NCBI GenBank assembly: GCA_963169855.1
Contig: CAUJCN010000002.1
Coordinates: 775,608-817,811 of the forward strand
DNA from: Patescibacteria group bacterium
Lineage (GTDB): Bacteria; Patescibacteriota; Dojkabacteria; J137
Length of the DNA stretch: 42,204 nt
Direction: 5' to 3'
Shown: positions 1 to 42,204 of the stretch, in pieces
Numbering within the stretch: position 1 is the first letter of the stretch
Layout of the letters: the number at the start of each line of letters is the position of its first letter
Notes under the pieces: generated by a model
What the model was told of the DNA's origin: nothing
The model's input: the letters and a program-made list of their open reading frames with translations, nothing else
Database searches by the model: none
Translations under genes and position numbers: made by a program

Positions 1-3000
1 AGTAGCTAGAGTTAATAACTCTGTTGCGTGAGTGTTTACAACATCGCCTAGATCAGCTAGAGAAACGTTTTGTGAATCTACTGTTAACCCAATGGTTTCA
101 AGAATAACTTCGTTGTCATCTACTTTAGTATTAAGTTCCTGAACAGCCTTCATTGTTAGTGGTAATAATCTAGTTGTAGAAATGCTGTAGTATCCAGTGT
201 CTTCTAGATATACAGCTGAAGGGAAAGCTTCAAGCAAGTTTTGTGCAATAAATCCTGTTTGTAAATCTCCCGCTGTCTCTACCTTGCCTTCTGATTCAAT
301 TCTTCTGAAATCAGAAATTACTATACCCATTAATGATTGTAGGCCTTCTATTGTTGTAGGAGCAATGTCTGTTTTTAATCTTTCGTCTGAAGTTCCTCCA
401 AATTCTAATGTTCCAGCATTAGATCTAATTGATTGAATTGCTGTTCCATCTCCGTCAACAATATCAATGAATCTACAAATACCGGTTGTAGAACAGTTGT
501 CCGAGTTTGCTTGTATTCGAATACCTCTTGCGTCGTCTGAGTTACCATCCACCTCTATTCTTAATCCAAATTGCCTAGTTCCTGCAGGGGCATTTCTAAA
601 TACTGATACTTGTGAAGTAGCATCGTGAACTGTATTAATTGCTAAACTACCTCCTGATGCTCTAGATGTAGCTATAGAGGCTCTTAAATTACCATTATCC
701 TGAGTAACATAAAGGTATTTGCCATTAGGTGTCATAGCAATGAATCTCTGGTTTACAGTGTCTTGAAAATTATCACCTGCTGCAGTCCAAGTAACTCCAT
801 GATCAAATGACATGAAGGAATCGTTACCTGCGATACCTGTTCTAAATGTAGCGAACTGTATTCTTCCATCGGATGTCATTGCAGTATCACTCCACTGTCT
901 TGCCGATTCCCTTGCAGTCCAAGTAACTCCATAATCAGAGGAAGTATATATATTTCCACCTTCGACAGCAGCGGTCATATACTGACCATTTGACGAAACA
1001 ACCATGCCCTCGGACCAGTTTCTATTAGCATCCCTAGCAGTCCAGGTAACTCCATAATCTGAAGAGACATATATCTGACCTCCAAATGCTACTGCAGCCT
1101 GATGTTTACCATCTGAGGACATTCCAGCTCCATTCCAAAGCCTTGAAGATTCTCTTTGTGTCCAAGTAACTCCGTAATCGGATGAAGTATAAATGAATCC
1201 AGGTGTACCATTCCCTACAACTGCGGTAATGTATCTACCATCTGCTGAAATTGCGGACTCATCCCAAGTTCGAGCCGCCTCCCTCGCAACCCATGTTACT
1301 CCATAATCAGAAGATACCTGTAGTTGAGATCCCGCAGCAGTAGCAATCTGGTACTTTCCAATGGCAGATACTTCAACAGAAGTCCAAGAAAGAGCACCAC
1401 CTCTCAAGTTCCATGTAAGTCCAAAGTCAGAAGATTCGCGAATCTGTTCTCCCCCCTCAACGACTGAAACATATCTACCATTAGAAGACATACCTATGCC
1501 TGTAGGCGCGGATAGCAAGCCGTGGTTGGATCTTGAGAACCAAGCTGTACTAAAAGAACTCTCATCTATTTCGAAAGAATCCTGTTGAACAATATTTGAT
1601 CCATAAAGTGCTCCACCATCGGTCTGAACTACAAGATTGTTATTTATAGATGCATCGTTGAATACATCTAGGGATCTTCCTGGAGTATCATACTGAACTC
1701 CAACATTTCCAGCGTTATCGATTATGAAAGGTGTAGTATCGGCTGCCACATCATTTACTCGCATGCTTGTTCCTATTCCTTGATTCTCTATAAACAAGGC
1801 TCTAGCTGCGGAAGCTGGACCAGAGATTATAAGTTCTAGTAAATCTCCTGTATTAGCAGCATTGTTTCCTGTAAGTGCGATTCTGTGTAAATCACCAGTA
1901 AATGCTGTAGACGTACTAGTTATATCGAATCCTCTTCCACTTGTTAATGAGTTAGCTACTTGAGTATATCCAGTTGTTGTTGTACCAGGGAAGGTTTGAG
2001 TTATCGCTCCCACAGCGTCTATTGCTAACCTTGTTGTTCCACTTGTTTCAAAAGCTAATCCAAATGCATCGTTTGTTCCTAAAACTGCACCTGCTCCAAA
2101 AGTGTTTCCGTTCTGGTAGAAACACGCACTAATTGCACAGTTAGCAAGTAAATCGATGTTGACAGTTGCAGTTCTAAAGTTTAAGTTAGTACCATTCCAC
2201 CATAAATCGCCACTGTTAGGTGCTGCTGGGTTAACACCTGCACTACTCACGATTCTGAGTGACGATTGTGCTGCAGTTGCCGCTTGAATGCTTAAAAGTG
2301 CAGTAGGGTTGTTTAATCCGATACCTATTCTATCTGTACTTGCATCTACAAAGAAAAGGTTAGCTTCTGTATCTCCTTCTATTCTTAGGTCGTCATCTTC
2401 TCCTGCTTCGTTGAATACTAATGATCCTACTCCTGCTGTGTCGAACGAAATATCGTAATCATCTGCTGATGTTCCAATATTTAATGTGGCTGGTCCTAAG
2501 TATAAGTCTCTAAATCTGTTTGTAGTTGAACCTAGGTCATAAGTATCATCCACATTTGGTGTTAAGTGACCTGAAGTATCTAATGTTAATCTTGTTGTTC
2601 CATCTGTCTCAAATGCAAGTCCAAAAGTATCGTTTGTTCCCAGAACTGCTAAGGCTCCGAATGAATCTCCGTTTTGATGGAAACATGTTGTACATGCTCC
2701 TCCCGCTAACAAGTCATGTGTAGTCGTACCGTCGTCAAAGTATAAGTTAGTACCATTGAACCATAAGTCACCAGCATTAGGAGCAGATACATCTACAGCG
2801 GCACTAGGACTAAGATTTAGTTGTGCAGTTGTAGTTGTATTCGCTCCGATATCTAACCAAGAAGCACTGTTAGCAGCTGTTCCGATTCCAGTAGTACCAC
2901 TTACTGTTAGGTCTTGATTTACAGTTACATCTCCAGCATTACTTATAGCTACTTGAGTTGCTCCATTAGTTTCGAAGTTGAAACCAAAGTTATCGTTTGT

Positions 3001-6000
3001 TCCGATCGTCATAGCTCCACCAAAAGTATTTCCCCCTTGAAGAATTACATTTGATAGGTCAACTCCATTGATTAAGCCAGAACAATCTAAGTCTCCAGTA
3101 GTTGCATCAATAGTACAACCAGTTGAAGCGTCTCCTCCACCTAAGTTGATAGTATTTGATGCTCCTCCAATATTTACTGTAGTAGCGTTAGTGTTGAATA
3201 TGTTCGCTGTTGCGTTTGTTGTTGTAATGTCTCCTCCGTTTACTGCTAGATCTCCTCCAAAAGTTGCATTATTAGTACAGCTAAAGTTACCTGCTGTTCC
3301 ATCTACTGTACAACCAGTTGAAGCATCTCCACCCATTAAGTTCATAGTTCCTGAAGCACCTGCGATGCCTAAGTTAATTGTTGTAGCAGCTCCGAATCCA
3401 TTGATTACTGTAGCTCCTGTATTTACTAAGTTGAAAGTACCTGCTGTTGTTGTTAAGTCTCCACCGTTTATTGCTAAGTCATTATTCAATGTTAAGTTTC
3501 CTGCTGTAGATAATGTTGCATGAGTTGTTCCGTTTGTTTCTAAAGATAAACTGAAGTTGTCGTTTGTACCCAAAACTGCGTTAGCACCAAAAGTGTTTCC
3601 GTTTTGAATATATGCTTGTGATAAATCAACTCCGTTAATTAATCCAGAACAATCTAAGTCTCCAGTTGTTCCATCAATTGTACAACCAGTAGAAGCTGAG
3701 CCACCCATTAAGTTCATTGTTCCAGATGCACCTGCTATTCCTAAGTTAACTGTTGTTGCTGCTCCAAATCCATTTACTGTTGTTGCATTTGTATTAATTA
3801 AGTTGAATGTGGCTGCTGATGTAATTAAATCTCCTCCATTTACATTCACATCCCCTCCGAATGTTCCGTTTCCAGTACAATCAATACTTCCTGTTGTTGT
3901 ATCCATTGTACAACCAGTAGATCCAGATCCACCTCCGAAGTTTATTATATTAGAAGCTCCTCCAATGTTTACTGTTGTTGCGTTAGTTTGGAATAAGTTT
4001 GCAGTTGCGTTTGTTGTTGTAATGTCTCCGCCGTTTACTGCTAGGTCGTTATTGATAGTTACATCTCCACCTGTACCAATCGACATGTGAGTAACATTGT
4101 TAGTCTCGAAGTTTAATACAAAGTTGTCGTTAGATCCTAATATAACTGGTCCTCCAAAAGTGTTTCCACCATTCACTAGTACGTTTGTTAGGTCTACTCC
4201 ATTGATTAAGCCAGAACAATCTAAGTCTCCAGTAGTTGCATCAATAGTACAACCAGTTGAAGCGTCTCCTCCACCTAAGTTGATAGTATTTGATGCTCCA
4301 CCAATATTTACTGTAGTAGCGTTAGTGTTGAATATGTTCGCTGTTGCGTTTGTTGTTGTAATGTCTCCTCCGTTTACTGCTAGATCTCCTCCAAAAGTTG
4401 CGTTATTAGTACAACTAAAGTTTCCAGCTGTTCCATCTACTGTACAACCAGTTGAAGCATCTCCACCCATTAAGTTCATAGTTCCAGAAGCTCCAGCAAT
4501 TCCTAGGTTAACAGTTGTAGCAGCTCCGAATCCGTTGATTGATGTAGCTCCTGCATTTACTAAGTTGAAAGTACCTGCTGTTGTAATTAAATCTCCTCCA
4601 TTTACGTTTACATCTCCACCAAATGTTCCATTTCCAGAACAGTCTATGCTTCCTGTTGTTGTATCCATTGTACAACCTGTAGATCCGGATCCTCCTCCGA
4701 AGTTTATTGTGTTTGCAGCATCGCCCATGTTTATGGTTGTTGCATTTGTTGTGAATAGATTTGCAGTTGCATTAGTTGTTGTAATATCACCTCCGTTTAC
4801 TGCTAAATCGTTGTTGATAGTTACATCACCTGCATTACTAATGGACATTTGTGTAACATTATTAGTTTCGAAGTTTAAAGCAAAGTTATCGTTAGATCCG
4901 AAAGTTACTGGTCCACCAAAAGTATTTCCTCCATTTAGAAGAACATCAGTAAGATCTACACCGTTAAATAGGCCAGTACAATCAATATTTCCTGAACCAT
5001 CGATAGTACAACCAGTTGACCCTACACCACCCGCTAAGTTTAGGGTAGTTGTTGCGCCAAATGCGTTTACAGTGGTAGCGTTAGTATTTAATAGGTTGAA
5101 TGTGGCTGCTGTAGTTGTCAGATCACCTCCATTTACGGCTAAGTCGTTGTTAAATGTAAAGTCTCCTGCTGTCGATAATGTTGCATGAGTTGTTCCATTA
5201 GTTTCAAATGACAAAGAGAAGTTGTCGTTAGTTCCTAATACTGCGTTAGCTGAAAATGAGTTTCCTCCTTGTTCAAAGAAATCCCCTGATGCTCCACCCA
5301 CGATGTTTCCAGTACATGTAAAGTCTCCCGTTACACCGTTAATAGTACAACCAGTATCAGCGGAACCTCCCATTAAGTTCATGGTTCCAGTTGCTCCAGT
5401 TCTACCAACATTAAATGTTGTAGCACCAGCAGATGTAAACACGTTTACAGTAGCAGATGTTGAAGAAATATCTCCACCATTTACTGCGAGATCGTTCGTC
5501 AGAATTAAATCTCCAGAAGTACCGTCAAATGTTGCTCTAACTAATGCATCAGTTATAAAGGTTAAATCGGTATCATTGCTTGTAGCTATTAAAGCTGAAT
5601 CCATTTCTTGGAAAGCCAAAACTCCCAAGTACTGATTTGCAAAACCGAAAGTAGTACCTACTCCACTAACTCCATAAGATTGAAGTCGAGAAGATGCACT
5701 TGAAGTTGAATAATCAGAGCTTTGTAGTTCAATTGTAGCTTGATCTACTTGTGCCGCGTTACCCATTACATCAATGTTAGCTCCCCCGTCTCCGCCGTAA
5801 ACATATAATCTACTGTTGTTTCCAATTCCTCCAAAATTCGTGTCTGTTCCCAAGAGAACATCTCCATCGTTTTCTATTCGTAAAGCAGTTTGGCTAGTTG
5901 TTTGACTGAAAAGATCAAAAGAAGATGATCCAGGTCCTAAAGCACCCACTCTCAATTGCCACTCTTGTGTTCCAAGTTGTGTATTTCGCAAAGCCATTAA

Positions 6001-7380
6001 AGGTCTTGCTCCCTCGACTGTTACACCTTTTCTATGAATAACGAAAGTTCTTGTTGTTACATTCGCAGTAAAGGCTGGAGTAACTGTAAAGTTAGTTCCT
6101 GTTCCACCTACTGTAACTACTCTAGATTGAGTCGATTGTAAGTTAGGAACAATATAGTCTCCCACGTTAAGTGTTATTACCGCATCAGTTGTGAATGTTG
6201 AGTTTCCGTTTACAGCAGTCATTGTAGTAGCACCACTTGTAGAACCTGATCCACCAGTTACGATATGTACTTGAGACGTAGCTGTTGTTGTTGCAACCCC
6301 CAAAGTCCCATCGGCTCCTAATCTCATCTTCTCTGCTCCATTGGTTTCGAAGGCTAGACTAAAGTTATCGTTAGTACCAAGTACTGCTAATGCTCCAAAA
6401 GAATCTCCACCATCGTGGAAACAAGTTATACACGGAGATCCTGCTAATAGGTCAAATGTTGTTGTACCATCATCGAAATAAAGGTTGCTTCCATTAAACC
6501 AAAGGTCTCCAGCGTTAGGAGCTGCTACATCCACTGCAGCACTTGGTGTGAGATTTAGTTGTGCAGCTGTTGTCGTGTTCGCCCCTATATCTAACCAGGC
6601 TGCTGTTGTAGCACCAGCACCAATTCCTGTAAATCCTCCGTTAGCTACTTGGAAAACCGTGGTTGATGTATTTTGTAATCTTAATAAATCTGGAGTTCCT
6701 GCTCCGTTTTCGTTGATATTTAATAGAGGGTTAGCTGTGTTAGCTGTAGTTTCAAGGTTTATAAGAGTATTAGCACTTGTAGTTGTTTGAACAGCTCCAG
6801 GTCTAAATTGTACAAAGTCTGCGGAAGTTAAATTATCTAAGTAAGAAGCTGATACAGCATATCTAGCAGAAGCTACATCTCTAATTTCTACTCTACTGAA
6901 TGTCTCGGAGAATGTACTCGTTCCTGTTGGATCGAATTCTATTTCTATCCAAAGATCTGTTGCTGAGAAGTCTACTCCTCCGTTACTTATACAAGGGTCT
7001 GCATTGTCTGTCCAATTACCATCTGTTCCAGTATCACTTACTACGTTACATATACTATTGATTTCTAGATTGAATATTCCGTTGTATCGACCAATCTCTG
7101 TATTTATGTGATCTTCTGAGAAAAGAAGATTTCCTGCTGTTGGATCATCATAGATATTTACTCTAAAGTCGCAAGTGTCATTACTGTTTCCTGCTACTAC
7201 GCAAGCTGGTGATCCTGTGTCGATGTTTGTTCCATCTACTAGGTTTACTATTTTACTTTGGAAGTTTAGGGTATTTGATGATGCTGAAACGGAGCTACTC
7301 GTGGCGGTGGAGAAAAGTACGCCAATAGAAATAGCTATACTGAATACAAGTGATCTTTTTAAAAATAGTTTTATTTTCAT
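1..7380 (-). CDS. Giant secreted tail-fibre-like adhesin with Asp-box propeller and peptidase S74 intramolecular chaperone (partial, >2460 aa, 3' end outside window)
   Basis: Manual translation from ATG 7380 (MKIKLFLKRSLVFSIAISIGVLFSTATSSSVSA, Sec-signal-like). No in-frame stop was found down to base 1 (most of the ORF read codon by codon, the internal repeats partly by similarity to their copies). Contains T/G/N-rich repeats, the PNVDDTYDLGSTTNRFRDLYL fibre motif, six SxDxGxTW boxes and SDERLKTDI...GFIAQ...KAVQEL. Absent from the ORF track because its stop lies outside the window. Confidence 0.93.
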   Translation of the reverse strand, partial: MKIKLFLKRSLVFSIAISIGVLFSTATSSSVSASSNTLNFQSKIVNLVDGTNIDTGSPACVVAGNSNDTCDFRVNIYDDPTAGNLLFSEDHINTEIGRYNGIFNLEINSICNVVSDTGTDGNWTDNADPCISNGGVDFSATDLWIEIEFDPTGTSTFSETFSRVEIRDVASARYAVSASYLDNLTSADFVQFRPGAVQTTTSANTLINLETTANTANPLLNINENGAGTPDLLRLQNTSTTVFQVANGGFTGIGAGATTAAWLDIGANTTTAAQLNLTPSAAVDVAAPNAGDLWFNGSNLYFDDGTTTFDLLAGSPCITCFHDGGDSFGALAVLGTNDNFSLAFETNGAEKMRLGADGTLGVATTTATSQVHIVTGGSGSTSGATTMTAVNGNSTFTTDAVITLNVGDYIVPNLQSTQSRVVTVGGTGTNFTVTPAFTANVTTRTFVIHRKGVTVEGARPLMALRNTQLGTQEWQLRVGALGPGSSSFDLFSQTTSQTALRIENDGDVLLGTDTNFGGIGNNSRLYVYGGDGGANIDVMGNAAQVDQATIELQSSDYSTSSASSRLQSYGVSGVGTTFGFANQYLGVLAFQEMDSALIATSNDTDLTFITDALVRATFDGTSGDLILTNDLAVNGGDISSTSATVNVFTSAGATTFNVGRTGATGTMNLMGGSADTGCTINGVTGDFTCTGNIVGGASGDFFEQGGNSFSANAVLGTNDNFSLSFETNGTTHATLSTAGDFTFNNDLAVNGGDLTTTAATFNLLNTNATTVNAFGATTTLNLAGGVGSTGCTIDGSGNIDCTGLFNGVDLTDVLLNGGNTFGGPVTFGSNDNFALNFETNNVTQMSISNAGDVTINNDLAVNGGDITTTNATANLFTTNATTINMGDAANTINFGGGSGSTGCTMDTTTGSIDCSGNGTFGGDVNVNGGDLITTAGTFNLVNAGATSINGFGAATTVNLGIAGASGTMNLMGGDASTGCTVDGTAGNFSCTNNATFGGDLAVNGGDITTTNATANIFNTNATTVNIGGASNTINLGGGDASTGCTIDATTGDLDCSGLINGVDLTNVLVNGGNTFGGPVILGSNDNFVLNFETNNVTHMSIGTGGDVTINNDLAVNGGDITTTNATANLFQTNATTVNIGGASNIINFGGGSGSTGCTMDTTTGSIDCTGNGTFGGDVNVNGGDLITSAATFNLINTNATTVNGFGAATTVNLGIAGASGTMNLMGGSASTGCTIDGTTGDLDCSGLINGVDLSQAYIQNGNTFGANAVLGTNDNFSLSLETNGTTHATLSTAGNLTLNNDLAINGGDLTTTAGTFNLVNTGATVINGFGAATTINLGIAGASGTMNLMGGDASTGCTVDGTAGNFSCTNNATFGGDLAVNGGDITTTNATANIFNTNATTVNIGGASNTINLGGGDASTGCTIDATTGDLDCSGLINGVDLSNVILQGGNTFGGAMTIGTNDNFGFNFETNGATQVAISNAGDVTVNQDLTVSGTTGIGTAANSASWLDIGANTTTTAQLNLSPSAAVDVSAPNAGDLWFNGTNLYFDDGTTTHDLLAGGACTTCFHQNGDSFGALAVLGTNDTFGLAFETDGTTRLTLDTSGHLTPNVDDTYDLGSTTNRFRDLYLGPATLNIGTSADDYDISFDTAGVGSLVFNEAGEDDDLRIEGDTEANLFFVDASTDRIGIGLNNPTALLSIQAATAAQSSLRIVSSAGVNPAAPNSGDLWWNGTNLNFRTATVNIDLLANCAISACFYQNGNTFGAGAVLGTNDAFGLAFETSGTTRLAIDAVGAITQTFPGTTTTGYTQVANSLTSGRGFDITSTSTAFTGDLHRIALTGNNAANTGDLLELIISGPASAARALFIENQGIGTSMRVNDVAADTTPFIIDNAGNVGVQYDTPGRSLDVFNDASINNNLVVQTDGGALYGSNIVQQDSFEIDESSFSTAWFSRSNHGLLSAPTGIGMSSNGRYVSVVEGGEQIRESSDFGLTWNLRGGALSWTSVEVSAIGKYQIATAAGSQLQVSSDYGVTWVAREAARTWDESAISADGRYITAVVGNGTPGFIYTSSDYGVTWTQRESSRLWNGAGMSSDGKHQAAVAFGGQIYVSSDYGVTWTARDANRNWSEGMVVSSNGQYMTAAVEGGNIYTSSDYGVTWTARESARQWSDTAMTSDGRIQFATFRTGIAGNDSFMSFDHGVTWTAAGDNFQDTVNQRFIAMTPNGKYLYVTQDNGNLRASIATSRASGGSLAINTVHDATSQVSVFRNAPAGTRQFGLRIEVDGNSDDARGIRIQANSDNCSTTGICRFIDIVDGDGTAIQSIRSNAGTLEFGGTSDERLKTDIAPTTIEGLQSLMGIVISDFRRIESEGKVETAGDLQTGFIAQNLLEAFPSAVYLEDTGYYSISTTRLLPLTMKAVQELNTKVDDNEVILETIGLTVDSQNVSLADLGDVVNTHATELLTLAT
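130..390 (-). other. Peptidase S74 / intramolecular chaperone autoprocessing (ICA) domain within the giant protein
   Basis: TSDERLKTDIAPTTIEGLQSLMGIVISDFRR...TGFIAQNLLEAFPSAV...YYSISTTRLLPLTMKAVQEL; the Ser (388-390) and Lys of the dyad are present. Confidence 0.9.
787..1434 (-). repeat. Six Asp-box (BNR) repeats, probable beta-propeller
   Basis: SSDFGLTW, four SSDYGVTW and SFDHGVTW, spaced about 40-43 aa apart. Confidence 0.9.
2040..6610 (-). repeat. Internal coding repeats of the giant protein
   Basis: Eight GN/DxFG..(L)G(T/S)ND.F.L.FET units and nine GCT(I/V/M)(D/N)-C disulfide-like units. DNA direct repeats include about 3062-3450 vs 4196-4585 (offset 1134 nt) and the module near 2849 vs 6587 (offset 3738 nt). 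Confidence 0.9.
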
Positions 7381-7530
7381 GCTGTGCAGGCGTTTAAAAT
7401 ATTAAGTCCATCATACCTATTCGGTGTAATGTCCTATTGTTTTGTACAAGTGGCTAATATGTATTCAATCATATTTAAAAATTGATGTCAACATTTTCTA
7501 ATAAAAATATTATATTAGTCAAAAATTATT

Positions 7531-7578
7531 GAAAAGAAAAGGCTGCAGATTCAATTTCAAAAATGAACCTACAGCCTT
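7531..7578 (-). terminator. Intrinsic terminator after gyrA
   Basis: Minus strand AAGGCTGTAGGTTCA-loop-TGAATCTGCAGCCTT (with G-U pairs) followed by TTCTTTTC. Confidence 0.75.
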
Positions 7579-7595
7579 AATTAATTGCTTAGTGA

Positions 7596-10211
7596 TTAAA
7601 CTATAGCTACAGCAGCAACCTTATCTCCATCCTTAACTCTGATTAAAATAACTCCAGTGGTTTGTCTATTTCTTAATGGTAAGTTGTTCGTAGGAATCTT
7701 AATTCCTTGACCCTTTGTACTTAAGATTAACAGTTCTCTTTGAGGGTGGTCTAGGATTCTGGCTACAACTAGTTTTCCAGTTTTGCTGTTCACCTTAGCT
7801 GCGAAAATACCAGAACCTCCTCTATTCTGCACTGTAAATTGTTTTAGCTCGGTCATCTTACCGAAACCATTTTCCGATACAGTAAGCATAAATACTTCTT
7901 CGTTTCTAACAATATCCATAGAGATTACTTCATCATCTTCTTTTAGCCTAATTCCCCTTACTCCTTGGGATGATCGGCCTGTTTCTCTAACATCTTCTTC
8001 TTTGAAGTGAATAGATTTTGCTTCTTTAGAAACTAGAATTACAGTATCTTCCCCAGTTGTTGGTTTTACCCAAATTAATTCATCGTTATCTGTTAATGAG
8101 ATAGCTATCAATCCGTTAGATCTGATATTTTCGTATTCAGTAAGAGCTGTCTTTTTAATAGTTCCTTTCTTTGTAGCCATTAAAAGGAATTTATAGTCTT
8201 TTCCAAAGTTTTCTTTCTTAGCTTCACCTTCTTGAATTTCTTCTTCATCTAGAATATGACCTCCAGCGCTTCTTGTTAGAACGCTTGTTACGAGTTCGTT
8301 ATTAGAGATGTTGATTAAATTAACAACAGGTAATCCCTTAGCTGTACGCTGATATTCTGGAACTTCGTGTACTTTTAACGCATAAACTTTCCCCAAATTT
8401 GTGAAGAACAAGATTTCGTCATGAGTCTTGCAGTTGAATACGTGTCTGATGGAATCATCTTCCTTAGTAGTAACGGCAATCTTTCCTGTTCCACCTCTAT
8501 GTTGAACTGTATATGAGTCACCTTTGATTCTTTTTATGTATCCTTGAGTGCTGATCATTACGAATGCATCTTCGTTAGGAACTAAGTCCTCTTCGCTGAA
8601 TTCATCTACGTCTCCTTTGAATACTTTTGTTCTTCTTTCATCACCGAATTTATCGCTAATTTCACCAAGTCCTGTCTTAATAATTGTTAAGATAGCTTCA
8701 GGGGAACCTAAGATTTCGATAATTTCTTTTACTTTCTTCTTAATTTCTTTATATTCATTTTCGATCTTTTCTCTTTCAAGAGCAGCAAGTTTTCTTAACT
8801 GCATATCTAGGATAGCCTGAGCTTGAATTTCTGAAAGCTTAAACTTCTTCATTAAAGCTTCTTTAGCAACTTCTGCATCTGCAGATTTTCTAATTGTTGC
8901 AATAACTTCGTCTAGATTGTCTAATGCAATCATTAAGCCTTCTAAAATATGTTCTCTTTCTTTTGCTTTTCCTAATTCGTGTTCATGCTTTCTTATTACG
9001 ATTTCTTGTCTGTGAGTAATGAATAATTCAAGATATTCTCTTAAAGCAATCAACTTGGGTTCTCCATTAACCAATGCAAGCATATTTGCGTTGAATGATT
9101 TTTGAAGTTCAGTGTATTTATAAAGCTGATTTTCTACAGTCTTAGGTTTTGCTTCTTTCTTGAGTTCGACAACGATTCTAATTCCTTCTCGGTTAGATTC
9201 GTCTCTTAAGTCAGAGATTCCTTCAATTTTTTTATCTTTATAAAGTTGAGCAATCTTAGTTAATAACATTGATTTGTTCACTTGATATGGAAGTTCAGTA
9301 ATGATAATTCTGAACTTTCCTCCTTTCATTTCTTCGATCTCTGAAACGGCTCTCATTACAATTCCGCCTCTACCAGTTTCGTAAACAGCTTGGATATTCT
9401 TTTGGTTGAACATGTGTGCACCGGTAGGAAAATCTGGTCCTTTAATATCCTTCATTAATTCGCTAATAGCTATATCAGAAGAGAACTTATGGAATCTTGC
9501 TTTAGGTAACTTTTCGATATCAGCAACATTAAGGATGTCTTTTGAATAATCAATTTTTAGCTTTTTTATTTCATCGAAACTCCATAGGTTTCCATTGTCG
9601 ATAGTTCGGATAGTAGCATTAATTACCTCTTTCAAGTTGTGTGGAGGGATCTTAGTAGCCATACCAACAGCAATACCCTCTCCTCCATTTATCAGCAGAT
9701 TAGGAATAGCTGTAGGAAGAATAACAGGTTCTGTTTCGTTTCCATCGTAGTTTGGAACGTAATTAACTGTGTTCTCTACTCCCTCAAGCATTTTTGCTCC
9801 AAGTTTGGAAAGTCTAGCTTCGATGTATCTGGCAGCAGCTGCAGGGTCTCCGTCTATAGATCCGTAGTTTCCTTGTCCTTCAACAAGAACGTATCTCATA
9901 TTGAATTCCTGAGCCATTCTTACTAACGCATCGTTGATAGATGCATCTCCGTGAGGGTGGTATTTACCCATGGTATCTCCAGAAATTCTAGCTACTTTTT
10001 TGTATGCAGAACCTGGCATAACACCCATCTTATACATTGAGTAAAGGATTCTTCTGTGTACAGGTTTTAGACCATCCCTAACATCAGGTAACGCTCTAGC
10101 CACAATAACGCTCATGGCGTAACTGATGTAGCTTTGTTTAAGCTCTGTTACGATATCCTGATCGATAATATTTGGATTTGATTCTTTGATTTCTATTTCT
10201 TCGTTTTCCAT
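7596..10211 (-). CDS. gyrA: DNA gyrase subunit A
   Basis: RALPDVRDGLKPVHRR, HPHGD and AAARYIEARL catalytic Tyr; GyrA-box QHRGGTG; pinwheel C-terminal domain. Confidence 0.98.
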   Translation of the reverse strand: MENEEIEIKESNPNIIDQDIVTELKQSYISYAMSVIVARALPDVRDGLKPVHRRILYSMYKMGVMPGSAYKKVARISGDTMGKYHPHGDASINDALVRMAQEFNMRYVLVEGQGNYGSIDGDPAAAARYIEARLSKLGAKMLEGVENTVNYVPNYDGNETEPVILPTAIPNLLINGGEGIAVGMATKIPPHNLKEVINATIRTIDNGNLWSFDEIKKLKIDYSKDILNVADIEKLPKARFHKFSSDIAISELMKDIKGPDFPTGAHMFNQKNIQAVYETGRGGIVMRAVSEIEEMKGGKFRIIITELPYQVNKSMLLTKIAQLYKDKKIEGISDLRDESNREGIRIVVELKKEAKPKTVENQLYKYTELQKSFNANMLALVNGEPKLIALREYLELFITHRQEIVIRKHEHELGKAKEREHILEGLMIALDNLDEVIATIRKSADAEVAKEALMKKFKLSEIQAQAILDMQLRKLAALEREKIENEYKEIKKKVKEIIEILGSPEAILTIIKTGLGEISDKFGDERRTKVFKGDVDEFSEEDLVPNEDAFVMISTQGYIKRIKGDSYTVQHRGGTGKIAVTTKEDDSIRHVFNCKTHDEILFFTNLGKVYALKVHEVPEYQRTAKGLPVVNLINISNNELVTSVLTRSAGGHILDEEEIQEGEAKKENFGKDYKFLLMATKKGTIKKTALTEYENIRSNGLIAISLTDNDELIWVKPTTGEDTVILVSKEAKSIHFKEEDVRETGRSSQGVRGIRLKEDDEVISMDIVRNEEVFMLTVSENGFGKMTELKQFTVQNRGGSGIFAAKVNSKTGKLVVARILDHPQRELLILSTKGQGIKIPTNNLPLRNRQTTGVILIRVKDGDKVAAVAIV

Positions 10212-10222
10212 AGTTAATATTC

Positions 10223-12172
<1,950 letters not shown>

Positions 12173-12234
12173 CAAATTAATTTACCGAAATGTAAAGTTT
12201 TGCAATGAATTCTATAGAAAGAATTTCTCCTAAC

Positions 12235-12822
12235 TCAGTTCTCATTAAAAATCTCTCTCAATTTAGATTCATCCATTATTACTTCGGCGACTTCCTGTGC
12301 AGCTTCCTCTGCATCTTCTTCTGCATTAATAGTTAAGATAGGCCGATCTGCTCTATTTGTTCTAAGGAGTACAGGCAAAGTTTTTCCAACAAATGCTCGG
12401 AATACGTTTACTGGCTTTATTCCGTAAATCTTTACAATGTTTAAGAGGAAAATCTGCAAATCATAATCGCTGATATTGGCAATAAGTCTTGCTAGGTTTG
12501 ATATTTGAAGTGCAAATTCTTTACTGTTGAGTATATTTTCCGCAACATTAAGATGTGAAAGTTCGCTTTTGAATTGCTCGAACAATGCGGTTTCTATATC
12601 GGCTTCAAGTTGCTCTGGGGGGAATATTTGAGACAGGATTGGTCTTGCTTCTAGATAGCTACTTCTAACTGGTCTGATAATTTCGAAAAATCTTAAAGCA
12701 AAGTTCTGCTCTGATTCTTCTGGAAGTCTTAGTACTTCCTCGAAAAAGTTTATAAATCTTTCCGCAGTATTTGTTTCTTCGAAATGTGGCATTCGAATTT
12801 GAAATTTCCCAGCATCTGTCAT
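12235..12822 (-). CDS. Hypothetical protein (195 aa)
   Basis: ATG-started ORF with protein-like composition; no recognised motif. Confidence 0.7.
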   Translation of the reverse strand: MTDAGKFQIRMPHFEETNTAERFINFFEEVLRLPEESEQNFALRFFEIIRPVRSSYLEARPILSQIFPPEQLEADIETALFEQFKSELSHLNVAENILNSKEFALQISNLARLIANISDYDLQIFLLNIVKIYGIKPVNVFRAFVGKTLPVLLRTNRADRPILTINAEEDAEEAAQEVAEVIMDESKLREIFNEN

Positions 12823-12900
12823 AGGTTTGTTTTGTTACTGCCCGATGGTAACATAGAGGAAATAGGCTGAGAAGATTCCGCCAATTTTCGCTAACATTTA

Positions 12901-14040
12901 CTAACTGTTGCTCTGTAAATAATACTCTGTTGGTGATTTCCACTGGACAGAAGATTCATTTAAATACTTTTGATGAAAGAATATTACTATCAATGTAGAT
13001 AAAATTAGTATGAAGGCGATAAACGCTTTTAATCTAATAGAGATTTTATTATTCAAAACGTATAAATAAGATATCAATAAGAAAGGAATTATAGGTATCA
13101 AAACCCTGCCGGCTACTATAAAATCTATTATTCTACCCTCAAAAAAATTGTAAGGATATAGAGAATACAGTATTAATATTAGAACACTTGGGGCAATCAT
13201 TAGTAGCTTATTCTTATACTTAGAAATAAATAAGGCAATAAACATTAGTGGGTAGATGGCTGTCAGGAGAATTAAGTATTTAGGCATATTTATACCTAAG
13301 TTACCAAGACTAAAGACTTCCTCTCCACTTAAAGAGTATCCACTAGCAAAAAAAGATCCATATAAAAGTTTGTTTAAAATCATAATTAAGATTCCAAAAG
13401 GAAGCGCACCAAGAGCGATACTGAATGCTTTTTTGAACTTGTGTTCCTTTAATGTATAGAGAAGTAGGAAGGATGCAAATATGATTAGATTTGTATATCT
13501 TACTAAGGTCGCAATTCCAATAACCCCTCCAGTAATGTAGTTTTTTACTCTTAGATTGTTCTTATTTTCTAGGAACGTATATAGGAATATGTTTATGAAT
13601 AGTATAGAGAATATTTCAGAAAAAACAGTTCTAGAGAAGTAGATAAATGGTGGATAAAAGATGTAAAAAACAATAAAAAATTTCTCTACTTTAAGCTCTA
13701 GTAGTATCTTGTAGAAGAAAAAGGCACTTAATATAAACGCAGTGAATACAATAACAAAAACGTAATTCTCTCCTACAAATACTACAGGGAAAATGATAAG
13801 AGAAGCACCTAAATTGTATTTAGAAACACAGGTATGATTAGGAGCGAAATGTAATCCAGGGTAGTTATTAATATCATGACAATCGCTCTGAACTTCGTTG
13901 GTCAAAAGTCTGTAGGAATTTGCCAGGTACTGATTCTCATCTATAGAAATATATTTAGATGGATAGAATATTAGGAATAAGATGCTTAAAAAGATAATTG
14001 AAAGGATAAAGATCCGATGCCTTCTGAATAAGTTCGCCAT
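12901..14040 (-). CDS. Polytopic membrane glycosyltransferase, GT-C-like (ArnT/PMT type)
   Basis: About 10 hydrophobic segments; DENQY acidic motif in the first outside loop; SEIFS and ATLVRYTN motifs typical of GT-C enzymes. Confidence 0.7.
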   Translation of the reverse strand: MANLFRRHRIFILSIIFLSILFLIFYPSKYISIDENQYLANSYRLLTNEVQSDCHDINNYPGLHFAPNHTCVSKYNLGASLIIFPVVFVGENYVFVIVFTAFILSAFFFYKILLELKVEKFFIVFYIFYPPFIYFSRTVFSEIFSILFINIFLYTFLENKNNLRVKNYITGGVIGIATLVRYTNLIIFASFLLLYTLKEHKFKKAFSIALGALPFGILIMILNKLLYGSFFASGYSLSGEEVFSLGNLGINMPKYLILLTAIYPLMFIALFISKYKNKLLMIAPSVLILILYSLYPYNFFEGRIIDFIVAGRVLIPIIPFLLISYLYVLNNKISIRLKAFIAFILILSTLIVIFFHQKYLNESSVQWKSPTEYYLQSNS

Positions 14041-14110
14041 TAAGTTATATGTGAGATTAGGAACAATAATAACTTAGTTATCCTAGAAGAATCAATGGAA
14101 TTATTAATTC

Positions 14111-14914
14111 TTAGGCTTCTGCAAAAGCGTTTATATGTAGAAGTCCTTCATTTTGAAGGAATTGTAGAACTAAAACTAATTTCACCCAACCTATGTTAGG
14201 TCTGTTAATTAATTTTAGAACGTTTAACTTCTTCTGATCAGACAACTGTATTAGTTCGTCCACAGAAGAGTTGAAAGCTCGGATAGCTTTTTTTAAGTCA
14301 TTTTTAAAGCCTTCAGTTCTCAAAGTTGTGGAGCTGAGGTAGAGATCCAATAAAGTTTTGCCGCGATTAGCATAAGCTAAGTCTTTGTTAAGCTCTAGGC
14401 ATAAAGACATTAGTTCTCTTTGTGATAATTCGGTTATATCTATCTTTGGAGTAACAGTTTCTTGAGTTTCGATTTCGTCAAAAGGCAGAGGTTCAGATTC
14501 TACTTCCTCTGATGGTTTGAAACGTACTCTTTTTATTTTTCTGTAAAGAGATGCAAGTGTTCCGATTTGTCTAAGCACATCTTCCTGGTCATTGCTTAAG
14601 ATAAAGTTAACTACTCTACTTACAGCCATGTTTGCAAGATCGGGAGTTAGATTTTTTACTCCACAATTTCGTAGGAGTGCATAAATTTTATTCGCAACAT
14701 ATCTAAAATTTCCAGTATTCGAGTTTGAAATTGTAATTAATCCTTCTAGTATCTCAGAAGTCATCTGCTTAGTTCTTTTAGGTATGATTTCTAGCAAGAA
14801 GTATATTGATTCTGGGTTTGTTGGGTTTCTTTTCTCAACAATAGATATGTCTGGCGTCATTTCACCAGTTGATTGATCGAATTCTTCTGTCCTGTAATTT
14901 AATGGCATTACCAT
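14111..14914 (-). CDS. Hypothetical protein (267 aa)
   Basis: Long ORF with a TGG-TATAAT box 6 nt upstream of the ATG. Confidence 0.75.
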   Translation of the reverse strand: MVMPLNYRTEEFDQSTGEMTPDISIVEKRNPTNPESIYFLLEIIPKRTKQMTSEILEGLITISNSNTGNFRYVANKIYALLRNCGVKNLTPDLANMAVSRVVNFILSNDQEDVLRQIGTLASLYRKIKRVRFKPSEEVESEPLPFDEIETQETVTPKIDITELSQRELMSLCLELNKDLAYANRGKTLLDLYLSSTTLRTEGFKNDLKKAIRAFNSSVDELIQLSDQKKLNVLKLINRPNIGWVKLVLVLQFLQNEGLLHINAFAEA

Positions 14915-14920
14915 AGCTAA

Positions 14921-14929
14921 ATTATACCA
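14921..14929 (-). promoter_or_regulatory. Extended -10 leaderless promoter
   Basis: TGG-TATAAT-N6-ATG(14914). Confidence 0.65.
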
Positions 14930-14937
14930 TTAGAACG

Positions 14938-14970
14938 CTAAAGAAACCATCTACCAATGGTAGACGGGTT
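14938..14970 (-). terminator. Probable intrinsic terminator
   Basis: AACCCGTCTACC-ATT-GGTAGATGGTT followed by TCTTT, downstream of the 14993 gene. Confidence 0.6.
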
Positions 14971-14992
14971 CTTCAATTCATTTAGAAATGCA

Positions 14993-15586
14993 TTAGTCTT
15001 CCTTTCTTTTCTTTTTGTTATTTTCCATCACTTCCTCTATCCTGTGCTTAATTCCCATTTCCAGTTCCCCTATAACAGGAATGCTATAAACAACTATAGC
15101 TGTAATCAAAGTAGCCATAATGCTCACTAAAACGCCTTTGTTAGCTTCATTTATAGATTCAGCTGGAATATATGCAACGTTTCTGCCATTCTGCTCTACA
15201 ACGTAGTAGTTATCTGCTCCATTTCTTCCCTCGGTATAAAACTGAACGTTCTGTTCAATAAAGGCAAATGAAGTACAAACGAAGATCACAACTAGAACAA
15301 CAAGAGTTTCGATTACTAAAACAAATTCGTTATCCTCCATTTCTTCTCTCTTGCTTCTCCATTTAGCTAATCTATCTACATTTGTCTTTAGAGTCAAAAT
15401 GATAGATCTGTAGATTAGAATGAATAAGATTGCATACATAGTCATTCTGAAGATGATTTTTACAACTTCGTCTGTAACTGCGTCGTTTCCTGCATGTAAG
15501 TTAGGTACTGTAGCAAGCCAGTAAACAAGGAAACTGAAAAGGATTGTGCTTCCCCAAGTGTATAAAATGAAAGCTAATTTTCTCAT
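14993..15586 (-). CDS. Hypothetical membrane protein (about 4 TM)
   Basis: Four hydrophobic segments and a charged C-terminal tail. Confidence 0.75.
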   Translation of the reverse strand: MRKLAFILYTWGSTILFSFLVYWLATVPNLHAGNDAVTDEVVKIIFRMTMYAILFILIYRSIILTLKTNVDRLAKWRSKREEMEDNEFVLVIETLVVLVVIFVCTSFAFIEQNVQFYTEGRNGADNYYVVEQNGRNVAYIPAESINEANKGVLVSIMATLITAIVVYSIPVIGELEMGIKHRIEEVMENNKKKRKED

Positions 15587-15595
15587 TTGTTTTTG

Positions 15596-16237
15596 TTAAG
15601 AAATATCTCTAAGTATAATGTTGATTTTATTCAATCCAGCTTTGATATTGGAGGATCTCTTCACTCCTTTCAAAACTTTAATGATCTCTTCCATTTTAGC
15701 TAGTTCAACTTTTTTGTTGACCGATTCTCTAAGCAAATTCTCTAAAAACACTATAGAATCAGGCCTTGAGTTAGCTAAATTGTCTATTAATTCTATTCTA
15801 TCAGCAAAATCTAGAGAATAAAAGGAGGTATATTCTTTTTTTGCTGATCTTTCATCAGTGGAAATCAGTAAAACTCTGGAAAGAATCGTAGCTAGTAATG
15901 ACTCTGGGTTGCTTGTTAACATTACAATAACTAAATTATCGTAAGGCTCTTCCAGGGTTTTGAGCATAAAATTTTGAGCATCGATAGTCATTTTCTCAGC
16001 AGCTTTGATCAGCAAAAGCTTTGCTCCTGTTGTTTTCAGAGATATTTCTCCCATGATCTCTCTAATATCTTCGATTCCGATAGAGTTCTCTACTCCTGTT
16101 TCCGAAATTGGACTTATGAGGATTTCTTTCTCTATTTCTGTTATCTTGTAATTTAGCTTATTTTGAAGGCTAGATACTATAGAGTCTCGTGAAATATCGA
16201 ATGATTCGGTGTGTAATACTACTGCTTGAAAATACAT
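15596..16237 (-). CDS. holB: DNA polymerase III delta-prime-like protein (short form)
   Basis: IGIEDIR, AEKMTIDAQNFMLKTLEEP and LLATILSR sensor motifs. Start placed at ATG 16237; the track gives 16276. Confidence 0.75.
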   Translation of the reverse strand: MYFQAVVLHTESFDISRDSIVSSLQNKLNYKITEIEKEILISPISETGVENSIGIEDIREIMGEISLKTTGAKLLLIKAAEKMTIDAQNFMLKTLEEPYDNLVIVMLTSNPESLLATILSRVLLISTDERSAKKEYTSFYSLDFADRIELIDNLANSRPDSIVFLENLLRESVNKKVELAKMEEIIKVLKGVKRSSNIKAGLNKINIILRDIS

Positions 16238-16282
16238 AAATATAGCTAAATGTACTATAATATCTAAAGTAATCAAATTTTA

Positions 16283-18061
16283 ATGGATCAGGCGCTGAAT
16301 AACAAAAGCATAAGAGGTTTAAGCTCTCTTCTTGACGCCCTTTTGGTAAAGAATCTGATCACTCAAGAAGATTATAACCTTATAAAGCTGGAATCTGTAA
16401 ATAAATCTGTTCCTGCTGATCAGATAGTAAAAGAAAAAGCTATTGTAACTTCGGATGATATTGCGAAGCTCTATTCAGAGATGAAAGGCATCGGGTTTAT
16501 CGATTTATCTTCTATCGGAATTAACATTGAAACTCTTCATAAACTAGAAAAAGATGCTGCAAAAAATTCGATGGCTATTGTTTTCGAAGAACTGCCAAAC
16601 AAATTCAAAGTAGCAATGAGAGACCCTTTGGATCTTCAGAGAATAAAATATTTAGAAGCAATTCTGGGTAAAAAATTAGAAGTTTACTATGCTTCAGAAG
16701 ACGATATAAATACAATTATCGAATCTAAATACGGAGCACAGATTACTAAAGATGTAGACGAGGCTCTAGAACAAGTAGGAGGAGATAAATTACTTGATAT
16801 TAATGCGGTACAAGAAAACGAGATTACAAGTGATCCTCAGAATGCTCCGATAATTAGAATAGTAAATATGATTCTAGATTATGGAATAAAAAACAAAGCT
16901 TCGGACATCCACATTGAATCTCGAGAAAAAAAAGTAAACGTTAGATTCAGAATAAGAGGAATTTTGAGTGAAAAACTTACCATTCCAAAGAAACTTTTAC
17001 CTGCAGTTGTGTCTAGAATTAAGATTCTTTCTAATTTAAAAATTGATGAACACAGAGTTCCCCAAGACGGTAGATTTCAAGTTAAATTAGGTGAGGTAAT
17101 TGTTGATATCAGAGTTTCGATAATGCCAAATATCTACGGAGAAAAAATCGTAATGAGACTTCTTTCTAAAACTGAAAGTGTTTTGAAAATCGAAGAACTA
17201 GGCATGAGGGGAATAAACTACTCTAGAATGACAGAAGCATTGAAAAAAACTCAAGGAATTATAATCGTTAGTGGTCCTACAGGAAGTGGTAAAACTCAGA
17301 CATTAGCTAGTTCTTTAAAAATTCTGAATACTCCAGAAGTTAATATTATGACTCTGGAAGATCCGGTAGAAATTAGAATAGATGGAATTACTCAAGTTCA
17401 AGTTAATCCAGAAGTTGGATTAACTTTCGCGTCCGGATTAAGATCTTTTCTTAGACAAGATCCAGATGTAATCATGGTTGGAGAAGTTAGAGACTCCGAA
17501 ACTGCTGCTCTGGCTGTGCAATCAGCATTGGTGGGACGTTTGGTTTTGACAACATTGCACACAAATAGTGCATCAGGATCCTTCATCAGATTACTAGATA
17601 TGGGAATAGAGCCATTCTTACTCTCTTCTACAATCGATTTAATTCTTGCCCAAAGACTTGTTAGAGTTTTATGCGACAATTGTAAAGAAGCTCATGAAGC
17701 TGCCCCTGAGCAAATGAAAGAACTTCACGAAGAGTTAGATATTCTAAATTCATTTGATATTTTCAATCCCGACCATACTGTAAAAGCACATTTTGATAGA
17801 AGTACAGAAAAAGTTACTCTATATAAACCAAAGGGTTGTCCAAAGTGTAATGATACTGGATATATTAGTAGAACAGGAATTTTCGAAGCGTTAAAAATGA
17901 GCGAGACAATCGCAAGAGCTGTGATTCAGAAACAGACAATCAAAGAAATCCAAGATCTTGCAATTTCAGAGGGAATGATTACAATGGTTCAAGACGGGTA
18001 CATAAAAGCTTTAGAAGGAATTACAACTTTAGAAGAAGTTATTAGAGTAAAGAATGAATAG
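16283..18061 (+). CDS. pilB: Type IV pilus assembly ATPase (PilB/GspE family)
   Basis: ASDIHIE, PQDGR, Walker A GPTGSGKT, LRQDPDVIMVGEVRD, CxxC...CxxC zinc motif. Confidence 0.95.
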   Translation: MDQALNNKSIRGLSSLLDALLVKNLITQEDYNLIKLESVNKSVPADQIVKEKAIVTSDDIAKLYSEMKGIGFIDLSSIGINIETLHKLEKDAAKNSMAIVFEELPNKFKVAMRDPLDLQRIKYLEAILGKKLEVYYASEDDINTIIESKYGAQITKDVDEALEQVGGDKLLDINAVQENEITSDPQNAPIIRIVNMILDYGIKNKASDIHIESREKKVNVRFRIRGILSEKLTIPKKLLPAVVSRIKILSNLKIDEHRVPQDGRFQVKLGEVIVDIRVSIMPNIYGEKIVMRLLSKTESVLKIEELGMRGINYSRMTEALKKTQGIIIVSGPTGSGKTQTLASSLKILNTPEVNIMTLEDPVEIRIDGITQVQVNPEVGLTFASGLRSFLRQDPDVIMVGEVRDSETAALAVQSALVGRLVLTTLHTNSASGSFIRLLDMGIEPFLLSSTIDLILAQRLVRVLCDNCKEAHEAAPEQMKELHEELDILNSFDIFNPDHTVKAHFDRSTEKVTLYKPKGCPKCNDTGYISRTGIFEALKMSETIARAVIQKQTIKEIQDLAISEGMITMVQDGYIKALEGITTLEEVIRVKNE

Positions 18062-19196
18062 TCAAAATCAGCAAACAAACGAAGAAATAAAAGTATACTC
18101 TGCTCCACAGTCTAATTCGCAGGTAGAACCAGAACAAAAGACTTTAACACTTGAAGACATGCTACTTCTTGGAATTCAAACTCAGGCTTCTGATGTTCAT
18201 ATCACTTCGAACTATAAGCCAACTTTAAGAATAAACGGAAATCTTCAAGCTTTAAAATACAGAGATCTTTATCCTGATGAAGTTTTTAATTTCGCAAAAC
18301 AAATTCTTGCGAGTAAAAAAGATATAAATTTTGATGACTTCTATCAAGCTGATACAACATACGTTGTAAATGGCAGAAGGTTTAGAATTAATGTCTTCAA
18401 ACAATCTGGAACTTATTCAATTGCAGCTAGAGTTATTTCTGAAAGTATTCCTCAATTAGAAGTTTTAGGATTACCTCCAATTGTAAAAGATTTTGCCAAA
18501 TTCCCAAATGGTTTAGTTTTGCTAACAGGTCCAACAGGAAGCGGAAAATCCACAACTATCGCTTCTCTAATCAATCTAGTTAATATTACAGAATCTAAAC
18601 ACGTTATCACTTTAGAAGATCCGATTGAATATATTTTCCCAAAAGGACAATCTTTAATTGAACAAAGAGAATATCAAAGTGACTTTGATACTTGGCCAAA
18701 CGGGTTGAAAGCAATCTTAAGACAAGATCCAAATATTGTTCTATTAGGAGAAATGAGAGATTCCGATACTATCGAATCAGCTATTAGAATTGCAGAAACA
18801 GGACACCTAGTATTCGCTACTCTACACACTAATAGTGCTGCTCAGAGTATAGACAGAATTGTGGATATTTTCCCTGGGGAAAAACAAGATCAAATTAAAG
18901 TACAATTAGCTTCTGTTTTACAAGCAATCGTTTCTCAGAAATTAGTAAGAACAATACAAGGAAGTCGAAAATTAGCAACAGAAATACTTATTGCTAACTC
19001 TGCAGTAAGAAATACAGTTAGAGAAAGTAAAGGATATCAGTTAGATAACATTATTCAAACAAGCAACGATTTAGGAATGCAAAGTTTAGAAAAATCTTTG
19101 GTAAACTTAGTAAAGCAAGGTCATATTACAATCGATACTGCAAAAAGCAACGCTAATAGACCAGCAGATATTGATTCGTTATTAAATAGAGTCTAA
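18054..19196 (+). CDS. pilT: Type IV pilus retraction ATPase
   Basis: ASDVHI, GPTGSGKSTT, TLEDPIE, AETGHLVFATLHTNSA, AVRNTVRE (AIRNLIRE-like). Confidence 0.93.
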   Translation: MNSQNQQTNEEIKVYSAPQSNSQVEPEQKTLTLEDMLLLGIQTQASDVHITSNYKPTLRINGNLQALKYRDLYPDEVFNFAKQILASKKDINFDDFYQADTTYVVNGRRFRINVFKQSGTYSIAARVISESIPQLEVLGLPPIVKDFAKFPNGLVLLTGPTGSGKSTTIASLINLVNITESKHVITLEDPIEYIFPKGQSLIEQREYQSDFDTWPNGLKAILRQDPNIVLLGEMRDSDTIESAIRIAETGHLVFATLHTNSAAQSIDRIVDIFPGEKQDQIKVQLASVLQAIVSQKLVRTIQGSRKLATEILIANSAVRNTVRESKGYQLDNIIQTSNDLGMQSLEKSLVNLVKQGHITIDTAKSNANRPADIDSLLNRV

Positions 19197-20428
19197 TGGC
19201 AGAATTCAGATACATAGCATTAACAAGTTCAGGTCAGACTGTAGAAGGTACAAAGTCTGGAGATTCTGAGCAGGAGATAATCGAATATCTAAAGTCGACA
19301 AATCTTAATCCAGTTTTAGTTGAAGAAAAACTTTCCTTCAATATAAATAAAGCATTGAATGTAGAAATCGGTGGAATTTCTCTTAACGAAAAAGTTATTT
19401 TCACCAAACAACTTTCTACTATGATTGGCGCTGGAATTCCAATCGTTCAGGCATTGGATATTCTTGTTCAACAAACAGAAAAACAATCAATTAAAGATAA
19501 GTTTGTGAGGGTTTATAAATCTGTAGAGGCAGGAATGAGTTTGTCTGAAGCATTCAGAAAAGAAACGGGACTGTTGAATGAAATTCAAATTAATCTGATG
19601 TCTGCTGGAGAAAAAAGTGGAAATCTTACAGAAATGATGCAAAAAATTTCGGAAGATTTAGCTAAATCAAAAAATCTAAGAGGAAAAATTACAGGGGCAC
19701 TAATCTACCCTGCAATCATTTTCGTTGTTATGGGTGGAGTTTTGTTTGTAATGATTACATTCATGGTTCCTCAAGTAAAAGAACTGTACTCTTCGTTGGG
19801 TCAGGATGAATTACCATTCATAACTCAAATGCTAGTGAATATTGGAGAAAACTTAGGAAAAGTAGAGACGATTTTAATACTTGCTACGTTAGCTGTGACA
19901 GGGTTTTTGGGTTATAGGTATTACTACTCTACTCCTGGAGGAAGGATCAGAATTGATAGTATTAAATTGAGAATTCCAATTTTCGGAAATCTTACAAGAA
20001 AAGTTGAGGTTGCTGAATTCTGTAGAATAATGTCTATGCTTTTAGCTAGTGGAATTCCGGTTATAGAAGCAATGGAAATTACAGGAAGAGCAATGCAGAA
20101 TGGTGTTTTCCAAAATATTATTTTGAAAGCTAAAGACGAAATTACTGTTGGAAACTCTATGTCTATCAGCATTGCAAAATATAATACTAAAAATGGATTT
20201 CCGCCAATTCTTTTGAGAATGCTTGCTACTGCAGAAGAATCAGGAAAAGTTGGATTCGTTCTTGATGATCTTTCTGCTTTCTATCAAGAAGAAGTTGATC
20301 AGATAGCAGGTAATTTATCAAAACTTGTAGAACCAATAATCCTTGTGATTGTTGGAATTATGGTAGGTTTCCTAGCTGTTGCAATTTATCTTCCAATCTA
20401 TCAAGTTGGTCAAATTGTGGGACAGTAA
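19196..20428 (+). CDS. pilC: Type IV pilus platform protein (PilC/GspF)
   Basis: FTKQLSTMIGAGIPI, GEKSGNL, ALIYPA, LVEPIILV, AIYLPIY. Confidence 0.95.
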   Translation: MAEFRYIALTSSGQTVEGTKSGDSEQEIIEYLKSTNLNPVLVEEKLSFNINKALNVEIGGISLNEKVIFTKQLSTMIGAGIPIVQALDILVQQTEKQSIKDKFVRVYKSVEAGMSLSEAFRKETGLLNEIQINLMSAGEKSGNLTEMMQKISEDLAKSKNLRGKITGALIYPAIIFVVMGGVLFVMITFMVPQVKELYSSLGQDELPFITQMLVNIGENLGKVETILILATLAVTGFLGYRYYYSTPGGRIRIDSIKLRIPIFGNLTRKVEVAEFCRIMSMLLASGIPVIEAMEITGRAMQNGVFQNIILKAKDEITVGNSMSISIAKYNTKNGFPPILLRMLATAEESGKVGFVLDDLSAFYQEEVDQIAGNLSKLVEPIILVIVGIMVGFLAVAIYLPIYQVGQIVGQ

Positions 20429-20533
20429 CATCATTATCCCCCACTCTCTAGAGTCCTTACCTGCTTATTTTCAGAGGAGAAATTCGGATCTTATTGTGTT
20501 GCTAATGACACATCTTAAACCTCCTTCATCCTA

Positions 20534-20562
20534 TTGCACTTTGTTCTCCATACTATTAAACT
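20534..20562 (+). promoter_or_regulatory. sigma70-type promoter upstream of the first pilin
   Basis: TTGCAC-N17-TAAACT in the only large intergenic gap of the pilus cluster. Confidence 0.6.
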
Positions 20563-20596
20563 GAAATAGATATCTTATTTTTTATTTAATCAGTTT

Positions 20597-21055
20597 ATGC
20601 ATAAAAAGAAAAATGCATTTACGCTAATAGAATTGATGGTTGCTATGGGAATCATCGGTGTATTAGTTACTCTTTCTCTTTTGGGAATCACTATTGTTCA
20701 AAGATCACTTAGAGATACTCAAAGAAGAGATAGTGTTAACGCTGTTAGACTAGCTGTCGAAGGTCATTACACAAACAACTCAGTTTACCCAGACATTGAA
20801 ATCCAAGTTGGAGGAAATGCTATGTTAGTAGGCAATGAGGAAGTTGAGCTTAATGGACCTGGGAAAGCTTGTCCATCAGGAACATCCGTAGCAGATGCAC
20901 AGAGCGACTCAAGTTGTTCTATCTATTGTTACGACACAGACGGTAATACTTACTCGTTAGGAGTTATGGTAGAAGGAGGTACAATTACTCAAGTAGGAAA
21001 CTCTGGAGATGATTGTAGCTTAACTACACCTAATGATAGAGTTCCATACGAATAA
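20597..21055 (+). CDS. Type IV pilin, candidate major pilin
   Basis: KKKNA|FTLIELMVAMGII class III signal; four Cys in the C-terminal half; has its own promoter. Confidence 0.9.
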   Translation: MHKKKNAFTLIELMVAMGIIGVLVTLSLLGITIVQRSLRDTQRRDSVNAVRLAVEGHYTNNSVYPDIEIQVGGNAMLVGNEEVELNGPGKACPSGTSVADAQSDSSCSIYCYDTDGNTYSLGVMVEGGTITQVGNSGDDCSLTTPNDRVPYE

Positions 21056-21056
21056 G

Positions 21057-21536
21057 ATGAAAAAAGGTTTCACCTTAATTGAAATCTTAATATTCATGGG
21101 AATAGCAGCAGTTTTACTGCTGCTATCTTTCCAGGGAATTCAAATTCTACAAAGAAATAGTAGAGATACCGAAAGAAAAAATCTTGGAGGTGAGATCGAT
21201 ACTATGTTAAATAAATATAAAAGAGATAATCTAAGATTCCCAGCAAATACGAATGTAAGTTTTCAGCAAAACCGGTTCACAATAACAGGTCTTTCTGAAA
21301 GTTTAGAATTGGATGGATTTTTAGGTTCAAGTGAACTGTCCAATTCAGGAAGTACACATTACCTTTACAACTATATTAGTTCTTCGGAATATCAGCTCTG
21401 CGTTCAATTAGAAAGCGGATCATATGAAGAGTATGGAACGATTCCTTGTCCTACTCCTCCTCAACAACTAACAGGAGAATCGGTTAAAGATTTAGAGACC
21501 GGAACCGGAGGCAGAGGTCCAGTATCTCCAGTTTAA
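21057..21536 (+). CDS. Type IV pilin
   Basis: MKKG|FTLIEILIFMG; CVQLE...C D-region. Start placed at 21057; the track gives 21033. Confidence 0.9.
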   Translation: MKKGFTLIEILIFMGIAAVLLLLSFQGIQILQRNSRDTERKNLGGEIDTMLNKYKRDNLRFPANTNVSFQQNRFTITGLSESLELDGFLGSSELSNSGSTHYLYNYISSSEYQLCVQLESGSYEEYGTIPCPTPPQQLTGESVKDLETGTGGRGPVSPV

Positions 21537-21546
21537 AAATAATTAT

Positions 21547-22275
21547 ATGACAGCATTAGTAATTTCGATAATTGGAGGTTTTATAACATTGATATTCTCC
21601 TCTATTCTTTCGTCTTTTATAAACGAAGAAAAGTTCTCTTTTAAAACAACGATGAATTTGAAAGAAGTACTTGGAGGATTCGTTTTCTTTTTATCTGGAG
21701 CAATTTTCGTTGGCCATTTATTCAGTTTGAATCTAGGAGGTGCTTTGTGGATGTATTTAGCAATTTTCGCTAGCGTCTTTGTTGGGCTTATCTATCTAAC
21801 AATTTGGGATCTTCACACACTTTCCATTCCAGAAAGATTTACGAATTTATTTTTGCTTTTTGTAGTTCTTATCAATTTTGTAATTGGTCTAGCTAATTAT
21901 ATGGAGTTTAATTCAGTTGGTGAATTAAGTTTAGGAAGTCTATACATTGGAACTGTTGGAAATATCTTCGCAGGTCTTGGATTAGCAGCGTTAATTTACC
22001 TTTTACACAAATTTACAAAAGGCAAAGGAATTGGAGATGGAGATATCTATATTTATGGATTAATCGGTTTTATTTTTGGAATTCCTTTGTCTTTAGGATT
22101 TATTATCATTTCTTCTCTTGTTGGAGGATTAATCGCAGCTGTTTTAATTTTAGCTTATTGGAAAGATAGACAGAAAATTCTTAAAACTAGAATTCCTCTG
22201 ATGCCAATAATCTTGATTGCATTTGTATTTACTCTACTCGTTCAAAATCAGCTTTATTCAATTTTTACTATATGA
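21547..22275 (+). CDS. pilD: Prepilin peptidase (A24 family)
   Basis: Multi-TM protein with both catalytic Asp motifs (IWDLH, GIGDGDI) and C-terminal RIPLMP; lies within the pilin cluster. Confidence 0.85.
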   Translation: MTALVISIIGGFITLIFSSILSSFINEEKFSFKTTMNLKEVLGGFVFFLSGAIFVGHLFSLNLGGALWMYLAIFASVFVGLIYLTIWDLHTLSIPERFTNLFLLFVVLINFVIGLANYMEFNSVGELSLGSLYIGTVGNIFAGLGLAALIYLLHKFTKGKGIGDGDIYIYGLIGFIFGIPLSLGFIIISSLVGGLIAAVLILAYWKDRQKILKTRIPLMPIILIAFVFTLLVQNQLYSIFTI

Positions 22276-22784
22276 AAGCATTCACTTTGATAGAACTGAT
22301 GGTTGTTTTTGGAATTATTGCTTTAACTTTAGGCCTAAGTATTTTTGGTTTGACTAGATTTAGAGCAAGCGTAGAACTTAATACTGCTTATACAAATGTA
22401 ATTTCTTTAATTAATAATACTCGGAACAAAGCTACAAATGCTTTCGGTGGAAGTTCTGGGGGTTCTTTACAAATTCGAGACTTGTTTGGCGTAGATTTTC
22501 AATCTCAGCAAGTGAATTCAATAGTGTGTACAGCAAATACAGATGCGACAGTATATAGTTGTCAAAACACGGCTGATAGTCCTATTTCGCTTAACAACAT
22601 GACAATTAACGTTGTTGGTTGCGATACACGGTTCGGATTTAAGAGACTTACTCAAGATTTGATTAGTCTAACAAATGTAAACACTGTTGTTGCTTCTGGA
22701 ATTTGTAGTGTAGAGATTAGACATTCATTTACAAATGAAGTCAAAACTATTACCATAAATTTAGTCGAAAACTCTTATAAATAA
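22272..22784 (+). CDS. Minor pilin
   Basis: MKA|FTLIELMVVFGII. Confidence 0.88.
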   Translation: MKAFTLIELMVVFGIIALTLGLSIFGLTRFRASVELNTAYTNVISLINNTRNKATNAFGGSSGGSLQIRDLFGVDFQSQQVNSIVCTANTDATVYSCQNTADSPISLNNMTINVVGCDTRFGFKRLTQDLISLTNVNTVVASGICSVEIRHSFTNEVKTITINLVENSYK

Positions 22785-23485
22785 TGAGAAAAGTAATTAT
22801 GAAAAATGCATCAGGTTTAGTAGAAGTTCTTATTGTTATGGCAATAATTGGAACTACTCTAGTTTCCTCTATGTTATTAGTTTCGAGAGGGTTTATCGAA
22901 GTAAAAAATAATCAGACTGAAGACTCTATTAACGGTATTATTGTGCAAGTTCTAGATAGAATCAAAAACTCCACTGCTCTTGAAATTATTAACTCAGAAT
23001 TTAATACACTAACGTCAACAGGGACTAGAAATTTTTACTTGAATGGACAAAATATCCTCACTTTGGACAACTTTGAATCACCTTCGGCAGATATAACTAC
23101 TTGTACTCCTACTAGTCAGTACAATGTAATAGCAAAAGAAATTGCAAGTAGTAGTTTGGTAAATAGTTTGTGTATTCAAATAAAACTTAGAAAACAAACA
23201 ACTGCAGTTAATGATAGGTTCGTAGGAACTGTCGTTTACGCATATACTTTGAATCAAGAAAATATAGTTTCCAAACTAGATTTCGTTAAATATAACACTT
23301 TCACAGTTACTGGTGTTCCTGGTGGAGCAACCTCTACAGGAGGCTCTGCAACAGGCGGTTCAGCTACAGGGGGAACGTTAACAGGAGGGTCTGCAACGCA
23401 AGGGACACCAATTACAGGAGGTACATTTACTGGTGGAAGCACCAATGATAATAATTCTTCTACAACAGGAGTAGAATTGTTCTAA
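22784..23485 (+). CDS. Minor pilin-like protein with Gly/Thr/Ser repeat tail
   Basis: KNA|SGLVEVLIVMAII (Glu at +5); C-terminal TGGSA-type repeats. Confidence 0.8.
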   Translation: MRKVIMKNASGLVEVLIVMAIIGTTLVSSMLLVSRGFIEVKNNQTEDSINGIIVQVLDRIKNSTALEIINSEFNTLTSTGTRNFYLNGQNILTLDNFESPSADITTCTPTSQYNVIAKEIASSSLVNSLCIQIKLRKQTTAVNDRFVGTVVYAYTLNQENIVSKLDFVKYNTFTVTGVPGGATSTGGSATGGSATGGTLTGGSATQGTPITGGTFTGGSTNDNNSSTTGVELF

Positions 23486-23487
23486 AT

Positions 23488-23964
23488 ATGAAAAAACTCA
23501 AAGGATATTCGTTAGTAGAAGTTGTAGTAACCCTGGGAATAATAGGGATTCTTATTATTATGCTTTTTAATGTGATTCTATTAGCACTAAGATCAAATAC
23601 AAAAATAGCAGGTAGAAGTTTCATTAGAGAGCAAATGTCTGCAGTACTAACGCAGTTATCCAGAGAAGTCAGGAATTCAACAACCCTTCTTGATTGTTTT
23701 GAAGGAAGTTGCGAAATGACCTTAACTGGCAAGACTATTAGATGGGAGGCTTGTGCTTCTAGCATTTGTAGATTAGAAAATGGGGTGCTAACACTTCAGA
23801 CCTCTGATACAATGCAAGTAGAGGAATTTTCTTTTGATTCTTATACAGGATCAAATAATAACGATGTGGTTCTTGTAACAATTATTGCAGGACATTCTAA
23901 TCAGGCTTTAGAAATTCAGAATTTAGTCACTCAGATATCAGCTTCAACCAGAAATTATGAATAA
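23488..23964 (+). CDS. Minor pilin (PilW/GspJ-like)
   Basis: KLKG|YSLVEVVVTLGIIGIL. Confidence 0.85.
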   Translation: MKKLKGYSLVEVVVTLGIIGILIIMLFNVILLALRSNTKIAGRSFIREQMSAVLTQLSREVRNSTTLLDCFEGSCEMTLTGKTIRWEACASSICRLENGVLTLQTSDTMQVEEFSFDSYTGSNNNDVVLVTIIAGHSNQALEIQNLVTQISASTRNYE

Positions 23965-24877
23965 GAATACTTTGAAAGGACAAATATTAGTAATTACTCT
24001 ACTTACTCTAACTATCATTGGAGTTCTGGTTGTTACCATAGTATTAGTTACTCGAAGGGACTTTACACAAAGTGCTAATAGCGAAAAATACGAAAGACTT
24101 TATAATACTGCTGATAATAATCTTCAAAATTTATTAGCAGACTACTCTGTTCCGACAGCAAACCTTACAACACTACCAACTGGAACTTGTCAGACTTTGG
24201 TTTCAGGAAATTATTATAGATGTACTTACACAGCCCAAGAAGCTGCTTCCACATATACCTCTACTACAACTGTATTTGTAGAAAATAAAAAGAATATTGA
24301 AGACTATGTTCTAAAAAAAGATAACGCATTAATTCTTGATATCAATGCCTATTTAGGCGGATTTAATATTCAGTGGGATAAAGAAAATGTTGCCATGGAT
24401 GTAACTATTATTTTCTCTAACAACCAGTCTTTTGGAAGATTGAATATGACTAGAGATATTTATGATAGAAATTCTACAAAAGTAATTGATTCGCAGATTA
24501 TCCCTGGGTTTACTAACCTATTTCCTTTCGTACAAAGTACATCCACTCCATCTAGAGCATTCTTTCTTGACGTATCTGATACGTTTTTAGCACCATCAGC
24601 AATCCCTGGGTTCATCAACGCAAATGCTTACACACCTTTGTATATGGTTATAATCCCAAGATCAAAAAATATTAATGAAGAAGTAACTATCAACGTTACA
24701 CCAGATAATCCTTCTTCTTTGAGAAACCAAGTAAGAGAGTTCAGATCACTTAGCGAAGACTTGCAAGATCCTAATGGACCAAAGGCAAGCTTAATTGCAA
24801 GAGTACCTTTATTACCAGAGATTCCTGCTGCTCTATTGAATGGTATTACAGCAGGTGGTAACCTAGTTTTACAGTAA
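23957..24877 (+). CDS. Large minor pilin (PilX/GspK-like)
   Basis: LKG|QILVITLLTLTII lacks Glu5, as is typical of PilX/GspK; last of the minor pilins. Confidence 0.75.
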   Translation: MNKNTLKGQILVITLLTLTIIGVLVVTIVLVTRRDFTQSANSEKYERLYNTADNNLQNLLADYSVPTANLTTLPTGTCQTLVSGNYYRCTYTAQEAASTYTSTTTVFVENKKNIEDYVLKKDNALILDINAYLGGFNIQWDKENVAMDVTIIFSNNQSFGRLNMTRDIYDRNSTKVIDSQIIPGFTNLFPFVQSTSTPSRAFFLDVSDTFLAPSAIPGFINANAYTPLYMVIIPRSKNINEEVTINVTPDNPSSLRNQVREFRSLSEDLQDPNGPKASLIARVPLLPEIPAALLNGITAGGNLVLQ

Positions 24878-24887
24878 TATAAATTTT

Positions 24888-25928
24888 ATGGCAAACCTAC
24901 CAGACTTCATCGGAATTAATATTGGAAATTATAGTATCAAGGCAATCGAAGTTAGGCCTATAGGAGATACATTCGAATTGCTAAACTTAGCACAGGTTCC
25001 TTCTGCAAACGGAACAATAGAAAACATTAGCGTAGGAAATTTAGATATGCCAACAAATGATCTTCAAAAGTTACTTAAGGATAACAACTTCAAAACTAGA
25101 AATGCAGTATTTTCTGTTCCAGAATCCTTAGTTTTTTCTAGATTAGTTAATTTACCTAAAGTTAAGGACGAAGAAGTGGACGAGGCGATTAACTTTGCAA
25201 TGAAAAACTTGATCCCAGTTCCGTTAGAGAATCTGAACATTGCCTACTCCTTCATCGAAGAAAGAAAAACCGACACCAATATTTTTCAAAGCTGGTATGT
25301 TGTTGGAATCCAAAAAACTTTGTCCGATAGATTTAAAGACCTTGCTGGCAGAGTTGGTCTTAATCTTCTTGCTATAGAAACTGAGGCCTTGGCCTTAATC
25401 CGCAATATCGATTTCAACTATTCGGACACTGGAAAAAGAAGCTTCATGATTCTTGATTTTGGGGGAGAATATTCAAATTTAGTAATCTCAAGAAATGGCT
25501 CTGTCCTCTACTCTCAAAATATCTCGACGGGTTCTAATGCCCTTACGAAGATAATTGCAACTGACCTAGCCTTGGATATAAGTAAGGCAGAAGAATATAA
25601 GGAGAAAGCAGGCTTGGATGCAAATATGGGCGGAGGCAGAATCGCTAAAACAATAGAGCCGATAATACAAATCATCGTGTCCGAAATATCCAGAACCCTG
25701 GCTTACTATAATGACCGAATTGGTGGTGAGCCCGTGTCCGAATTGTATGTTACAGGAGGCGGCGGCGCTTTACCAAAACTTATTGAATACCTTACAGATA
25801 AAACTGGATTAAAAGTTACCTTGGTAGATAACTTTAGAAAAGTAAAATTGAAAGGAGATTTAAAAATAAATCAGTTAAGCTTCAACGTTGCTACAGGTTT
25901 AGCACTTAAGAGTTTAGAATTAATGTAA
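24888..25928 (+). CDS. pilM: Type IV pilus alignment protein PilM (actin/FtsA-like)
   Basis: IGINIGNYSIKAIE, ILDFGGEYS, YVTGGGG, NVATGLAL. Confidence 0.92.
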   Translation: MANLPDFIGINIGNYSIKAIEVRPIGDTFELLNLAQVPSANGTIENISVGNLDMPTNDLQKLLKDNNFKTRNAVFSVPESLVFSRLVNLPKVKDEEVDEAINFAMKNLIPVPLENLNIAYSFIEERKTDTNIFQSWYVVGIQKTLSDRFKDLAGRVGLNLLAIETEALALIRNIDFNYSDTGKRSFMILDFGGEYSNLVISRNGSVLYSQNISTGSNALTKIIATDLALDISKAEEYKEKAGLDANMGGGRIAKTIEPIIQIIVSEISRTLAYYNDRIGGEPVSELYVTGGGGALPKLIEYLTDKTGLKVTLVDNFRKVKLKGDLKINQLSFNVATGLALKSLELM

Positions 25929-26497
25929 TGGCAAAAAATCAACTTTTTAAATTCAATTTAGTTACTCCCATAACTAAAGAAGAGGTTCAGGTTTTAGAAG
26001 AAAGAGATAATACAACAGTAAATTCTTTTATTCTAATCTTTGGTGGAGTATTCGTTTTCTTTATTATGACACTACTCAGCGTTGTTTTTGTGGAACCGGC
26101 TATTTCGAATTCACAAAGATCTTTAGAAAATAAACAGGTTGCTCTCAACCAGTTCAACGAGATTAAGGTACTAAACGGAGAGTTTGTAGTTAAGGCACGA
26201 GCTCTTAGTCCTTTATTGGATCTTGATATTAAACCTAATAAATTAGTAGATATTGTAGACAATCTAGTAACTACTCTTCAATCTAGGGTAGATATTGAAA
26301 GCTTTGGTAGAGACAGAGATGGAACTTTCAATATTCAAGCACTGGTTCCAGATCTAGATAGCTTAAATTTAATAAAAGGATTCTTTGATGAAAATGAAGA
26401 TTCTGTAAGTGATCTCTTCATAAATGAAATTAATAATGGTTCTACAGGAATTCAGGTATCTATAGTATTTAATATTTTGGTAAATGAAGCAGAATAG
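25928..26497 (+). CDS. pilN: PilN-like protein
   Basis: FNLVTP N-terminal motif, a single TM and position after pilM. Confidence 0.65.
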   Translation: MAKNQLFKFNLVTPITKEEVQVLEERDNTTVNSFILIFGGVFVFFIMTLLSVVFVEPAISNSQRSLENKQVALNQFNEIKVLNGEFVVKARALSPLLDLDIKPNKLVDIVDNLVTTLQSRVDIESFGRDRDGTFNIQALVPDLDSLNLIKGFFDENEDSVSDLFINEINNGSTGIQVSIVFNILVNEAE

Positions 26498-27128
26498 ATC
26501 TAAATTTTTAAAGATTTACATCTTCCCAATAGCAACATTGGTTGTTTTTGTAGGCATTATTATTTTTTTGGTGATTCCTAGAATATCTTCTATCTTCGAA
26601 GGAATGGAACTGGTTAATCAGAACAATATCTCGATAAAAAACATAGAACAAGAGGTGTCTGACCTGTCCACTTTGCAGAATAATCCAAACTTGAGATCAG
26701 ATTTAGACCTACTGAACAACATTGCATCGAATGGTGCTACTAGAGTTGTCGAGTTCAGGGACAAGATCGCTGGCATGTTGTCCAGCTTCAGTTTAGCAAT
26801 AAATGCTCAAAGAATTAGCGAATCATCCTTCATCAATGCGGATATTAGAGACAGTATTATTCTTATCGAAATCCCCTTTGAGTTTACGGTGGGCGGAAGT
26901 TTAGAAAATATTAAAGCTTTTATCACTTCGCTAAGTACTTTGGATGATTTTGCAATTGTGAAAGAACTTGGAATTTCTAAAGGTGAGAATGAAGCTTGGG
27001 TTATGAATATTATTTTGGTGAAATACCAATTTGCGGCAAATCCTAACGACGACGATTTGTACTCTTCTATTGATCCAACAAGTAGAATTCCTCAAAATAT
27101 TAGGGACTTTTTGGATCTAAAAAAGTAG
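26484..27128 (+). CDS. pilO: PilO-like protein
   Basis: N-terminal TM, coiled coil, IPFEFTVGGSLENIKAFITSL; position after pilN. Confidence 0.75.
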   Translation: MKQNRSKFLKIYIFPIATLVVFVGIIIFLVIPRISSIFEGMELVNQNNISIKNIEQEVSDLSTLQNNPNLRSDLDLLNNIASNGATRVVEFRDKIAGMLSSFSLAINAQRISESSFINADIRDSIILIEIPFEFTVGGSLENIKAFITSLSTLDDFAIVKELGISKGENEAWVMNIILVKYQFAANPNDDDLYSSIDPTSRIPQNIRDFLDLKK

Positions 27129-27172
27129 GTATCATTGTTCCACCTTTGAATTTGAAAAGCCTTAAAACGCAT

Positions 27173-27198
27173 TAAAAAGAGCCCAATTTCTTGAGCTC
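27173..27198 (-). terminator. Intrinsic terminator after rpsP
   Basis: GAGCTCAA-GAAA-TTGGGCTC followed by TTTTT. Confidence 0.7.
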
Positions 27199-27226
27199 CT
27201 TCTATTTTTATAGGACTTTAGTAAGA

Positions 27227-27550
27227 TTATTCAGCCTTTGCTTCTGCAGCAGCATCCTTTCTGTCCTGACTCTGTTTTCCAGGTTTCTTAGAGAATACCT
27301 TCTTTTTCTCGTCGGCCTTTACTATTCCTTTTTTTATCAACATATTTCTTACAGCATCGCTTGGTTGAGCACCAACTGATAACCAGTAATTAATTCTATC
27401 TTCTTTTAGAACGATTTCTTTGTTGATAGGTGAATAATGACCTACAATCTCGATAGCTTTAGAATCTCTCTTTTCTCTTAAAGGAGTTACTACTAATCTG
27501 AAAAAAGGTGTATTTCTTTTTCCTAATCTGGTCAATCTAATCTTTACCAT
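27227..27550 (-). CDS. rpsP: 30S ribosomal protein S16
   Basis: MVKIRLTRLGKRNTPFFRLVV...YWLSVGAQPS. Confidence 0.98.
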   Translation of the reverse strand: MVKIRLTRLGKRNTPFFRLVVTPLREKRDSKAIEIVGHYSPINKEIVLKEDRINYWLSVGAQPSDAVRNMLIKKGIVKADEKKKVFSKKPGKQSQDRKDAAAEAKAE

Positions 27551-27581
27551 ATTCGTTTATATAAATTAATTTAGCTTGTGA

Positions 27582-27590
27582 ATTTTATCA
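27582..27590 (-). promoter_or_regulatory. Extended -10 promoter for rpsP
   Basis: TGA-TAAAAT about 30 nt upstream of the ATG. Confidence 0.5.
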
Positions 27591-27609
27591 TAATATTGAG
27601 CCTTTGTCG

Positions 27610-28302
27610 CTATTTTGAAGGTTTCTTCCACTTTTTTAAGGCCTCCTTTGCAGCGTTCTGCTCAGCTTCTTGCTTACTTTTGCCTGATCCAGTTGCGATA
27701 ACTTTATCTCCTAGACTTACAGACATCTCAAATACTTTATCGTGGTCTGGTCCGTATGCTCTAACTAGGTCGTAAGTAGGTGTAACTTTGTTTTCTTCTT
27801 GAGAAATTTCTTGTAGTCGCGTCTTTGAATCGACTTCTTTTTTATTATTGATAATATCATCTAGTTTATAAAGGATATTTTCAGTAATGAATACCTTTGC
27901 AGCGTCGTAACCAAGAGACAAATAAACTGCCCCAATTATGGACTCTACAGTATTAGCCAAAATATATAATCTTGTTCTCCCACCGCTCATATCTTCTCCT
28001 TTGCTCATCAGGATGAACTTTCCGAGGTTTAGACGTTTTGCTTCTTCGGCCAAAGATTCTGTTTTTACCAGCGCTGACCTGTAACTTGTCAGGACACCTT
28101 CCTGCAGTGATGGATATTTGACAAACAAGTATTCTGTAGCTACTAATTCTAATACTGCATCTCCTAAAAACTCATATCTTTCGTTGTGCTCTACCTGCTC
28201 TTTCGCTTCGTTATGATAAGATCTGTGAGTCATCGCTATTTTAAGATGTTTGTCTTCAATATTCTGCTTAATAATTTTTCTTAATTCGTCAAAACTACTC
28301 AT
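27610..28302 (-). CDS. rnc: Ribonuclease III
   Basis: HNERYEFLGDAVLEL signature and C-terminal dsRBD (KTRLQE, GPDH, SKQEAEQNAA). Start placed at ATG 28302, overlapping the nusB stop. Confidence 0.97.
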   Translation of the reverse strand: MSSFDELRKIIKQNIEDKHLKIAMTHRSYHNEAKEQVEHNERYEFLGDAVLELVATEYLFVKYPSLQEGVLTSYRSALVKTESLAEEAKRLNLGKFILMSKGEDMSGGRTRLYILANTVESIIGAVYLSLGYDAAKVFITENILYKLDDIINNKKEVDSKTRLQEISQEENKVTPTYDLVRAYGPDHDKVFEMSVSLGDKVIATGSGKSKQEAEQNAAKEALKKWKKPSK

Positions 28303-28768
28303 TTTCTGCTGAATTTTGTTGCTTAAGTAAGGATTTTGTAGCTTCATCTTTAGCAATTGCACCCAGAACCCCATTTATAAAGTTAGCACCCTCTTCAGAT
28401 CCCAGCTCTTTTTTAAGTTCCAAGGCTTCGTTAATTACGATTGCTACAGGTGTTAATTCACCAATGAAAGCTTCGAAAATTGATAATCTTAAGATAATTA
28501 GGTTAAGGATATTCATTTCGTTCAATCCCCATGCAGGAGCAAGAGATTCAATTACTTGGTCAATTTTCTCTTGGTGAGCAATTACTCCTTCTGTAAGTTG
28601 TTCATACAGTCTAGTATCGTACTTTTGCTCCTCCAGGATATCCATTACAGAATTAGGCTCATAAGGGCTTAATTCCACATCAGAATCTAGTGATTTGTAG
28701 TGTGTGTAGAGATAAGAAACTGACAATATTCTGGATAAATGTTTGTCCAGGTTCTTGCTATTAGTCAT
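28295..28768 (-). CDS. nusB: Transcription antitermination factor NusB
   Basis: IDQVIESLAPAW, ILRLSIFE, VINEALELKK, FINGVLG; conserved rpmF-nusB-rnc order. Confidence 0.92.
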   Translation of the reverse strand: MTNSKNLDKHLSRILSVSYLYTHYKSLDSDVELSPYEPNSVMDILEEQKYDTRLYEQLTEGVIAHQEKIDQVIESLAPAWGLNEMNILNLIILRLSIFEAFIGELTPVAIVINEALELKKELGSEEGANFINGVLGAIAKDEATKSLLKQQNSAENE

Positions 28769-28976
28769 TAATAACTTTTCGCCCTCTGTATGTAGGATCC
28801 TCTTTTGTTACTCTGTGAGAAAGTGTTGGAAGTCCAGTTTCCTTTGAGATAGTAAAGAATTTACCTCCATTTTTCTTCATCTTTCTTGCTTTGTTCAAAA
28901 CAACATCATATCTATTTGATGCTTTTGTTGATCTTGCCTTAGAAGACGATCTTTTGTGTTTAGGTGTTGCTGCCAT
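28761..28976 (-). CDS. rpmF: 50S ribosomal protein L32 (Cys-free form)
   Basis: MAATPKHKRSSSK...LSHRV...YRGRKV. Confidence 0.88.
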   Translation of the reverse strand: MAATPKHKRSSSKARSTKASNRYDVVLNKARKMKKNGGKFFTISKETGLPTLSHRVTKEDPTYRGRKVIND

Positions 28977-29000
28977 ATATATTCATTTAAATGTGCTGTC

Positions 29001-29009
29001 ATTTTATCA
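29001..29009 (-). promoter_or_regulatory. Extended -10 promoter for rpmF-nusB-rnc
   Basis: TGA-TAAAAT 24 nt upstream of the ATG. Confidence 0.55.
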
Positions 29010-29082
29010 CAAATCCGCGCTCTGCACATCATAATAACGTCAAAAATGACTAAAAGAGGTAAAGGAGAAAGTGTAAAACCAG

Positions 29083-29625
29083 TTATAAAATTGGTCTTAG
29101 AAAATATAAAGTATTATTTCCCACTAACTTTGTATCAAGAAGATCGAAAAGTCCTTCAAAGTCTGGCATTTCCCCAACTGTAGGTAGTTTCACGACGGCG
29201 ATTCCATCGGGTTTTAATAGCTCATAAAGTGGTCGATATTTCAGATCTGAAGCATTATTGAAAGGTGGGTCGGCTACAACTAAATCAACTTTAAAAGCCA
29301 TTTTCTGATATAGCGTTTTGTAGTCCGTTTTGTAAACTGAAGTGTTGTTTTTGTCATCCTTATCAAGGTTCTCGATATTTTTCCTTAAGAACAGTACGGA
29401 TTTCTCATCATTGTCAGCGAATACTATTCGCTCGGCACCTCTACTCAATGCTTCGATACCTATAGAACCTGCTCCGCAGAATAAGTCTAAGACTGTCTTC
29501 CCTTGAATGAAATGGCTTAAAGTGTCGAATAGCACTAGTTTTGTTCTTTCTGTAAAAGGTCTGGTGTTGTTAGGTATTTCCAACCTCATATTCTTGTATT
29601 TTCCTGCTGTTACTCTGGGATTCAT
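29083..29625 (-). CDS. rsmD: 16S rRNA m2G966 methyltransferase
   Basis: RVTAGKYK, TRPFTE, LDLFCGAGSIGIEALSRGA, DPPF. Confidence 0.93.
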   Translation of the reverse strand: MNPRVTAGKYKNMRLEIPNNTRPFTERTKLVLFDTLSHFIQGKTVLDLFCGAGSIGIEALSRGAERIVFADNDEKSVLFLRKNIENLDKDDKNNTSVYKTDYKTLYQKMAFKVDLVVADPPFNNASDLKYRPLYELLKPDGIAVVKLPTVGEMPDFEGLFDLLDTKLVGNNTLYFLRPIL

Positions 29626-30071
29626 GAAACACTGTTGTAAAGGATAATTCCGACTGTTGTCGATATATTTAATGAATTCTTCTTTCCTAACATTGGGATC
29701 TCTGCAATTAAGTCGGATCTTTCTAAAGTATCTTTAGAAACCCCTGTTATTTCGTTCCCAAAGATGAAGGCGGCTTTGTTTCCCAGTTCGAGATTTTTAT
29801 AACTCACTGAGTTGGGTGATTGTTCTACAGAAATCAGTTGAAACCCTCCATTTTTTAATTCTGATAACAATTCCACTATGTCCTTTCGATGTTCCCATTG
29901 CATAAACTCTTCGGCTCCAAGAGCAGTCTTTTTTACCTTAGGATGGTTTCCGTCAGGGGTAATTCCGCACATATAAACTTTCGTGCATCCAGAGCCATCA
30001 GCGGTACGCAAAACAGACCCTACATTGAAGGTTGATCTGACATCTTCTAAAACTACCACTATTTCTTTCAT
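29622..30071 (-). CDS. SpoU/TrmH-family RNA methyltransferase
   Basis: VRSTFNVGSVLRTADG, FGNEITGV, IPMLGKKNSLNIS. Confidence 0.93.
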   Translation of the reverse strand: MKEIVVVLEDVRSTFNVGSVLRTADGSGCTKVYMCGITPDGNHPKVKKTALGAEEFMQWEHRKDIVELLSELKNGGFQLISVEQSPNSVSYKNLELGNKAAFIFGNEITGVSKDTLERSDLIAEIPMLGKKNSLNISTTVGIILYNSVS

Positions 30072-32059
30072 GAAAATACTTCTATTGATTTAACACCCTT
30101 ATTATACAACGTTTTTGCAATATCTTTTGTTTTCATCATTGCATCAAAGTCTGAAAAATCAGCAATCTTAAGATTAGGTATTCCTGACTGCTTGGTTCCA
30201 TAGATTTCTCCAGGACCTCTGTTCTTTAAATCAAACTCTGATATTCTCATACCGTCTAAGGTTTCACAGAAAGTCTGTAATTTCTCCTCTTGGATTTCGT
30301 TATAGTTATCTGAAGTCATTAGGAAGCACCAGCTTTCGTTGCTACCTCTTCCTACTCTACCTCTAATCTGGTGAAGCTGAGCCATACCAAATCGTTCTGG
30401 GTTCTCAACTATCATAATTGTTGCTTCTGGAACATCGATTCCAACCTCAATCACGCTTGTAGAAAGTAGTATCTTTGTTTTTCCAGTTTTGAAATTATCC
30501 ATGATCTCTGCTTTTGCTGCCTCTTTTAACTTTCCATGAAGAACTCCTAATTCCTTGTCTCCAAATTGTTCCACGAGTTCCTCCTCCATCGATTTTATAT
30601 TTTTCAATCCAGATTCTTCGCTCTCGATTGCAGGCACTACCCAGTACACACGTTCATCTTGAGCTATCTTTTCTTTAACCCAAGAAATAAGGTCTGAACG
30701 TTTAGAATCATCAATTAATCGTGTTTTGATTTCTGTTCTACCCTTTGGCTTGGACTTGATGTACTCTACATCCACTTCTCCGAAAATGAACTCAACAACT
30801 GATCTTGGGATAGGTGTAGCACTCATGTTTAGAAAGTGTGGAAAATGATTTCCTGAATACAGTTCTTTGTATTCCTTGAGTAACTCCTCTCTTTGGTTGA
30901 CTCCAAACTTGTGCTGTTCATCTACAATGATTATTCCAGGACTCTTTATAATGTTGTCTTTTCGGGATAGTATCGCTGTAGTACCTACAAGTACATCTGC
31001 ATCTGCTTCTTTTGTTTTAGAGGTAATTAAAGCGATTTTTGCAAACTCTCCGATGTAGTTGTTGAATGTCTTGAAGTGCTGTTCAGCCAAGATTGTTGTT
31101 GGAGCTAGAATTATAGCTTGATAACCGGATTGAGCTAAGACCAAGGCTAAAAGGACTGCAATTATAGTTTTCCCCGAACCTACATCTCCTTGAACCATCG
31201 AGTTTAATAGTTCATTTCCAATAATCCGATTAAAAAGTACATTAAGCACTTCTTCTTGATCCTTGGTTAGGACGAATGGTAAGTTTTTAACAACGGAGTT
31301 TAAAGCTTTGATTGCTTTTTCTTTATTTATTGTTGGTGCAGGTGGAAATTTTCTATTTTCCTTCTTCTCCAAAAGATGAAGCTGAATGTTGGTGAATTCA
31401 TATTGAGATAATTGTTTCACAGCCTCTTCTACTTCTGAAATGTCGTCGGGAAAGTGTAACTTTCTCAATGAGTCTTTTAATTCGTAGCCGAATTCTTCAA
31501 GTTCGTTAGGAATTTCAATTTCTGATAGATGCGAAATCACGTATTGCATTCTATTTCGAAGCCATTTTTTAGAAATACCACCTGTAAGACTGTATTCGGG
31601 GGCAAAGTCTCTTAAGTGGACGATTGACTTCCCTTCTTTGATTTCTTCGTAATTATCGGGATAAAACGCGATTTTGTTTCCTTTCGCTTTTACTTTTCCA
31701 GAAAGTAAGTACTCTACTCCTGGTTTTATACTATCGGGGATGAACTTTTGATTAAACCAAGTAAGTTGGATTTCTCCGGAATCGTCATAAGCTTTTCCTT
31801 CTTGAATAGTAAAGCCTCTTCTTCTAGTGAAGATGTTCTTTAAACCTCTGACTTGAACCTGAATTAGGTATTTTGATTCTTCATCTGGATTGGATAATAT
31901 TTCTGAAAGCTTCTTCTGATTGGTATTTTCAGTATATCTGTAAGGGAAATACGTAATAAGATCTTTTACAGTTCTGATTTCCAGTTTCTCTAGTTTCTTT
32001 GTATAACCGTCACTAATAAATGGAATTCCATTTACAGACGAGCTTAAGGTCAAATTCAT
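30068..32059 (-). CDS. recG: ATP-dependent DNA helicase RecG
   Basis: DLITYFPYRY wedge domain, QGDVGSGKT, DEQHKFG, MSATPIPRS, QLHQIRGRVGRG, RGPGE. Confidence 0.97.
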   Translation of the reverse strand: MNLTLSSSVNGIPFISDGYTKKLEKLEIRTVKDLITYFPYRYTENTNQKKLSEILSNPDEESKYLIQVQVRGLKNIFTRRRGFTIQEGKAYDDSGEIQLTWFNQKFIPDSIKPGVEYLLSGKVKAKGNKIAFYPDNYEEIKEGKSIVHLRDFAPEYSLTGGISKKWLRNRMQYVISHLSEIEIPNELEEFGYELKDSLRKLHFPDDISEVEEAVKQLSQYEFTNIQLHLLEKKENRKFPPAPTINKEKAIKALNSVVKNLPFVLTKDQEEVLNVLFNRIIGNELLNSMVQGDVGSGKTIIAVLLALVLAQSGYQAIILAPTTILAEQHFKTFNNYIGEFAKIALITSKTKEADADVLVGTTAILSRKDNIIKSPGIIIVDEQHKFGVNQREELLKEYKELYSGNHFPHFLNMSATPIPRSVVEFIFGEVDVEYIKSKPKGRTEIKTRLIDDSKRSDLISWVKEKIAQDERVYWVVPAIESEESGLKNIKSMEEELVEQFGDKELGVLHGKLKEAAKAEIMDNFKTGKTKILLSTSVIEVGIDVPEATIMIVENPERFGMAQLHQIRGRVGRGSNESWCFLMTSDNYNEIQEEKLQTFCETLDGMRISEFDLKNRGPGEIYGTKQSGIPNLKIADFSDFDAMMKTKDIAKTLYNKGVKSIEVFS

Positions 32060-32065
32060 AGTTTG

Positions 32066-32074
32066 ATTATATCA
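32066..32074 (-). promoter_or_regulatory. Extended -10 leaderless promoter for recG
   Basis: TGA-TATAAT-N6-ATG(32059). Confidence 0.7.
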
Positions 32075-32098
32075 GGAAGCTGGAAAGGTCAGAAAACC

Positions 32099-32233
32099 TT
32101 AATTTACAAACACTGAGAAGATTGCAAGTACTGGAGGTAGAATAATGCCTGCCAGTATAGCGATTATGACAATGTTCCAAATAATGCCTCGAAGTTTCTT
32201 GTTGTTGATTACTTTTTGTACTCTATTTCTCAT
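32099..32233 (-). CDS. Small single-TM membrane protein (44 aa), not in the ORF track
   Basis: MRNRVQKVINNKKLRGIIWNIVIIAILAGIILPPVLAIFSVFVN; TGA-TAAACT box 10 nt upstream. Confidence 0.6.
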   Translation of the reverse strand: MRNRVQKVINNKKLRGIIWNIVIIAILAGIILPPVLAIFSVFVN

Positions 32234-32296
32234 AAACTTTTATAGTTTATCAGATTGAGATTTAAATCTGAAGAAGTTTTATTTCTTTTTATCAGA

Positions 32297-33190
32297 TTAT
32301 TCTGTTACTACCTCTCTTCTCTTTTGTTTCATTATACTAATCGCTGAAACTAATTCAGTCTCGAAGTCCTTGATTGCGTTTACAACTCTAATCTCTTGTT
32401 CTGGATCGCCATCTTTCAGGTCGTTTCTTAATAGTTCTTTTGCTTTGCGGAAAGTATATGCAGCAACAGTTAGAGAAAATGGATCGAGGCTTTTTAGAGT
32501 ATCTTTTCTAAAAACTCCGTTTGCATCGATGAATTCTAAAGTAGAAGTATTGTCAGGTAAATCTCTGATAAAACCTACGGATAGATGAGTTTCATCGAAT
32601 CTACCTATATAGGGAACAACTAAAGGGATTAGTATTTCTATCGAATCTCGGTATCTAGGCTCTAGGGCAGAAAGTTCAATTAATGTGAGTAAGAAATGAT
32701 CTACACAAGTACCCAAATGATTTTTCATAGAGTTAAGCCAACTTAGACTGGTATGACCAAGGAATAATGTAGCAACTCTTGCAGCCAATCTTGTTATTGG
32801 TTGATATTTAGGTTTCTCATAGGTAGGTACTGTAGAGTATTTACCTTCGTAAAGAAGATCACTGTCTGGTTTAATTCGTGTTTGTGATTCAGTACGAATA
32901 ATCGGATTGCTGCATAAATATAGCTCTTCCTGGTCAGCAATAATTTTAAATTCTTCTAGATGGTATTCATCGGTATTCCCTGTCCGAACAACAATCGGAT
33001 TCTTTCCATAATAGTTTAAATCGTTGTCTACAATGTCTTGTGCTTCTTCCAAATCCTCAGCGTAAATGGGCTCGGCTACAAAATCTCTTACTAAAATTCT
33101 TCTAATATACTTGTTTTTAAGGAGAGACATTAGGTATTTAAAGTGTGTAGGTGGCAAATTGGGAATTATAGGTTTAAGTTCCTCTTCCAA
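32297..33190 (-). CDS. Hypothetical protein; probable true start at 33289 is cut off by an in-frame TAA
   Basis: 297-aa ORF from TTG; the same frame continues upstream as MENINL*TLDIQKETLENFEPIREDSIIPLVIF. Confidence 0.65.
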   Translation of the reverse strand: MEEELKPIIPNLPPTHFKYLMSLLKNKYIRRILVRDFVAEPIYAEDLEEAQDIVDNDLNYYGKNPIVVRTGNTDEYHLEEFKIIADQEELYLCSNPIIRTESQTRIKPDSDLLYEGKYSTVPTYEKPKYQPITRLAARVATLFLGHTSLSWLNSMKNHLGTCVDHFLLTLIELSALEPRYRDSIEILIPLVVPYIGRFDETHLSVGFIRDLPDNTSTLEFIDANGVFRKDTLKSLDPFSLTVAAYTFRKAKELLRNDLKDGDPEQEIRVVNAIKDFETELVSAISIMKQKRREVVTE

Positions 33191-33322
33191 GAAAATTACT
33201 AAAGGAATGATGGAATCTTCCCGAATTGGTTCGAAGTTCTCTAATGTCTCTTTTTGTATGTCTAGGGTTTATAGGTTAATGTTTTCCATCGTTTTTATGT
33301 GATGGATTTTAGCACCAGAAGT

Positions 33323-33760
33323 TTAAAAAGTAACGCCTTCCAAAGCTAATAAAGCTTTTTTAATTTCGCTTCCACCCATTGAGTACTTTCCTATCGAACC
33401 ATCTTTTCTGACAATTCTGTGGCAAGGAATAATTACTGGAATTGGATTCTTACCCACGGCAGTTGCTACTGCTCTAACTGCTTTAGTTCCTACTCTCTTT
33501 GCAAGTTCTTCGTAAGAAATGATTTCACCTTTTCTTAGTTTCATCAGTTCGTTCCAAACATGCTGCTGAAGTTCAGTTCCCGATTCAAAATCTATTTCAT
33601 ACATAGGGAAACTGTCGATTTCGTTTGAGTAATATCTTTCTAAATTTTTTGTATGGAATTCAGAATCAACATTTGAAGTCTTTGCAGGATGTAGATTTAC
33701 TAGCTTTCCGTTATCGAAAACGAATTCAAATCCATTTGGGAAAATTTCTCTTAAATTCAT
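33323..33760 (-). CDS. ogt: Methylated-DNA-protein-cysteine methyltransferase
   Basis: GTELQQHVW, ISYEELA, RAVATAVGKNP, active site IPCHRIV. Confidence 0.95.
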   Translation of the reverse strand: MNLREIFPNGFEFVFDNGKLVNLHPAKTSNVDSEFHTKNLERYYSNEIDSFPMYEIDFESGTELQQHVWNELMKLRKGEIISYEELAKRVGTKAVRAVATAVGKNPIPVIIPCHRIVRKDGSIGKYSMGGSEIKKALLALEGVTF

Positions 33761-33766
33761 GTATTT

Positions 33767-33775
33767 ATTTTACCA
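33767..33775 (-). promoter_or_regulatory. Extended -10 leaderless promoter for ogt
   Basis: TGG-TAAAAT-N6-ATG(33760). Confidence 0.65.
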
Positions 33776-33815
33776 CGAGGTATCTGTTAAACTCCCGGTG
33801 TATTAAATTTGTTTT

Positions 33816-34241
33816 ATGAACGATGCAATAGAAGACTTAGGAAGTCACATAGATTTTCTGAGAAGTACTGCTAATAAAATTCAACACCTATATATTCATC
33901 CAGATATTAGTGATACAGAGATGACTCAGCAGTCTACGTCTTTGAGGGTAGCAGCGGTGATAAATTACGAATATGGAATAGATACTTTGAGTGACGATGA
34001 ACTTTTCAACATTGCAAGTGAACTTTTTCAAGCAATGCATGATGAGGAAATCGCTCGATACCAAGAATCAACTGGTTTTAACGAGCAAAGAAATAATCGA
34101 AAAACTGCAAATAGAAAAAGAAAAAGTGAACAGATAGCTGAAGGGGTAAGAAATTCAGCTTACGCGAGAGACTATTTTAATGAACAACAGTGGCTAGCAG
34201 TTCAAGCTTATTTTGAACCACAACGAAGAGAAGAATTTTAG
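33816..34241 (+). CDS. Hypothetical protein (141 aa)
   Basis: ORF with protein-like composition; TAAATT-N6-ATG upstream. Confidence 0.65.
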   Translation: MNDAIEDLGSHIDFLRSTANKIQHLYIHPDISDTEMTQQSTSLRVAAVINYEYGIDTLSDDELFNIASELFQAMHDEEIARYQESTGFNEQRNNRKTANRKRKSEQIAEGVRNSAYARDYFNEQQWLAVQAYFEPQRREEF

Positions 34242-34283
34242 TGTAGAATTTATTTATGGAAGTATTAAGTTAAAGTTTATAAC

Positions 34284-35234
34284 ATGAAAATAGTAGTTCT
34301 GAATGAATCGTTTATTACAGCAGATCATATTCAAATCTTTAAAGACATGGGATTTGAAGTGGATGTTTATAAGTTTACTAAAGATGAAAACGAGTTAATC
34401 GAACGTTCCAAAGATGCCGAGATTATTATTACAGATATTTTTGTATCTACTATAACTCCTGAATTGTTGAAACGATGTAATAACCTAAAGTTGATATGTA
34501 TCAACTCCACAGGTTATGACCTAGTAGATTTAAATGTTTTAAAAGCACACGGTGTTCAATTAGCAAATGTTCCTGGCTTCTCTACGGAGTCTGTAGCAGA
34601 ACTAGCTATCGGACTTATGTTTGCACTTAATAGAAAGATAGTCCAAGGAAACAAAGATTATAGAAATAAACCATTCCTAGTAGATCCAGGTACACCAGAG
34701 GAGAAACTTTATTTAGGAAGTAATCTAAAAGGTAAAGTCTTTGGGGTTTACGGATTAGGTGCAATCGGAAGTGAAGCTGCTCGAATTGCAAAATCACTCG
34801 GCATGAGGGTAATTTACCATAGCAGATCTGCTAAGAATGATAACTACGAGAATGTCGACAGAAACACTCTATTAAGTGAATCGGACTTTCTGTCTGTGAA
34901 TTTATCCCTAAATAAAGATACAGAAAACATAATTAGGTATGAAGACTTTAAACAGATGAAATCATCAGCTTACATAATAAATGTTTCAAGAGGAAAACTT
35001 ATCTCGGAAGAAGCTTTGGTAAGAGCTTTAAATGAAAAACTTATAGCTGGAGCAGGACTGGATTCTATTGTTGATAACTCAATTGATAATCCCTTGCTTT
35101 CTCTGGATAACGTGATAATAACTCCGCATATTGGATGGCTTACAGAAGAATCACTTCAGAATATTGGAAATATAATCAAAGAAAATGTAATATCTTACAT
35201 AGAAACAGGTTCGGCTAAATACAAAGTTAACTAA
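34284..35234 (+). CDS. D-isomer-specific 2-hydroxyacid dehydrogenase (glycerate/glyoxylate reductase-like)
   Basis: STGYDLVD, ANVPGFSTESVAE, GVYGLGAIG Rossmann motif, INVSRG, TPHIGW. Confidence 0.92.
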   Translation: MKIVVLNESFITADHIQIFKDMGFEVDVYKFTKDENELIERSKDAEIIITDIFVSTITPELLKRCNNLKLICINSTGYDLVDLNVLKAHGVQLANVPGFSTESVAELAIGLMFALNRKIVQGNKDYRNKPFLVDPGTPEEKLYLGSNLKGKVFGVYGLGAIGSEAARIAKSLGMRVIYHSRSAKNDNYENVDRNTLLSESDFLSVNLSLNKDTENIIRYEDFKQMKSSAYIINVSRGKLISEEALVRALNEKLIAGAGLDSIVDNSIDNPLLSLDNVIITPHIGWLTEESLQNIGNIIKENVISYIETGSAKYKVN

Positions 35235-35243
35235 CTTTTTAAT

Positions 35244-35699
35244 ATGTTCTATCAACCTTTAAAACTTACTCATCCGAAAACTCAAGCTCCAGTGTTTGTA
35301 TATTTCGAAGAAGGAATCGAGAATTTAGTTCCTCGTGATCAACCAGGAATGCTAGATGAATATCTTCAACAGCTTTATCAAACAAACAACGATGCGATAA
35401 GTCGAGGTAGTTACCAGATTCTTTTTATTTGGAACTTCCAGGATGTGATAATGGCTGATGCTTGGGTTTTTGAACTATCGGAAAATTGGAGTCTTACATC
35501 AGATGTCGATGTTGTGAATTTTCAATATTTAGAAATTAGTATTTCGGGAGGTGTTGCATCAGGAGATGGTTTGATTTTACTTGGAAATGAAGAAACTTTA
35601 AGACTAAATTCCGAATCTCTTGAAGAGTATGCAGTTGCGGATAGAAATTTTACAGATACGAGAATTTTTAACCAGCAGGAGTACTTTACAACTAATTAA
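35244..35699 (+). CDS. Hypothetical protein (151 aa)
   Basis: ORF starting 9 nt after the dehydrogenase stop; no recognised motif. Confidence 0.65.
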   Translation: MFYQPLKLTHPKTQAPVFVYFEEGIENLVPRDQPGMLDEYLQQLYQTNNDAISRGSYQILFIWNFQDVIMADAWVFELSENWSLTSDVDVVNFQYLEISISGGVASGDGLILLGNEETLRLNSESLEEYAVADRNFTDTRIFNQQEYFTTN

Positions 35700-36657
35700 C
35701 ACTTTCTAGAGTAAACATCTTGGCAACTTGAGCTTTAATATACTCTTCTCTGCCAGCATACCTATTAAAGTCACGAGAACCTAAAGTGGTTATAAGTAAA
35801 GCAATAAACCCATTTAAAAATTCTACCCTTTTTCTCTTGATGCGTTCATTTAATTTTGAAAGATCCTTTTCATTTTTGAATAACCCAGTTATTCGATCTT
35901 GCAAACTACGTATCTGATCAGGATAGAAAAGTCTTTTAAAGATACTCTCCATTTGTTTATAAATTTCATCGATAACTGCATTCACCTCGACACTTCTCCC
36001 ATTGTGCGATTGATTTTCATTTGAGTCCAATCTGTTATAAGCCTTTCGAAAAAGATTCATAAGATCAGATTCAAGAAACAAGTTAATTGTGCGCTCTGTA
36101 TTGTGGGGATTGTTAGGATCAAACGGTAAAGCTATGAAAATTGTTCTCAAAGATTCTCTTCTAGTTTGGACTGTGTCAGTATGGTCAAAATCGTAAGGTC
36201 CAGATAGGTATTCAATATTAATTGGTAATTGATGTCGGATTGGGTAAAGAACTTCCAAAAAGATTTCTTTAAGCAAAATATTGTCGAAACCAAAGTTTTT
36301 CGAAAGAATCATTCCCAACAAATTCGATATAGATTCGACTTCCGCTCCTTCTAAATCTAAGACCTTTTTTGAATTTTCTTTGCCAATTAATTTTTCTAAA
36401 ATTTCTACTCCGTGGGCTTGGACTAGAGAATTACATAAAGTTGGGTCTAGTGGAAAAGGCATCGAACCACAGATTCTAGAAACAAAATTCAAAGTATCTT
36501 CTGAGTTTCTTTTTGCAACATCGTTGTGTTGAGTGAAAACTTTTGCAAATAGTTCAAGTGCTTGTTGCGTCCATTGACGTTGGATTTCTAGGCTTTCGTT
36601 CTTTGTATTTCCAGATTCTAATTCTTCAACTTTTGGATCTGATGGGTAGTTAGACAT
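35692..36657 (-). CDS. Hypothetical protein (321 aa)
   Basis: Long ATG-started, probably helical ORF. Confidence 0.75.
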   Translation of the reverse strand: MSNYPSDPKVEELESGNTKNESLEIQRQWTQQALELFAKVFTQHNDVAKRNSEDTLNFVSRICGSMPFPLDPTLCNSLVQAHGVEILEKLIGKENSKKVLDLEGAEVESISNLLGMILSKNFGFDNILLKEIFLEVLYPIRHQLPINIEYLSGPYDFDHTDTVQTRRESLRTIFIALPFDPNNPHNTERTINLFLESDLMNLFRKAYNRLDSNENQSHNGRSVEVNAVIDEIYKQMESIFKRLFYPDQIRSLQDRITGLFKNEKDLSKLNERIKRKRVEFLNGFIALLITTLGSRDFNRYAGREEYIKAQVAKMFTLESVN

Positions 36658-36720
36658 AGTCGGTTCTTAATATTCGCATTTTATTTTCTGCAAATATAAA
36701 AGTCAATCGACGAAGTTTTC

Positions 36721-36729
36721 TGATAGAAT
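36721..36729 (+). promoter_or_regulatory. Extended -10 leaderless promoter
   Basis: TGA-TAGAAT-N7-ATG(36737). Confidence 0.6.
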
Positions 36730-36736
36730 GAATCTT

Positions 36737-37996
36737 ATGAAAAAGAAATATTTGATTGCTCTGGGCATTATTACTATTGTTACATTGTTAGTAATAGTTG
36801 CAGGCATAATCATACTCGCTTCTCGGAAGGAACAAAACATTAACATTCCAGATACTACTTCAAACACAATTCCAGATGAAGAAACTCCAGCAGATGAAGA
36901 AGAACCCGAAGACGAAACTCCACAACAACCACAAACACAAGAAGTGGATCCTTCAATAATTCTTCCTGATTTCGAAATTACAACAGTTGTAGGAGGACTT
37001 GATCATCCTTGGGATGTAGATTTTCTTCCCGATCAAACTATGTTGTTTACACAACGAGGAGGATCTCTAAGCGTGTTTAGAAATGGCTCAACAATACATA
37101 CTTTCGATTTTGAAGATGCATATTCACGAGGGGAAGGAGGAGTTTTAGGATTAGCAGTTGACCCGGAATATTCTAGAAATAATTACGTTTACGTCTGTTT
37201 AAATTCTTCTAGGGGAGCAAATCCAGAAATCAGGGTTGTCAGATTAAAATTGAATTCGGCATTGAACAATATAGACGAGCGAACAGACATAGTAACGGGC
37301 ATGCCATCTGCTGATGGAGGAAGACATTCAGGATGTCAAGTTGAATTTGGAAACGATGGTTATTTATGGGTAGGAACTGGAGATAGGGCTGTGGGTTCAG
37401 AACCACAAGATCCAGTGAGTTTAGGTGGCAAGATTTTAAGGGTGAATCGAGACGGTCGCGCGATCGAAGGAAATTTAGGCAGCCCTTATGATTCAAGAAT
37501 TTTCTCTTACGGTCACAGAAATGTTCAGGGACTACTATTTTTCCCTACGAATTTAGGATTTAGTTTCGAAGGTTTTAGTATAGAACAAGGTCCAGACATG
37601 AACGACGAAATTAATATTCTTCGACCAGGAAACTTTGGATGGAATCCAATCCCAGGATACAACGAATCCGTTCCTATGACAGATAAATCGCTCTACCCTA
37701 ACGCTTTTGACGCAATGTTTGAGAGCGGCAGTAGAACTTTCGCATTATCAGGAGGAACCGTTTTAGTTGGAAATGTTTGGGGAAATCTGCAGGGAACAAT
37801 TGTGGCAGGGGCTTTGAAAGATGAGAAATTAACTTTTGTAAAAGTTAATCGTGACGGAAGTTATTTAAGTACAATCAATGCATTCGAAGGTCAATTCGGC
37901 AGGATAAGAACTGCCCAGATTGGACCGGATCAAGCTTTATACTTACTTACAGATAATGGGGGTAATGACTCAATTATACGAATGATGCCAAAATAA
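36737..37996 (+). CDS. Membrane-anchored PQQ-dependent sugar dehydrogenase (glucose/sorbosone dehydrogenase family)
   Basis: N-terminal TM and acidic linker; LDHPWDVDFLPD, GEGGVLGLAVDP, HSG...FGNDGYLWVGTGD, GKILR, YGHRNVQG, GRIR. Confidence 0.88.
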   Translation: MKKKYLIALGIITIVTLLVIVAGIIILASRKEQNINIPDTTSNTIPDEETPADEEEPEDETPQQPQTQEVDPSIILPDFEITTVVGGLDHPWDVDFLPDQTMLFTQRGGSLSVFRNGSTIHTFDFEDAYSRGEGGVLGLAVDPEYSRNNYVYVCLNSSRGANPEIRVVRLKLNSALNNIDERTDIVTGMPSADGGRHSGCQVEFGNDGYLWVGTGDRAVGSEPQDPVSLGGKILRVNRDGRAIEGNLGSPYDSRIFSYGHRNVQGLLFFPTNLGFSFEGFSIEQGPDMNDEINILRPGNFGWNPIPGYNESVPMTDKSLYPNAFDAMFESGSRTFALSGGTVLVGNVWGNLQGTIVAGALKDEKLTFVKVNRDGSYLSTINAFEGQFGRIRTAQIGPDQALYLLTDNGGNDSIIRMMPK

Positions 37997-40170
37997 TGAA
38001 GACAAAAGTACTCTTGTTTATCAATGCTGTGTTGTTCTCTGTCGCTGTATTGACTTTGCGAGTTCAAGCAATTCCGGACTACGAGTTAAGAATTCTGACT
38101 GTTGAAATCAATCCAGTTGAAAATGGGCAGGATCTTGTTAGTACTTATTTTGGAGGAAACGCGGAAGCGATAAAAGACGAGGCCTTTGGTACAGCAATAG
38201 ATGCTTTTTATGATTTCTCAGCAGGAAAAATTCATTACGAAATTGTTGACGAACTTGTAATCGATGAGTTCCCCGAAGTGAATGACGGTACACCAGCCTT
38301 CACCTTTGAAACTTATGACCGTTGCGTTGGACCGATGACTGCAGATGACTACACATTCTGCGATTCCAGGAAATATGCTTTTGACTATATAAAATTTTTC
38401 AATGATTACGAAATTTGTCAGGCAGCAAATAGTGCTGATGTAGATGAGATTTGGATTATTGGTGCACCTTACGTAGGAATTTACGAAAGTTTTATTATCG
38501 GACCTGAAAGTTCATTCTTTATTAACGGTCCTGACTTTATTAATACAAATTGTCATAAGCTATATCCTGCTTTAGGTCCAACTTGGGATAGACCTGAGAA
38601 TTTGCTCCATAACTACAGTCATAGAATTGAATCCACTCTGGCATATATTTTTAGCAACGTTAACGTTACCCAAAGAAATCAATATTTCTCTAGATTTGTT
38701 GGATTCGATGGTCAACCTAGAAGATGTGGTAATGGTCACTTTCCTGTGAACGCTAGAGGTGAATACGATGTTTCTAACCCAGCAAATGGAAGATTTTATT
38801 GTGTAGACTGGAGAAACTTTCCAAATCATACCAATACTAGTGTATTGATCGGTTGCTCTGCATGGGGATGTACAGATGCAGGTTGGCAGGAATTCTGGTT
38901 TAGTTATGTGCCGAGAGAGGATGGTACCGCAAATCTTTTAAATAGATCCGGTCAAACAATTGAAATTTCCAGAAATTGGTGGGAATACATTCTTTCTCCT
39001 GTAACAGCTAAGGAATTTGTAAGGAATTCATATGAACCAGGATCCGAACCCCCAGAGTGTACAGTTTTAGAATGGTCAGATTGGTCTGTCTGCACTGGAG
39101 AACAACAAACACGTACTGCCCTAAGAACTACACCTCTTATCTGTTCTGATTATGGCGGTTTAGAAGAAACTAGAAGCTGTCCTGGTTGTTTCAACTATAC
39201 ATACAGCGACTGGGGAGAATGCGTTGATGGAGTTCAATCTCGTACTTTCGAAGAAGCTCCGGCGTACTGCCCGGGAGAAACACTAGAAGACTTGACACAG
39301 TCTTGCGTAGTAGAACCACCAGTTTGTACAGTAACAGAATGGTCGGATTGGTCTACTTGCATTGGTGGAGAACAGTTCCGAACTGCAGTAGAAACCGATC
39401 CAGCATCATGTATACCAGATGAAGATACAGAAACACGATCTTGTACAGAAGAACCACTATGCACCGTTTCAGTTTGGTCGGATTGGAGCGAATGCGAAAA
39501 CGACGAACAATTCAGAGTAGCTTTAGAAACAGATCCAACCTTATGTACTCCAGACGAAGACACAGAAACAAGATCTTGTGTATCAGAACCACCAGAATGT
39601 AACGTAACAGAATGGTCAGAATGGTCTGATTGTCTAGATGGGAATCAGTTTAGAACTCCAATAGAAACAAATCCTGCAATGTGTACTCCAGATGTAACTT
39701 CTGAAGCACAATCCTGTACTTGTACAATCTACGAATACTCAGCTTGGGGAGCTTGTTTAAATGGAACACAAACCCGAACCTATATAGAAGACCAAGGAAG
39801 TTGTCCAGGAAATACTTTGGAAGAACTATCAAGAAGTTGTACAGTAACTCCACCGGTCTCTACTCCAGTTTCGACACCAACTACAACAAATCCTAATAAC
39901 AACACAACAACTAATTCTGCAACTTCAGGAGCAAATACAGCAAACAATAATCAAACTGTAGTTCCAGTGAGTTCGCCGATTGTAGTTAAACCACCAATAA
40001 GTAACGGAAACAACAACTCACCGACTGGTCAAACACCAAGCACACCTGGAGAGCAACCACAAGAAGAGCAAGGTTCTAGCAATACAGCAGTAACTGTAGC
40101 AATAGTCGGAGCAGTTGTAACTTCGATGGGGGCAGGAACATATTTCTTCTTCTTTAGAAAACCTTTCTAA
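37996..40170 (+). CDS. Surface protein: signal peptide, globular domain, six TSP1-like repeats, P/T/N stalk, C-terminal TM
   Basis: MKTKVLLFINAVLFSVAVLTLRVQA signal; C-x4-(W/Y)SxW-x2-C...R..C...C repeats; TM AVTVAIVGAVVTSMGAGTYFFFF followed by RKPF. Confidence 0.9.
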   Translation: MKTKVLLFINAVLFSVAVLTLRVQAIPDYELRILTVEINPVENGQDLVSTYFGGNAEAIKDEAFGTAIDAFYDFSAGKIHYEIVDELVIDEFPEVNDGTPAFTFETYDRCVGPMTADDYTFCDSRKYAFDYIKFFNDYEICQAANSADVDEIWIIGAPYVGIYESFIIGPESSFFINGPDFINTNCHKLYPALGPTWDRPENLLHNYSHRIESTLAYIFSNVNVTQRNQYFSRFVGFDGQPRRCGNGHFPVNARGEYDVSNPANGRFYCVDWRNFPNHTNTSVLIGCSAWGCTDAGWQEFWFSYVPREDGTANLLNRSGQTIEISRNWWEYILSPVTAKEFVRNSYEPGSEPPECTVLEWSDWSVCTGEQQTRTALRTTPLICSDYGGLEETRSCPGCFNYTYSDWGECVDGVQSRTFEEAPAYCPGETLEDLTQSCVVEPPVCTVTEWSDWSTCIGGEQFRTAVETDPASCIPDEDTETRSCTEEPLCTVSVWSDWSECENDEQFRVALETDPTLCTPDEDTETRSCVSEPPECNVTEWSEWSDCLDGNQFRTPIETNPAMCTPDVTSEAQSCTCTIYEYSAWGACLNGTQTRTYIEDQGSCPGNTLEELSRSCTVTPPVSTPVSTPTTTNPNNNTTTNSATSGANTANNNQTVVPVSSPIVVKPPISNGNNNSPTGQTPSTPGEQPQEEQGSSNTAVTVAIVGAVVTSMGAGTYFFFFRKPF
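39058..39840 (+). repeat. Six thrombospondin type-1-like repeats
   Basis: CTVLEWSDWSVC, CFNYTYSDWGEC, CTVTEWSDWSTC, CTVSVWSDWSEC, CNVTEWSEWSDC, CTIYEYSAWGAC; four Cys per unit. Confidence 0.8.
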
Positions 40171-40278
40171 TGGAAATTGAGGAAGTTAAAGAAGAAATCC
40201 TTGCTATGCACAAAGAAGATCAGAAATGGGTTTGGTTTCTTCCGAAGAAAATAGAAAGGAAATGTATGCCAAGTACAA

Positions 40279-40554
40279 CTACAAAGCTTCTTCGTAACTC
40301 ATCTGCTGAATTCCCCAGTGAGCTTTTGATATTGCAGTCCAAATTTCTGTTTTGTATACTCCAAAATTCTTTACCTCTTCGTCAATTAAAGAAGAAATGA
40401 AATTAGATAAAGGAACAATTGGTGGTGTTGTTTGCCCTTGTTTAGACTTTTCAAACACTCTTTTTCCAGCTGTAATTAGAAAATTTGTTTTCGCAATAAG
40501 ACCCATTGATTCCCAAAGTGTATCTTGTTCGGTTTTTGTTAGTAGTTCTGTCAT
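40279..40554 (-). CDS. Hypothetical protein (91 aa)
   Basis: Preceded by TGC-TAAACT-N6-ATG, the same promoter pattern as recG and ogt. Confidence 0.65.
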   Translation of the reverse strand: MTELLTKTEQDTLWESMGLIAKTNFLITAGKRVFEKSKQGQTTPPIVPLSNFISSLIDEEVKNFGVYKTEIWTAISKAHWGIQQMSYEEAL

Positions 40555-40598
40555 GCCAGGAGTTTAGCATAACTGGTTTATCTTTTAGAAGCCTCTTG

Positions 40599-41603
40599 CT
40601 ACAATTTTTTTAAGAAGGCAATCTGATTATTCATCATAGCTTGTCGAGCTTTTAAAGTAGCAATCTTCATTCGATAATCTTTAACAGTCTCCTCCCTTAG
40701 TGGATTGTCGTAATCCATAGTTTTCATAGAGTTCTCCATTGCTTGAATCATCTCGTTTTCAAAATCTTTATAGTGACTTGTAGCAGCTATTCTATTTAGT
40801 AATGCAGATATGATTTCCTCTTTTACTAGATCTTTTCGCTGAAGTAATAAACTTATTATTTTCGCTACATGTTGAGAATTTCCATAGCTTTTTGCGCCAG
40901 AAAATTCTATCAATGCAATTAGTAAATCAAACTCTCTATGAACGGTAAAGTCTGATTTTGCCAATATCTCTTCTGGAGTTCGATCTTTAACTGATCTTGT
41001 GTGATAAGGATCTAAAGCAAATGTTTTCAAACCTTCTGGAGAATTCCAAACAACTCCAATATATGCATGATTTTGATCCTCGTAAGTTCCTGTTTTTCTT
41101 GCTAAGTCCTCTGAAAAAGAAGCACTAATCATCAACATTCTGAACTTTTTTGTAAGATCCATTCTGTCAAAAAGCTTACAAGCTACTTGGAATAAGAAGA
41201 TAAAACTATTATTGAACAAGTTACACTTAGTTTCGGGAGGATTATCAAAATCAATCATAGATGTTGCATCGGATGGCATAAAATCTGTTCGATGTTTTCC
41301 CGTTAATCTCCACATTCCCCATAAACAAAGCTGAACTATTTCCTGAAAGGATGGGTGTGGAGGAATCTCTATAGGGTAAATTTTGAGTATTTTCTGTAAT
41401 TCTGTTCCAAATTTTTCTTGAACTTCTGTTTCGAAGCGAAATACATATGATGTTTCCCAAGGTAGATCAACCTCCACTGCTCTGGCTTCCTCCTCTTTAA
41501 CGTCATTTAAAGACCCAATTTGCGGCATTAAAACTTCGGGCATGTCATCTAAAGTTGGAATGGAATCTAGGGGAATAAAATTTGATGTTGTAGTTTCGTT
41601 CAT
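40599..41603 (-). CDS. Putative transglutaminase-like Cys-His-Asp protein
   Basis: KCNLFNNSF...NHAYIGVVW...ALDPY motif order; TAGAAT-N6-ATG upstream. Confidence 0.6.
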   Translation of the reverse strand: MNETTTSNFIPLDSIPTLDDMPEVLMPQIGSLNDVKEEEARAVEVDLPWETSYVFRFETEVQEKFGTELQKILKIYPIEIPPHPSFQEIVQLCLWGMWRLTGKHRTDFMPSDATSMIDFDNPPETKCNLFNNSFIFLFQVACKLFDRMDLTKKFRMLMISASFSEDLARKTGTYEDQNHAYIGVVWNSPEGLKTFALDPYHTRSVKDRTPEEILAKSDFTVHREFDLLIALIEFSGAKSYGNSQHVAKIISLLLQRKDLVKEEIISALLNRIAATSHYKDFENEMIQAMENSMKTMDYDNPLREETVKDYRMKIATLKARQAMMNNQIAFLKKL

Positions 41604-41637
41604 AACGACATTCTACACTAAAGAGGGAAATTCGTTC

Positions 41638-41706
41638 TATTGACTTACAAATTGAAGTTTTGCTAGTTCTACGAAGCTTTAGCGTAGTAGAACGGAGAGT
41701 AAGGGA
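41638..41706. repeat. 69-bp direct repeat, copy 1 (tRNA 3' end plus flank)
   Basis: 68/69 identical to 42009-42077. Confidence 0.97.
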
Positions 41707-41732
41707 CCAACTACGCCAAGGCTCCGTTGGTC
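41666..41732. repeat. Inverted pair of REP-like 28-nt hairpins flanking the duplicated tRNA end
   Basis: GTTCTAC-gaagctttagcgta-GTAGAAC (41666-41693) and GACCAAC-tacgccaaggctcc-GTTGGTC (41705-41732). The cores are reverse complements at 11/14 positions, while the stems differ. Confidence 0.8.
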
Positions 41733-41971
41733 AAGATTCTTTTTCTCATAAATGCAATTCCAGAACCTGTTTTAAAGTAAGCTTCCAATTCTTTTGCATG
41801 ATTGTATTTCTGCACGGTTATAAATGAACAAAGATATATAGGACAATAAGAAGCTGTATAAGTAGATCTACCTTCTGAATGTTCTCTAAGTCTGCGTTGA
41901 AGATTTCGAGTCATTCCTACATAGCTCCACGAGGCTTTCTTTCTGCTTTTCAAAAAATACACATAATACAC
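41711..41971 (-). CDS. Stand-alone GIY-YIG nuclease (86 aa, GTG start)
   Basis: YYVYFL...YVGMT...RRLREH...LEAYFK; both tyrosine motifs, Arg, His and Glu are present. Confidence 0.93.
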   Translation of the reverse strand: MYYVYFLKSRKKASWSYVGMTRNLQRRLREHSEGRSTYTASYCPIYLCSFITVQKYNHAKELEAYFKTGSGIAFMRKRILTNGALA

Positions 41972-42008
41972 CCTGAATGATATCTTAGAATTTCTGAGTA
42001 AATCTATG

Positions 42009-42077
42009 TATTGATTTACAAATTGAAGTTTTGCTAGTTCTACGAAGCTTTAGCGTAGTAGAACGGAGAGTAAGGGA
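42009..42077. repeat. 69-bp direct repeat, copy 2
   Basis: Overlaps the last 14 nt of the tRNA; contains a hairpin at 42037-42064. Confidence 0.97.
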
Positions 42078-42148
42078 TTCGAACCCCTGGTCCCTTGCGA
42101 GACACTCGTTTTCAAGACGAGCACGTTAGACCACTCCGTCAACTCTCC
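42064..42148 (-). tRNA. tRNA-Ser (anticodon TGA), CCA not encoded
   Basis: GGAGAGT acceptor stem, D arm GGAGTGGTCTAAC, anticodon arm CTCGT-CTTGAAA-ACGAG, long variable arm, GGTTCGAATCC, discriminator G. Confidence 0.97.
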
Positions 42149-42161
42149 ATTAGCGACTGTA

Positions 42162-42190
42162 ATTATACTATACACTTTCGAGTTTGAGAA
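42162..42190 (-). promoter_or_regulatory. sigma70 promoter of tRNA-Ser
   Basis: TTCTCA-N17-TATAAT ending 13 nt upstream of the mature 5' end. Confidence 0.65.
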
Positions 42191-42204
42191 CGTAGTTTAA
42201 AATG

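Follow-up and report, generated by a model that had tools for sequence, protein, structure and literature searches.

The mosaic adhesive trimer (MAT) fibers of Bdellovibrio consist of a signal peptide, a conserved ~130-aa beta-rich N-terminal domain (N-domain) and a variable fiber, with an S74 domain present or not, and their N-domain was reported without a PDB homolog (PMC10769870). We used Bdellovibrio bacteriovorus Bd3182, which belongs to the S74 subgroup, as the MAT reference (Caulton et al. 2024, PMC10769870). In CPR/Patescibacteria, little has been described of how hosts are found and held, apart from type IV pili and 'adhesins' left unnamed (PMC11665869, PMC10633639). Judging from sequence, MAT fibers appear to be the closest known kind of protein to the giant fiber analyzed here.

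A C-terminal intramolecular chaperone (PF13884 / MEROPS S74) is also carried by phage fibers, for example the K1F endosialidase (in which propeller, stalk and S74 follow in this order), the L-shaped fiber pb1 of T5, and 8JOV. In the eukaryotic membrane transcription factor MYRF, which has an S74/ICA domain, cleavage separates two functional parts.

The window, a stretch of 42,204 nt (C2:775608-817811), comes from a Patescibacteria/CPR bacterium with a 1.06 Mb genome, whose closest named records are Candidatus Saccharibacteria or Dojkabacteria/WS6; the earlier note on this DNA had suspected a CPR-like organism. It had also proposed a frame of more than 2,460 aa leaving the window, whose stop codon should be sought beyond the edge. 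Indeed, one 2,460-aa frame was present in the window, and whole-genome reading gave a full protein of 2,590 aa (C2:775215-782987). The stop is located ~390 nt outside the window start (last 130 codons and stop, C2:775215-775607), and the 7.8-kb frame is uninterrupted by stops in the assembly. A public protein collection contains exactly the same protein. All 30 of its Cys residues are in close spacing (15 pairs), which appears to be an extracellular signature. The features are as follows:

7381..7595, minus strand: 215-nt spacer between gyrA and the fiber gene, the left cassette edge, with a terminator-like hairpin after gyrA and promoter-like hexamers
1..7380, minus strand: fiber gene, in-window part (aa 1-2460 of 2590), a single open frame; the ortholog is in the same frame
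7276..7380, minus strand: putative Sec-type signal peptide (aa 1-35), with a K/R n-region, a 14-residue h-region and VSA/SS, by sequence inspection
6781..7275, minus strand: conserved N-terminal beta-rich domain (aa 36-200, 165 aa), from family search, alignment and AF2 model
6151..6798, minus strand: Module A copy 1 (aa 195-410), with the GTNDNFSLAFETNG..VHIV unit, from its recurrence and a Bd3182 match
2971..5583, minus strand: repeat shaft (aa ~600-1470), with nested duplications and Cys-x10-Cys loops
1981..3030, minus strand: Module A copies 2 and 3 (aa 1451-1800), from internal repeat comparison
631..1569, minus strand: propeller (aa ~1938-2250), with six Asp-boxes, Pfam BNR_6 and an AF2 seven-bladed Ycf48-like fold; hypervariable
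391..630, minus strand: neck (aa 2251-2330) between propeller and cleavage site, with the Cys2296/Cys2302 pair; putative new C-terminus
208..390, minus strand: Peptidase_S74 core (aa 2331-2391, PF13884), with the Ser2331 codon at 388-390 and the Lys2336 codon at 373-375
1..207, minus strand: start of the extended chaperone tail (aa 2392-2460), which continues beyond the window

The leader, judged by eye, is MKIKLFLKR followed by 14 hydrophobic residues and VSA/SS. In every family member the N-domain begins immediately past the leader; in the fiber, the LNFQSKIV / FRVNIYDD / GIFNLEI segment occupies aa 38-107. The family has 202 cluster representatives, proteins of 800-4000 aa in nearly all of which the domain spans residues ~35-200, and was detected in 23 of 41 related genomes. 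S74 is present in 29 of the 115 long N-domain proteins. C25/C35 as well as G, N, D, E, F and R columns are invariant in the family alignment (A2), and the AF2 model of the domain is beta-rich (pTM 0.72). No relative of the N-domain was found in PDB, either by sequence/profile or by fold, and an N-terminal search for a Bdellovibrio link gave 15 matches, all unnamed or CPR. The named family members are from Dojkabacteria/WS6, which differs from MAT fibers; public WS6 homologs carry the automatic name 'T4-like proximal tail fiber'. The layout is equivalent to that of MAT proteins (a putative leader, then a conserved beta-rich domain lacking a PDB homolog), the likeness to the MAT N-domain being one of layout. 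The domain is presumably the cell-proximal anchor.

Homology to MAT fibers at the sequence level was found in the repeats. Module A copy 1 recurs at aa 1451-1606 (75% identity) and aa 1686-1800. Its GTNDNFSLAFETNG..VHIV unit (residues 335-382) matches Bd3182 (PDB 8OJN/8ONB/8ONC, E 2e-4), and a profile of eight repeat units matched Bd3182 with E 8.9e-7 over crystal residues 2-61 (Bd3182 residues ~632-690), which makes the repeats homologs of the MAT beta-helix. Internal copies of the shaft are up to 98% identical in amino acids, with DNA identity of at most 87.7% over 570 nt; the repeat count is that of one assembly, as the ortholog is broken into two contigs at the repeats. The shaft also resembles phage fibers, matching PHROG 4527 'short tail fiber' (E 1e-25) and showing 44% identity to the tail fiber of the cyanophage Synechococcus phage BUCT-ZZ01.

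Six SxDxGxTW Asp-boxes are located at aa 1983-2191 of the propeller, which AF2 modeled with pLDDT >90. In a fold search of PDB the best matches were Ycf48 (5OJP/2XBG, TM 0.70-0.73), followed by GH74 and WD40, suggesting a seven-bladed Ycf48/GH74/WD40-like propeller; these folds give no pointer to the ligand. A six-bladed sialidase/endosialidase propeller (GH58/GH33) was considered and rejected, since no sialidase occurred among the best 50 PDB folds and Pfam reported only BNR repeats. NCBIfam names were also searched for the fiber, and no family scored above its own cut-off. The neck that follows is 96% identical to that of the ortholog and has low pLDDT in the monomer AF2 model.

The Pfam Peptidase_S74 match covers the full profile (1-58; E 5.9e-10, 39.7 bits versus a cut-off of 22), and in a six-frame search of the genome S74 scored 46.9 bits. 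The catalytic SDxxxK spacing, with the motif defined as in PMC10769870, is kept (S2331-D-E-R-L-K2336), and GFIAQ is found at aa 2376. SDERLK..GFIAQ..AVQEL aligns with phage tail fiber 8JOV (E 5e-6), where SDERLK is identical, and the core also matches tail fibers of Pelagibacter and Synechococcus phages. In the monomer AF2 model the S74 region has pLDDT <50. The tail goes on past the window, where ~aa 2441-2520 are predicted to form a coiled coil and aa 2520-2590 an H-type-lectin-like beta-sandwich; AF2 gave a long helix (pLDDT ~80) and the sandwich (pLDDT >90). Pfam H_lectin matched with E 0.059 in the fiber and 0.0029 in a paralog, both under the cut-off. The parts that the earlier note had read in the protein, namely a Sec-type leader, the N-terminal domain, fiber-like repeats, a propeller and an intact S74 with its Ser codon exactly at 388-390, were all recovered, and its comparison with Bdellovibrio now has sequence matches behind it.

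The genome encodes five S74 fibers, i.e., four besides the gyrA-adjacent one, and they take up ~3.1% of genome DNA. Ser..Lys is retained in all copies. A further candidate, C1:105300-109214, was rejected because its 'SDIETK' is a chance motif. The C-terminal cassette (S74, coiled coil, lectin-like end) is common to the paralogs, and those with a matching cassette bear N-terminal transmembrane anchors, which suggests an N-proximal, C-distal orientation for the fiber. One paralog has 13 YadA_head repeats. No phage genes were seen near the paralogs, and no recurrent fiber-hydrolase pairing was found at other loci of the N-domain family.

The likeness to MAT fibers includes the order of parts (putative signal peptide, beta-rich N-domain, long fiber, variable tip, C-terminal S74 with SDxxxK) and the occurrence of a multi-copy family per genome, with S74 and non-S74 members and mosaic tips. 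However, the fiber described here is 2.5 times longer (2,590 aa versus ~1,000 aa), its propeller precedes S74, the fragment predicted to be released carries a coiled coil and a lectin-like sandwich in addition, and its gene shares a mobile two-gene cassette with that of an S8 protease. It also occurs in a Patescibacterium, a phylum missing from the table of MAT-bearing lineages (PMC10769870). With phage tailspikes and fibers it shares an S74 core containing the Ser-Lys dyad and the region of the GFIAQ helix, and with endosialidases the order of propeller, stalk and chaperone, whereas it differs from them in putative Sec export, the absence of a virion context, a Ycf48-like propeller instead of a sialidase, and an N-terminus that is a cellular-family domain and not a baseplate adaptor. 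In MYRF, as here, further domains follow S74, but MYRF belongs to another kingdom, its cargo binds DNA, a transmembrane helix follows its S74, and it forms no fiber. YadA-family trimeric autotransporters are likewise long, repetitive trimeric adhesins; however, the fiber has no Pfam match to a YadA head, stalk or beta-barrel anchor, and its trimerization would stem from S74 rather than from an outer-membrane anchor.

Immediately upstream of the fiber gene are gyrB and gyrA. The place directly downstream of gyrBA given in the earlier note is a matter of position only, the terminator-like hairpin and the 215-nt spacer lying between gyrA and the fiber gene. Outside the window edge we found an S8 subtilase and a 168-aa ORF, then convergent genes for an fn3-like protein, RuvB, RuvA, YebC, LytR and DnaB, with RF among the neighbors. 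Genes for capsid, tail, baseplate, integrase or lysis functions were absent within ±15 kb of the fiber. The lack of nearby phage genes given in the earlier note also holds for the 15 kb read past the window edge; the gene is chromosomal and lies in no prophage. Together, the fiber gene and that of the secreted S8 protease make up a cassette of 9.7 kb, inserted precisely at the junction of gyrA with the gene that follows it. Two genomes, G001 and G007, have an empty site. G001, from the same genus, has the surrounding core genes in conserved order; there the TAA of gyrA shares nucleotides with the ATG of the 168-aa ORF, which comes next, and spacer, fiber and S8 are all missing. One congener carries the cassette. 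S8 is single-copy, its only partners being this fiber and the fiber ortholog, and no flanking direct repeats were seen at the insertion. The fiber-S8 cassette is an accessory insertion, polymorphic within the genus. As core synteny is kept in the congener that lacks both genes, the adjacency to a pilus cluster 9 kb away is incidental, and the cooperation with it that had been proposed is not supported.

The fiber and its syntenic ortholog from CAZYSE01 are 85–96% identical in the same frame (dN/dS 0.02-0.24); outside the propeller dN/dS is 0.02-0.10. The data show an intact gene kept by purifying selection. The propeller is the only diverged block of the fiber between species (58% identity versus 94–100% in the flanks); identity changes sharply at aa ~1938 and ~2250, the borders of the domain. 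Between the two carriers, dS of the cassette is 0.14-0.64, compared with 1.2-2.0 for gyrA, gyrB and ruvB, whereas the propeller has dS 1.42 and dN 0.33. The propeller dS is thus at background level and that of the remaining cassette far below it, which points to recombinational mosaicism and argues against positive selection in situ having by itself made the propeller diverge. A diversity-generating source (DGR) of the variation was also rejected: searching the entire genome by blastn with the propeller DNA returned only its own internal blade repeats and no template repeat. From these comparisons, the cassette appears to have been exchanged between related species, with the propeller evolving as a separate mosaic block. 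The insertion polymorphism of the cassette and the mosaic divergence of the propeller are what is new here.

We consider it probable that the gene is functional and encodes a MAT-like surface fiber of a Patescibacteria/CPR bacterium. Its export, anchoring, trimerization, cleavage, surface display and host binding are what we infer from these data. A 265-kDa precursor would be exported by Sec and its leader removed. The C-terminal module (S74, coiled coil, lectin-like sandwich) would join three chains and template folding from the C-terminal end, after which the Ser2331/Lys2336 dyad would cut between Thr2330 and Ser2331, freeing a 28-kDa fragment. The remaining fiber, 234 kDa per chain, would have its N-domain at the cell surface and the neck and propeller at the far end. 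Since divergence is confined to the propeller and stops at its domain borders, this part would be the specificity element, the most likely ligand being a surface molecule of another cell, probably a host. A bolder and rather doubtful extension is that the cassette of fiber and protease serves CPR epibionts as a host-range module traded horizontally, a cellular counterpart of phage receptor-binding-protein exchange. Shaft, chaperone and S8 would then travel between species as a unit, the propeller, either exchanged or kept exactly at its domain borders, would decide which host is recognized, and S74 cleavage would yield two extracellular trimers, the anchored fiber and a free 28-kDa coiled-coil lectin-like trimer.

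Other explanations should be weighed against a host-recognizing MAT-like fiber. A general adhesin or an envelope/biofilm fiber (serving abiotic surfaces, self-aggregation or an S-layer-like coat), with no role in host recognition, would fit the facts that no feature ties the fiber to a host, that many giant surface proteins are common in CPR genomes (PMC13059738) and that the N-domain family is widespread in the class (23 of 41 genomes). However, the fiber is accessory within one genus, and one module sharply diverged at domain borders amid otherwise nearly identical sequence is a pattern of receptor-binding proteins, unlike structural coats; we regard this alternative as unlikely. Still less likely is a secreted or displayed polysaccharide depolymerase with a catalytic propeller, as in endosialidase tailspikes or GH74. 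The shared order with the K1F endosialidase, the GH74 xyloglucanases among the fold matches and a weak NCBIfam BNR glycosylhydrolase match (E 7e-7, 28.8 bits versus a cut-off of 175) are consistent with such an enzyme, but the highest-ranking folds, Ycf48 and WD40, are non-catalytic, Pfam gives no sialidase or GH match, the blades of ~41 aa with an Asp-box in each resemble Ycf48/sortilin-type binders, and 42% amino-acid replacement is tolerated in the propeller between species.

That the gene encodes a phage, prophage or tailocin/eCIS tail fiber located in the chromosome by chance is very improbable, in spite of its S74, the phage relatives of its shaft repeats and the phage-derived automatic name of its WS6 homologs. 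It has a Sec-like leader and paired cysteines, there are no phage structural, integrase or lysis genes within ±15 kb or by the paralogs, the cassette contains only fiber and protease, only 4 of 50,697 phage records match (each over at most 15% of the protein), and IMG/VR gave a single weak locus. We attach an equally slight probability to a decaying or mis-assembled, functionless gene. Although the sequence is highly repetitive and the ortholog assembly breaks inside the repeats, the 7.8-kb frame is open with dN/dS of 0.02-0.24 throughout, and identity among the internal repeats does not exceed 88% at the DNA level, which makes them assemblable, in a contig of 818 kb.

The MAT-like fiber is thus a good but unproven candidate device for recognizing other cells. 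The locus offers a concrete candidate that rests on the well-understood principle of S74 trimerization and self-cleavage, and it is useful for study in providing a delimited specificity module, allelic variants in two species and a natural empty-site relative. If this interpretation is true, MAT-type fibers, so far described from predators, would extend to a phylum missing from the published list (PMC10769870) and would behave as exchangeable accessory cassettes.

The window spans C2:775608-817811 of a genome of 1,062,966 bp in two contigs, C1 and C2. When read on in this genome, the single open frame on the minus strand of window 1..7380, 2,460 codons from an ATG, leaves the window and reaches a stop codon 392 nt before the start of the window. 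The complete protein is 2,590 aa (C2:775215-782987), encoded by an intact gene under purifying selection. The motifs by which the earlier note had described this fibre were all in place: LNFQSKIV at aa 38, FRVNIYDD at aa 72, GIFNLEI at aa 101, six SxDxGxTW boxes (Asp-boxes) at aa 1983-2191, SDERLK at aa 2331 and GFIAQ at aa 2376. The Ser codon of SDERLK, the catalytic motif, is at window 388-390. The protein is arranged as follows.

Parts of the fibre
aa 1-35, Sec-type leader, predicted by sequence inspection
aa 36-200, conserved beta-rich N-domain
aa 195-410, module A, found again at 1451-1606 (75% identity) and 1686-1800
aa ~600-1470, shaft of nested duplications
aa ~1938-2250, propeller
aa 2251-2330, neck
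aa 2331-~2440, S74 domain
aa ~2441-2520, long coiled coil
aa 2520-2590, beta-sandwich end

The S74 intramolecular chaperone proposed earlier was recovered by the Pfam Peptidase_S74 profile (aa 2331-2391, E 5.9e-10, 39.7 bits; cut-off 22), and Pfam also matched BNR repeats. An H-type-lectin profile matched the C-terminal beta-sandwich below threshold (E 0.059; E 0.0029 in a paralog). Copies within the shaft are up to 98% identical as protein but no more than 87.7% as DNA, and are therefore not an assembly artefact; the repeat count comes from one assembly. The protein has 30 cysteines, all of them in 15 close pairs, an arrangement consistent with an extracellular location. In an AF2 monomer model of aa 1900-2590, pLDDT was >90 for the propeller and end domain, ~80 for the coiled coil and <50 for the neck and S74. 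The propeller is modelled as seven-bladed and Ycf48-like, with six Asp-boxes. Its nearest PDB folds were Ycf48 (5OJP, 2XBG; TM 0.70-0.73), WD40 proteins and GH74, which ruled out a sialidase-type propeller; BFVD holds phage proteins with similar propellers.

The fibre gene was found in the following surroundings, with gyrBA directly upstream, as had been noted.

Features around the fibre gene
window 16283-27128, type IV pilus cluster: PilB, PilT and PilC from 16283, then ~10 small ORFs, probably pilins and assembly proteins
window 10223-12145, minus, gyrB, upstream of the fibre beyond gyrA
window 7596-10211, minus, gyrA, directly upstream of the fibre
window 7381-7595, 215-nt spacer from gyrA stop to fibre ATG
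C2:773513-775192 (L001:13513-15192), minus, secreted 559-aa S8 subtilase with its own signal peptide, 22 nt past the fibre stop

The spacer contains a long imperfect, terminator-like hairpin with a T-run just 3' of the gyrA stop and promoter-like TTGACA/TTGACT-type hexamers 5' of the fibre ATG, and co-transcription of the fibre with gyrBA is thus unlikely; a clear Shine-Dalgarno is absent before this ATG. Downstream on the same strand, the subtilase is followed by a 168-aa ORF, and then by convergent genes for an fn3-like protein, RuvB, RuvA, YebC, LytR, DnaB and a release factor. Prophage genes just past the window edge, which the earlier note had allowed for, were looked for, and no phage gene was present among those read from the subtilase through the release factor.

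Comparison with related genomes placed the fibre within an accessory cassette. In a same-genus genome (G001, gyrA 88.7% identical), both fibre and subtilase are absent at this site and the 168-aa ORF begins within the gyrA stop codon (GTCTAATGAAAAAG), as TAATG (L040, G001:C1:364001-384000, around 17312). Between the same TAA and ATG, our genome contains the spacer, fibre and subtilase, ~9.7 kb. The overlap suggests translational coupling of gyrA and the 168-aa ORF, which the insertion would break. No target-site duplication was seen at the insertion. The same-genus MAG CAZYSE01 has an ortholog at the same place, split over two contigs (hyp379, gyrB, gyrA and the fibre N-part; fibre C-part, S8, fn3-like and ruvB), and a genome of another genus lacks both genes. 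The subtilase is single-copy, 95% identical at the CAZYSE01 locus, and nearest in NCBIfam to mycosin and PatA-type proteases, with scores well under the cut-offs. Cassette G+C is 40% versus ~35% around it (0.38-0.41 over window 1-8000 versus 0.33-0.37 over most of 8001-42204); the raised value over the fibre could reflect a Gly/Thr/Ala/Asn-rich composition, foreign origin, or both. The suggested cooperation with the pilus cluster found no support; the adjacency results from insertion into a conserved core region.

The fibre diverges as a mosaic. Between our genome and CAZYSE01, amino-acid identity is 94-100% outside aa ~1938-2250 and 44-76% (58% overall) within this segment, which is exactly the propeller; the two propellers are nonetheless each other's closest relatives.

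Synonymous divergence from CAZYSE01 (Nei-Gojobori)
fibre aa 1-190, dS 0.64
fibre aa 191-600, dS 0.42
fibre aa 601-950, dS 0.25
fibre aa 1411-1900, dS 0.22
propeller, dS 1.42 (dN 0.33, dN/dS 0.24)
neck, dS 0.21
S74 to end, dS 0.14
S8, dS 0.30
gyrA, dS 1.35
gyrB, dS 1.23
ruvB, dS 2.0
fn3-like gene, dS saturated

The low cassette values relative to gyrA, gyrB and ruvB date most of the cassette to well after the species split, and point to its recent exchange or homogenisation. By the same measure the propeller is as old as the split, and its amino-acid sequence changes ~5 times faster than housekeeping genes. This pattern is that of receptor-binding modules and of 'tip swapping' in the mosaic adhesive trimers (MATs) of Bdellovibrio. 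Variation driven by a diversity-generating retroelement was rejected, as no template for the propeller was found in the genome.

The fibre belongs to a multi-copy family. A search of 1.84 billion proteins with the N-domain matched 202 cluster representatives, nearly all at residues ~35-200 of proteins of 800-4,000 aa. Named members belong to Candidatus Dojkabacteria / candidate division WS6, and automatic annotation calls some of them 'T4-like proximal tail fiber' or 'hemagglutinin-like'; 29 of 115 long members also have S74. Profile columns include invariant Cys, Gly, Asn, Asp, Glu, Phe and Arg; the predicted fold is beta-rich (pTM 0.72), and neither sequence nor fold searches gave a PDB relative. 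Of 41 related genomes, 23 have the N-domain and 13 have S74, nearly always in ORFs >1,000 aa. Pfam detected four other S74 proteins in our genome, all keeping the Ser..Lys spacing.

Other S74 proteins of the genome
C2:668270-673021 (L039:4270-9018), plus, 1,583 aa, same leader, two S74 copies
C1:74048-78703, 1,551 aa, S74
C1:86986-97584, 3,532 aa, S74 and 13 YadA_head repeats
C1:99820-105102, 1,760 aa, S74

The five S74 fibres together occupy 3.1% of the genome. The C2 paralog is 85% identical to the fibre in the N-domain (77% over aa 1-200, leader included). Its two S74 domains are complete (SSARYK at aa 1129 and 1370), with a short fibre module between them and a coiled coil and lectin-like end after the second. 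C1:74048-109214 (L036-L038) is a giant-fibre island of 1,551, 3,532, 1,760 and 1,304 aa, three with S74; it lies among PFOR, flavodoxin, VIT and TrmB genes, and none of these neighbours is a phage gene. The C1 fibres have an N-terminal transmembrane helix that looks uncleaved and a C-terminal cassette in common with the fibre, which favours an orientation in which the N-terminus sits at the cell and the C-terminus points away from it. Elsewhere, CAZYSE010000007.1 (L005, 10001-24042) of the same-genus MAG has a tandem array of three N-domain fibre genes (1,191 aa, 3,026 aa and one ended by the contig; 71-90% identical to the fibre in parts), and the 799-kb MAG OY970318.1 (L024, 1-26110) has four giant genes in a row (2,113, 2,184, 2,136 and 1,975 aa; SDxxxK/S74-like ends in two), followed by a ParA-like ATPase gene.

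Previous work defined MATs by a signal peptide, a ~130-aa conserved beta-rich N-domain without PDB homologue, a trimeric fibre and a variable tip, an SDxxxK S74 domain being optional, and tabulated them outside Bdellovibrio in Oligoflexia, PVC, Micavibrio, FCB and Omnitrophica, with no Patescibacteria (Caulton et al., PMC10769870). Our fibre has an equivalent layout, with a predicted leader, S74 and a beta-rich N-domain without PDB relative that may correspond to the MAT N-domain. The Bdellovibrio comparison also held for the repeats: aa 335-382 matched the crystallised fibre Bd3182 (8OJN, 8ONB, 8ONC) at E 2e-4, and a profile of eight GTNDxFxLxFETN units did so at E 8.9e-7. The S74 region aligned with phage tail fibre 8JOV (E 5e-6) and the shaft with PHROG 4527 ('short tail fiber', E 1e-25). 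Only 4 of 50,697 phage genomes matched, each over at most 15% of the protein, in the shaft or S74 region and never in the N-domain or propeller; IMG/VR gave one weak locus. Module-A-like repeats (30-51% identity) were also seen in MAGs labelled Pseudomonadales or Gammaproteobacteria (L027, L031, L033), and thus the shaft module extends beyond CPR. The literature searched names giant surface proteins and unnamed adhesins of CPR in general terms only, and no published link of S74 fibres to Patescibacteria was found there.

The protein is best read as a trimeric surface fibre that is exported by Sec, assembled through S74 and self-cleaving. The leader would direct export of the precursor, the N-domain would anchor it at the cell, and S74 would support trimer assembly and then self-cleavage at Ser2331, with computed masses of 234 kDa for the fibre chain and 28 kDa for the released fragment. 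The propeller would be the specificity element, and most likely the fibre recognises another cell.

Follow-up and report, generated by a model that had tools for sequence, protein, structure and literature searches.

A seven-bladed Asp-box propeller as a candidate exchangeable binding head in a predicted self-cleaving surface fibre of Saccharibacteria

The closest type of system described to date is the S74 subgroup of the mosaic adhesive trimer (MAT) fibres of Bdellovibrio bacteriovorus, e.g., Bd3182 (Caulton et al. 2024, PMC10769870). MATs are chromosomally encoded, phage-tail-fibre-like proteins of about 1000 aa with a signal peptide, from a Gram-negative predator that lives on other bacteria; Bdellovibrio has 21 paralogues with a common beta-rich N-terminal domain of about 130 aa, many of them ending in S74, and their mosaic design combines conserved with exchanged ends. 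In Bd3182, the stretch before S74 is the extreme end of the fibre after cleavage (PMC10769870). The term 'propeller' is absent from the text of that paper, and therefore none of the MAT tips described in it is a beta-propeller. The phage endosialidase tailspikes K1F/endoNF (GH58; 1V0E, 3GW6) combine an Asp-box propeller with a trimeric stalk and a self-cleaving S74 chaperone; their propeller is six-bladed and catalytic, has few Asp-boxes and bears an inserted lectin barrel. Ycf48/HCF136 and the propellers of the YP_299179.1 type (2XBG, 5OJP; PMC2716378) have seven blades of ~41 aa with the Asp-boxes in loop 3-4, and Ycf48, a free-standing lumenal assembly factor, is non-catalytic and binds a peptide. 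Sortilin/Vps10 uses a non-enzymatic, ten-bladed Asp-box propeller as a receptor, which takes up its ligand in the tunnel and is followed by 10CC modules. In Asp-box propellers the boxes lie on the face opposite to the functional one, and binding or catalysis takes place via the variable loop 2-3 of the top face (PMC2716378). Work on host attachment in Patescibacteria has so far pointed to type IV pili and a small number of adhesins (PMC10633639, PMC12206443).

We analysed a window of 42,204 nucleotides (the whole stretch of DNA studied) from an ultrasmall, probably epibiotic Saccharibacterium with a chromosome of 1.06 Mb. A single minus-strand open reading frame runs from position 7380 to position 1 of the window and extends 390 nt past the window start (full gene G000:C2:775215-782987); its product is a fibre protein of 2590 aa (Table 1). 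In architecture it is like the MATs: the fibre is chromosomally encoded with an export signal, resembles phage tail fibres, has a C-terminal S74 domain with the SDxxxK motif and belongs to a mosaic family of paralogues. Seven such fibres are encoded in the genome, scattered over both contigs; they have the chaperone, the coiled coil and the end domain in common and carry different heads (YadA_head repeats; an LVIVD propeller together with Peptidase_G2; or no head at all), most of them being without any propeller. Their C-termini are of the S74 or the Peptidase_G2 type, and their N-termini fall into two unrelated classes, a cleavable signal peptide or a membrane anchor; the anchor is found in four paralogues, and therefore the C-terminus would point outward. 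The leader and N-terminal domain of the present fibre, which recur in one paralogue, would form its cell-proximal end, as we presume. In contrast to the MATs, the element common to all fibres is C-terminal (chaperone, coiled coil and H-type-lectin-like domain) and the host is not a Gram-negative predator.

Table 1. Features of the fibre protein and their positions in the window
Feature	Residues (aa)	Window position	Strand	Basis
Sec-type signal peptide (...SVSA/SS)	1-34	7279..7380	-	read off sequence
N-terminal domain, common to one paralogue	35-265	6586..7278	-	blastp, 75% identity over the first 265 aa (leader included) to C2:668270-673021
Fibre shaft, nested Gly/Thr/Asn-rich repeats	266-1938	1567..6585	-	phrog_4527 match
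Seven-bladed Asp-box beta-propeller (predicted)	1939-2252	625..1566	-	regex, Pfam, AlphaFold2, Foldseek, strand-1/2 turns
Asp-box 1, SSDFGLTW	1983	1411-1434	-	regex
Asp-box 2, SSDYGVTW	2023	1291-1314	-	regex
Asp-box 3, SSDYGVTW	2066	1162-1185	-	regex
Asp-box 4, SSDYGVTW	2106	1042-1065	-	regex
Asp-box 5, SSDYGVTW	2147	919-942	-	regex
Asp-box 6, SFDHGVTW	2191	787-810	-	regex
Neck, 78 aa	2253-2330	391..624	-	low monomer pLDDT, congener identity, homologue alignment
Peptidase_S74 start, Ser2331 + Lys2336		1..390	-	Pfam PF13884

The original prediction had described six Asp-boxes about 41 aa apart, ending some 130 aa before the cleavage site. The regular expression S.D.G.[TS][WFY], run on the fibre protein, gave exactly six matches (0.002 expected by chance from the protein's own composition), all confined to the propeller stretch (window 787-1434, minus strand) and spaced by 40, 43, 40, 41 and 44 aa, the last of them ending 133 aa before the S74 serine. 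The boxes are thus confirmed, but the folded domain extends further to both sides than was assumed and comprises seven blades, not six: the turn S-x-[DN]-G-[KRQ]-[YH] between strands 1 and 2 occurs seven times, and the hairpin S-x-D-x-G-x-T-W, which in propellers of this class recurs once per blade in loop 3-4, is missing from the final blade only. Three Pfam families exceeded their cut-offs (BNR_6, 51 bits, and BNR, 40 bits, both with a cut-off of 27; Sortilin-Vps10, 35.2 bits, cut-off 33). The blades are 60-78% identical to each other at the DNA level and no tandem DNA repeat was found within the propeller, which indicates that the blades are old and rules out a recent blade duplication or gene conversion.

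AlphaFold2 predicted a propeller with high confidence (pLDDT >90 over model residues 25-310, pTM 0.80), located, as had been proposed, upstream of an intact S74 domain, and Foldseek returned >1800 propeller matches at E <= 0.001, which indicates a closed propeller by prediction and not by a solved structure. The best PDB matches were seven-bladed, with Ycf48 as the best specific match (5ojp and 2xbg, TM to target 0.68-0.72), together with WD40 proteins (0.73-0.78) and, at rank 40, the GH74 protein 5fkr. With seven regular blades of ~41 aa in a single propeller and a TM of 0.68-0.78 to seven-bladed proteins of ~300 aa, the fold class is the seven-bladed Ycf48 / 'WD40/YVTN/BNR-like' type and not that of the sialidases. 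In line with this class, database relatives are annotated as 'photosystem II stability/assembly factor-like'. The resemblance to Ycf48 lies in the fold, since identity is only 16-20% and the propeller sequence gave only chance-level matches to PDB chains (E >= 0.17); here the propeller is a fibre module, and nothing points to the same ligand. The seven blades are followed by a neck and S74, unlike Vps10 with its ten blades and 10CC modules. A function as a binding module is plausible; a conserved non-repeat residue or a binding pocket was not identified in the propeller.

The propeller had also been taken for the very tip of the fibre, which does not agree with the conserved 78-aa neck that separates the propeller from the cleavage site. 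The neck has a low pLDDT in the monomer model and can be aligned to the part of the G001 homologue that precedes S74; it probably has a trimeric beta-structure and, once the predicted cleavage has taken place, probably forms the actual distal end, perhaps a beta-helix as in Bd3182 (PMC10769870), whose pre-S74 stretch it would match. The S74 profile aligned over its full length (1-58/58, E = 4e-10), with the serine in the motif SDERLK, and the Ser/Lys dyad was unchanged in 10/10 paralogues and orthologues. Beyond the window start, the S74 region continues into the coiled coil and the H-type-lectin-like end domain, for which the model reaches a pLDDT of only 61, so that the Foldseek matches to the ICA domain of MyRF (7dc3) and to Helix agglutinins (4q56, 2ccv) are hints. 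This lectin-like domain is kept in all seven paralogues, on a piece expected to be released by cleavage; polarity or processing may differ from the phage model.

A comparison of tip sequences among related genomes revealed a clear, module-specific divergence, in one pairwise comparison of two genomes (this genome and its CAZYSE01 congener). The shaft (residues 1435-1938) is 95.8% identical between the two (dS 0.25, dN 0.022) and the neck plus S74 97.6% (dS 0.16), but the propeller only 55.7% (dS 1.5, dN 0.38, dN/dS about 0.25), and the borders of the divergent stretch are sharp to within a few residues. The two congener propellers are nevertheless each other's best match (332 bits, compared to <=228 among 270 database relatives), according to a blastp score ranking that stood in for a propeller tree, since phmmer fragments the repeats. 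The differences are concentrated on one face: the top-face loops, assigned from the repeat register and the DSSP string, are identical at 14/54 positions (25-27% identity), whereas the bottom loops (Asp-box and strand-1/2 turn) are identical at 63/78 (Fisher p = 3e-10), and the six Asp-boxes and seven turns are intact in both alleles. Among 40 relatives the propeller is missing from 38, and it is thus not general to the group. No further fibre allele was recovered: a search with residues 2245-2590 returned the query alone, a scan of JGI metagenomes yielded three distant S74 proteins (30-34% identity), and a scan of GTDB genomes found the congener only.

We consider it rather likely that the propeller is a non-catalytic, exchangeable binding head, set in line within a self-processing surface fibre of Saccharibacteria. 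The Asp-box propeller is built in line into the Sec-exported fibre; the C-terminal S74 chaperone would fold and trimerise the fibre and then, most likely, cleave itself off at Ser2331, after which three propellers would form a collar just beneath the trimeric neck, which is short and conserved and would be outermost. The propeller would most likely serve as a ligand-binding head rather than as an enzyme, with binding through the top face, made up of the loops that link strands 2-3 and 4-1, and the ligand may be a glycan or a protein on the surface of a partner cell. It would be the module that sets the fibre's specificity and can be exchanged: between the two species it might either have given way to a deeply diverged allele or have persisted as one, through recombination at its junctions with the shaft and with the neck. 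Because it differs sharply between sister genomes in which the rest of the fibre is near-identical, the propeller stands as a good candidate for partner-cell recognition.

The most serious alternative, which we regard as unlikely, is that the propeller is a structural node or spacer, an assembly aid or a secondary binder, that the real recognition is performed by the cleavage-exposed neck or by the C-terminal H-type-lectin-like domain, and that the divergence reflects relaxed constraint. The pre-S74 beta-helix of Bd3182 bears a binding cleft exposed by cleavage (PMC10769870), the conserved neck and not the propeller would form the extreme tip here, and the paralogues retain the lectin-like end domain while most of them manage without a propeller. 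However, a dN/dS of about 0.25 shows that purifying selection still acts on the propeller, both alleles have retained all of their Asp-boxes and strand-1/2 turns, and the variation falls on one face instead of being evenly spread. Furthermore, the neck is 98% identical across species and cannot account for a difference in specificity, and a dS raised six- to nine-fold is not expected from relaxed constraint.

It is improbable that the propeller is a glycoside hydrolase (sialidase-/endosialidase-like or another Asp-box glycosidase) which cuts the glycans of partner cells in the fashion of K1F/endoNF, as the original prediction had suggested in part. Glycosidases are the best-known carriers of Asp-box propellers (PMC2716378), the endosialidases set a precedent for a propeller combined with S74, GH74 is found among the Foldseek matches, and NCBIfam gave a weak match to the 'F510_1955 family glycosylhydrolase' (38 bits), which lies far under its cut-off of 175 and was not counted as evidence. 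The analogy with endosialidases fails at the level of the fold, since the seven regular blades differ from the six long ones of the catalytic GH33 and GH58 propellers and no sialidase or endosialidase is present among the best 50 PDB matches; moreover, the carrier is cellular. The catalytic signature is absent as well, given that neither [FYW]R[IVL]P nor R[IV]P (FRIP motif / arginine triad) occurs anywhere in the 2590-aa protein and that the BNR_2, sialidase and endosialidase families of Pfam gave no match even at E <= 1, and the cutting of host glycans is thus unsupported. GH74 requires two tandem seven-bladed propellers that form a catalytic cleft, whereas there is only one here, and phmmer gave no further complete copy in either the protein or the genome. 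Finally, the top-face loops, which hold the catalytic residues of every known Asp-box glycosidase, are the part in which the two alleles agree least.

A phage or prophage tail fibre, or the remnant of one, with the propeller as the phage receptor-binding domain, is a still more remote prospect. In its favour, phrog_4527 'short tail fiber protein' is hit by the shaft (E = 1e-25), S74 counts as a typical element of such fibres, and BFVD contains a predicted phage protein in which such a propeller is combined with an intramolecular chaperone. The gene, however, lies among housekeeping genes and not in a neighbourhood of phage structural genes: gyrB and gyrA are located upstream, an S8 protease, RuvABC and DnaB downstream, and type IV pilus genes and RecG elsewhere within the window. 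Phage families (PHROG) were absent from the neighbours tested, except for a match of the S8 subtilase to a general protease family, and the locus, including this protease, is syntenic in the congener. Because the protein also carries a Sec signal peptide, the fibre is, as read from its gene and surroundings, a Sec-exported chromosomal protein of the Saccharibacteria cell rather than a phage fibre, and the dispersal of seven paralogues over both contigs, four of them membrane-anchored, speaks against a phage origin as well. Least credible of all is that a dedicated mutagenic system, either a diversity-generating retroelement or a set of silent cassettes, varied the propeller at its own locus, and not allele exchange: Patescibacteria are rich in such retroelements and the variation is localised with sharp borders, but blastn found the propeller DNA once in the whole genome and no second copy of any part of it, therefore neither a template repeat nor a silent cassette is present, the synonymous sites are saturated with all four bases affected, which is not the pattern of a retroelement, and the known targets of retroelements are C-type-lectin or Ig folds and not propellers.

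Each part of the fibre is already known, and similar combinations of propeller and S74 are present in public data, though uncharacterised: P0263 (Mtd_N + BNR + S74, 662 aa), P0218, P0097, P0124 and P0070 contain the same propeller family with S74 located 114-206 aa further on. The predicted structure of BFVD A0A6J7WX40 ('Intramolecular chaperone auto-processing domain containing protein', from an uncultured phage) aligns over 403 columns. These proteins are much shorter than the fibre described here and some are viral. S74 follows the propeller in 10/270 database relatives, and members of the same propeller family are elsewhere fused to pilin N-termini, collagen, DUF7151 or Mtd_N plus S74. In the literature, as far as our incomplete coverage extends, we found no report linking S74 or tail-fibre-like proteins to Saccharibacteria or Patescibacteria, which does not prove their absence.

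What makes the locus interesting is therefore its evolutionary signal and biological setting rather than any novelty of fold or mechanism. The only part of the fibre that has strongly diverged between sister species is one compact domain, and the changes between the alleles fall on the functional face of Asp-box propellers. The binding-head reading makes the locus a concrete candidate for the means by which ultrasmall Patescibacteria locate host bacteria and stay attached to them, and extends the idea of the 'mosaic adhesive trimer' from Bdellovibrio to a different phylum and lifestyle, adding a propeller to the known fibre heads. Tentatively, and with more doubt than for the propeller itself, we suggest that Saccharibacteria, and perhaps other ultrasmall episymbionts, may recognise their hosts by a repertoire of self-cleaving, trimeric fibres resembling phage receptor-binding proteins, and may change specificity in the manner of phages, by recombining heads at the conserved shaft/head and head/neck junctions. 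If so, the propeller allele would be a determinant of the host range of the epibiont, and the seven fibres, which take up 4% of a 1-Mb genome, would represent a recognition toolkit.

For the segment aa 1933-2331 of the fibre protein (2590 aa, pieced together from the window and fetched flanking genome sequence) we built an alignment with 65 relatives and a structure model (AlphaFold2, monomer). The propeller part was modelled at pLDDT >90 (pTM 0.80), and the 80 residues after it poorly. The best Foldseek matches in the PDB were seven-bladed propellers, including Ycf48 (5ojp, 2xbg; TM to target 0.68-0.72), WD40 proteins (0.73-0.78) and GH74 5fkr. A strict pattern match returned six Asp-boxes 40-44 aa apart, all inside window 787-1500, where the original prediction had placed six at about 41-aa spacing, against 0.002 expected from the protein's own composition; the last lies 133 aa before the S74 serine (Ser2331, in SDERLK), close to the predicted 130 aa, and the Peptidase_S74 profile is covered over its full length (Pfam). 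The predicted Asp-box propeller was recovered in the model, but with seven blades: seven strand-1/2 turns (S-x-[DN]-G-[KRQ]-[YH], 40-48 aa apart) make the sequence consistent with this number, the seventh blade (aa ~2211-2250) having no Asp-box. Pfam BNR_6, BNR and Sortilin-Vps10 score above their curated cut-offs on the propeller segment. Endosialidase tailspikes have the same order of parts, and the original analogy holds to that extent; the fibre is not a member of that family, and nothing indicates a sialidase of any kind: the propeller has seven blades, an FRIP/RIP motif is absent from the fibre protein, sialidase-type Pfam families give no match to the fibre even at E <= 1, and the best 50 PDB matches include no sialidase or endosialidase. 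The sole 'glycosylhydrolase' match (NCBIfam) falls far under its cut-off.

The propeller is a member of the seven-bladed Ycf48/'BNR-like' Asp-box propellers, a family to which 13,500 cluster representatives match (E <= 0.001), giant multi-propeller proteins being frequent among them; named relatives are called 'photosystem II stability/assembly factor-like' or 'WD40/YVTN/BNR-like repeat-containing protein'. Elsewhere the family is fused to pilin N-termini, collagen stalks, DUF7151 and Mtd_N+S74 proteins. Three public-collection proteins (P0221, P0251, P0262) combine such a propeller with a type IV pilin N-terminal methylation motif, which suggests propeller-tipped pilins in other organisms. 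The combination of propeller and S74 recurs: S74 lies downstream in 10 of 270 relatives (after 114-206 aa in five), and over 403 columns the propeller segment can be aligned with the predicted structure of a phage protein that has an intramolecular chaperone (BFVD). Recent blade amplification is ruled out, since the blades are only 60-78% identical to each other at the DNA level; the propeller is therefore old.

The window's propeller was present in one of 40 relatives, a species of the same genus (the congener, CAZYSE01). Comparison of tips among related genomes, the check proposed with the original prediction, revealed in this single pair of genomes a module-specific divergence (propeller 55.7% identical, flanks 95.8-97.6%) with sharp borders, ...QQDSFE / IDESS... 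at one side and ...INTV / HDATSQVSVFRN... at the other. Synonymous divergence of the propeller is about six to nine times that of the flanks, so more than fast amino-acid change in place must have occurred. A retroelement template or silent cassettes both fail to explain the pattern, because in a blastn search of the whole genome the propeller DNA matched nothing but itself. The comparison of these two sequences instead points to deeply diverged propeller alleles joined to near-identical flanks by recombination. The two alleles are each other's closest match (blastp, 332 bits versus at most 228 for 270 database relatives), which argues that the exchange stayed within this fibre lineage.

Both alleles retain all six Asp-boxes and all seven strand-1/2 turns, and dN/dS is about 0.25, so that the propeller fold is under selection. 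Identity between alleles is 25% in loop 2-3, 27% in loop 4-1, 88% in the Asp-box (loop 3-4) and 70% in the strand-1/2 turn; pooled, 14 of 54 positions are identical in top-face loops versus 63 of 78 in bottom-face loops (Fisher, p = 3e-10), faces being assigned by repeat register and DSSP string, not by model coordinates. Asp-boxes sit on the face opposite the functional face, and in known Asp-box propellers ligand-binding and catalytic residues lie in the variable top-face loop 2-3 (Quistgaard and Thirup, PMC2716378).

The Sec signal peptide read at the N-terminus and the shaft's resemblance to phrog_4527, a 'short tail fiber' family of phages (E = 1e-25), mark the carrier as a cellular, exported fibre of phage-tail-fibre type. 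PHROG 4527 ('short tail fiber protein') is very long, and six stretches of it are hit by the shaft. A phage gene is ruled out by the signal peptide and by neighbours that are housekeeping genes, with no phage family hit by those tested: gyrB and gyrA upstream, a type IV pilus operon, RecG, ribosomal protein S16 and RNase III inside the window, and an S8 subtilase followed by RuvB, RuvA, RuvC, DnaB and L31 downstream. The window belongs to the chromosome of the source genome (1.06 Mb in two contigs, 97% complete); the congener's record names an uncultured Candidatus Saccharibacteria bacterium. Either processing of the fibre or action on the partner cell is a possible role of the secreted subtilase (Peptidase_S8, E = 3e-40), which adjoins the fibre gene in the congener too. 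Saccharibacteria are known to attach by pili, and a complete set of type IV pilus genes is found 9 kb away from the fibre gene. The long ORFs on the opposite strand (longest 363 aa) are most probably no genes but shadow frames that arise from the repetitive, Gly/Thr/Asn-rich sequence coding for the fibre.

Seven giant ORFs of the source genome, together 14,819 aa or about 4.2% of the genome, have a common C-terminal unit (intramolecular chaperone, coiled coil, ~70-aa beta domain), and four of the six further ones (1304-3532 aa) cluster on contig 1. The window's fibre alone carries the Asp-box propeller. Ser2331 and Lys2336 are found in each of ten paralogues/orthologues. Four paralogues have an N-terminal cytoplasmic tail and a membrane-spanning helix, so that these fibres must be held at the cell by the N-terminus and point outward with the C-terminus; by analogy, the propeller would lie near the outer end of the window's fibre. 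This fibre and the one at C2:668270-673021 both have a signal peptide of the cleavable type, and their N-terminal domains (265 aa) are 75% identical.

Features of the fibre gene, its neighbours and its paralogues (G000, source genome; C1 and C2, its contigs; L002, L003, L005 and L022, fetched DNA stretches; identity, dS and dN versus the congener)
Feature	Position	Strand	Remarks
Fibre gene	G000:C2:775215-782987	minus	start window 7380; extends past window's left end
Shaft repeats	window 1567-6585	minus	nested GNxFG...LGTNDNF..FETNG plus C-x9-10-C units
Shaft, compared part	aa 1435-1938		95.8% identical; dS 0.25; dN 0.022
Propeller	aa 1939-2252		55.7% identical; dS 1.5; dN 0.38
Asp-boxes	aa 1983, 2023, 2066, 2106, 2147, 2191; window 1434-787	minus	strict pattern match
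Neck, S74 and end domain	aa 2253-2590		97.6% identical; dS 0.16; dN 0.011
End domain	aa ~2500-2590; L003:4-270	minus	just past window's left end; last ~70-90 aa
Opposite-strand ORFs	window 4097-5188, 3068-3523, 5222-5635	plus	
S8 subtilase	L002:9906-11585	minus	directly downstream of fibre gene
S8 subtilase, congener	L005:3-698		
Type IV pilus set	window 16283-27128	plus	PilB-like T2SSE ATPase, second ATPase, platform protein, at least five N_methyl pilin-like ORFs, PilM-like genes
Paralogous fibre	G000:C1:86986-97584		YadA_head repeats as head
Paralogous fibre	G000:C2:292665-300164		LVIVD-repeat propeller as head; Peptidase_G2 chaperone replaces S74
Paralogous fibre	G000:C2:668270-673021 (L022, G000:C2:669000-673400)		two tandem S74 domains about 250 aa apart
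Paralogous fibres	G000:C1:74048-78703, C1:99820-105102, C1:105300-109214		shaft repeats only; no head recognised

By analogy with phage fibres and the mosaic adhesive trimer (MAT) fibres of Bdellovibrio (Caulton et al. 2024, PMC10769870), the fibre protein would be exported, S74 would nucleate the trimer from the C-terminus and then cleave itself off at Ser2331, and the propellers would attach, through their variable top faces, to a structure on the partner-cell surface, glycan or protein. The original prediction had made the propeller the distal tip after cleavage; by the same analogy a short trimeric neck would form the mature end, with the three propellers immediately below it. Of the predicted binding or cutting of glycans, cutting finds no sialidase signature, and binding is favoured because of the fold class, the low identity on the face where an active site would lie and the fusions of the family to pilin, collagen, DUF7151 and Mtd_N+S74. 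We regard this mechanism as only moderately probable, mainly because a lectin-like domain sits on the chaperone that is expected to be discarded. The piece released by S74 cleavage would comprise 260 aa, and its end domain resembles H-type lectins, Helix pomatia agglutinin being an example (Foldseek matches to Helix agglutinins 4q56 and 2ccv; TM to target 0.56, with a model pLDDT of only 61). Pfam H_lectin scores E = 0.17 in the window's fibre and 1e-4 in one paralogue, and the domain is kept in all seven paralogous fibres; it may be a trimerisation nucleus, stay attached or act as a separate soluble lectin.

The MAT fibres are the nearest counterpart of the carrier, which is set apart by its phylum, size, organisation of the N-terminus, lectin-like end and propeller head; the MAT paper (PMC10769870) nowhere uses the word 'propeller'. 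In a literature search of incomplete coverage, no account of fibres of this type came up for Saccharibacteria or Patescibacteria. The parts of the fibre are ordinary and of kinds already known; its value is as a candidate host-recognition module of an epibiont, one that is clean and can be tested.

Follow-up and report, generated by a model that had tools for sequence, protein, structure and literature searches.

A surface protein of a Saccharibacteria-like bacterium joins a putative metallohydrolase head to six reduced, four-cysteine thrombospondin type-1 repeats

The window, that is, the whole stretch of 42,204 nucleotides analyzed here, carries the gene for a type-I surface protein. The bacterium is Saccharibacteria-like, which bears out an earlier attribution of this DNA to the CPR. 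The protein carries six divergent thrombospondin type-1 repeats (TSRs) of a reduced form, with four cysteines each, that is not captured by Pfam. The assignment to the TSRs is based on a profile–profile match, an AlphaFold model, and Foldseek matches to TSRs. The repeats follow a globular head that, judged by its modeled fold, is a putative metallohydrolase, and we see roughly even chances that this head is held off the cell by a disulfide-stapled stalk of TSRs.

The open reading frame (724 residues) occupies window positions 37996–40170 including the stop codon (coding part by translation, 37996–40167) and lies, like all features described here, on the plus strand. The original prediction concerned positions 39058–40170; its start was well placed, as nucleotide 39058 falls on Cys355, the first residue of repeat 1, but it covered the C-terminal half of the gene only and overlooked residues 1–352, i.e., the signal peptide and a conserved domain of 327 residues. 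The signal peptide (residues 1–25, MKTKVLLFINAVLFSVAVLTLRVQA before IPDY; 37996–38070) was identified by reading the sequence and has a basic n-region, a 17-residue hydrophobic core that makes it the most hydrophobic window of the protein, and a VQA cleavage-type site; no lipobox Cys was seen in this region. It is followed by the N-terminal head domain (residues 26–352; 38071–39051), with eight conserved Cys and a predicted zincin-like (adamalysin-like) fold, and by the repeats. The C-terminal parts had been predicted accurately: a low-complexity Thr/Pro/Asn/Ser stalk recognized by its composition (residues 618–695, 39847–40080; T15, P13, N13, and S11 in 78 residues), which is presumed to span the cell wall, a hydrophobic segment read as a transmembrane helix (residues 698–720, AVTVAIVGAVVTSMGAGTYFFFF; 40087–40155), and a cytoplasmic tail of four residues, RKPF, with a TAA stop codon (40156–40170). 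The signal peptide and the transmembrane helix agree with the proposed Sec export and C-terminal anchoring. The relatives P0002, P0004, P0064, and P0065 likewise end in a hydrophobic stretch and, after it, a basic tail. Sorting by sortase, LPXTG, or PEP-CTERM-type signals was considered and rejected, as no such motif precedes the C-terminal helix, and plain transmembrane anchoring was retained. Database matches of the stalk were of the low-complexity type only (e.g., LpqN), and a search with the whole protein against PDB sequences returned only LpqN, through the low-complexity linker, and a nanobody, both of which were discarded.

The gene has an upstream partner of 422 residues (36728–37996; Pfam GSDH, E = 3.4e-67), the stop codon of which overlaps the start of the open reading frame by one nucleotide (TAATG). 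The partner protein has an N-terminal transmembrane segment, an acidic, Pro-rich linker, and a β-propeller of the glucose/sorbosone dehydrogenase type. The same gene pair is present in a Ca. Saccharibacteria metagenome-assembled genome, with 69% identity. No convincing terminator or promoter signal was found around the gene.

The repeat region (residues 355–617) begins two residues past the end of the head and consists of six units of 41–46 residues. These are repeat 1 (residues 355–397, 43 residues; 39058–39186), repeat 2 (398–443, 46 residues; 39187–39324), repeat 3 (444–488, 45 residues; 39325–39459), repeat 4 (489–534, 46 residues; 39460–39597), repeat 5 (535–575, 41 residues; 39598–39720), and repeat 6 (576–617, 42 residues; 39721–39846). 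The original prediction of six repeats with WSxW, Cys, and Arg was correct: all six were found, each with a [W/Y]SxW motif, four Cys, and a single invariant Arg. The region contains exactly 24 Cys, and C1, S7, W9, C12, Q17, R19, C29, S40, and C41 are invariant in all six copies. Position 6 is Trp in four repeats and Tyr in two (repeats 2 and 6, the Y-S-x-W-G subtype). The single invariant Arg, R19, is preceded by the invariant Gln, Q17; the position of a second Arg is taken by A, F, P, Y, or V, and an aliphatic residue stands where three-Trp TSRs have their first Trp. The six repeats are not a chance pattern, because a profile of the repeat type retrieved each copy with E = 1e-17 to 1e-19 and nothing else in the 1.06-Mb genome. 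When the repeat region was run as a single query against a collection of genome contigs, 26 pattern matches were obtained, none of which was confirmed. The copies are 31–55% identical to each other in amino acid sequence, and there is no tandem repeat at the DNA level, which indicates that they are old and diverged. A match to NCBIfam ScmF (19.7 bits) was attributed to the Cys-rich repeats and set aside as spurious.

Scoring with the Pfam TSR models, as proposed in the original prediction, did not give recognition: TSP1_spondin (PF19028) scored 26.0 bits against a gathering cut-off of 41, and TSP_1 (PF00090) scored 14.3 bits against 21.6. Among 301 genomes sampled from the phylum, none exceeded a Pfam TSR cut-off. 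These subthreshold scores, together with the presence of only four Cys and one Arg per repeat, suit a different explanation, namely that a Cys-rich bacterial module without common ancestry with TSRs arrived at the WSxW...R pattern by convergence, the more so as short Cys-rich repeats inflate similarity scores. We consider this explanation highly improbable, given an unbroken chain of significant matches that leads from the short class of repeats to bona fide TSRs. In hhalign comparisons, the short-class profile matched the Pfam-recognized four-Cys repeats of P0005 and P0007 with a probability of 97.9% (E = 4e-13) and canonical six-Cys TSRs with one of 97.2% (E = 3e-11). The bridging, long four-Cys class in turn matched Pfam TSP1_spondin at about 40 bits per repeat and the solved TSRs of complement C8alpha, C7, MIC2, and F-spondin with E = 2e-8 (2.4e-8) to 7e-4. 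In a search of PDB sequences, the short-class profile gave only four weak matches, MIC2, midkine, a TRAP-related protein, and isthmin, all of which belong to the TSR superfamily. A phmmer search of 5.8e9 proteins with the repeat region yielded 58 matches, most of which carry Pfam TSP_1 or TSP1_spondin; the matches to TSP_1 carriers reach E = 1e-40. An oomycete protein annotated “Spondin-like TSP1” is among these 58.

Modeling gave a similar picture. The AlphaFold2 model of repeats 3 and 4, which were modeled together (pLDDT 87), has strands at positions 2–6, 16–25, and 35–39 of each repeat, i.e., a predicted elongated, antiparallel, three-strand fold. The 16 best Foldseek matches are all TSR-bearing chains, including C6, C8, C9, thrombospondin-1 (1LSL), and Sema5A TSR3–4, and F-spondin (1szl) superimposes with an RMSD of 2.7 Å over 52 columns. 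The E values of these matches are weak (0.02 to 8), a point in favor of the convergent module, but the matched folds are TSRs, and the strand-C motif ETRxC is common to the repeats and the TSRs. The fold comparison, with three strands per repeat and top matches that are almost all TSRs, agrees with the thrombospondin-1-like nature of the repeats in the original prediction. That prediction had also raised the possibility that the short four-Cys units are a distinct prokaryotic variant; they are best described as a reduced form of the TSR superfamily that lies beyond detection by Pfam.

Compared with group-2-type TSRs (F-spondin, TRAP/MIC2, and complement C6–C9), the repeats share the [W/Y]SxW first strand, the QxR(T) second strand, and the ETRxC third strand, as well as a tandem extracellular arrangement, a Cys that directly precedes the Trp motif, and the elongated three-strand fold predicted by the model. 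They differ in having four rather than six Cys, lacking the Cys of CSxTCG and the final Cys, in having one Arg rather than two or three, and in having a shorter loop between strands 2 and 3 (41–46 residues per repeat, compared with about 50–55). They are also strongly acidic and lack the context for O-fucosylation or C-mannosylation; the latter, which had been mentioned for the WxxW motif, is a eukaryotic modification and is irrelevant for this bacterial protein. The same Cys framework, length, and motifs are seen in TSR-like repeats with four Cys from bacteria of the CPR and beyond (e.g., P0012, P0016, P0031, and P0057; consensus CTSWTYSDWSxC..GQQTRT...P.GC.GG.P.L.QSC), which likewise belong to secreted multidomain proteins and lie there between an enzymatic or binding domain and an anchor. 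Those repeats carry about zero net charges per 100 residues, whereas the present ones carry −15, and the head domain is different. A literature search on bacterial or CPR thrombospondin repeats returned no relevant paper.

The TSR region contains 51 Asp/Glu and 11 Lys/Arg, giving a net charge of −40. Each repeat has one to three basic residues, one of which is the buried core Arg. Because of this charge, binding to glycosaminoglycans or heparin, as put forward in the original prediction, is unlikely. The number of TSRs among relatives with the same head varies widely (1, 2, 2, 4, 4, 6, and 9), and in the orthologue P0002, with a head 80% identical, repeats 4 and 5 are missing, leaving four. 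The same type of repeat connects catalytic or β-helix domains to anchors in trypsin-like peptidases and β-helix proteins. The copy number, the use of the repeats as links between domains and anchors elsewhere, and the net charge all argue for a role as a spacer, which fits at least as well as a role in adhesion.

Adhesion, which the original prediction proposed in the form of a host-attachment adhesin, nevertheless deserves consideration, since thrombospondin, properdin, and TRAP/MIC2 use TSRs for adhesion, and the protein is displayed on the surface. Cultivated Saccharibacteria are obligate epibionts, and the repeats could be the functional part that binds the surface of the bacterial host, with the head as an accessory or second binding domain. 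The distribution of the gene is that of an accessory gene: the head is present in 12 and the repeat type in six of the 301 phylum genomes, and one genome within the same family lacks the head. Such patchiness is typical of host-specific surface factors. We regard this possibility as rather unlikely. The net charge of −40 and the lack of a basic face exclude the classic heparin/glycosaminoglycan mode, and bacterial hosts have no glycosaminoglycans. The variation from one to nine copies and the gain or loss of whole repeats between close orthologues also speak against it, and to our knowledge no bacterial TSR has been assigned a ligand, nor was one found in the literature. In the wider family, moreover, the same head is joined to unrelated targeting modules (dockerin, CBMs, and LamG), which implies that the head, and not the TSRs, is the conserved unit. 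The zincin-like head is probably the functional end of the protein.

The head makes up nearly half of the protein (327 residues) and has no sequence match in Pfam, NCBIfam, or the PDB. A profile search showed that it belongs to a large family, with at least 1,788 clusters at 50% identity, for which Pfam has no model. Pfam searches at E ≤ 1 with 32 family members gave scattered noise only; neither the protein nor these members matched Reprolysin-family, disintegrin-like, Cys-rich, or spacer models at this threshold. The family profile retrieved from PDB sequences only cytochrome c3 (E about 0.2), a chance match on the CGxxH motif. No link at the sequence level to any peptidase family was detected.

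The head was modeled with AlphaFold2 (pLDDT 95.1, pTM 0.92). The top 50 Foldseek matches in the PDB are nearly all catalytic domains of ADAM17, ADAMTS1/4, and snake-venom metalloproteinases, with probabilities of 0.75–0.99, but in absolute terms these metzincin matches are weak (TM-scores of 0.19–0.45, RMSD of 6–11 Å, E about 1e-3). A viral structure library searched as a negative control gave nothing above a probability of 0.21. The fold matches also include 6o38, which we take to be Acinetobacter CpaA. The secondary structure elements of the model are ordered b1-aA-b2-(helices)-b3-b4-b5-helix, an order that matches the zincin topology, and the last helix carries H205, H209, and E212. The motif reads H205-N-Y-S-H209-R-I-E212-S and is complemented by H248, E164, and N177. 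In an alignment of 154 family members, H209, E212, H248, E164, and N177 are each conserved in at least 150. Position 205 is His in 115 members and Glu in 36, and metal binding is possible with both. Position 206 varies; in 143 members it is N, D, S, I, V, or T. The protein has no HExxH and lacks its catalytic Glu, and the alignment shows no conserved Met downstream of the motif helix that could serve as a Met-turn residue.

The missing HExxH and the low TM-scores could also mean that the head is no zincin-type metalloenzyme at all and that its likeness to adamalysins is a partial α/β similarity. It might then be a new carbohydrate-active enzyme (a glycoside hydrolase, lyase, or esterase) or a noncatalytic, lectin-like domain. 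In other family members, its fusion partners include CBM60, CBM96, PA14, LamG, dockerin, and a subtilase. All of these are usual partners of extracellular degradative enzymes, and all but the subtilase are modules typical of carbohydrate-active enzymes. The invariant residues of the head are rich in Trp (W153, W290, W328, and W329), Asn, Tyr, and Glu, as at sugar-binding sites; a carbohydrate-active enzyme would be just as compatible with these residues and with the CBM partners. CBMs, however, occur on glycoprotein-specific zincins too. The nearly exclusive matching of metzincin catalytic domains among the top 50, with no glycosidase there and probabilities of up to 0.99, and the near-invariant [H/E]xxGHRxE on a helix topologically equivalent to the zincin active-site helix make a nonzincin head quite unlikely in our view. 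We retain the designation of the head as a putative metallohydrolase.

The likeness to animal metalloproteases extends to the layout. The modeled head fold comes closest to the catalytic domains of ADAM17, ADAMTS1, and ADAMTS4, among the M12B adamalysins; as in ADAMTS enzymes, tandem TSRs are placed C-terminal to the head, and as in ADAMs there is a membrane anchor. The sequence HNYSHRIES stands in place of HExxHxxGxxH, without a conserved Met downstream of it in the alignment, and prodomain, disintegrin-like, Cys-rich, and spacer modules are absent. The protein resembles ADAMTS enzymes solely in its architecture and does not belong to their family. The TRAP-like layout that had been proposed holds for the order of parts, which is the same as in TRAP/MIC2 (signal peptide, globular head, TSR(s), low-complexity stalk, single transmembrane helix, and cytoplasmic tail), but not for the parts themselves. 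The head is not a vWA/I domain, as Pfam detects no vWA and the model matches metzincin catalytic domains; there are six TSRs here and one in TRAP; and the four-residue tail cannot couple to the cell interior or engage a motor, in contrast to the TRAP tail, which is acidic with a subterminal Trp. The bacterium also has no gliding machinery of that kind. Both the ADAMTS-like and the TRAP-like descriptions are to be taken as analogies only.

These data suggest how the protein may work. The genome encodes a disulfide-forming system, with DsbB (64 bits) and a DsbA-like protein (42 bits) but no VKOR, in keeping with the disulfide-rich secretome invoked in the original prediction. After export, DsbA/DsbB-type oxidation would staple each repeat with two disulfides, likely Cys1–Cys3 and Cys2–Cys4, and the single Arg would likely be sandwiched between the two aromatics of [W/Y]SxW. 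A TSR is about 4–5 nm long, so the six repeats would form a stiff, very acidic rod of roughly 25–30 nm. The flexible linker would cross the wall, and rod and linker together would place the head beyond the envelope. As the working end, the head would most likely be a metal-dependent hydrolase that uses [H/E]205, H209, E212, and H248; E164 would lie close to the substrate-binding edge strand. The polymer on which the head acts would be a glycoprotein, the wall, or an exopolysaccharide, either from the host or partner cell or from the surroundings. The TSRs would mainly be a spacer with a length set by copy number and may add secondary contacts, like the ancillary TSRs of ADAMTS enzymes.

TSRs are known from textbooks as adhesion modules of eukaryotes. 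In the present case, a reduced four-Cys form that goes undetected by Pfam is a building block of a surface protein of an ultrasmall episymbiotic bacterium, and its extreme acidity and variable copy number point to a structural role as a stalk instead of the glycosaminoglycan binding assumed by analogy. The repeats bear a head from a large, unmodeled family, with a predicted fold like that of ADAM/ADAMTS. Enzymatic action of the head on the surface of the host cell, if real, would offer a concrete, testable candidate for the way in which Saccharibacteria and their hosts interact, and the head would define a new hydrolase family. A more far-reaching proposal, which we put forward as speculative and on balance unlikely, is that bacteria have their own version of the ADAMTS design, in the form of a widespread new family of extracellular metallohydrolases that combine a zincin-like fold with a noncanonical [H/E]xxGHRxE...H metal site. 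In a Saccharibacteria/Dojkabacteria subfamily, ancillary TSRs would place the enzyme on, or direct it to, the surface of a partner cell. The combination of a metalloprotease with TSRs is thought of as an animal invention; if the proposal is true, this combination would have arisen, or been exchanged, in episymbiotic bacteria too.

Translation with genetic code 11 showed that window positions 37996–40170 (+ strand) form a single ORF of 724 aa. The original prediction, spanning 39058–40170, starts precisely with Cys355, where repeat 1 opens, and covers the C-terminal half only. All on the + strand, the ORF encodes a Sec-type signal peptide without a lipobox (aa 1–25), a conserved head domain (aa 26–352; window 38071–39051), six repeats resembling the thrombospondin type-1 repeat (TSR; aa 355–397, 398–443, 444–488, 489–534, 535–575, and 576–617), a 78-aa stretch rich in Thr, Pro, Asn, and Ser (aa 618–695), a hydrophobic helix (aa 698–720), and, after aa 720, the C-terminal tail RKPF. 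Of the 32 cysteines, eight fall within the head, and every repeat has exactly four. The identical protein occurs on five contigs, two of them listed, from different samples.

The six repeats were borne out. Nine positions are invariant in all six copies (C1, S7, W9, C12, Q17, R19, C29, S40, and C41). In the organism's own genome (1.06 Mb), a profile of these window-type repeats recovered all six copies (E = 1e-17 to 1e-19 for each) and gave no other match anywhere. No tandem repeat exists in the DNA itself; the copies are therefore old, and it is as protein that they have been maintained.

Both Pfam models that the original prediction had named as a check scored below their cut-offs on the ORF (TSP_1, 14 versus 21.6 bits; TSP1_spondin, 26 versus 41 bits). 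A search with aa 355–620 against 5.8e9 proteins returned 58 matches, down to E = 1e-40. In most of these proteins Pfam identifies TSP_1 or TSP1_spondin, and one comes from an oomycete and is annotated as "Spondin-like TSP1 domain-containing protein". Several homologs, including P0005, P0007, and P0010, share the four-cysteine framework of the window but have RTRT and a longer loop, and repeats of this long class are found by Pfam at approximately 40 bits each. In profile–profile comparisons, the window-type repeats scored 97.9% against the long class (E = 4e-13) and 97.2% against canonical six-cysteine TSRs. The long class, in turn, bridges to the solved TSRs of complement C8alpha (E = 2.4e-8), C7, MIC2, F-spondin, R-spondin, and C9. 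The window-type profile itself gave only four weak matches to PDB sequences, all in the TSR superfamily (MIC2, midkine, TRAP-related protein, and isthmin).

An alignment of tandem pairs (33 rows) was used to model repeats 3–4 with AlphaFold2. The model (mean pLDDT 87) has three strands per repeat, and its 16 best PDB fold matches are all TSR-carrying chains (C6, C8, C9, thrombospondin-1 1LSL, and semaphorin-5A TSR3-4); F-spondin TSR1 superimposes at 2.7 Å over 52 columns. At 45 aa the domain is too short to expect strong E-values, and those of the fold matches are accordingly weak (0.02 to 8). Since sequence, structure model, and fold search are independent and agree, we conclude that the repeats are reduced TSRs. 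They retain the Cys that precedes the Trp motif, [W/Y]SxW, QxR, the strand 2–3 loop Cys, and ETRxC. What they have lost is the second Arg along with two cysteines, that of CSxTCG and the last one. They are homologous to group-2-type TSRs and would work alike, but lack two defining features of that group, namely six cysteines and a score above the Pfam threshold.

The region preceding the repeats, overlooked in the original prediction, is the conserved head domain of a large unmodeled family. No match to aa 26–352 was found in Pfam, NCBIfam, or PDB sequences. Searching 1.84e9 proteins with a four-sequence profile (E ≤ 1e-3) yielded 1,788 representatives of clusters at 50% identity, of which 396 reached E ≤ 1e-30. 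The AlphaFold2 model of the head, built from a 32-row alignment, had a pLDDT of 95.1 and a pTM of 0.92. Among its 50 best fold matches in the PDB, nearly all are metzincin catalytic domains, including ADAM17/TACE, ADAMTS1, ADAMTS4, snake-venom metalloproteinases, and 6o38, with probabilities of 0.75–0.99 and TM-scores of only 0.19–0.45; a viral structure library, used as a negative control, gave nothing above a probability of 0.21.

In the model, the central sheet closes with a long helix (domain residues 175–193) that bears the most conserved motif of the family. This motif, [H/E]xxGHRxE, is near-invariant alongside CGNxH[FY]PxN: among 154 aligned members, H209, E212, and H248 (the last in CGNxH[FY]PxN) are each found in 151, E164 and N177 in 150, and R210 in 138, while position 205 is His in 115 and Glu in 36. 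In HExxH enzymes the first His is followed by the catalytic Glu; here that position varies, and the head is therefore not a canonical zincin. Its predicted fold is zincin-like, and a non-canonical metal site is plausible. Other family members are fused to CBM60, CBM96, PA14, LamG, dockerin, FN3/Ig domains, or a subtilase, partners typical of degradative enzymes that act outside the cell; these partners would also leave room for a carbohydrate-active function.

The original prediction held up in part: TSR-type repeats, a linker, and a membrane anchor are confirmed, while its reading of the protein as a host-attachment adhesin we consider the less likely one. The TSR region contains 51 acidic and 11 basic residues (net charge −40), and each repeat has only one to three basic residues, the core Arg included, which counts against glycosaminoglycan binding. 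Copy number in head-bearing proteins varies (1, 2, 2, 4, 4, 6, and 9), and the closest ortholog is without repeats 4 and 5. In bacterial proteins unrelated to this one, window-type repeats also link anchors to trypsin-like peptidases, beta-helix domains, and further modules. Charge, variation, and recurrence together favor a role chiefly as a spacer or ancillary module over that of a glycosaminoglycan-type adhesin. After export, the repeats of such a spacer would be stapled by disulfides into a rod and the linker would cross the wall, displaying the head some tens of nanometers from the membrane as a putative hydrolase or, at least, a ligand-binding head.

Because DsbB and a DsbA-like protein are both encoded in the genome, extracytoplasmic disulfide formation is plausible. 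DsbB lies outside the window (contig C1, 115541–115903), and an intact DsbA-like (Thioredoxin_4) copy lies at 369557–369955 of contig C2. A second Thioredoxin_4 match (G000, the same genome, C2:68055–68564) contains in-frame stops (one TGA and two TAA) and may be a pseudogene. VKOR was not found in this genome.

Two further observations concern related proteins. P0106 (1070 aa), a more distant head relative, has nine TSR-like repeats together with EF-hand matches that are weak and fall below the cut-off; it may represent a separate or earlier case of a head combined with TSRs. Several TSR-like proteins of CPR type, P0012 and P0031 among them, end in a duplicated motif of ~45 aa (...GEGWYVYP....KYYLGRPADAF.IMR.LGLGI...) that has no match in the Pfam library searched and may serve to bind the wall or a cell.

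The genome is about 97% complete, and phylum-mates range from 0.7 to 2.1 Mb. Upstream of the TSR gene, and overlapping its start codon by one base (TAATG), lies a gene for a membrane-anchored beta-propeller of the glucose/sorbosone-dehydrogenase type (window 36728–37996; Pfam GSDH, E = 3e-67). The nearest relative (head 80% identical) is on a contig labeled "uncultured Candidatus Saccharibacteria bacterium" (L023), where synteny is conserved (151-aa ORF, 55% identity; GSDH-like gene, 69%; TSR gene, 71%) and this pair is thus kept; the pairing is not conserved in a Dojkabacteria relative (L024). More distant head relatives occur in Dojkabacteria, Parcubacteria, and one "uncultured archaeon" MAG. 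A head homolog (36% identity) on a contig so labeled, CAYZVE010000029.1 (L026), could be explained by misbinning, by a true DPANN-type archaeon, or by horizontal transfer. Of 301 genomes sampled evenly across the phylum, 12 contained the head and six the window-type repeat (about 2% of species); none had TSP1_spondin above cut-off. Given these counts and the absence of the head from one genome of the same family, the TSR gene is accessory. Thrombospondin-type repeats are also present on viral contigs, as the long class (CVVSEWSxWSxC..GxQTRTRTVITPAxNGGxxCPxLxETxxC; TSP1_spondin-positive) occurs on at least 30 IMG/VR contigs of 4–121 kb (L027–L056).

The predicted metzincin-like head followed by TSRs resembles ADAMTS proteins in layout only; HExxH and a disintegrin module are lacking, and a conserved Met-turn residue is missing. 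The resemblance to TRAP (head, TSR, stalk, and membrane helix) is likewise one of layout, without a vWA domain or a functional cytoplasmic tail. Given the counts above, TSRs as such are no novelty in kind, although in the literature library searched we found no paper that connects CPR bacteria with thrombospondin repeats. The novel element is a very acidic six-copy TSR array carried on the head of a large unmodeled family with an ADAM/ADAMTS-like predicted fold.

Follow-up and report, generated by a model that had tools for sequence, protein, structure and literature searches.

Near one end of the window, the whole 42,204-nt stretch analysed from the genome of a CPR bacterium (Patescibacteria, Dojkabacteria), a small nuclease gene lies directly behind a tRNA gene. 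All coordinates given here are window coordinates and all features lie on the minus strand unless stated. The tRNA gene is a complete tRNA-Ser(UGA) with no encoded CCA (42064–42149, start 42063/42064; ARAGORN and Rfam, tRNA 57.4 bits). It is followed in order by hairpin L (42037–42064), which begins at the last base of the tRNA and has the stem GTTCTAC/GTAGAAC and a 14-nt loop, TACGCTAAAGCTTC, by an 86-aa GIY-YIG ORF with a GTG start (41711–41971), by hairpin R in inverted orientation (41705–41732; GACCAAC GGAGCCTTGGCGTA GTTGGTC) and then by a copy of tRNA positions 60–73, with 92 nt separating the end of the tRNA from the start of the ORF. The cassette unit is 360 bp, its only gene being that of the 86-residue nuclease between the two inverted hairpins. 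No integrase, transposase or reverse transcriptase was found in the cassette or within ~6 kb either side, in keeping with the nuclease-only cassette of the original prediction, and the neighbouring genes encode a 334-aa protein of unknown function (syntenic in the same-genus genome G001), a PBP, a cupin, L20 and IF3, with no tyrosine or serine recombinase among them. No intron family was matched by Rfam in 40500–42204, and the ORF is free-standing, lying outside any intron or intein and adjoining a conserved gene; in contrast to loci of group I intron-encoded endonucleases, no intron ribozyme interrupts the tRNA, which is continuous. A promoter-like site, TTCTCA-17-TATAAT (42162–42190), lies 12 nt upstream of the tRNA and is the sole one in the scanned region (41400–42204), while the same scan found no terminator-like site after the tRNA, such that the proposed co-transcription of the nuclease gene with the tRNA is plausible.

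The cassette is bounded by a direct repeat that starts within the tRNA. A repeat search identified two copies of 78 nt (41629–41706 and 42000–42077) with 94% identity and a start-to-start spacing of 371, the core of which is 69 nt with 68/69 positions identical and a single A/G mismatch. The repeat and its period thus agree with what had been predicted, as do the places of the tRNA and the ORF. The proximal copy (42009–42077) comprises the final 14 nt of the tRNA (TCCCTTACTCTCCG, positions 60–73) and 55 nt past the tRNA made up of hairpin L and 27 nt, while the distal copy (41638–41706) holds a stranded 14-nt tRNA 3′ fragment, hairpin L′ (41666–41693) and 27 nt. When the element was compared with the whole genome by BLAST the match was 98.55% over 69 nt, and the exact 62-nt repeat within it has no other occurrence in the 1.06-Mb genome, indicating that the repeat is not due to chance.

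The element lies 55 nt from a contig end and the other contig stops exactly at the last base of the tRNA, so a duplication made by mis-joining at the contig end had to be weighed. The two contigs of the genome share an overlap of exactly 141 nt at each end, which suggests a de Bruijn assembly at k=141, and as this inferred k exceeds the 78-nt repeat, mis-assembly is unlikely. Logan contigs from four runs, found via the neighbouring 334-aa protein, independently reach into the distal copy and break there, where a k=31 graph should break; such breaks are therefore uninformative on empty alleles. With the same architecture, including long repeats containing hairpin L, recurring in unrelated assemblies, an assembly artefact is extremely improbable.

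The repeat starts at T60 in the T-loop of the tRNA, and its boundary (42077/42078) falls inside the sequence GATTCGAAC (42076–42084, plus strand), which is the complement of the T-loop GTTCGAATC and matches the consensus RAWTSGAAC; the distal copy lacks this motif. The target first proposed, the tRNA 3′ end, can thus be narrowed to the T-loop at positions 59/60. RAWTSGAAC is the sequence at which SegB, a free-standing GIY-YIG homing endonuclease encoded in the tRNA gene cluster of phages T4 and T6, cuts inside tRNA genes (PMC13096335). SegB associates with many tRNA isotypes and gives rise to tandem tRNA + segB repeats via microhomology, in a process that needs both its nuclease activity and recombination (PMC13096335). 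The SegB motif would correspond to the T-loop complement exactly where the 69-nt repeat starts, and the SegB-type motif at 42076–42084 is accordingly regarded as a putative target.

The 55 nt past the tRNA had been described as a plain flank, which does not hold as they open with a hairpin of a dispersed family, and two same-genus species have no such hairpin after this tRNA. Hairpins L and R represent a single motif in opposite orientations (15/19 identity in the core), and hairpin R, which abuts the distal repeat, encodes the final residues of the protein, GALA, and its stop codon, such that the ORF is hairpin-capped. The tRNA-adjacent nuclease cassette of the original prediction stands, but its two capping inverted hairpins had been missed. 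The 3′ end of the ORF (GGAGCCTTGGCGTAGTTGGTC) was also considered as a leftover tRNA 5′ end, which was rejected as it is the inverted hairpin motif. The inverted pair is also present at five other loci (L008, L009, L028, L080 and L082). There are 14 copies of the hairpin in this genome, mostly intergenic, and none in G001, and the insertions are found preferentially at genes for tRNA, RNase P RNA and the like. The hairpin was present in 16/61 relatives, 15 of these 16 also having the nuclease (Fisher p = 1e-8), with a reversed-pattern control giving one match overall. The folding energies of single hairpins are unremarkable (z −1.3 and −2.0), and support for the structure comes instead from covariation across copies, with 4.55/5 outer stem pairs paired among 17 different arms compared to 2.58 with shuffled partners. 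Contigs from Acidobacteriota and Balneolaceae share both this 14-nt loop and the layout.

Dispersed, mostly intergenic hairpins, an enzyme gene between two inverted copies and the co-occurrence of hairpin and enzyme resemble the REPtron, raising the question of whether the hairpins are REP-like sequences moved by a Y1 enzyme (RAYT or IS200-type), with the GIY-YIG gene merely lying between two of them. The enzyme of the cassette is a GIY-YIG nuclease rather than a Y1 HUH transposase, and in contrast to REP/REPIN sequences it is the loop of the hairpin that is conserved while the stem varies. Moreover, no match to PF01797 was found in this genome despite its 14 hairpins, nor in two relatives with seven (G005) and nine (G027), which largely refutes a RAYT as the mover and leaves this explanation highly improbable.

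The ORF matches the Pfam GIY-YIG family PF01541 over residues 1–68 (36.7 bits against a cut-off of 22.6), and the catalytic set Y5, Y17, G19, R27, H31 and E63 is present and (nearly) invariant in alignments of 22 and 31 sequences. The predicted structure (pLDDT 88.1) gave HIGLE/Slx1 as the top Foldseek matches in the PDB (TM 0.65–0.70, probability 1.0), followed by UPF0213, the UvrC N-terminal domain and I-TevI, while the best sequence match was 1ZG2 (E = 0.0045). Members of the Seg/I-TevI group match only weakly (TIGR01453 E = 0.06; I-TevI Foldseek E = 2.5). The closest relatives in sequence and fold, sharing the same catalytic residues, are thus Slx1, HIGLE and UPF0213 (YhbQ, BH0048), and the product is a minimal Slx1-like GIY-YIG nuclease with predicted activity. 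Slx1 itself carries a RING domain, acts together with Slx4 and serves in repair, not as a mobile gene. A preference of the Slx1 type for branched or hairpin DNA could explain both the targeting of loops and the link to hairpins. The gene had been called intact, which is correct if the GTG start is used (86 aa), but this start follows a poor ribosome-binding site, and the gene as publicly called (P0001) begins at an internal ATG and spans just 67 aa; an exact-protein look-up found the 86-aa product absent from protein records. The whole protein is catalytic core, with no DNA-binding domain for a long recognition site, while SegB has a C-terminal part beyond the catalytic core, for which a 28-aa C-terminal truncation has been described (PMC13096335). 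On the predicted structure, a core-only protein would leave the choice of site with no DNA-binding domain to explain it, which counts against reading the locus as a selfish cassette.

A survey of small GIY-YIG genes beside tRNAs, as originally proposed, revealed a recurrent arrangement. Among 61 relatives, 25/28 homologue loci adjoin a tRNA, all 25 being co-oriented with it, and a 5′ or 3′ piece of the tRNA is almost always duplicated across the ORF from the tRNA. Of ten 3′-type duplications, eight begin at T-loop positions 55–61, while in half of the family it is the tRNA 5′ end that is duplicated, the junctions falling in the D or anticodon loop. Duplications range in length from 13 to 69 nt, with the T-loop boundary as the one constant, so they do not amount to a target-site duplication of fixed length. 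On the protein tree the tRNA-linked proteins are split from five UPF0213-like paralogues of this genome, which form a separate clade with no tRNA linkage, layout type clusters (0/500 shuffles), and sister proteins sit at different tRNAs in different hosts. In the nearest clade, the cassettes of L076 and L077 are 99% identical with flanks of 65–91%, a contrast that, on sequence comparison, points to lateral spread. The cassette is one member of a widespread family that is probably selfish.

Comparable duplicates occur elsewhere in this genome. Relics consisting of a hairpin and a duplicate with no ORF lie behind tRNA-Leu(UAG) (16/17 identical) and tRNA-Arg(CCU) (13/16). For 17/39 tRNA calls an exact self-copy in direct orientation, at least 12 nt long, lies within 600 nt, compared to none in the inverted control, and ~12 of the 17 remain after discounting neighbouring tRNA genes. 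The two ORF-bearing copies in the genome are only 35% identical and therefore old, giving no sign of recent transposition within the genome. At tRNA-Ser(CGA), ~75-nt repeats made of tRNA end, hairpin and flank bound a 5-kb copper-resistance island that holds only copper and heavy-metal genes and no integrase, showing that cargo between such repeats need not owe its movement to the nuclease.

Duplication of a tRNA 3′ end is a classic signature of integrases, and together with the copper island it is what might be expected if the att-like repeats had been made by a site-specific recombinase encoded elsewhere, with the nuclease gene as cargo. Like integrase-borne tRNA islands, the cassette is bounded by a direct repeat of the tRNA 3′ end and leaves the tRNA intact, but it has no integrase of its own, an insert of only 0.36 kb and family repeats of 13 to 69 nt, and the family also uses the 5′ side of the tRNA and its D, anticodon and T loops. 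Duplication of the 5′ end with junctions in the D and anticodon loops is rare for integrases, the nuclease is the one constant gene, hairpin type follows nuclease clade, repeat length is highly variable and the nearest ~6 kb hold no recombinase, all of which make a passenger role for the nuclease quite unlikely. The cassette likewise has terminal inverted repeats (hairpins L and R) as in a TIR transposon but differs in having no fixed target-site duplication and no DDE, HUH or serine/tyrosine recombinase gene.

The presence of the same tRNA with no cassette in related genomes partly bears out a further expectation. Both other species of the genus have a cassette-free tRNA-Ser(UGA), in G002 at the orthologous locus (neighbouring PBP gene 91% identical) and in G001. 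The tRNA is also plain in ~20 of the family genomes examined, and most of the family lacks the cassette there. These empty sites are other species rather than alleles and have unrelated downstream flanks, so the exact pre-insertion sequence is not rebuildable. In a related genus, G022 and G025 allow a clean comparison of a filled with an empty site, both at the same 14 nt, and the distal copy at the filled site retains CCA and the original flank. At the present locus, contig C1 ends exactly at tRNA base 73, 48 nt short of the point at which a simple empty allele would be expected to branch.

Taken together, the reading we favour, if only slightly, is that of a selfish cassette with a nuclease as its only gene and the tRNA T-loop as its target, where repair leaves the tRNA whole and a 3′ copy stranded. 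As suggested by the constant junction at positions 57–60 and by phage SegB, the nuclease or a close relative would break tRNA-gene DNA in the T-loop, and the break would be repaired by recombination from a cassette-bearing copy. Such a repair would bring in both the cassette and a replacement 3′ end for the tRNA, which thereby stays intact, and would strand the old 3′ end downstream with no T-loop motif, a layout seen both in the anatomy of this locus and in the filled/empty pair. As the intact tRNA keeps the putative target motif, self-cutting would need to be limited somehow. The ORF would be transcribed from the tRNA promoter, given its co-orientation, the lack of a promoter of its own and the absence of an intervening terminator, and the hairpin may also spread or persist alone, its ORF-less relics being found at further tRNAs and at genes for structured RNAs. 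For the 55-nt part of the repeat one more step has to be assumed, a tandem duplication followed by a deletion. Misaligned repair between short repeats would yield both tandem units and deletions, and tandem arrays, the outcome expected of it, are present in a relative; the young 69-nt repeat, 1.19 units at a period of 371, may most simply be the remainder of a tandem duplication.

The period-371 structure would also fit a collapsed tandem produced on the spot. A resident and possibly host-useful nuclease whose breaks duplicate and delete segments locally with no transposition, like SegB in T6, the repeat being a scar of local amplification and spread between genomes being ordinary recombination, is an explanation that carries some weight yet remains unlikely. 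Tandem tRNA + nuclease units formed by SegB through microhomology, the tandem arrays in relatives (L021; adjacent copies in G043) and the different number of hairpin modules in L076 and L077 are all in line with local change. Set against this are sister proteins at different tRNA types in different hosts, ORF-less relics at many tRNAs in this one genome, a patchy distribution within a genus and the same hairpin and ORF layout across phyla, which together argue for arrival at new sites and not only local change.

A wider reading, in which nuclease and hairpin would make up a new class of mobile DNA in prokaryotes that does without a transposase, a recombinase and a reverse transcriptase, is put forward tentatively and is doubtful in its full scope. 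In it the 86-aa Slx1-like structure-specific nuclease would recognise its own 14-nt-loop hairpins and the loops of structured-RNA genes (tRNA T, D and anticodon loops, tmRNA, and P3 of RNase P RNA), with cassettes and solo hairpins being installed at new sites across several bacterial phyla.

The only precedents found in the literature are phage SegB and fungal mitochondrial cases, and no description of tRNA-linked minimal GIY-YIG + hairpin cassettes in bacteria was found in the searchable literature. Like SegB, the cassette places a GIY-YIG nuclease gene among tRNA genes, but it lies in a cellular chromosome rather than a phage, encodes only a catalytic core with a fold nearest Slx1, is capped by inverted cognate hairpins and leaves partial copies of the tRNA stranded. 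In fungal mitochondria, mobile GIY-YIG ORFs such as that at Allomyces atp6 create hybrid genes. There a free-standing ORF brings a replacement end for the host gene and the original end is left as a downstream pseudo-fragment, as in the cassette, but these ORFs differ in having protein-coding organelle targets, a larger size and no hairpin caps. As far as the searchable literature goes, phages are the sole source of a nuclease known to behave in a related way at tRNA genes, and what is new here is the hairpin caps, the cognate-hairpin family and the tRNA-linked cassette family.

The favoured reading, if true, would mean that a 261-bp gene and two 28-nt hairpins suffice for an element that propagates itself, placing it among the smallest known. 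The conserved 14-nt loop provides a concrete substrate for biochemistry, and a core-only nuclease with a defined DNA hairpin as its partner could serve as a minimal targeting module. For this CPR genome the cassette would explain the stranded half-copies at about a third of its tRNA genes, and for the family it would extend the SegB principle, the remodelling of tRNA loci by a GIY-YIG nuclease, from phages to cellular chromosomes in several phyla.

The tRNA-Ser(UGA) gene lies at the end of the window (42064-42149, minus strand) and is preceded by the sole promoter-like site in the region (TTCTCA-17-TATAAT, 42190-42162, minus). Along the direction of transcription it is followed by a gap of 91 nt, an 86-aa GIY-YIG ORF (41971-41711, minus) with a Pfam GIY-YIG match above cut-off, and a second tRNA-end copy made up of the last 14 nt of tRNA-Ser(UGA) plus 55 nt. 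A repeat search identified the duplication as a 78-nt direct repeat (41629-41706 and 42000-42077; 94%, period 371) with a 69-nt core in which the copies differ at one base. The tRNA call, the Pfam match and this repeat bear out the layout of the original prediction, which placed the ORF between tRNA-Ser and a duplicated tRNA end. The 55 nt had been taken as plain flank and are indeed duplicated, but they open with a hairpin (L, G TTCTAC TACGCTAAAGCTTC GTAGAAC) whose first base is the last base of the tRNA, and the hairpin caps had been overlooked. An inverted copy, hairpin R (41705-41732), adjoins the distal tRNA fragment and holds the last codons and stop of the ORF (GGA GCC TTG GCG TAG), such that the 360-bp unit from 42064 to 41705 is an ORF between inverted hairpins, with the 14-nt direct repeat TCCCTTACTCTCCG on both sides and the duplicated hairpin L' next.

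The host genome (1.06 Mb, 35% GC) is in 2 contigs that share exactly 141 nt with each other at either end (including window 42064-42204), and synteny with a same-genus genome confirms the join across these ends. Mis-assembly of the repeat is unlikely because at 78 nt it is shorter than the apparent k = 141, and an assembly artefact is the most improbable of the explanations weighed here. One contig boundary coincides exactly with base 73 of tRNA-Ser, and the other falls within tRNA-Lys(CUU), 4 nt from its 3' end. Together with the overlaps, this suggests that the assembly graph branches, and hence that strain variants exist, at the 3' ends of two tRNAs.

The 86-aa protein is a catalytic core only; homologue alignments show little or no variation at Y5, Y17, G19, R27, H31 and E63. 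Its AlphaFold model (pLDDT 88) best matches Slx1/HIGLE catalytic domains, with UPF0213, the UvrC N-terminal domain and I-TevI scoring lower. Expression of the full-length protein is no more than plausible, as the ORF has a GTG start and the publicly annotated gene opens at an ATG further in, so that it lacks the first motif.

The hairpin motif is dispersed, with 14 copies in the host genome sharing a conserved 14-nt loop on variable yet complementary stems. At the five outer stem positions not used to find the copies, mean pairing was 4.55/5 in 20 distinct copies, carrying 17 different arm sequences, compared with 2.58 for shuffled partners, which points to a real hairpin structure. The L(+)/R(-) arrangement was present in 4/4 members of the closest protein clade (L001, L008, L009, L028) and, with essentially the same loop, in distant members on Woesebacteria-labelled, Acidobacteriota (Acidiferrales) and Balneolaceae contigs. 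Among 61 related genomes, 16 carry the hairpin and 15 of these encode the nuclease, compared with 6/45 hairpin-free genomes (p = 1e-8). A Y1/RAYT enzyme, as in REP elements, was ruled out as the hairpin's partner because the host genome has no PF01797 match; a REP/RAYT system, although the hairpins are dispersed, is thus very improbable. One 14-nt-loop hairpin occupies P3 of the RNase P RNA gene (L075:287-657; contig 2, 31086-31456), directly before the conserved GAGGAAAGTCCGG, and another borders an L10-leader match of sub-threshold score. In a relative (G020, L073:1587-1670), a short insert behind tRNA-Ser(CGA) ends in a GC-rich hairpin (CCTGCC...GGCAGG) plus a 10-nt tRNA-end copy; the junction follows the same rule, but the hairpin is of a second type.

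A protein search of the 61 genomes, with 28 homologue loci examined, extended the association of small GIY-YIG genes with tRNAs that the original prediction had proposed to survey. A tRNA lies within ~200 nt at 25/28 loci, co-oriented with the ORF in 25/25, and tmRNA-like 3' ends precede two further loci. Both layouts observed contain duplicated tRNA pieces. In layout A the full tRNA precedes the ORF and a duplicated 3' piece of 13-43 nt, sometimes plus flank, which starts at T-loop positions 55-61 in 8/10 cases (commonest 59|60, as in the window) and in the anticodon loop in 2/10. In layout B a duplicated 5' piece precedes the ORF, the stop of which is often inside the full tRNA downstream. 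On the protein tree the host's five UPF0213-like paralogues, which are longer and not tRNA-linked, stand apart from the tRNA-linked proteins. The clustering of layouts A and B on the tree was matched by 0/500 shuffles, and sister proteins occur with different tRNAs and in different host families. The closest homologue among the relatives (G005, L008:1501-1764; 59% identity) is probably a decaying copy: an in-frame TGA stands at a conserved Trp position, and no tRNA is detectable upstream.

Cassette-free sites, which the original prediction had proposed to look for in related genomes, exist within the genus, tRNA-Ser(UGA) being plain in both G001 and G002. In G002 the gene is 98% identical and in the orthologous place, the adjoining PBP gene being 91% identical (protein), with neither hairpin nor nuclease at the locus. 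In G001 it lies across the 334-aa gene from its position in the host and G002. Of the family genomes examined, about 20 have plain DNA 3' of tRNA-Ser(UGA). The gene with its TATAAT promoter also has the opposite orientation in G001 (L039:3751-3837) to that in the host and G002, and has therefore been relocated within the genus. At the syntenic place G001 has tRNA-Ser(UGA) instead of a 724-aa secreted-looking protein (window 37996-40170) with about six Cys-rich repeats resembling thrombospondin type 1 repeats (CxxxEWSDWSxC) and no Pfam match. A pair from another genus, G022 and G025 (L048:1587-1735 and L049), is cleanly filled and empty at tRNA-Ser(UGA) between ~95% identical flanks. The ORF-less G022 insert (~147 nt) has the same 14-nt duplication as the window and content unrelated to the 14-nt-loop hairpin; its distal copy is the old tRNA end, because CCA and the original flank are kept there.

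A search of the host genome for exact self-copies in direct orientation (12 nt or longer, no more than 600 nt away) was positive for 17/39 tRNA calls (inverted control 0), or about 12 (~12/38 tRNA genes) once copies due to neighbouring tRNAs are removed. Copied 5' pieces run as far as the D loop, and copied 3' pieces have their first base at T-loop A58/T60. A GIY-YIG ORF is still present at just two of the ~12 sites; behind each of tRNA-Leu(UAG) and tRNA-Arg(CCU) stand an inverted hairpin and a decayed T-loop-to-3'-end copy without an ORF. The window locus is a well-preserved example: its ORF is intact, its repeat copies are almost identical, empty sites exist within the genus and relics are numerous.

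The closest database homologue of the ORF product (67% identical) occurs at one shared locus in two assemblies (L076 and L077), with the same protein sequence in both. DNA identity between the two is 99% across spacer, ORF and hairpin R but 73%, 91%, 65% and 79% in the flanks, and they differ by one 47-nt hairpin module. This contrast is what a selfish cassette that had recently spread by recombination would leave, in the sister lineage as distinct from the window locus. For the window's 371-nt-period repeat, a purely local accordion with no transposition is unlikely.

The free-standing GIY-YIG endonuclease SegB, which phage T6 encodes in its tRNA cluster, cleaves within tRNA genes, prefers RAWTSGAAC, is linked to many tRNA isotypes in phages, and generates tandem 718-bp tRNA-plus-segB units with microhomology joints, requiring catalysis and recombination functions (2026; PMC13096335). 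By sequence, RAWTSGAAC reads as the complement of the T-loop GTTCSAWTY. Its counterpart in the window is GATTCGAAC (42076-42084). Because the SegB motif corresponds to the T-loop and the repeat boundary falls inside GATTCGAAC, a selfish nuclease cassette targeting the tRNA T-loop is the best-supported reading, slightly more likely than not. What the data show directly is how the cassette is built, that it recurs, that hairpin and nuclease occur together, and that it has been gained and lost between species. The chance that the cassette's own enzyme makes the break in the tRNA gene is about even. Repair would then retain an intact tRNA and leave the old tRNA end stranded, and misaligned repair could account for tandem arrays, relics without an ORF and the young 69-nt repeat of the window, its 55-nt part perhaps arising by duplication followed by deletion. 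The hairpins may take part in the process, and the ORF would be co-transcribed from the tRNA promoter.

The nuclease gene might instead be cargo of a trans-acting recombinase, a reading less likely still than the local accordion. Some weight is added to it by a 5-kb copper/heavy-metal resistance island directly behind tRNA-Ser(CGA) (L074:818-5870; contig 2, 619817-624870, outside the window) in which no integrase was found. The island (P-type ATPase, CsoR-like repressor, HMA proteins, cupredoxin, DsbD_2) is bounded by ~75-nt repeats of the same kind (~85% identity; tRNA 3' end, hairpin and flank). In the searched literature no description of bacterial tRNA-linked GIY-YIG and hairpin cassettes was found. 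Set against published knowledge, the cassette is a variant of the free-standing GIY-YIG homing-endonuclease kind, distinguished by its hairpin caps and core-only enzyme.

Follow-up and report, generated by a model that had tools for sequence, protein, structure and literature searches.

Inverted hairpins around a single-domain GIY-YIG nuclease gene at tRNA-Ser: a candidate selfish cassette in Patescibacteria with likeness to the Ssn nuclease-hairpin pairs

Pairs of a small nuclease gene and a dispersed hairpin repeat are known from the Ssn family, which is composed of ssDNA-specific GIY-YIG nucleases and their NTS/SRM hairpin repeats (Chenal et al., Nat Commun 2025, PMC11893778). Single-domain Ssn proteins recognise one strand of their flanking repeats in the form of an ssDNA hairpin and cleave upstream of it; the IS-like layout of repeat, gene and repeat was pointed out by the same authors (PMC11893778). 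The cassette studied here appears most like these pairs and differs from them in its hairpin and in its tRNA targeting. As for SsnA of Neisseria meningitidis, the protein is a single GIY-YIG domain (about 90 aa in SsnA, 86 aa here), its gene is flanked on both sides by a hairpin repeat of 20-50 nt, and the same repeat is dispersed over the genome. In both cases genomes with the gene tend to contain the repeat as well, and a conserved flank on one side makes the repeat directional.

A second related arrangement is given by the REP/REPIN repeats and their RAYT (TnpA_REP) proteins, likewise short dispersed palindromes with one small enzyme gene between inverted copies, for which recognition is presumed to take place on folded single-stranded DNA, as here. 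RAYT is a Y1 HUH transposase of the IS200/IS605 type, whereas the sole gene between our hairpins encodes a GIY-YIG protein. The initial annotation of this locus had put forward a REP/RAYT-like system with a different nuclease family; as a new idea this does not hold, the Ssn precedent being already published. In the literature on GIY-YIG proteins together with tRNA-Ser, Patescibacteria or REP/RAYT, no description of the cassette was found.

The window, i.e., the whole stretch of 42,204 nucleotides that was analysed, contains the following features at its end:

41629..41706, no strand assigned: 78-nt direct repeat, distal copy (14 nt of the tRNA 3' end, a hairpin and 37 nt)
41666-41693, plus strand: hairpin 1, 28 nt, GTTCTAC-GAAGCTTTAGCGTA-GTAGAAC, core on the plus strand
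41693..41706, minus strand: duplicate of the last 14 nt of the tRNA, which reads TCCCTTACTCTCCG along the tRNA strand
41705-41732, minus strand: hairpin 3 (distal), 28 nt, GACCAAC-GGAGCCTTGGCGTA-GTTGGTC, GNA-form core on the minus strand
41711..41971, minus strand: GIY-YIG nuclease gene, 86 aa, GTG start (Pfam PF01541)
41972..42036, minus strand: spacer from the proximal hairpin to the GTG start, its first 37 nt within the 78-nt direct repeat
42000-42077: 78-nt direct repeat, proximal copy, partner of 41629-41706
42037-42064, plus strand: hairpin 2 (proximal), same sequence as hairpin 1
42064..42148, minus strand: tRNA-Ser(tga), intact (ARAGORN; Rfam RF00005, 57.4 bits)

All three 28-nt hairpins of the initial annotation are present, and their 14-nt core pattern matches three times in the window where 0.01 matches are expected from shuffles. 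Their independence did not stand. A repeat search of the window revealed that hairpins 1 and 2 lie inside one 78-nt direct repeat (94% identity, the last 62 nt identical) and thus represent one hairpin that was duplicated. The locus has two independent hairpins, not three, and we read hairpin 1 as a duplicate of the proximal hairpin, left behind by a copy that was stacked or came earlier. Between the repeats, 303 bp contain the GIY-YIG ORF and no other, and the cassette as a whole measures approximately 370 bp with the nuclease as its only gene.

The other observations of the initial annotation hold. Hairpin 2 carries its GNA-form core on the plus strand, antisense to both the tRNA and the nuclease gene, and starts at the discriminator base of the tRNA: position 42064 is the complement of G73, and the outermost base pair of the hairpin uses it. 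The last 14 nt of the tRNA (T60-G73, 42064-42077) form the proximal copy of the duplicated segment. Its other copy follows directly on the distal hairpin, sharing the last two bases of the latter, and is sandwiched between the inverted hairpins 1 and 3. Hairpin 3 has a different stem and the opposite orientation and overlaps the 3' end of the nuclease gene, on whose sense strand its GNA form encodes the last seven residues (LTNGALA) and the stop. That such an ALA-stop ending is a feature of the nuclease had to be abandoned, because the identical core is present, outside any reading frame, in solo copies and because the last four residues of the protein, encoded by the hairpin, are disordered in the structural model; the ending is imposed on the ORF by the hairpin core. 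We also rejected hairpins 1 and 2 as remnants of convergent GIY-YIG gene ends (FYEALA-stop), as all solo copies have just 6-15 open codons before the core.

The 86-aa protein matches PF01541 over residues 1-68 (E = 5e-9) and possesses all invariant residues (Y3, Y5, Y17, G19, R27 and E63). An AlphaFold2 model (pLDDT 88.8) consists of a single GIY-YIG fold. It most resembles UPF0213 and two structure-specific nucleases, Slx1 and HIGLE; I-TevI ranks 18th among the fold matches. The best PDB matches by sequence are UPF0213 BH0048 (E = 3e-6) and Slx1. As modelled, the protein comprises a catalytic domain of the Slx1/UPF0213 type and no further parts. It has no NCBIfam match and no plasmid homologue at E <= 1e-3, and no other record of the exact protein was found. 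Selfish GIY-YIG genes among or beside tRNA genes are also given by the Seg family of phage T4, with SegB in a tRNA gene cluster, and by I-TevI. Seg and I-TevI proteins have 200-250 aa and include a DNA-binding domain. In contrast, the present protein is a catalytic domain alone, without a C-terminal DNA-binding region and with a fold nearer to Slx1, and its gene is accompanied by terminal hairpins and a target duplication.

The hairpin is a real, strongly covarying structure. Its consensus is a variable stem of 5-6 bp around C-GNA-GC-Y-TT-R-GC-GNA-G, and the apparent 14-nt loop is mostly paired itself (G.A, N-N, A.G, G-C, C-G and Y-R, with a TT tip). Among 74 distinct copies, 88% of the cells are paired compared to 68% in shuffles. 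The covariation score is 0.55 against 0.18 in shuffles and at most 0.14 in slid controls. Stems and core positions 6/9 covary, in accordance with the earlier proposal that varied stems around a kept core indicate structure. At the Y/R positions of the core, 72 of 77 copies have a T-A or a C-G pair. All stem-paired copies, with up to two mismatches allowed, keep the G and the A of either GNA triplet as well as the closing C and G; in the 77-copy set these bases are fixed by the search pattern itself. Directionality is seen in a CYTG flank, conserved only 5' of the hairpin as read along the GNA strand, and in a better fold of this strand than of its complement (for hairpin 2 as DNA, -6.0 versus -4.0 kcal/mol).

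This G.A-mismatched extended hairpin (C-GNA-GC-YTTR-GC-GNA-G) is not the Ssn repeat: the SRM pattern HGTCWYN(0-2)YYVSBRHN(0-5)WNVSBRGN(0-2)RNCYNB fits none of the 77 copies, and its four matches in the host genome are unrelated (0-2 in shuffles). Nor does it share the GTAG/CGTC head of REP, in whose place the CYTG flank is conserved. No Rfam family matched at E <= 10.

The cassette recurs in a conserved order, namely tRNA-Ser, antisense hairpin, GIY-YIG gene, sense hairpin and the 14-nt copy of the tRNA 3' end. Inverted hairpins bracket the gene on its 5' and 3' sides in seven full cassettes (the host locus, L002, L015 with two cassettes, L016, L087 and L132) from three phyla, Patescibacteria, Bacteroidota and Ignavibacteriota; at L014 the stem of the 5' hairpin is kept and the loop is degenerate. 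Apart from the present host, the carriers comprise another Saccharibacteria genus, another Patescibacteria family, Bacteroidota and Melioribacteraceae, a difference to Ssn, whose hosts are mainly Pseudomonadati. The proteins are 49-56% identical across loci. In all three phyla one hairpin starts at the discriminator and one overlaps the stop codon. Due to the inverted arrangement, the 3' end of each DNA strand of the cassette is formed by the version with two G.A mismatches (C-GNA-G ... C-GNA-G). Cuts upstream of the hairpin, as made by Ssn, would be internal to the cassette and would miss its outer ends, which speaks against the mechanism proposed below. From IS200/IS605, with same-strand subterminal hairpins, no target duplication and an HUH enzyme, the cassette differs by its opposite-strand hairpins, its duplication and its GIY-YIG gene.

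While the host cassette is located at tRNA-Ser(tga), other loci involve tRNA-Ser of the gct, gga and cga types. A 14-nt copy is present at six loci and in every case equals the local tRNA in 14 of 14 positions, even though the six tRNA sequences differ, and in all six cassettes the duplicated segment starts at T60, in the T-loop right after CGAA. Its length varies: 14 nt at most loci, 78 nt at the host locus, and a 23-nt spacer repeat at L016, so a simple target duplication of fixed stagger does not account for every case. This lock to the tRNA-Ser 3' end with a 14-nt duplication separates the cassette from Ssn, in whose description tRNA is never mentioned (PMC11893778). The genome G005 contains a pseudogenised copy with inverted hairpins, and other genomes have several copies each. 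A 5-kb copper island of unrelated gene content at tRNA-Ser(cga) of the host genome is flanked by a further 78-nt repeat built from the same parts, also starting at T60; this too speaks against the mechanism proposed below.

Most relatives possess the tRNA without hairpin or nuclease gene on its 3' side. Among the 28 relatives examined, none has this hairpin at tRNA-Ser(tga), or at cga where this is the best match; one of them (G017) reveals a distant GIY-YIG gene 3' of tRNA-Ser. Two sister species of G019 have neither hairpin nor nuclease gene at tRNA-Ser(gct), and the alignment of G019 and G005 ends at the tRNA 3' end. A flanking gene is inverted in G001, and the downstream DNA of G019, G005 and G022 is unalignable. 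A base-precise empty site was not found in genomes of the same genus, the relatives being so diverged that only the absence of hairpin and gene is seen. Logan contigs (ERR10655377-84) end inside the repeat and represent the occupied allele only, and a branch of the assembly graph is located precisely at G73.

Outside the cassettes, solo hairpins are scattered in a REP/MITE-like manner through the host and many other genomes. The host genome G000 (1.06 Mb, Saccharibacteria-like) has approximately 15 copies, about 12 of which are solo. Among 401 Patescibacteria genomes 163 contain the hairpin, with 0-41 copies per genome and a reversed-pattern control near zero; the motif thus occurs elsewhere in the genome and in other CPR genomes, as had been expected. 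Near-identical subfamilies and tandem arrays exist inside one genome. About half of 32 copies sampled from other genomes lie within long ORFs, where either orientation and every frame occur. Solo copies are found in frame within housekeeping genes; release factor 1 with such a copy has an 11-aa insert relative to the orthologue of the host genome. NTS is different in this respect, with 2% in genes. From this sequence evidence, i.e., patchiness, subfamilies, tandem arrays and copies in ORFs, we infer that solo copies are probably mobile. Rickettsia palindromic elements (RPE) and other in-frame MITEs are comparable, as the solo units add about 11 residues and leave the frame intact; RPEs have 100-150 nt, the unit here about 33 nt and a linked candidate enzyme. 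Unlike REP/RAYT, where RAYTs are mostly inherited vertically, the present system has copies inside genes and a cassette that apparently spreads between phyla and targets tRNA genes.

In the host genome many hairpins lie just 3' of genes or tRNAs, in mixed orientation to the neighbouring genes. A role as terminators was rejected on account of this mixed orientation, the copies in ORFs and the absence of a T-run. An apparent replication-strand bias (10 of the 12 solo copies in G000 with GNA on the leading-strand template) was weak and unconfirmed in G062, and was discarded. Viral contigs yielded 44 well-paired copies without a GIY-YIG gene nearby, and most solo hairpins are far from such genes, so a different mover enzyme is possible, a point against the mechanism proposed below.

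Across genomes, hairpin and nuclease occur together. The hairpin is present in all five relatives with a homologue of at least 43% identity, compared to three of 36 without (Fisher p = 7e-5), and homologues at E <= 1e-15 were found in 11 of 12 hairpin-rich versus none of 12 hairpin-free genomes (Fisher p = 1e-5), a co-occurrence which is partly confounded by phylogeny and which holds within the families f28 and f34. G022, G025 and G039 have a few hairpins and no close homologue. The association with GIY-YIG genes asserted by the initial annotation is thereby upheld for the cassettes of three phyla and for the tracking of homologues across genomes, not for the individual copies, most of which adjoin neither a tRNA nor a GIY-YIG gene. 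The proposal of the initial annotation that the hairpins would be REP/RAYT-like recognition signals of the nuclease is partly supported by this association, and Ssn provides a published precedent.

With no more than moderate confidence, we regard the hairpins as signals that act in cis for a selfish cassette of minute size, which encodes a bare GIY-YIG nuclease. The protein would bind the folded hairpin on one strand, in single-stranded or extruded DNA, and nick nearby. Through binding and nicking the cassette would insert at the 3' ends of tRNA-Ser genes and duplicate the target, and the same nuclease activity may drive the spread of solo hairpins. At the host locus, hairpin 1 and the 37-nt tail could derive from a stacked copy of greater age or from a hairpin that occupied the site beforehand.

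Four other explanations have to be considered. A domesticated host system of the Ssn type, in which the nuclease reads dispersed hairpins in ssDNA and restricts or shapes recombination, is a rather doubtful one. Its substrates would be incoming transforming DNA and replication or repair intermediates, as for SsnA and NTS of Neisseria, and the tRNA position and the duplications would be relics of an ancient insertion. This is the function published for the closest known system (PMC11893778), and it fits a genome with one copy of the nuclease subfamily and about 12 solo hairpins, which cluster around some genes and islands, e.g., at both ends of the copper island. However, a cassette shared across phyla, with the same core hairpin and proteins diverged to 49-56% identity, is not expected of it, nor are exact 14-nt duplications at different tRNA-Ser genes, the pseudogenised copy in G005, multiple copies per genome elsewhere and in-frame insertions into housekeeping genes. 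These findings point to ongoing selfish spread, although both readings are compatible.

Even less probable is an independent miniature repeat, moved by another enzyme or by replication slippage, copies of which were picked up by the cassette or beside which it lands. The solo state of the majority of copies, the viral contigs and the three genomes with hairpins and no close homologue would all be accounted for. An inverted pair at fixed positions in three phyla is hard to obtain by chance capture, though, and presence and absence of the hairpin co-vary strongly with the nuclease clade, also within f28 and f34. Moreover, no other candidate enzyme recurs at the cassette loci.

The repeats could also be attL and attR of tRNA-targeting integrative islets, with the crossover in the T-loop and a tyrosine integrase acting in trans, which we deem very unlikely. 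Integrases of the T-loop type, reportedly described by Williams in 2002, leave repeats that extend from the T-loop through the tRNA 3' end. The direct repeats here have the same extent, the copper island is flanked by repeats of this kind too, and the genome encodes two tyrosine recombinases. Yet these PF00589 genes are located at C1:157 kb and C2:709 kb, neither of them near either tRNA-Ser locus; in contrast to tyrosine-integrase elements, the cassette has no integrase gene, and no integrase ORF is apparent in the short flanks inspected around the cassettes of other phyla. The identity of the 14-nt copies with the local tRNA at six different sequences fits a duplication made on site, not an att core borne by the element.

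The least probable explanation, a role in RNA as terminator, processing or stability signal for the tRNA and the nuclease mRNA, is in line with the host-genome copies just 3' of genes or tRNAs and with C(UUG)G and U(UU)A tips and G.A pairs that make good RNA motifs as well, but it is contradicted by the opposite strands of the cassette hairpins, which give one transcript one GNA and one TNC form, by the mixed orientation to neighbouring genes, by the sampled copies within long ORFs in both orientations, by the lack of a U-tract and of an Rfam match, and by the finding that N. meningitidis SsnA leaves RNA untouched (PMC11893778).

The selfish cassette with hairpins as its cis-acting signals can be carried further, to a reading that we deem less likely than not. 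The cassette might be a minimal prokaryotic transposable element whose sole enzyme, an 86-aa Slx1/UPF0213-like GIY-YIG domain, reads a G.A-mismatched hairpin on one strand and cuts a tRNA-Ser gene twice, behind the CGAA of the T-loop and at the 3' end. It might insert with a 14-nt duplication that leaves the tRNA intact, and seed solo hairpins of about 33 nt as MITEs, also in frame, across phyla and phages.

If our reading of the hairpins holds, the Ssn principle of a bare GIY-YIG protein that reads a folded DNA hairpin gains a new hairpin design and extends to the ultra-small CPR bacteria. There would then be evidence for the mobile behaviour of gene-plus-hairpin units, on which the Ssn paper only speculated, with the 3' end of tRNA-Ser as the defined target and with a target duplication. 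If true, it would further enlarge the set of ssDNA nucleases with sequence and structure specificity by a new pair of enzyme and site, and it would explain both a repeat family that some 40% of the sampled Patescibacteria genomes contain and the short insertions in their housekeeping proteins.

The tRNA-Ser(tga) locus of the window is composed of the following elements.

Features of the tRNA-Ser(tga) locus, listed in minus-strand order
42148-42064, minus strand: tRNA-Ser(tga)
42064-42037: hairpin 2, 28 nt, whose outermost pair uses the tRNA discriminator base
65 nt: spacer from hairpin 2 to the GIY-YIG ORF
41971-41711, minus strand: GIY-YIG ORF, 86 aa, GTG start
41732-41705: hairpin 3, overlapping the last seven ORF codons and the stop codon
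41706-41693: copy of the tRNA 3' end, 14 nt
41693-41666: hairpin 1
starting 62 nt beyond hairpin 1: unrelated 334-aa gene

The initial annotation described three hairpins and their places accurately, and the 14-nt core GRAGCYTTRGCGTA indeed occurs three times in the window compared to 0.01 expected occurrences. All three are present, but their independence does not hold. A 78-nt direct repeat (41629-41706 and 42000-42077; 94% identity, last 62 nt identical) comprises hairpin 1, the adjoining tRNA fragment and 37 more bases in one copy, and covers hairpin 2 and the actual 3' end of the tRNA in the other. Since hairpins 1 and 2 belong to one direct repeat, the window contains two independent hairpins, inverted around the gene, and one duplicate.

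Two further observations concern the surroundings. Positions 42064-42204 of the window form the end of contig C2 and also that of C1, the two contigs of the window genome G000, which share an overlap of exactly 141 nt at either junction. Both breaks fall at the 3' end of a tRNA gene: at tRNA-Ser(tga) the sequence stops precisely after G73, and at tRNA-Lys(ctt) the break is 4 nt inside the gene. Such breaks point to branching of the assembly graph, and perhaps to variants in the population, right where the cassette begins. A 724-aa secreted or anchored protein (37996-40170, plus strand) carries about six repeats of a C-x-V-x-EWS-x-WS-x-C motif, which recalls thrombospondin type-1 repeats and is unusual in a Saccharibacteria-like genome.

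Scanning the whole 1.06-Mb assembly of G000 (two contigs, 35% G+C) for paired stems with at most two core mismatches revealed about 15 hairpin copies, whose stem sequences vary while complementarity is kept. Pooled with copies from relatives and other phyla, the set comprises 77 copies, 74 of which were aligned. At each of stem positions 1-5, 90-94% of the pooled copies are paired, using four to six types of base pair, and the two free core positions hold T-A 45 times, C-G 27 times and another combination 5 times (n=77). Overall, 88% of cells are paired vs 68% in shuffles, and the covariation score reaches 0.55 vs 0.18 in shuffles and at most 0.14 with the partners slid. The hairpin is thus a selected structure, as had been concluded from its different stems and preserved core. 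No Rfam family matches it.

The refined consensus is a variable stem of 5-6 bp enclosing C-GNA-GC-Y-TT-R-GC-GNA-G. G and A of both GNA triplets as well as the closing C and G occur in all paired-stem copies at up to two mismatches, an invariance that is fixed by the search pattern in the 77-copy set. The middle N is mostly A or T and pairs in only 61%. GNA conservation is one-stranded, the complement reading TNC, and a CYTG flank is conserved 5' of the GNA strand without a mirror on the 3' side. With DNA parameters, the GNA strand folds at -6.0 vs -4.0 kcal/mol for the complement in hairpins 1 and 2, and at -6.0 vs -5.4 kcal/mol in hairpin 3.

The expectation that the motif should recur elsewhere in association with GIY-YIG genes was borne out at the level of whole genomes. 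In a phylum-wide sample of Patescibacteria, the core is found in 163 of 401 genomes with 0-41 copies each, the reversed-pattern control being almost always zero. Among 41 relatives, the hairpin is present in all five genomes with a homologue of at least 43% identity vs three of the 36 without (Fisher p = 7e-5). Homologues at E <= 1e-15 exist in 11 of 12 hairpin-rich genomes (one to nine each) vs none of 12 hairpin-free genomes (p = 1e-5), a contrast that is also seen within families f28 and f34. This association is non-trivial because most hairpins are solo copies remote from the nuclease gene, namely 12 of 15 in G000 and 20 of 21 in the complete genome G062.

The 86-aa protein matches the Pfam family GIY-YIG (E = 5e-9), has no NCBIfam model, and retains all of the family-invariant residues Y3, Y5, Y17, G19, R27, and E63. 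Its AlphaFold2 model (pLDDT 88.8, from a 10-sequence alignment) shows an Slx1-like fold: the closest solved structures are those of the structure-specific nucleases Slx1 and HIGLE and of the UPF0213 protein BH0048, with sequence profile and fold in agreement, while UvrC and I-TevI rank far lower. The protein has no space for a DNA-binding domain. The ALA-stop ending, suggested initially as a feature to check in homologous nucleases, is a by-product of the hairpin DNA. Homologues without the hairpin have different C-terminal ends, the model shows the final four residues as disordered, and the ORF is the only one in G000 reading into a hairpin; the other copies show 6-38 open codons ahead of the core, and 6-15 where the core is intact. 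The constraint runs from the DNA element to the ORF end and not vice versa.

Relatives of the protein were found at 43 loci, nearly all directly beside a tRNA or tmRNA gene in the same orientation. The closest relatives (49-56% identity) occur in a Saccharibacteria genome of another genus at tRNA-Ser(gct), in another Patescibacteria family at tRNA-Ser(gga), in two Bacteroidota MAGs at tRNA-Ser(gga) and tRNA-Ser(cga), and in a Melioribacteraceae MAG at tRNA-Ser(gct). All of them share the order of tRNA-Ser, antisense-core hairpin, gene, and sense-core hairpin over the stop codon, and the first hairpin starts exactly at the discriminator, as initially described for the window. In six of seven cassettes, the last 14 nt of the tRNA recur after the sense hairpin, the copy always starting at T60, directly 3' of the T-loop CGAA. 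This copy is identical to the local tRNA (14/14) in all six cases, while the six tRNA sequences differ, which fits duplication upon insertion but not an element-borne sequence. Locus L016, the exception, has a 23-nt spacer repeat instead. Together with the 78-nt repeat in the window, which we infer to reflect stacked successive insertions with a decayed older copy, it indicates that a fixed staggered cut cannot explain every case.

The comparison with 28 relatives, including a same-genus genome, revealed unrelated sequence after tRNA-Ser(tga), or cga where this was the best match. The window hairpin is downstream of that tRNA-Ser in none of the 28; one of them (G017) has a distant GIY-YIG gene there. 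Likewise, tRNA-Ser(gct) in two sister species of genome G019 has neither hairpin nor nuclease gene, and the alignment of G019 with G005 stops at the tRNA 3' end. These empty sites denote absence of hairpin and gene, the downstream DNA being too diverged for a base-precise junction.

Other arrangements occur at tRNA-Ser genes. In a genome of the same genus (L057, G002:C6), tRNA-Ser(tga) is followed by a different hairpin with an 11-bp stem starting from the discriminator, and a gene-less insert of 194 bp lies between the two copies of a 46-nt direct repeat made up of 17 nt from the tRNA 3' end and 29 further nt; the same tRNA end is thus a hot spot for other small insertions. Outside the window, at G000:C2:619731-624865, tRNA-Ser(cga) with a hairpin from its discriminator precedes a 5-kb copper-resistance island (P-type ATPase, CsoR-like repressor, chaperones), closed by a second copy (88% identical) of a 78-nt module that is composed like the window repeat (14 nt of tRNA 3' end, hairpin, and 36 nt). 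Its 5-kb interior contains neither a nuclease nor an integrase gene. At G000:C2:113423-113850, a second, mirror-image cassette type is present, in which a GIY-YIG gene with 35% identity lies directly ahead of tRNA-Ser(gga). Upstream of this gene are a 13-nt copy of the tRNA 5' end (TGGAGGAGTCGCA) and a related hairpin with the core ...GCTTTGCGTAG....

Insertion of the cassette by a tyrosine integrase acting in trans is a minor alternative: G000 encodes two such integrases, but both genes are far from both tRNA-Ser loci.

The solo copies resemble miniature mobile DNA in their behaviour. G062 contains subfamilies whose extended units, about 55 nt long, are nearly identical, and at G062:C1:309400-309540 a 49-nt unit containing the hairpin (gcttacctgcttacctgtcgcagaccctt-CGAAGCTTTAGCGAAG-tagg) is repeated in tandem. 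About half of 32 copies from 30 other genomes lie within long ORFs, in both orientations and all frames. In other Patescibacteria genomes, hairpin units encoding peptides such as APLRQGFAGQ lie in frame in genes of release factor 1, a Mur ligase, asparagine synthase, and the V-type ATPase B subunit (L111, L123, L098, and L116). Compared to the G000 orthologues, release factor 1 has an 11-residue insert exactly at the hairpin, and asparagine synthase a longer one. IMG/VR viral contigs (L209-L286) contain 44 well-paired copies vs about six expected by chance from core matches, with no GIY-YIG gene or homologue of the nuclease in the surrounding stretches examined. A role as terminator or other RNA-level signal is argued against by these findings on the solo copies, by the opposite strands of the cassette hairpins, and by mixed orientation relative to neighbouring genes.

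A known system resembles the cassette. The Ssn family, introduced by Chenal et al. (Nat Commun 2025; PMC11893778), consists of GIY-YIG proteins with a single domain and about 94 aa, whose genes are flanked by copies of the NTS/SRM hairpin repeat, which is also dispersed in hundreds of copies. Ssn proteins bind this repeat only as ssDNA and on one strand only, and cut upstream; the authors noted the IS-like repeat-gene-repeat layout and the likeness to REP/RAYT (PMC11893778). The defining clade is cd10448. The initial reading of the hairpins as recognition or cleavage signals of the GIY-YIG protein is partly supported, by association and by this precedent, which essentially matches it, so that the idea is no longer new.

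In the mechanism we propose, the nuclease would bind the folded GNA form, in which each cassette strand ends 3' owing to the inverted hairpins, and nick close by. It would cut within the T-loop and at the 3' end of the tRNA-Ser gene, and these cuts would insert the cassette and spread solo hairpins. Cutting upstream of the hairpin in the manner of Ssn would place the nick within the cassette, which does not account for the freeing of its ends; the mechanism likewise does not account for the variable length of the duplicated segment or the 78-nt repeat flanking the copper island.

The cassette differs from the Ssn system in three respects: motif, hosts, and insertion. The hairpin motif is another one, with none of 77 copies fitting the SRM pattern and SRM matches in G000 at chance level, and the hosts differ. 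Solo copies enter genes, whereas only 2% of the Neisseria NTS copies lie inside genes (PMC11893778). The cassette is linked to the 3' ends of tRNA-Ser genes and accompanied by target duplication, while tRNAs are not mentioned in PMC11893778, and we found no account of tRNA-linked GIY-YIG hairpin cassettes in the literature. The main interest of the system lies in its targeting of tRNA-Ser genes, its spread across phyla, and its solo hairpins within genes.
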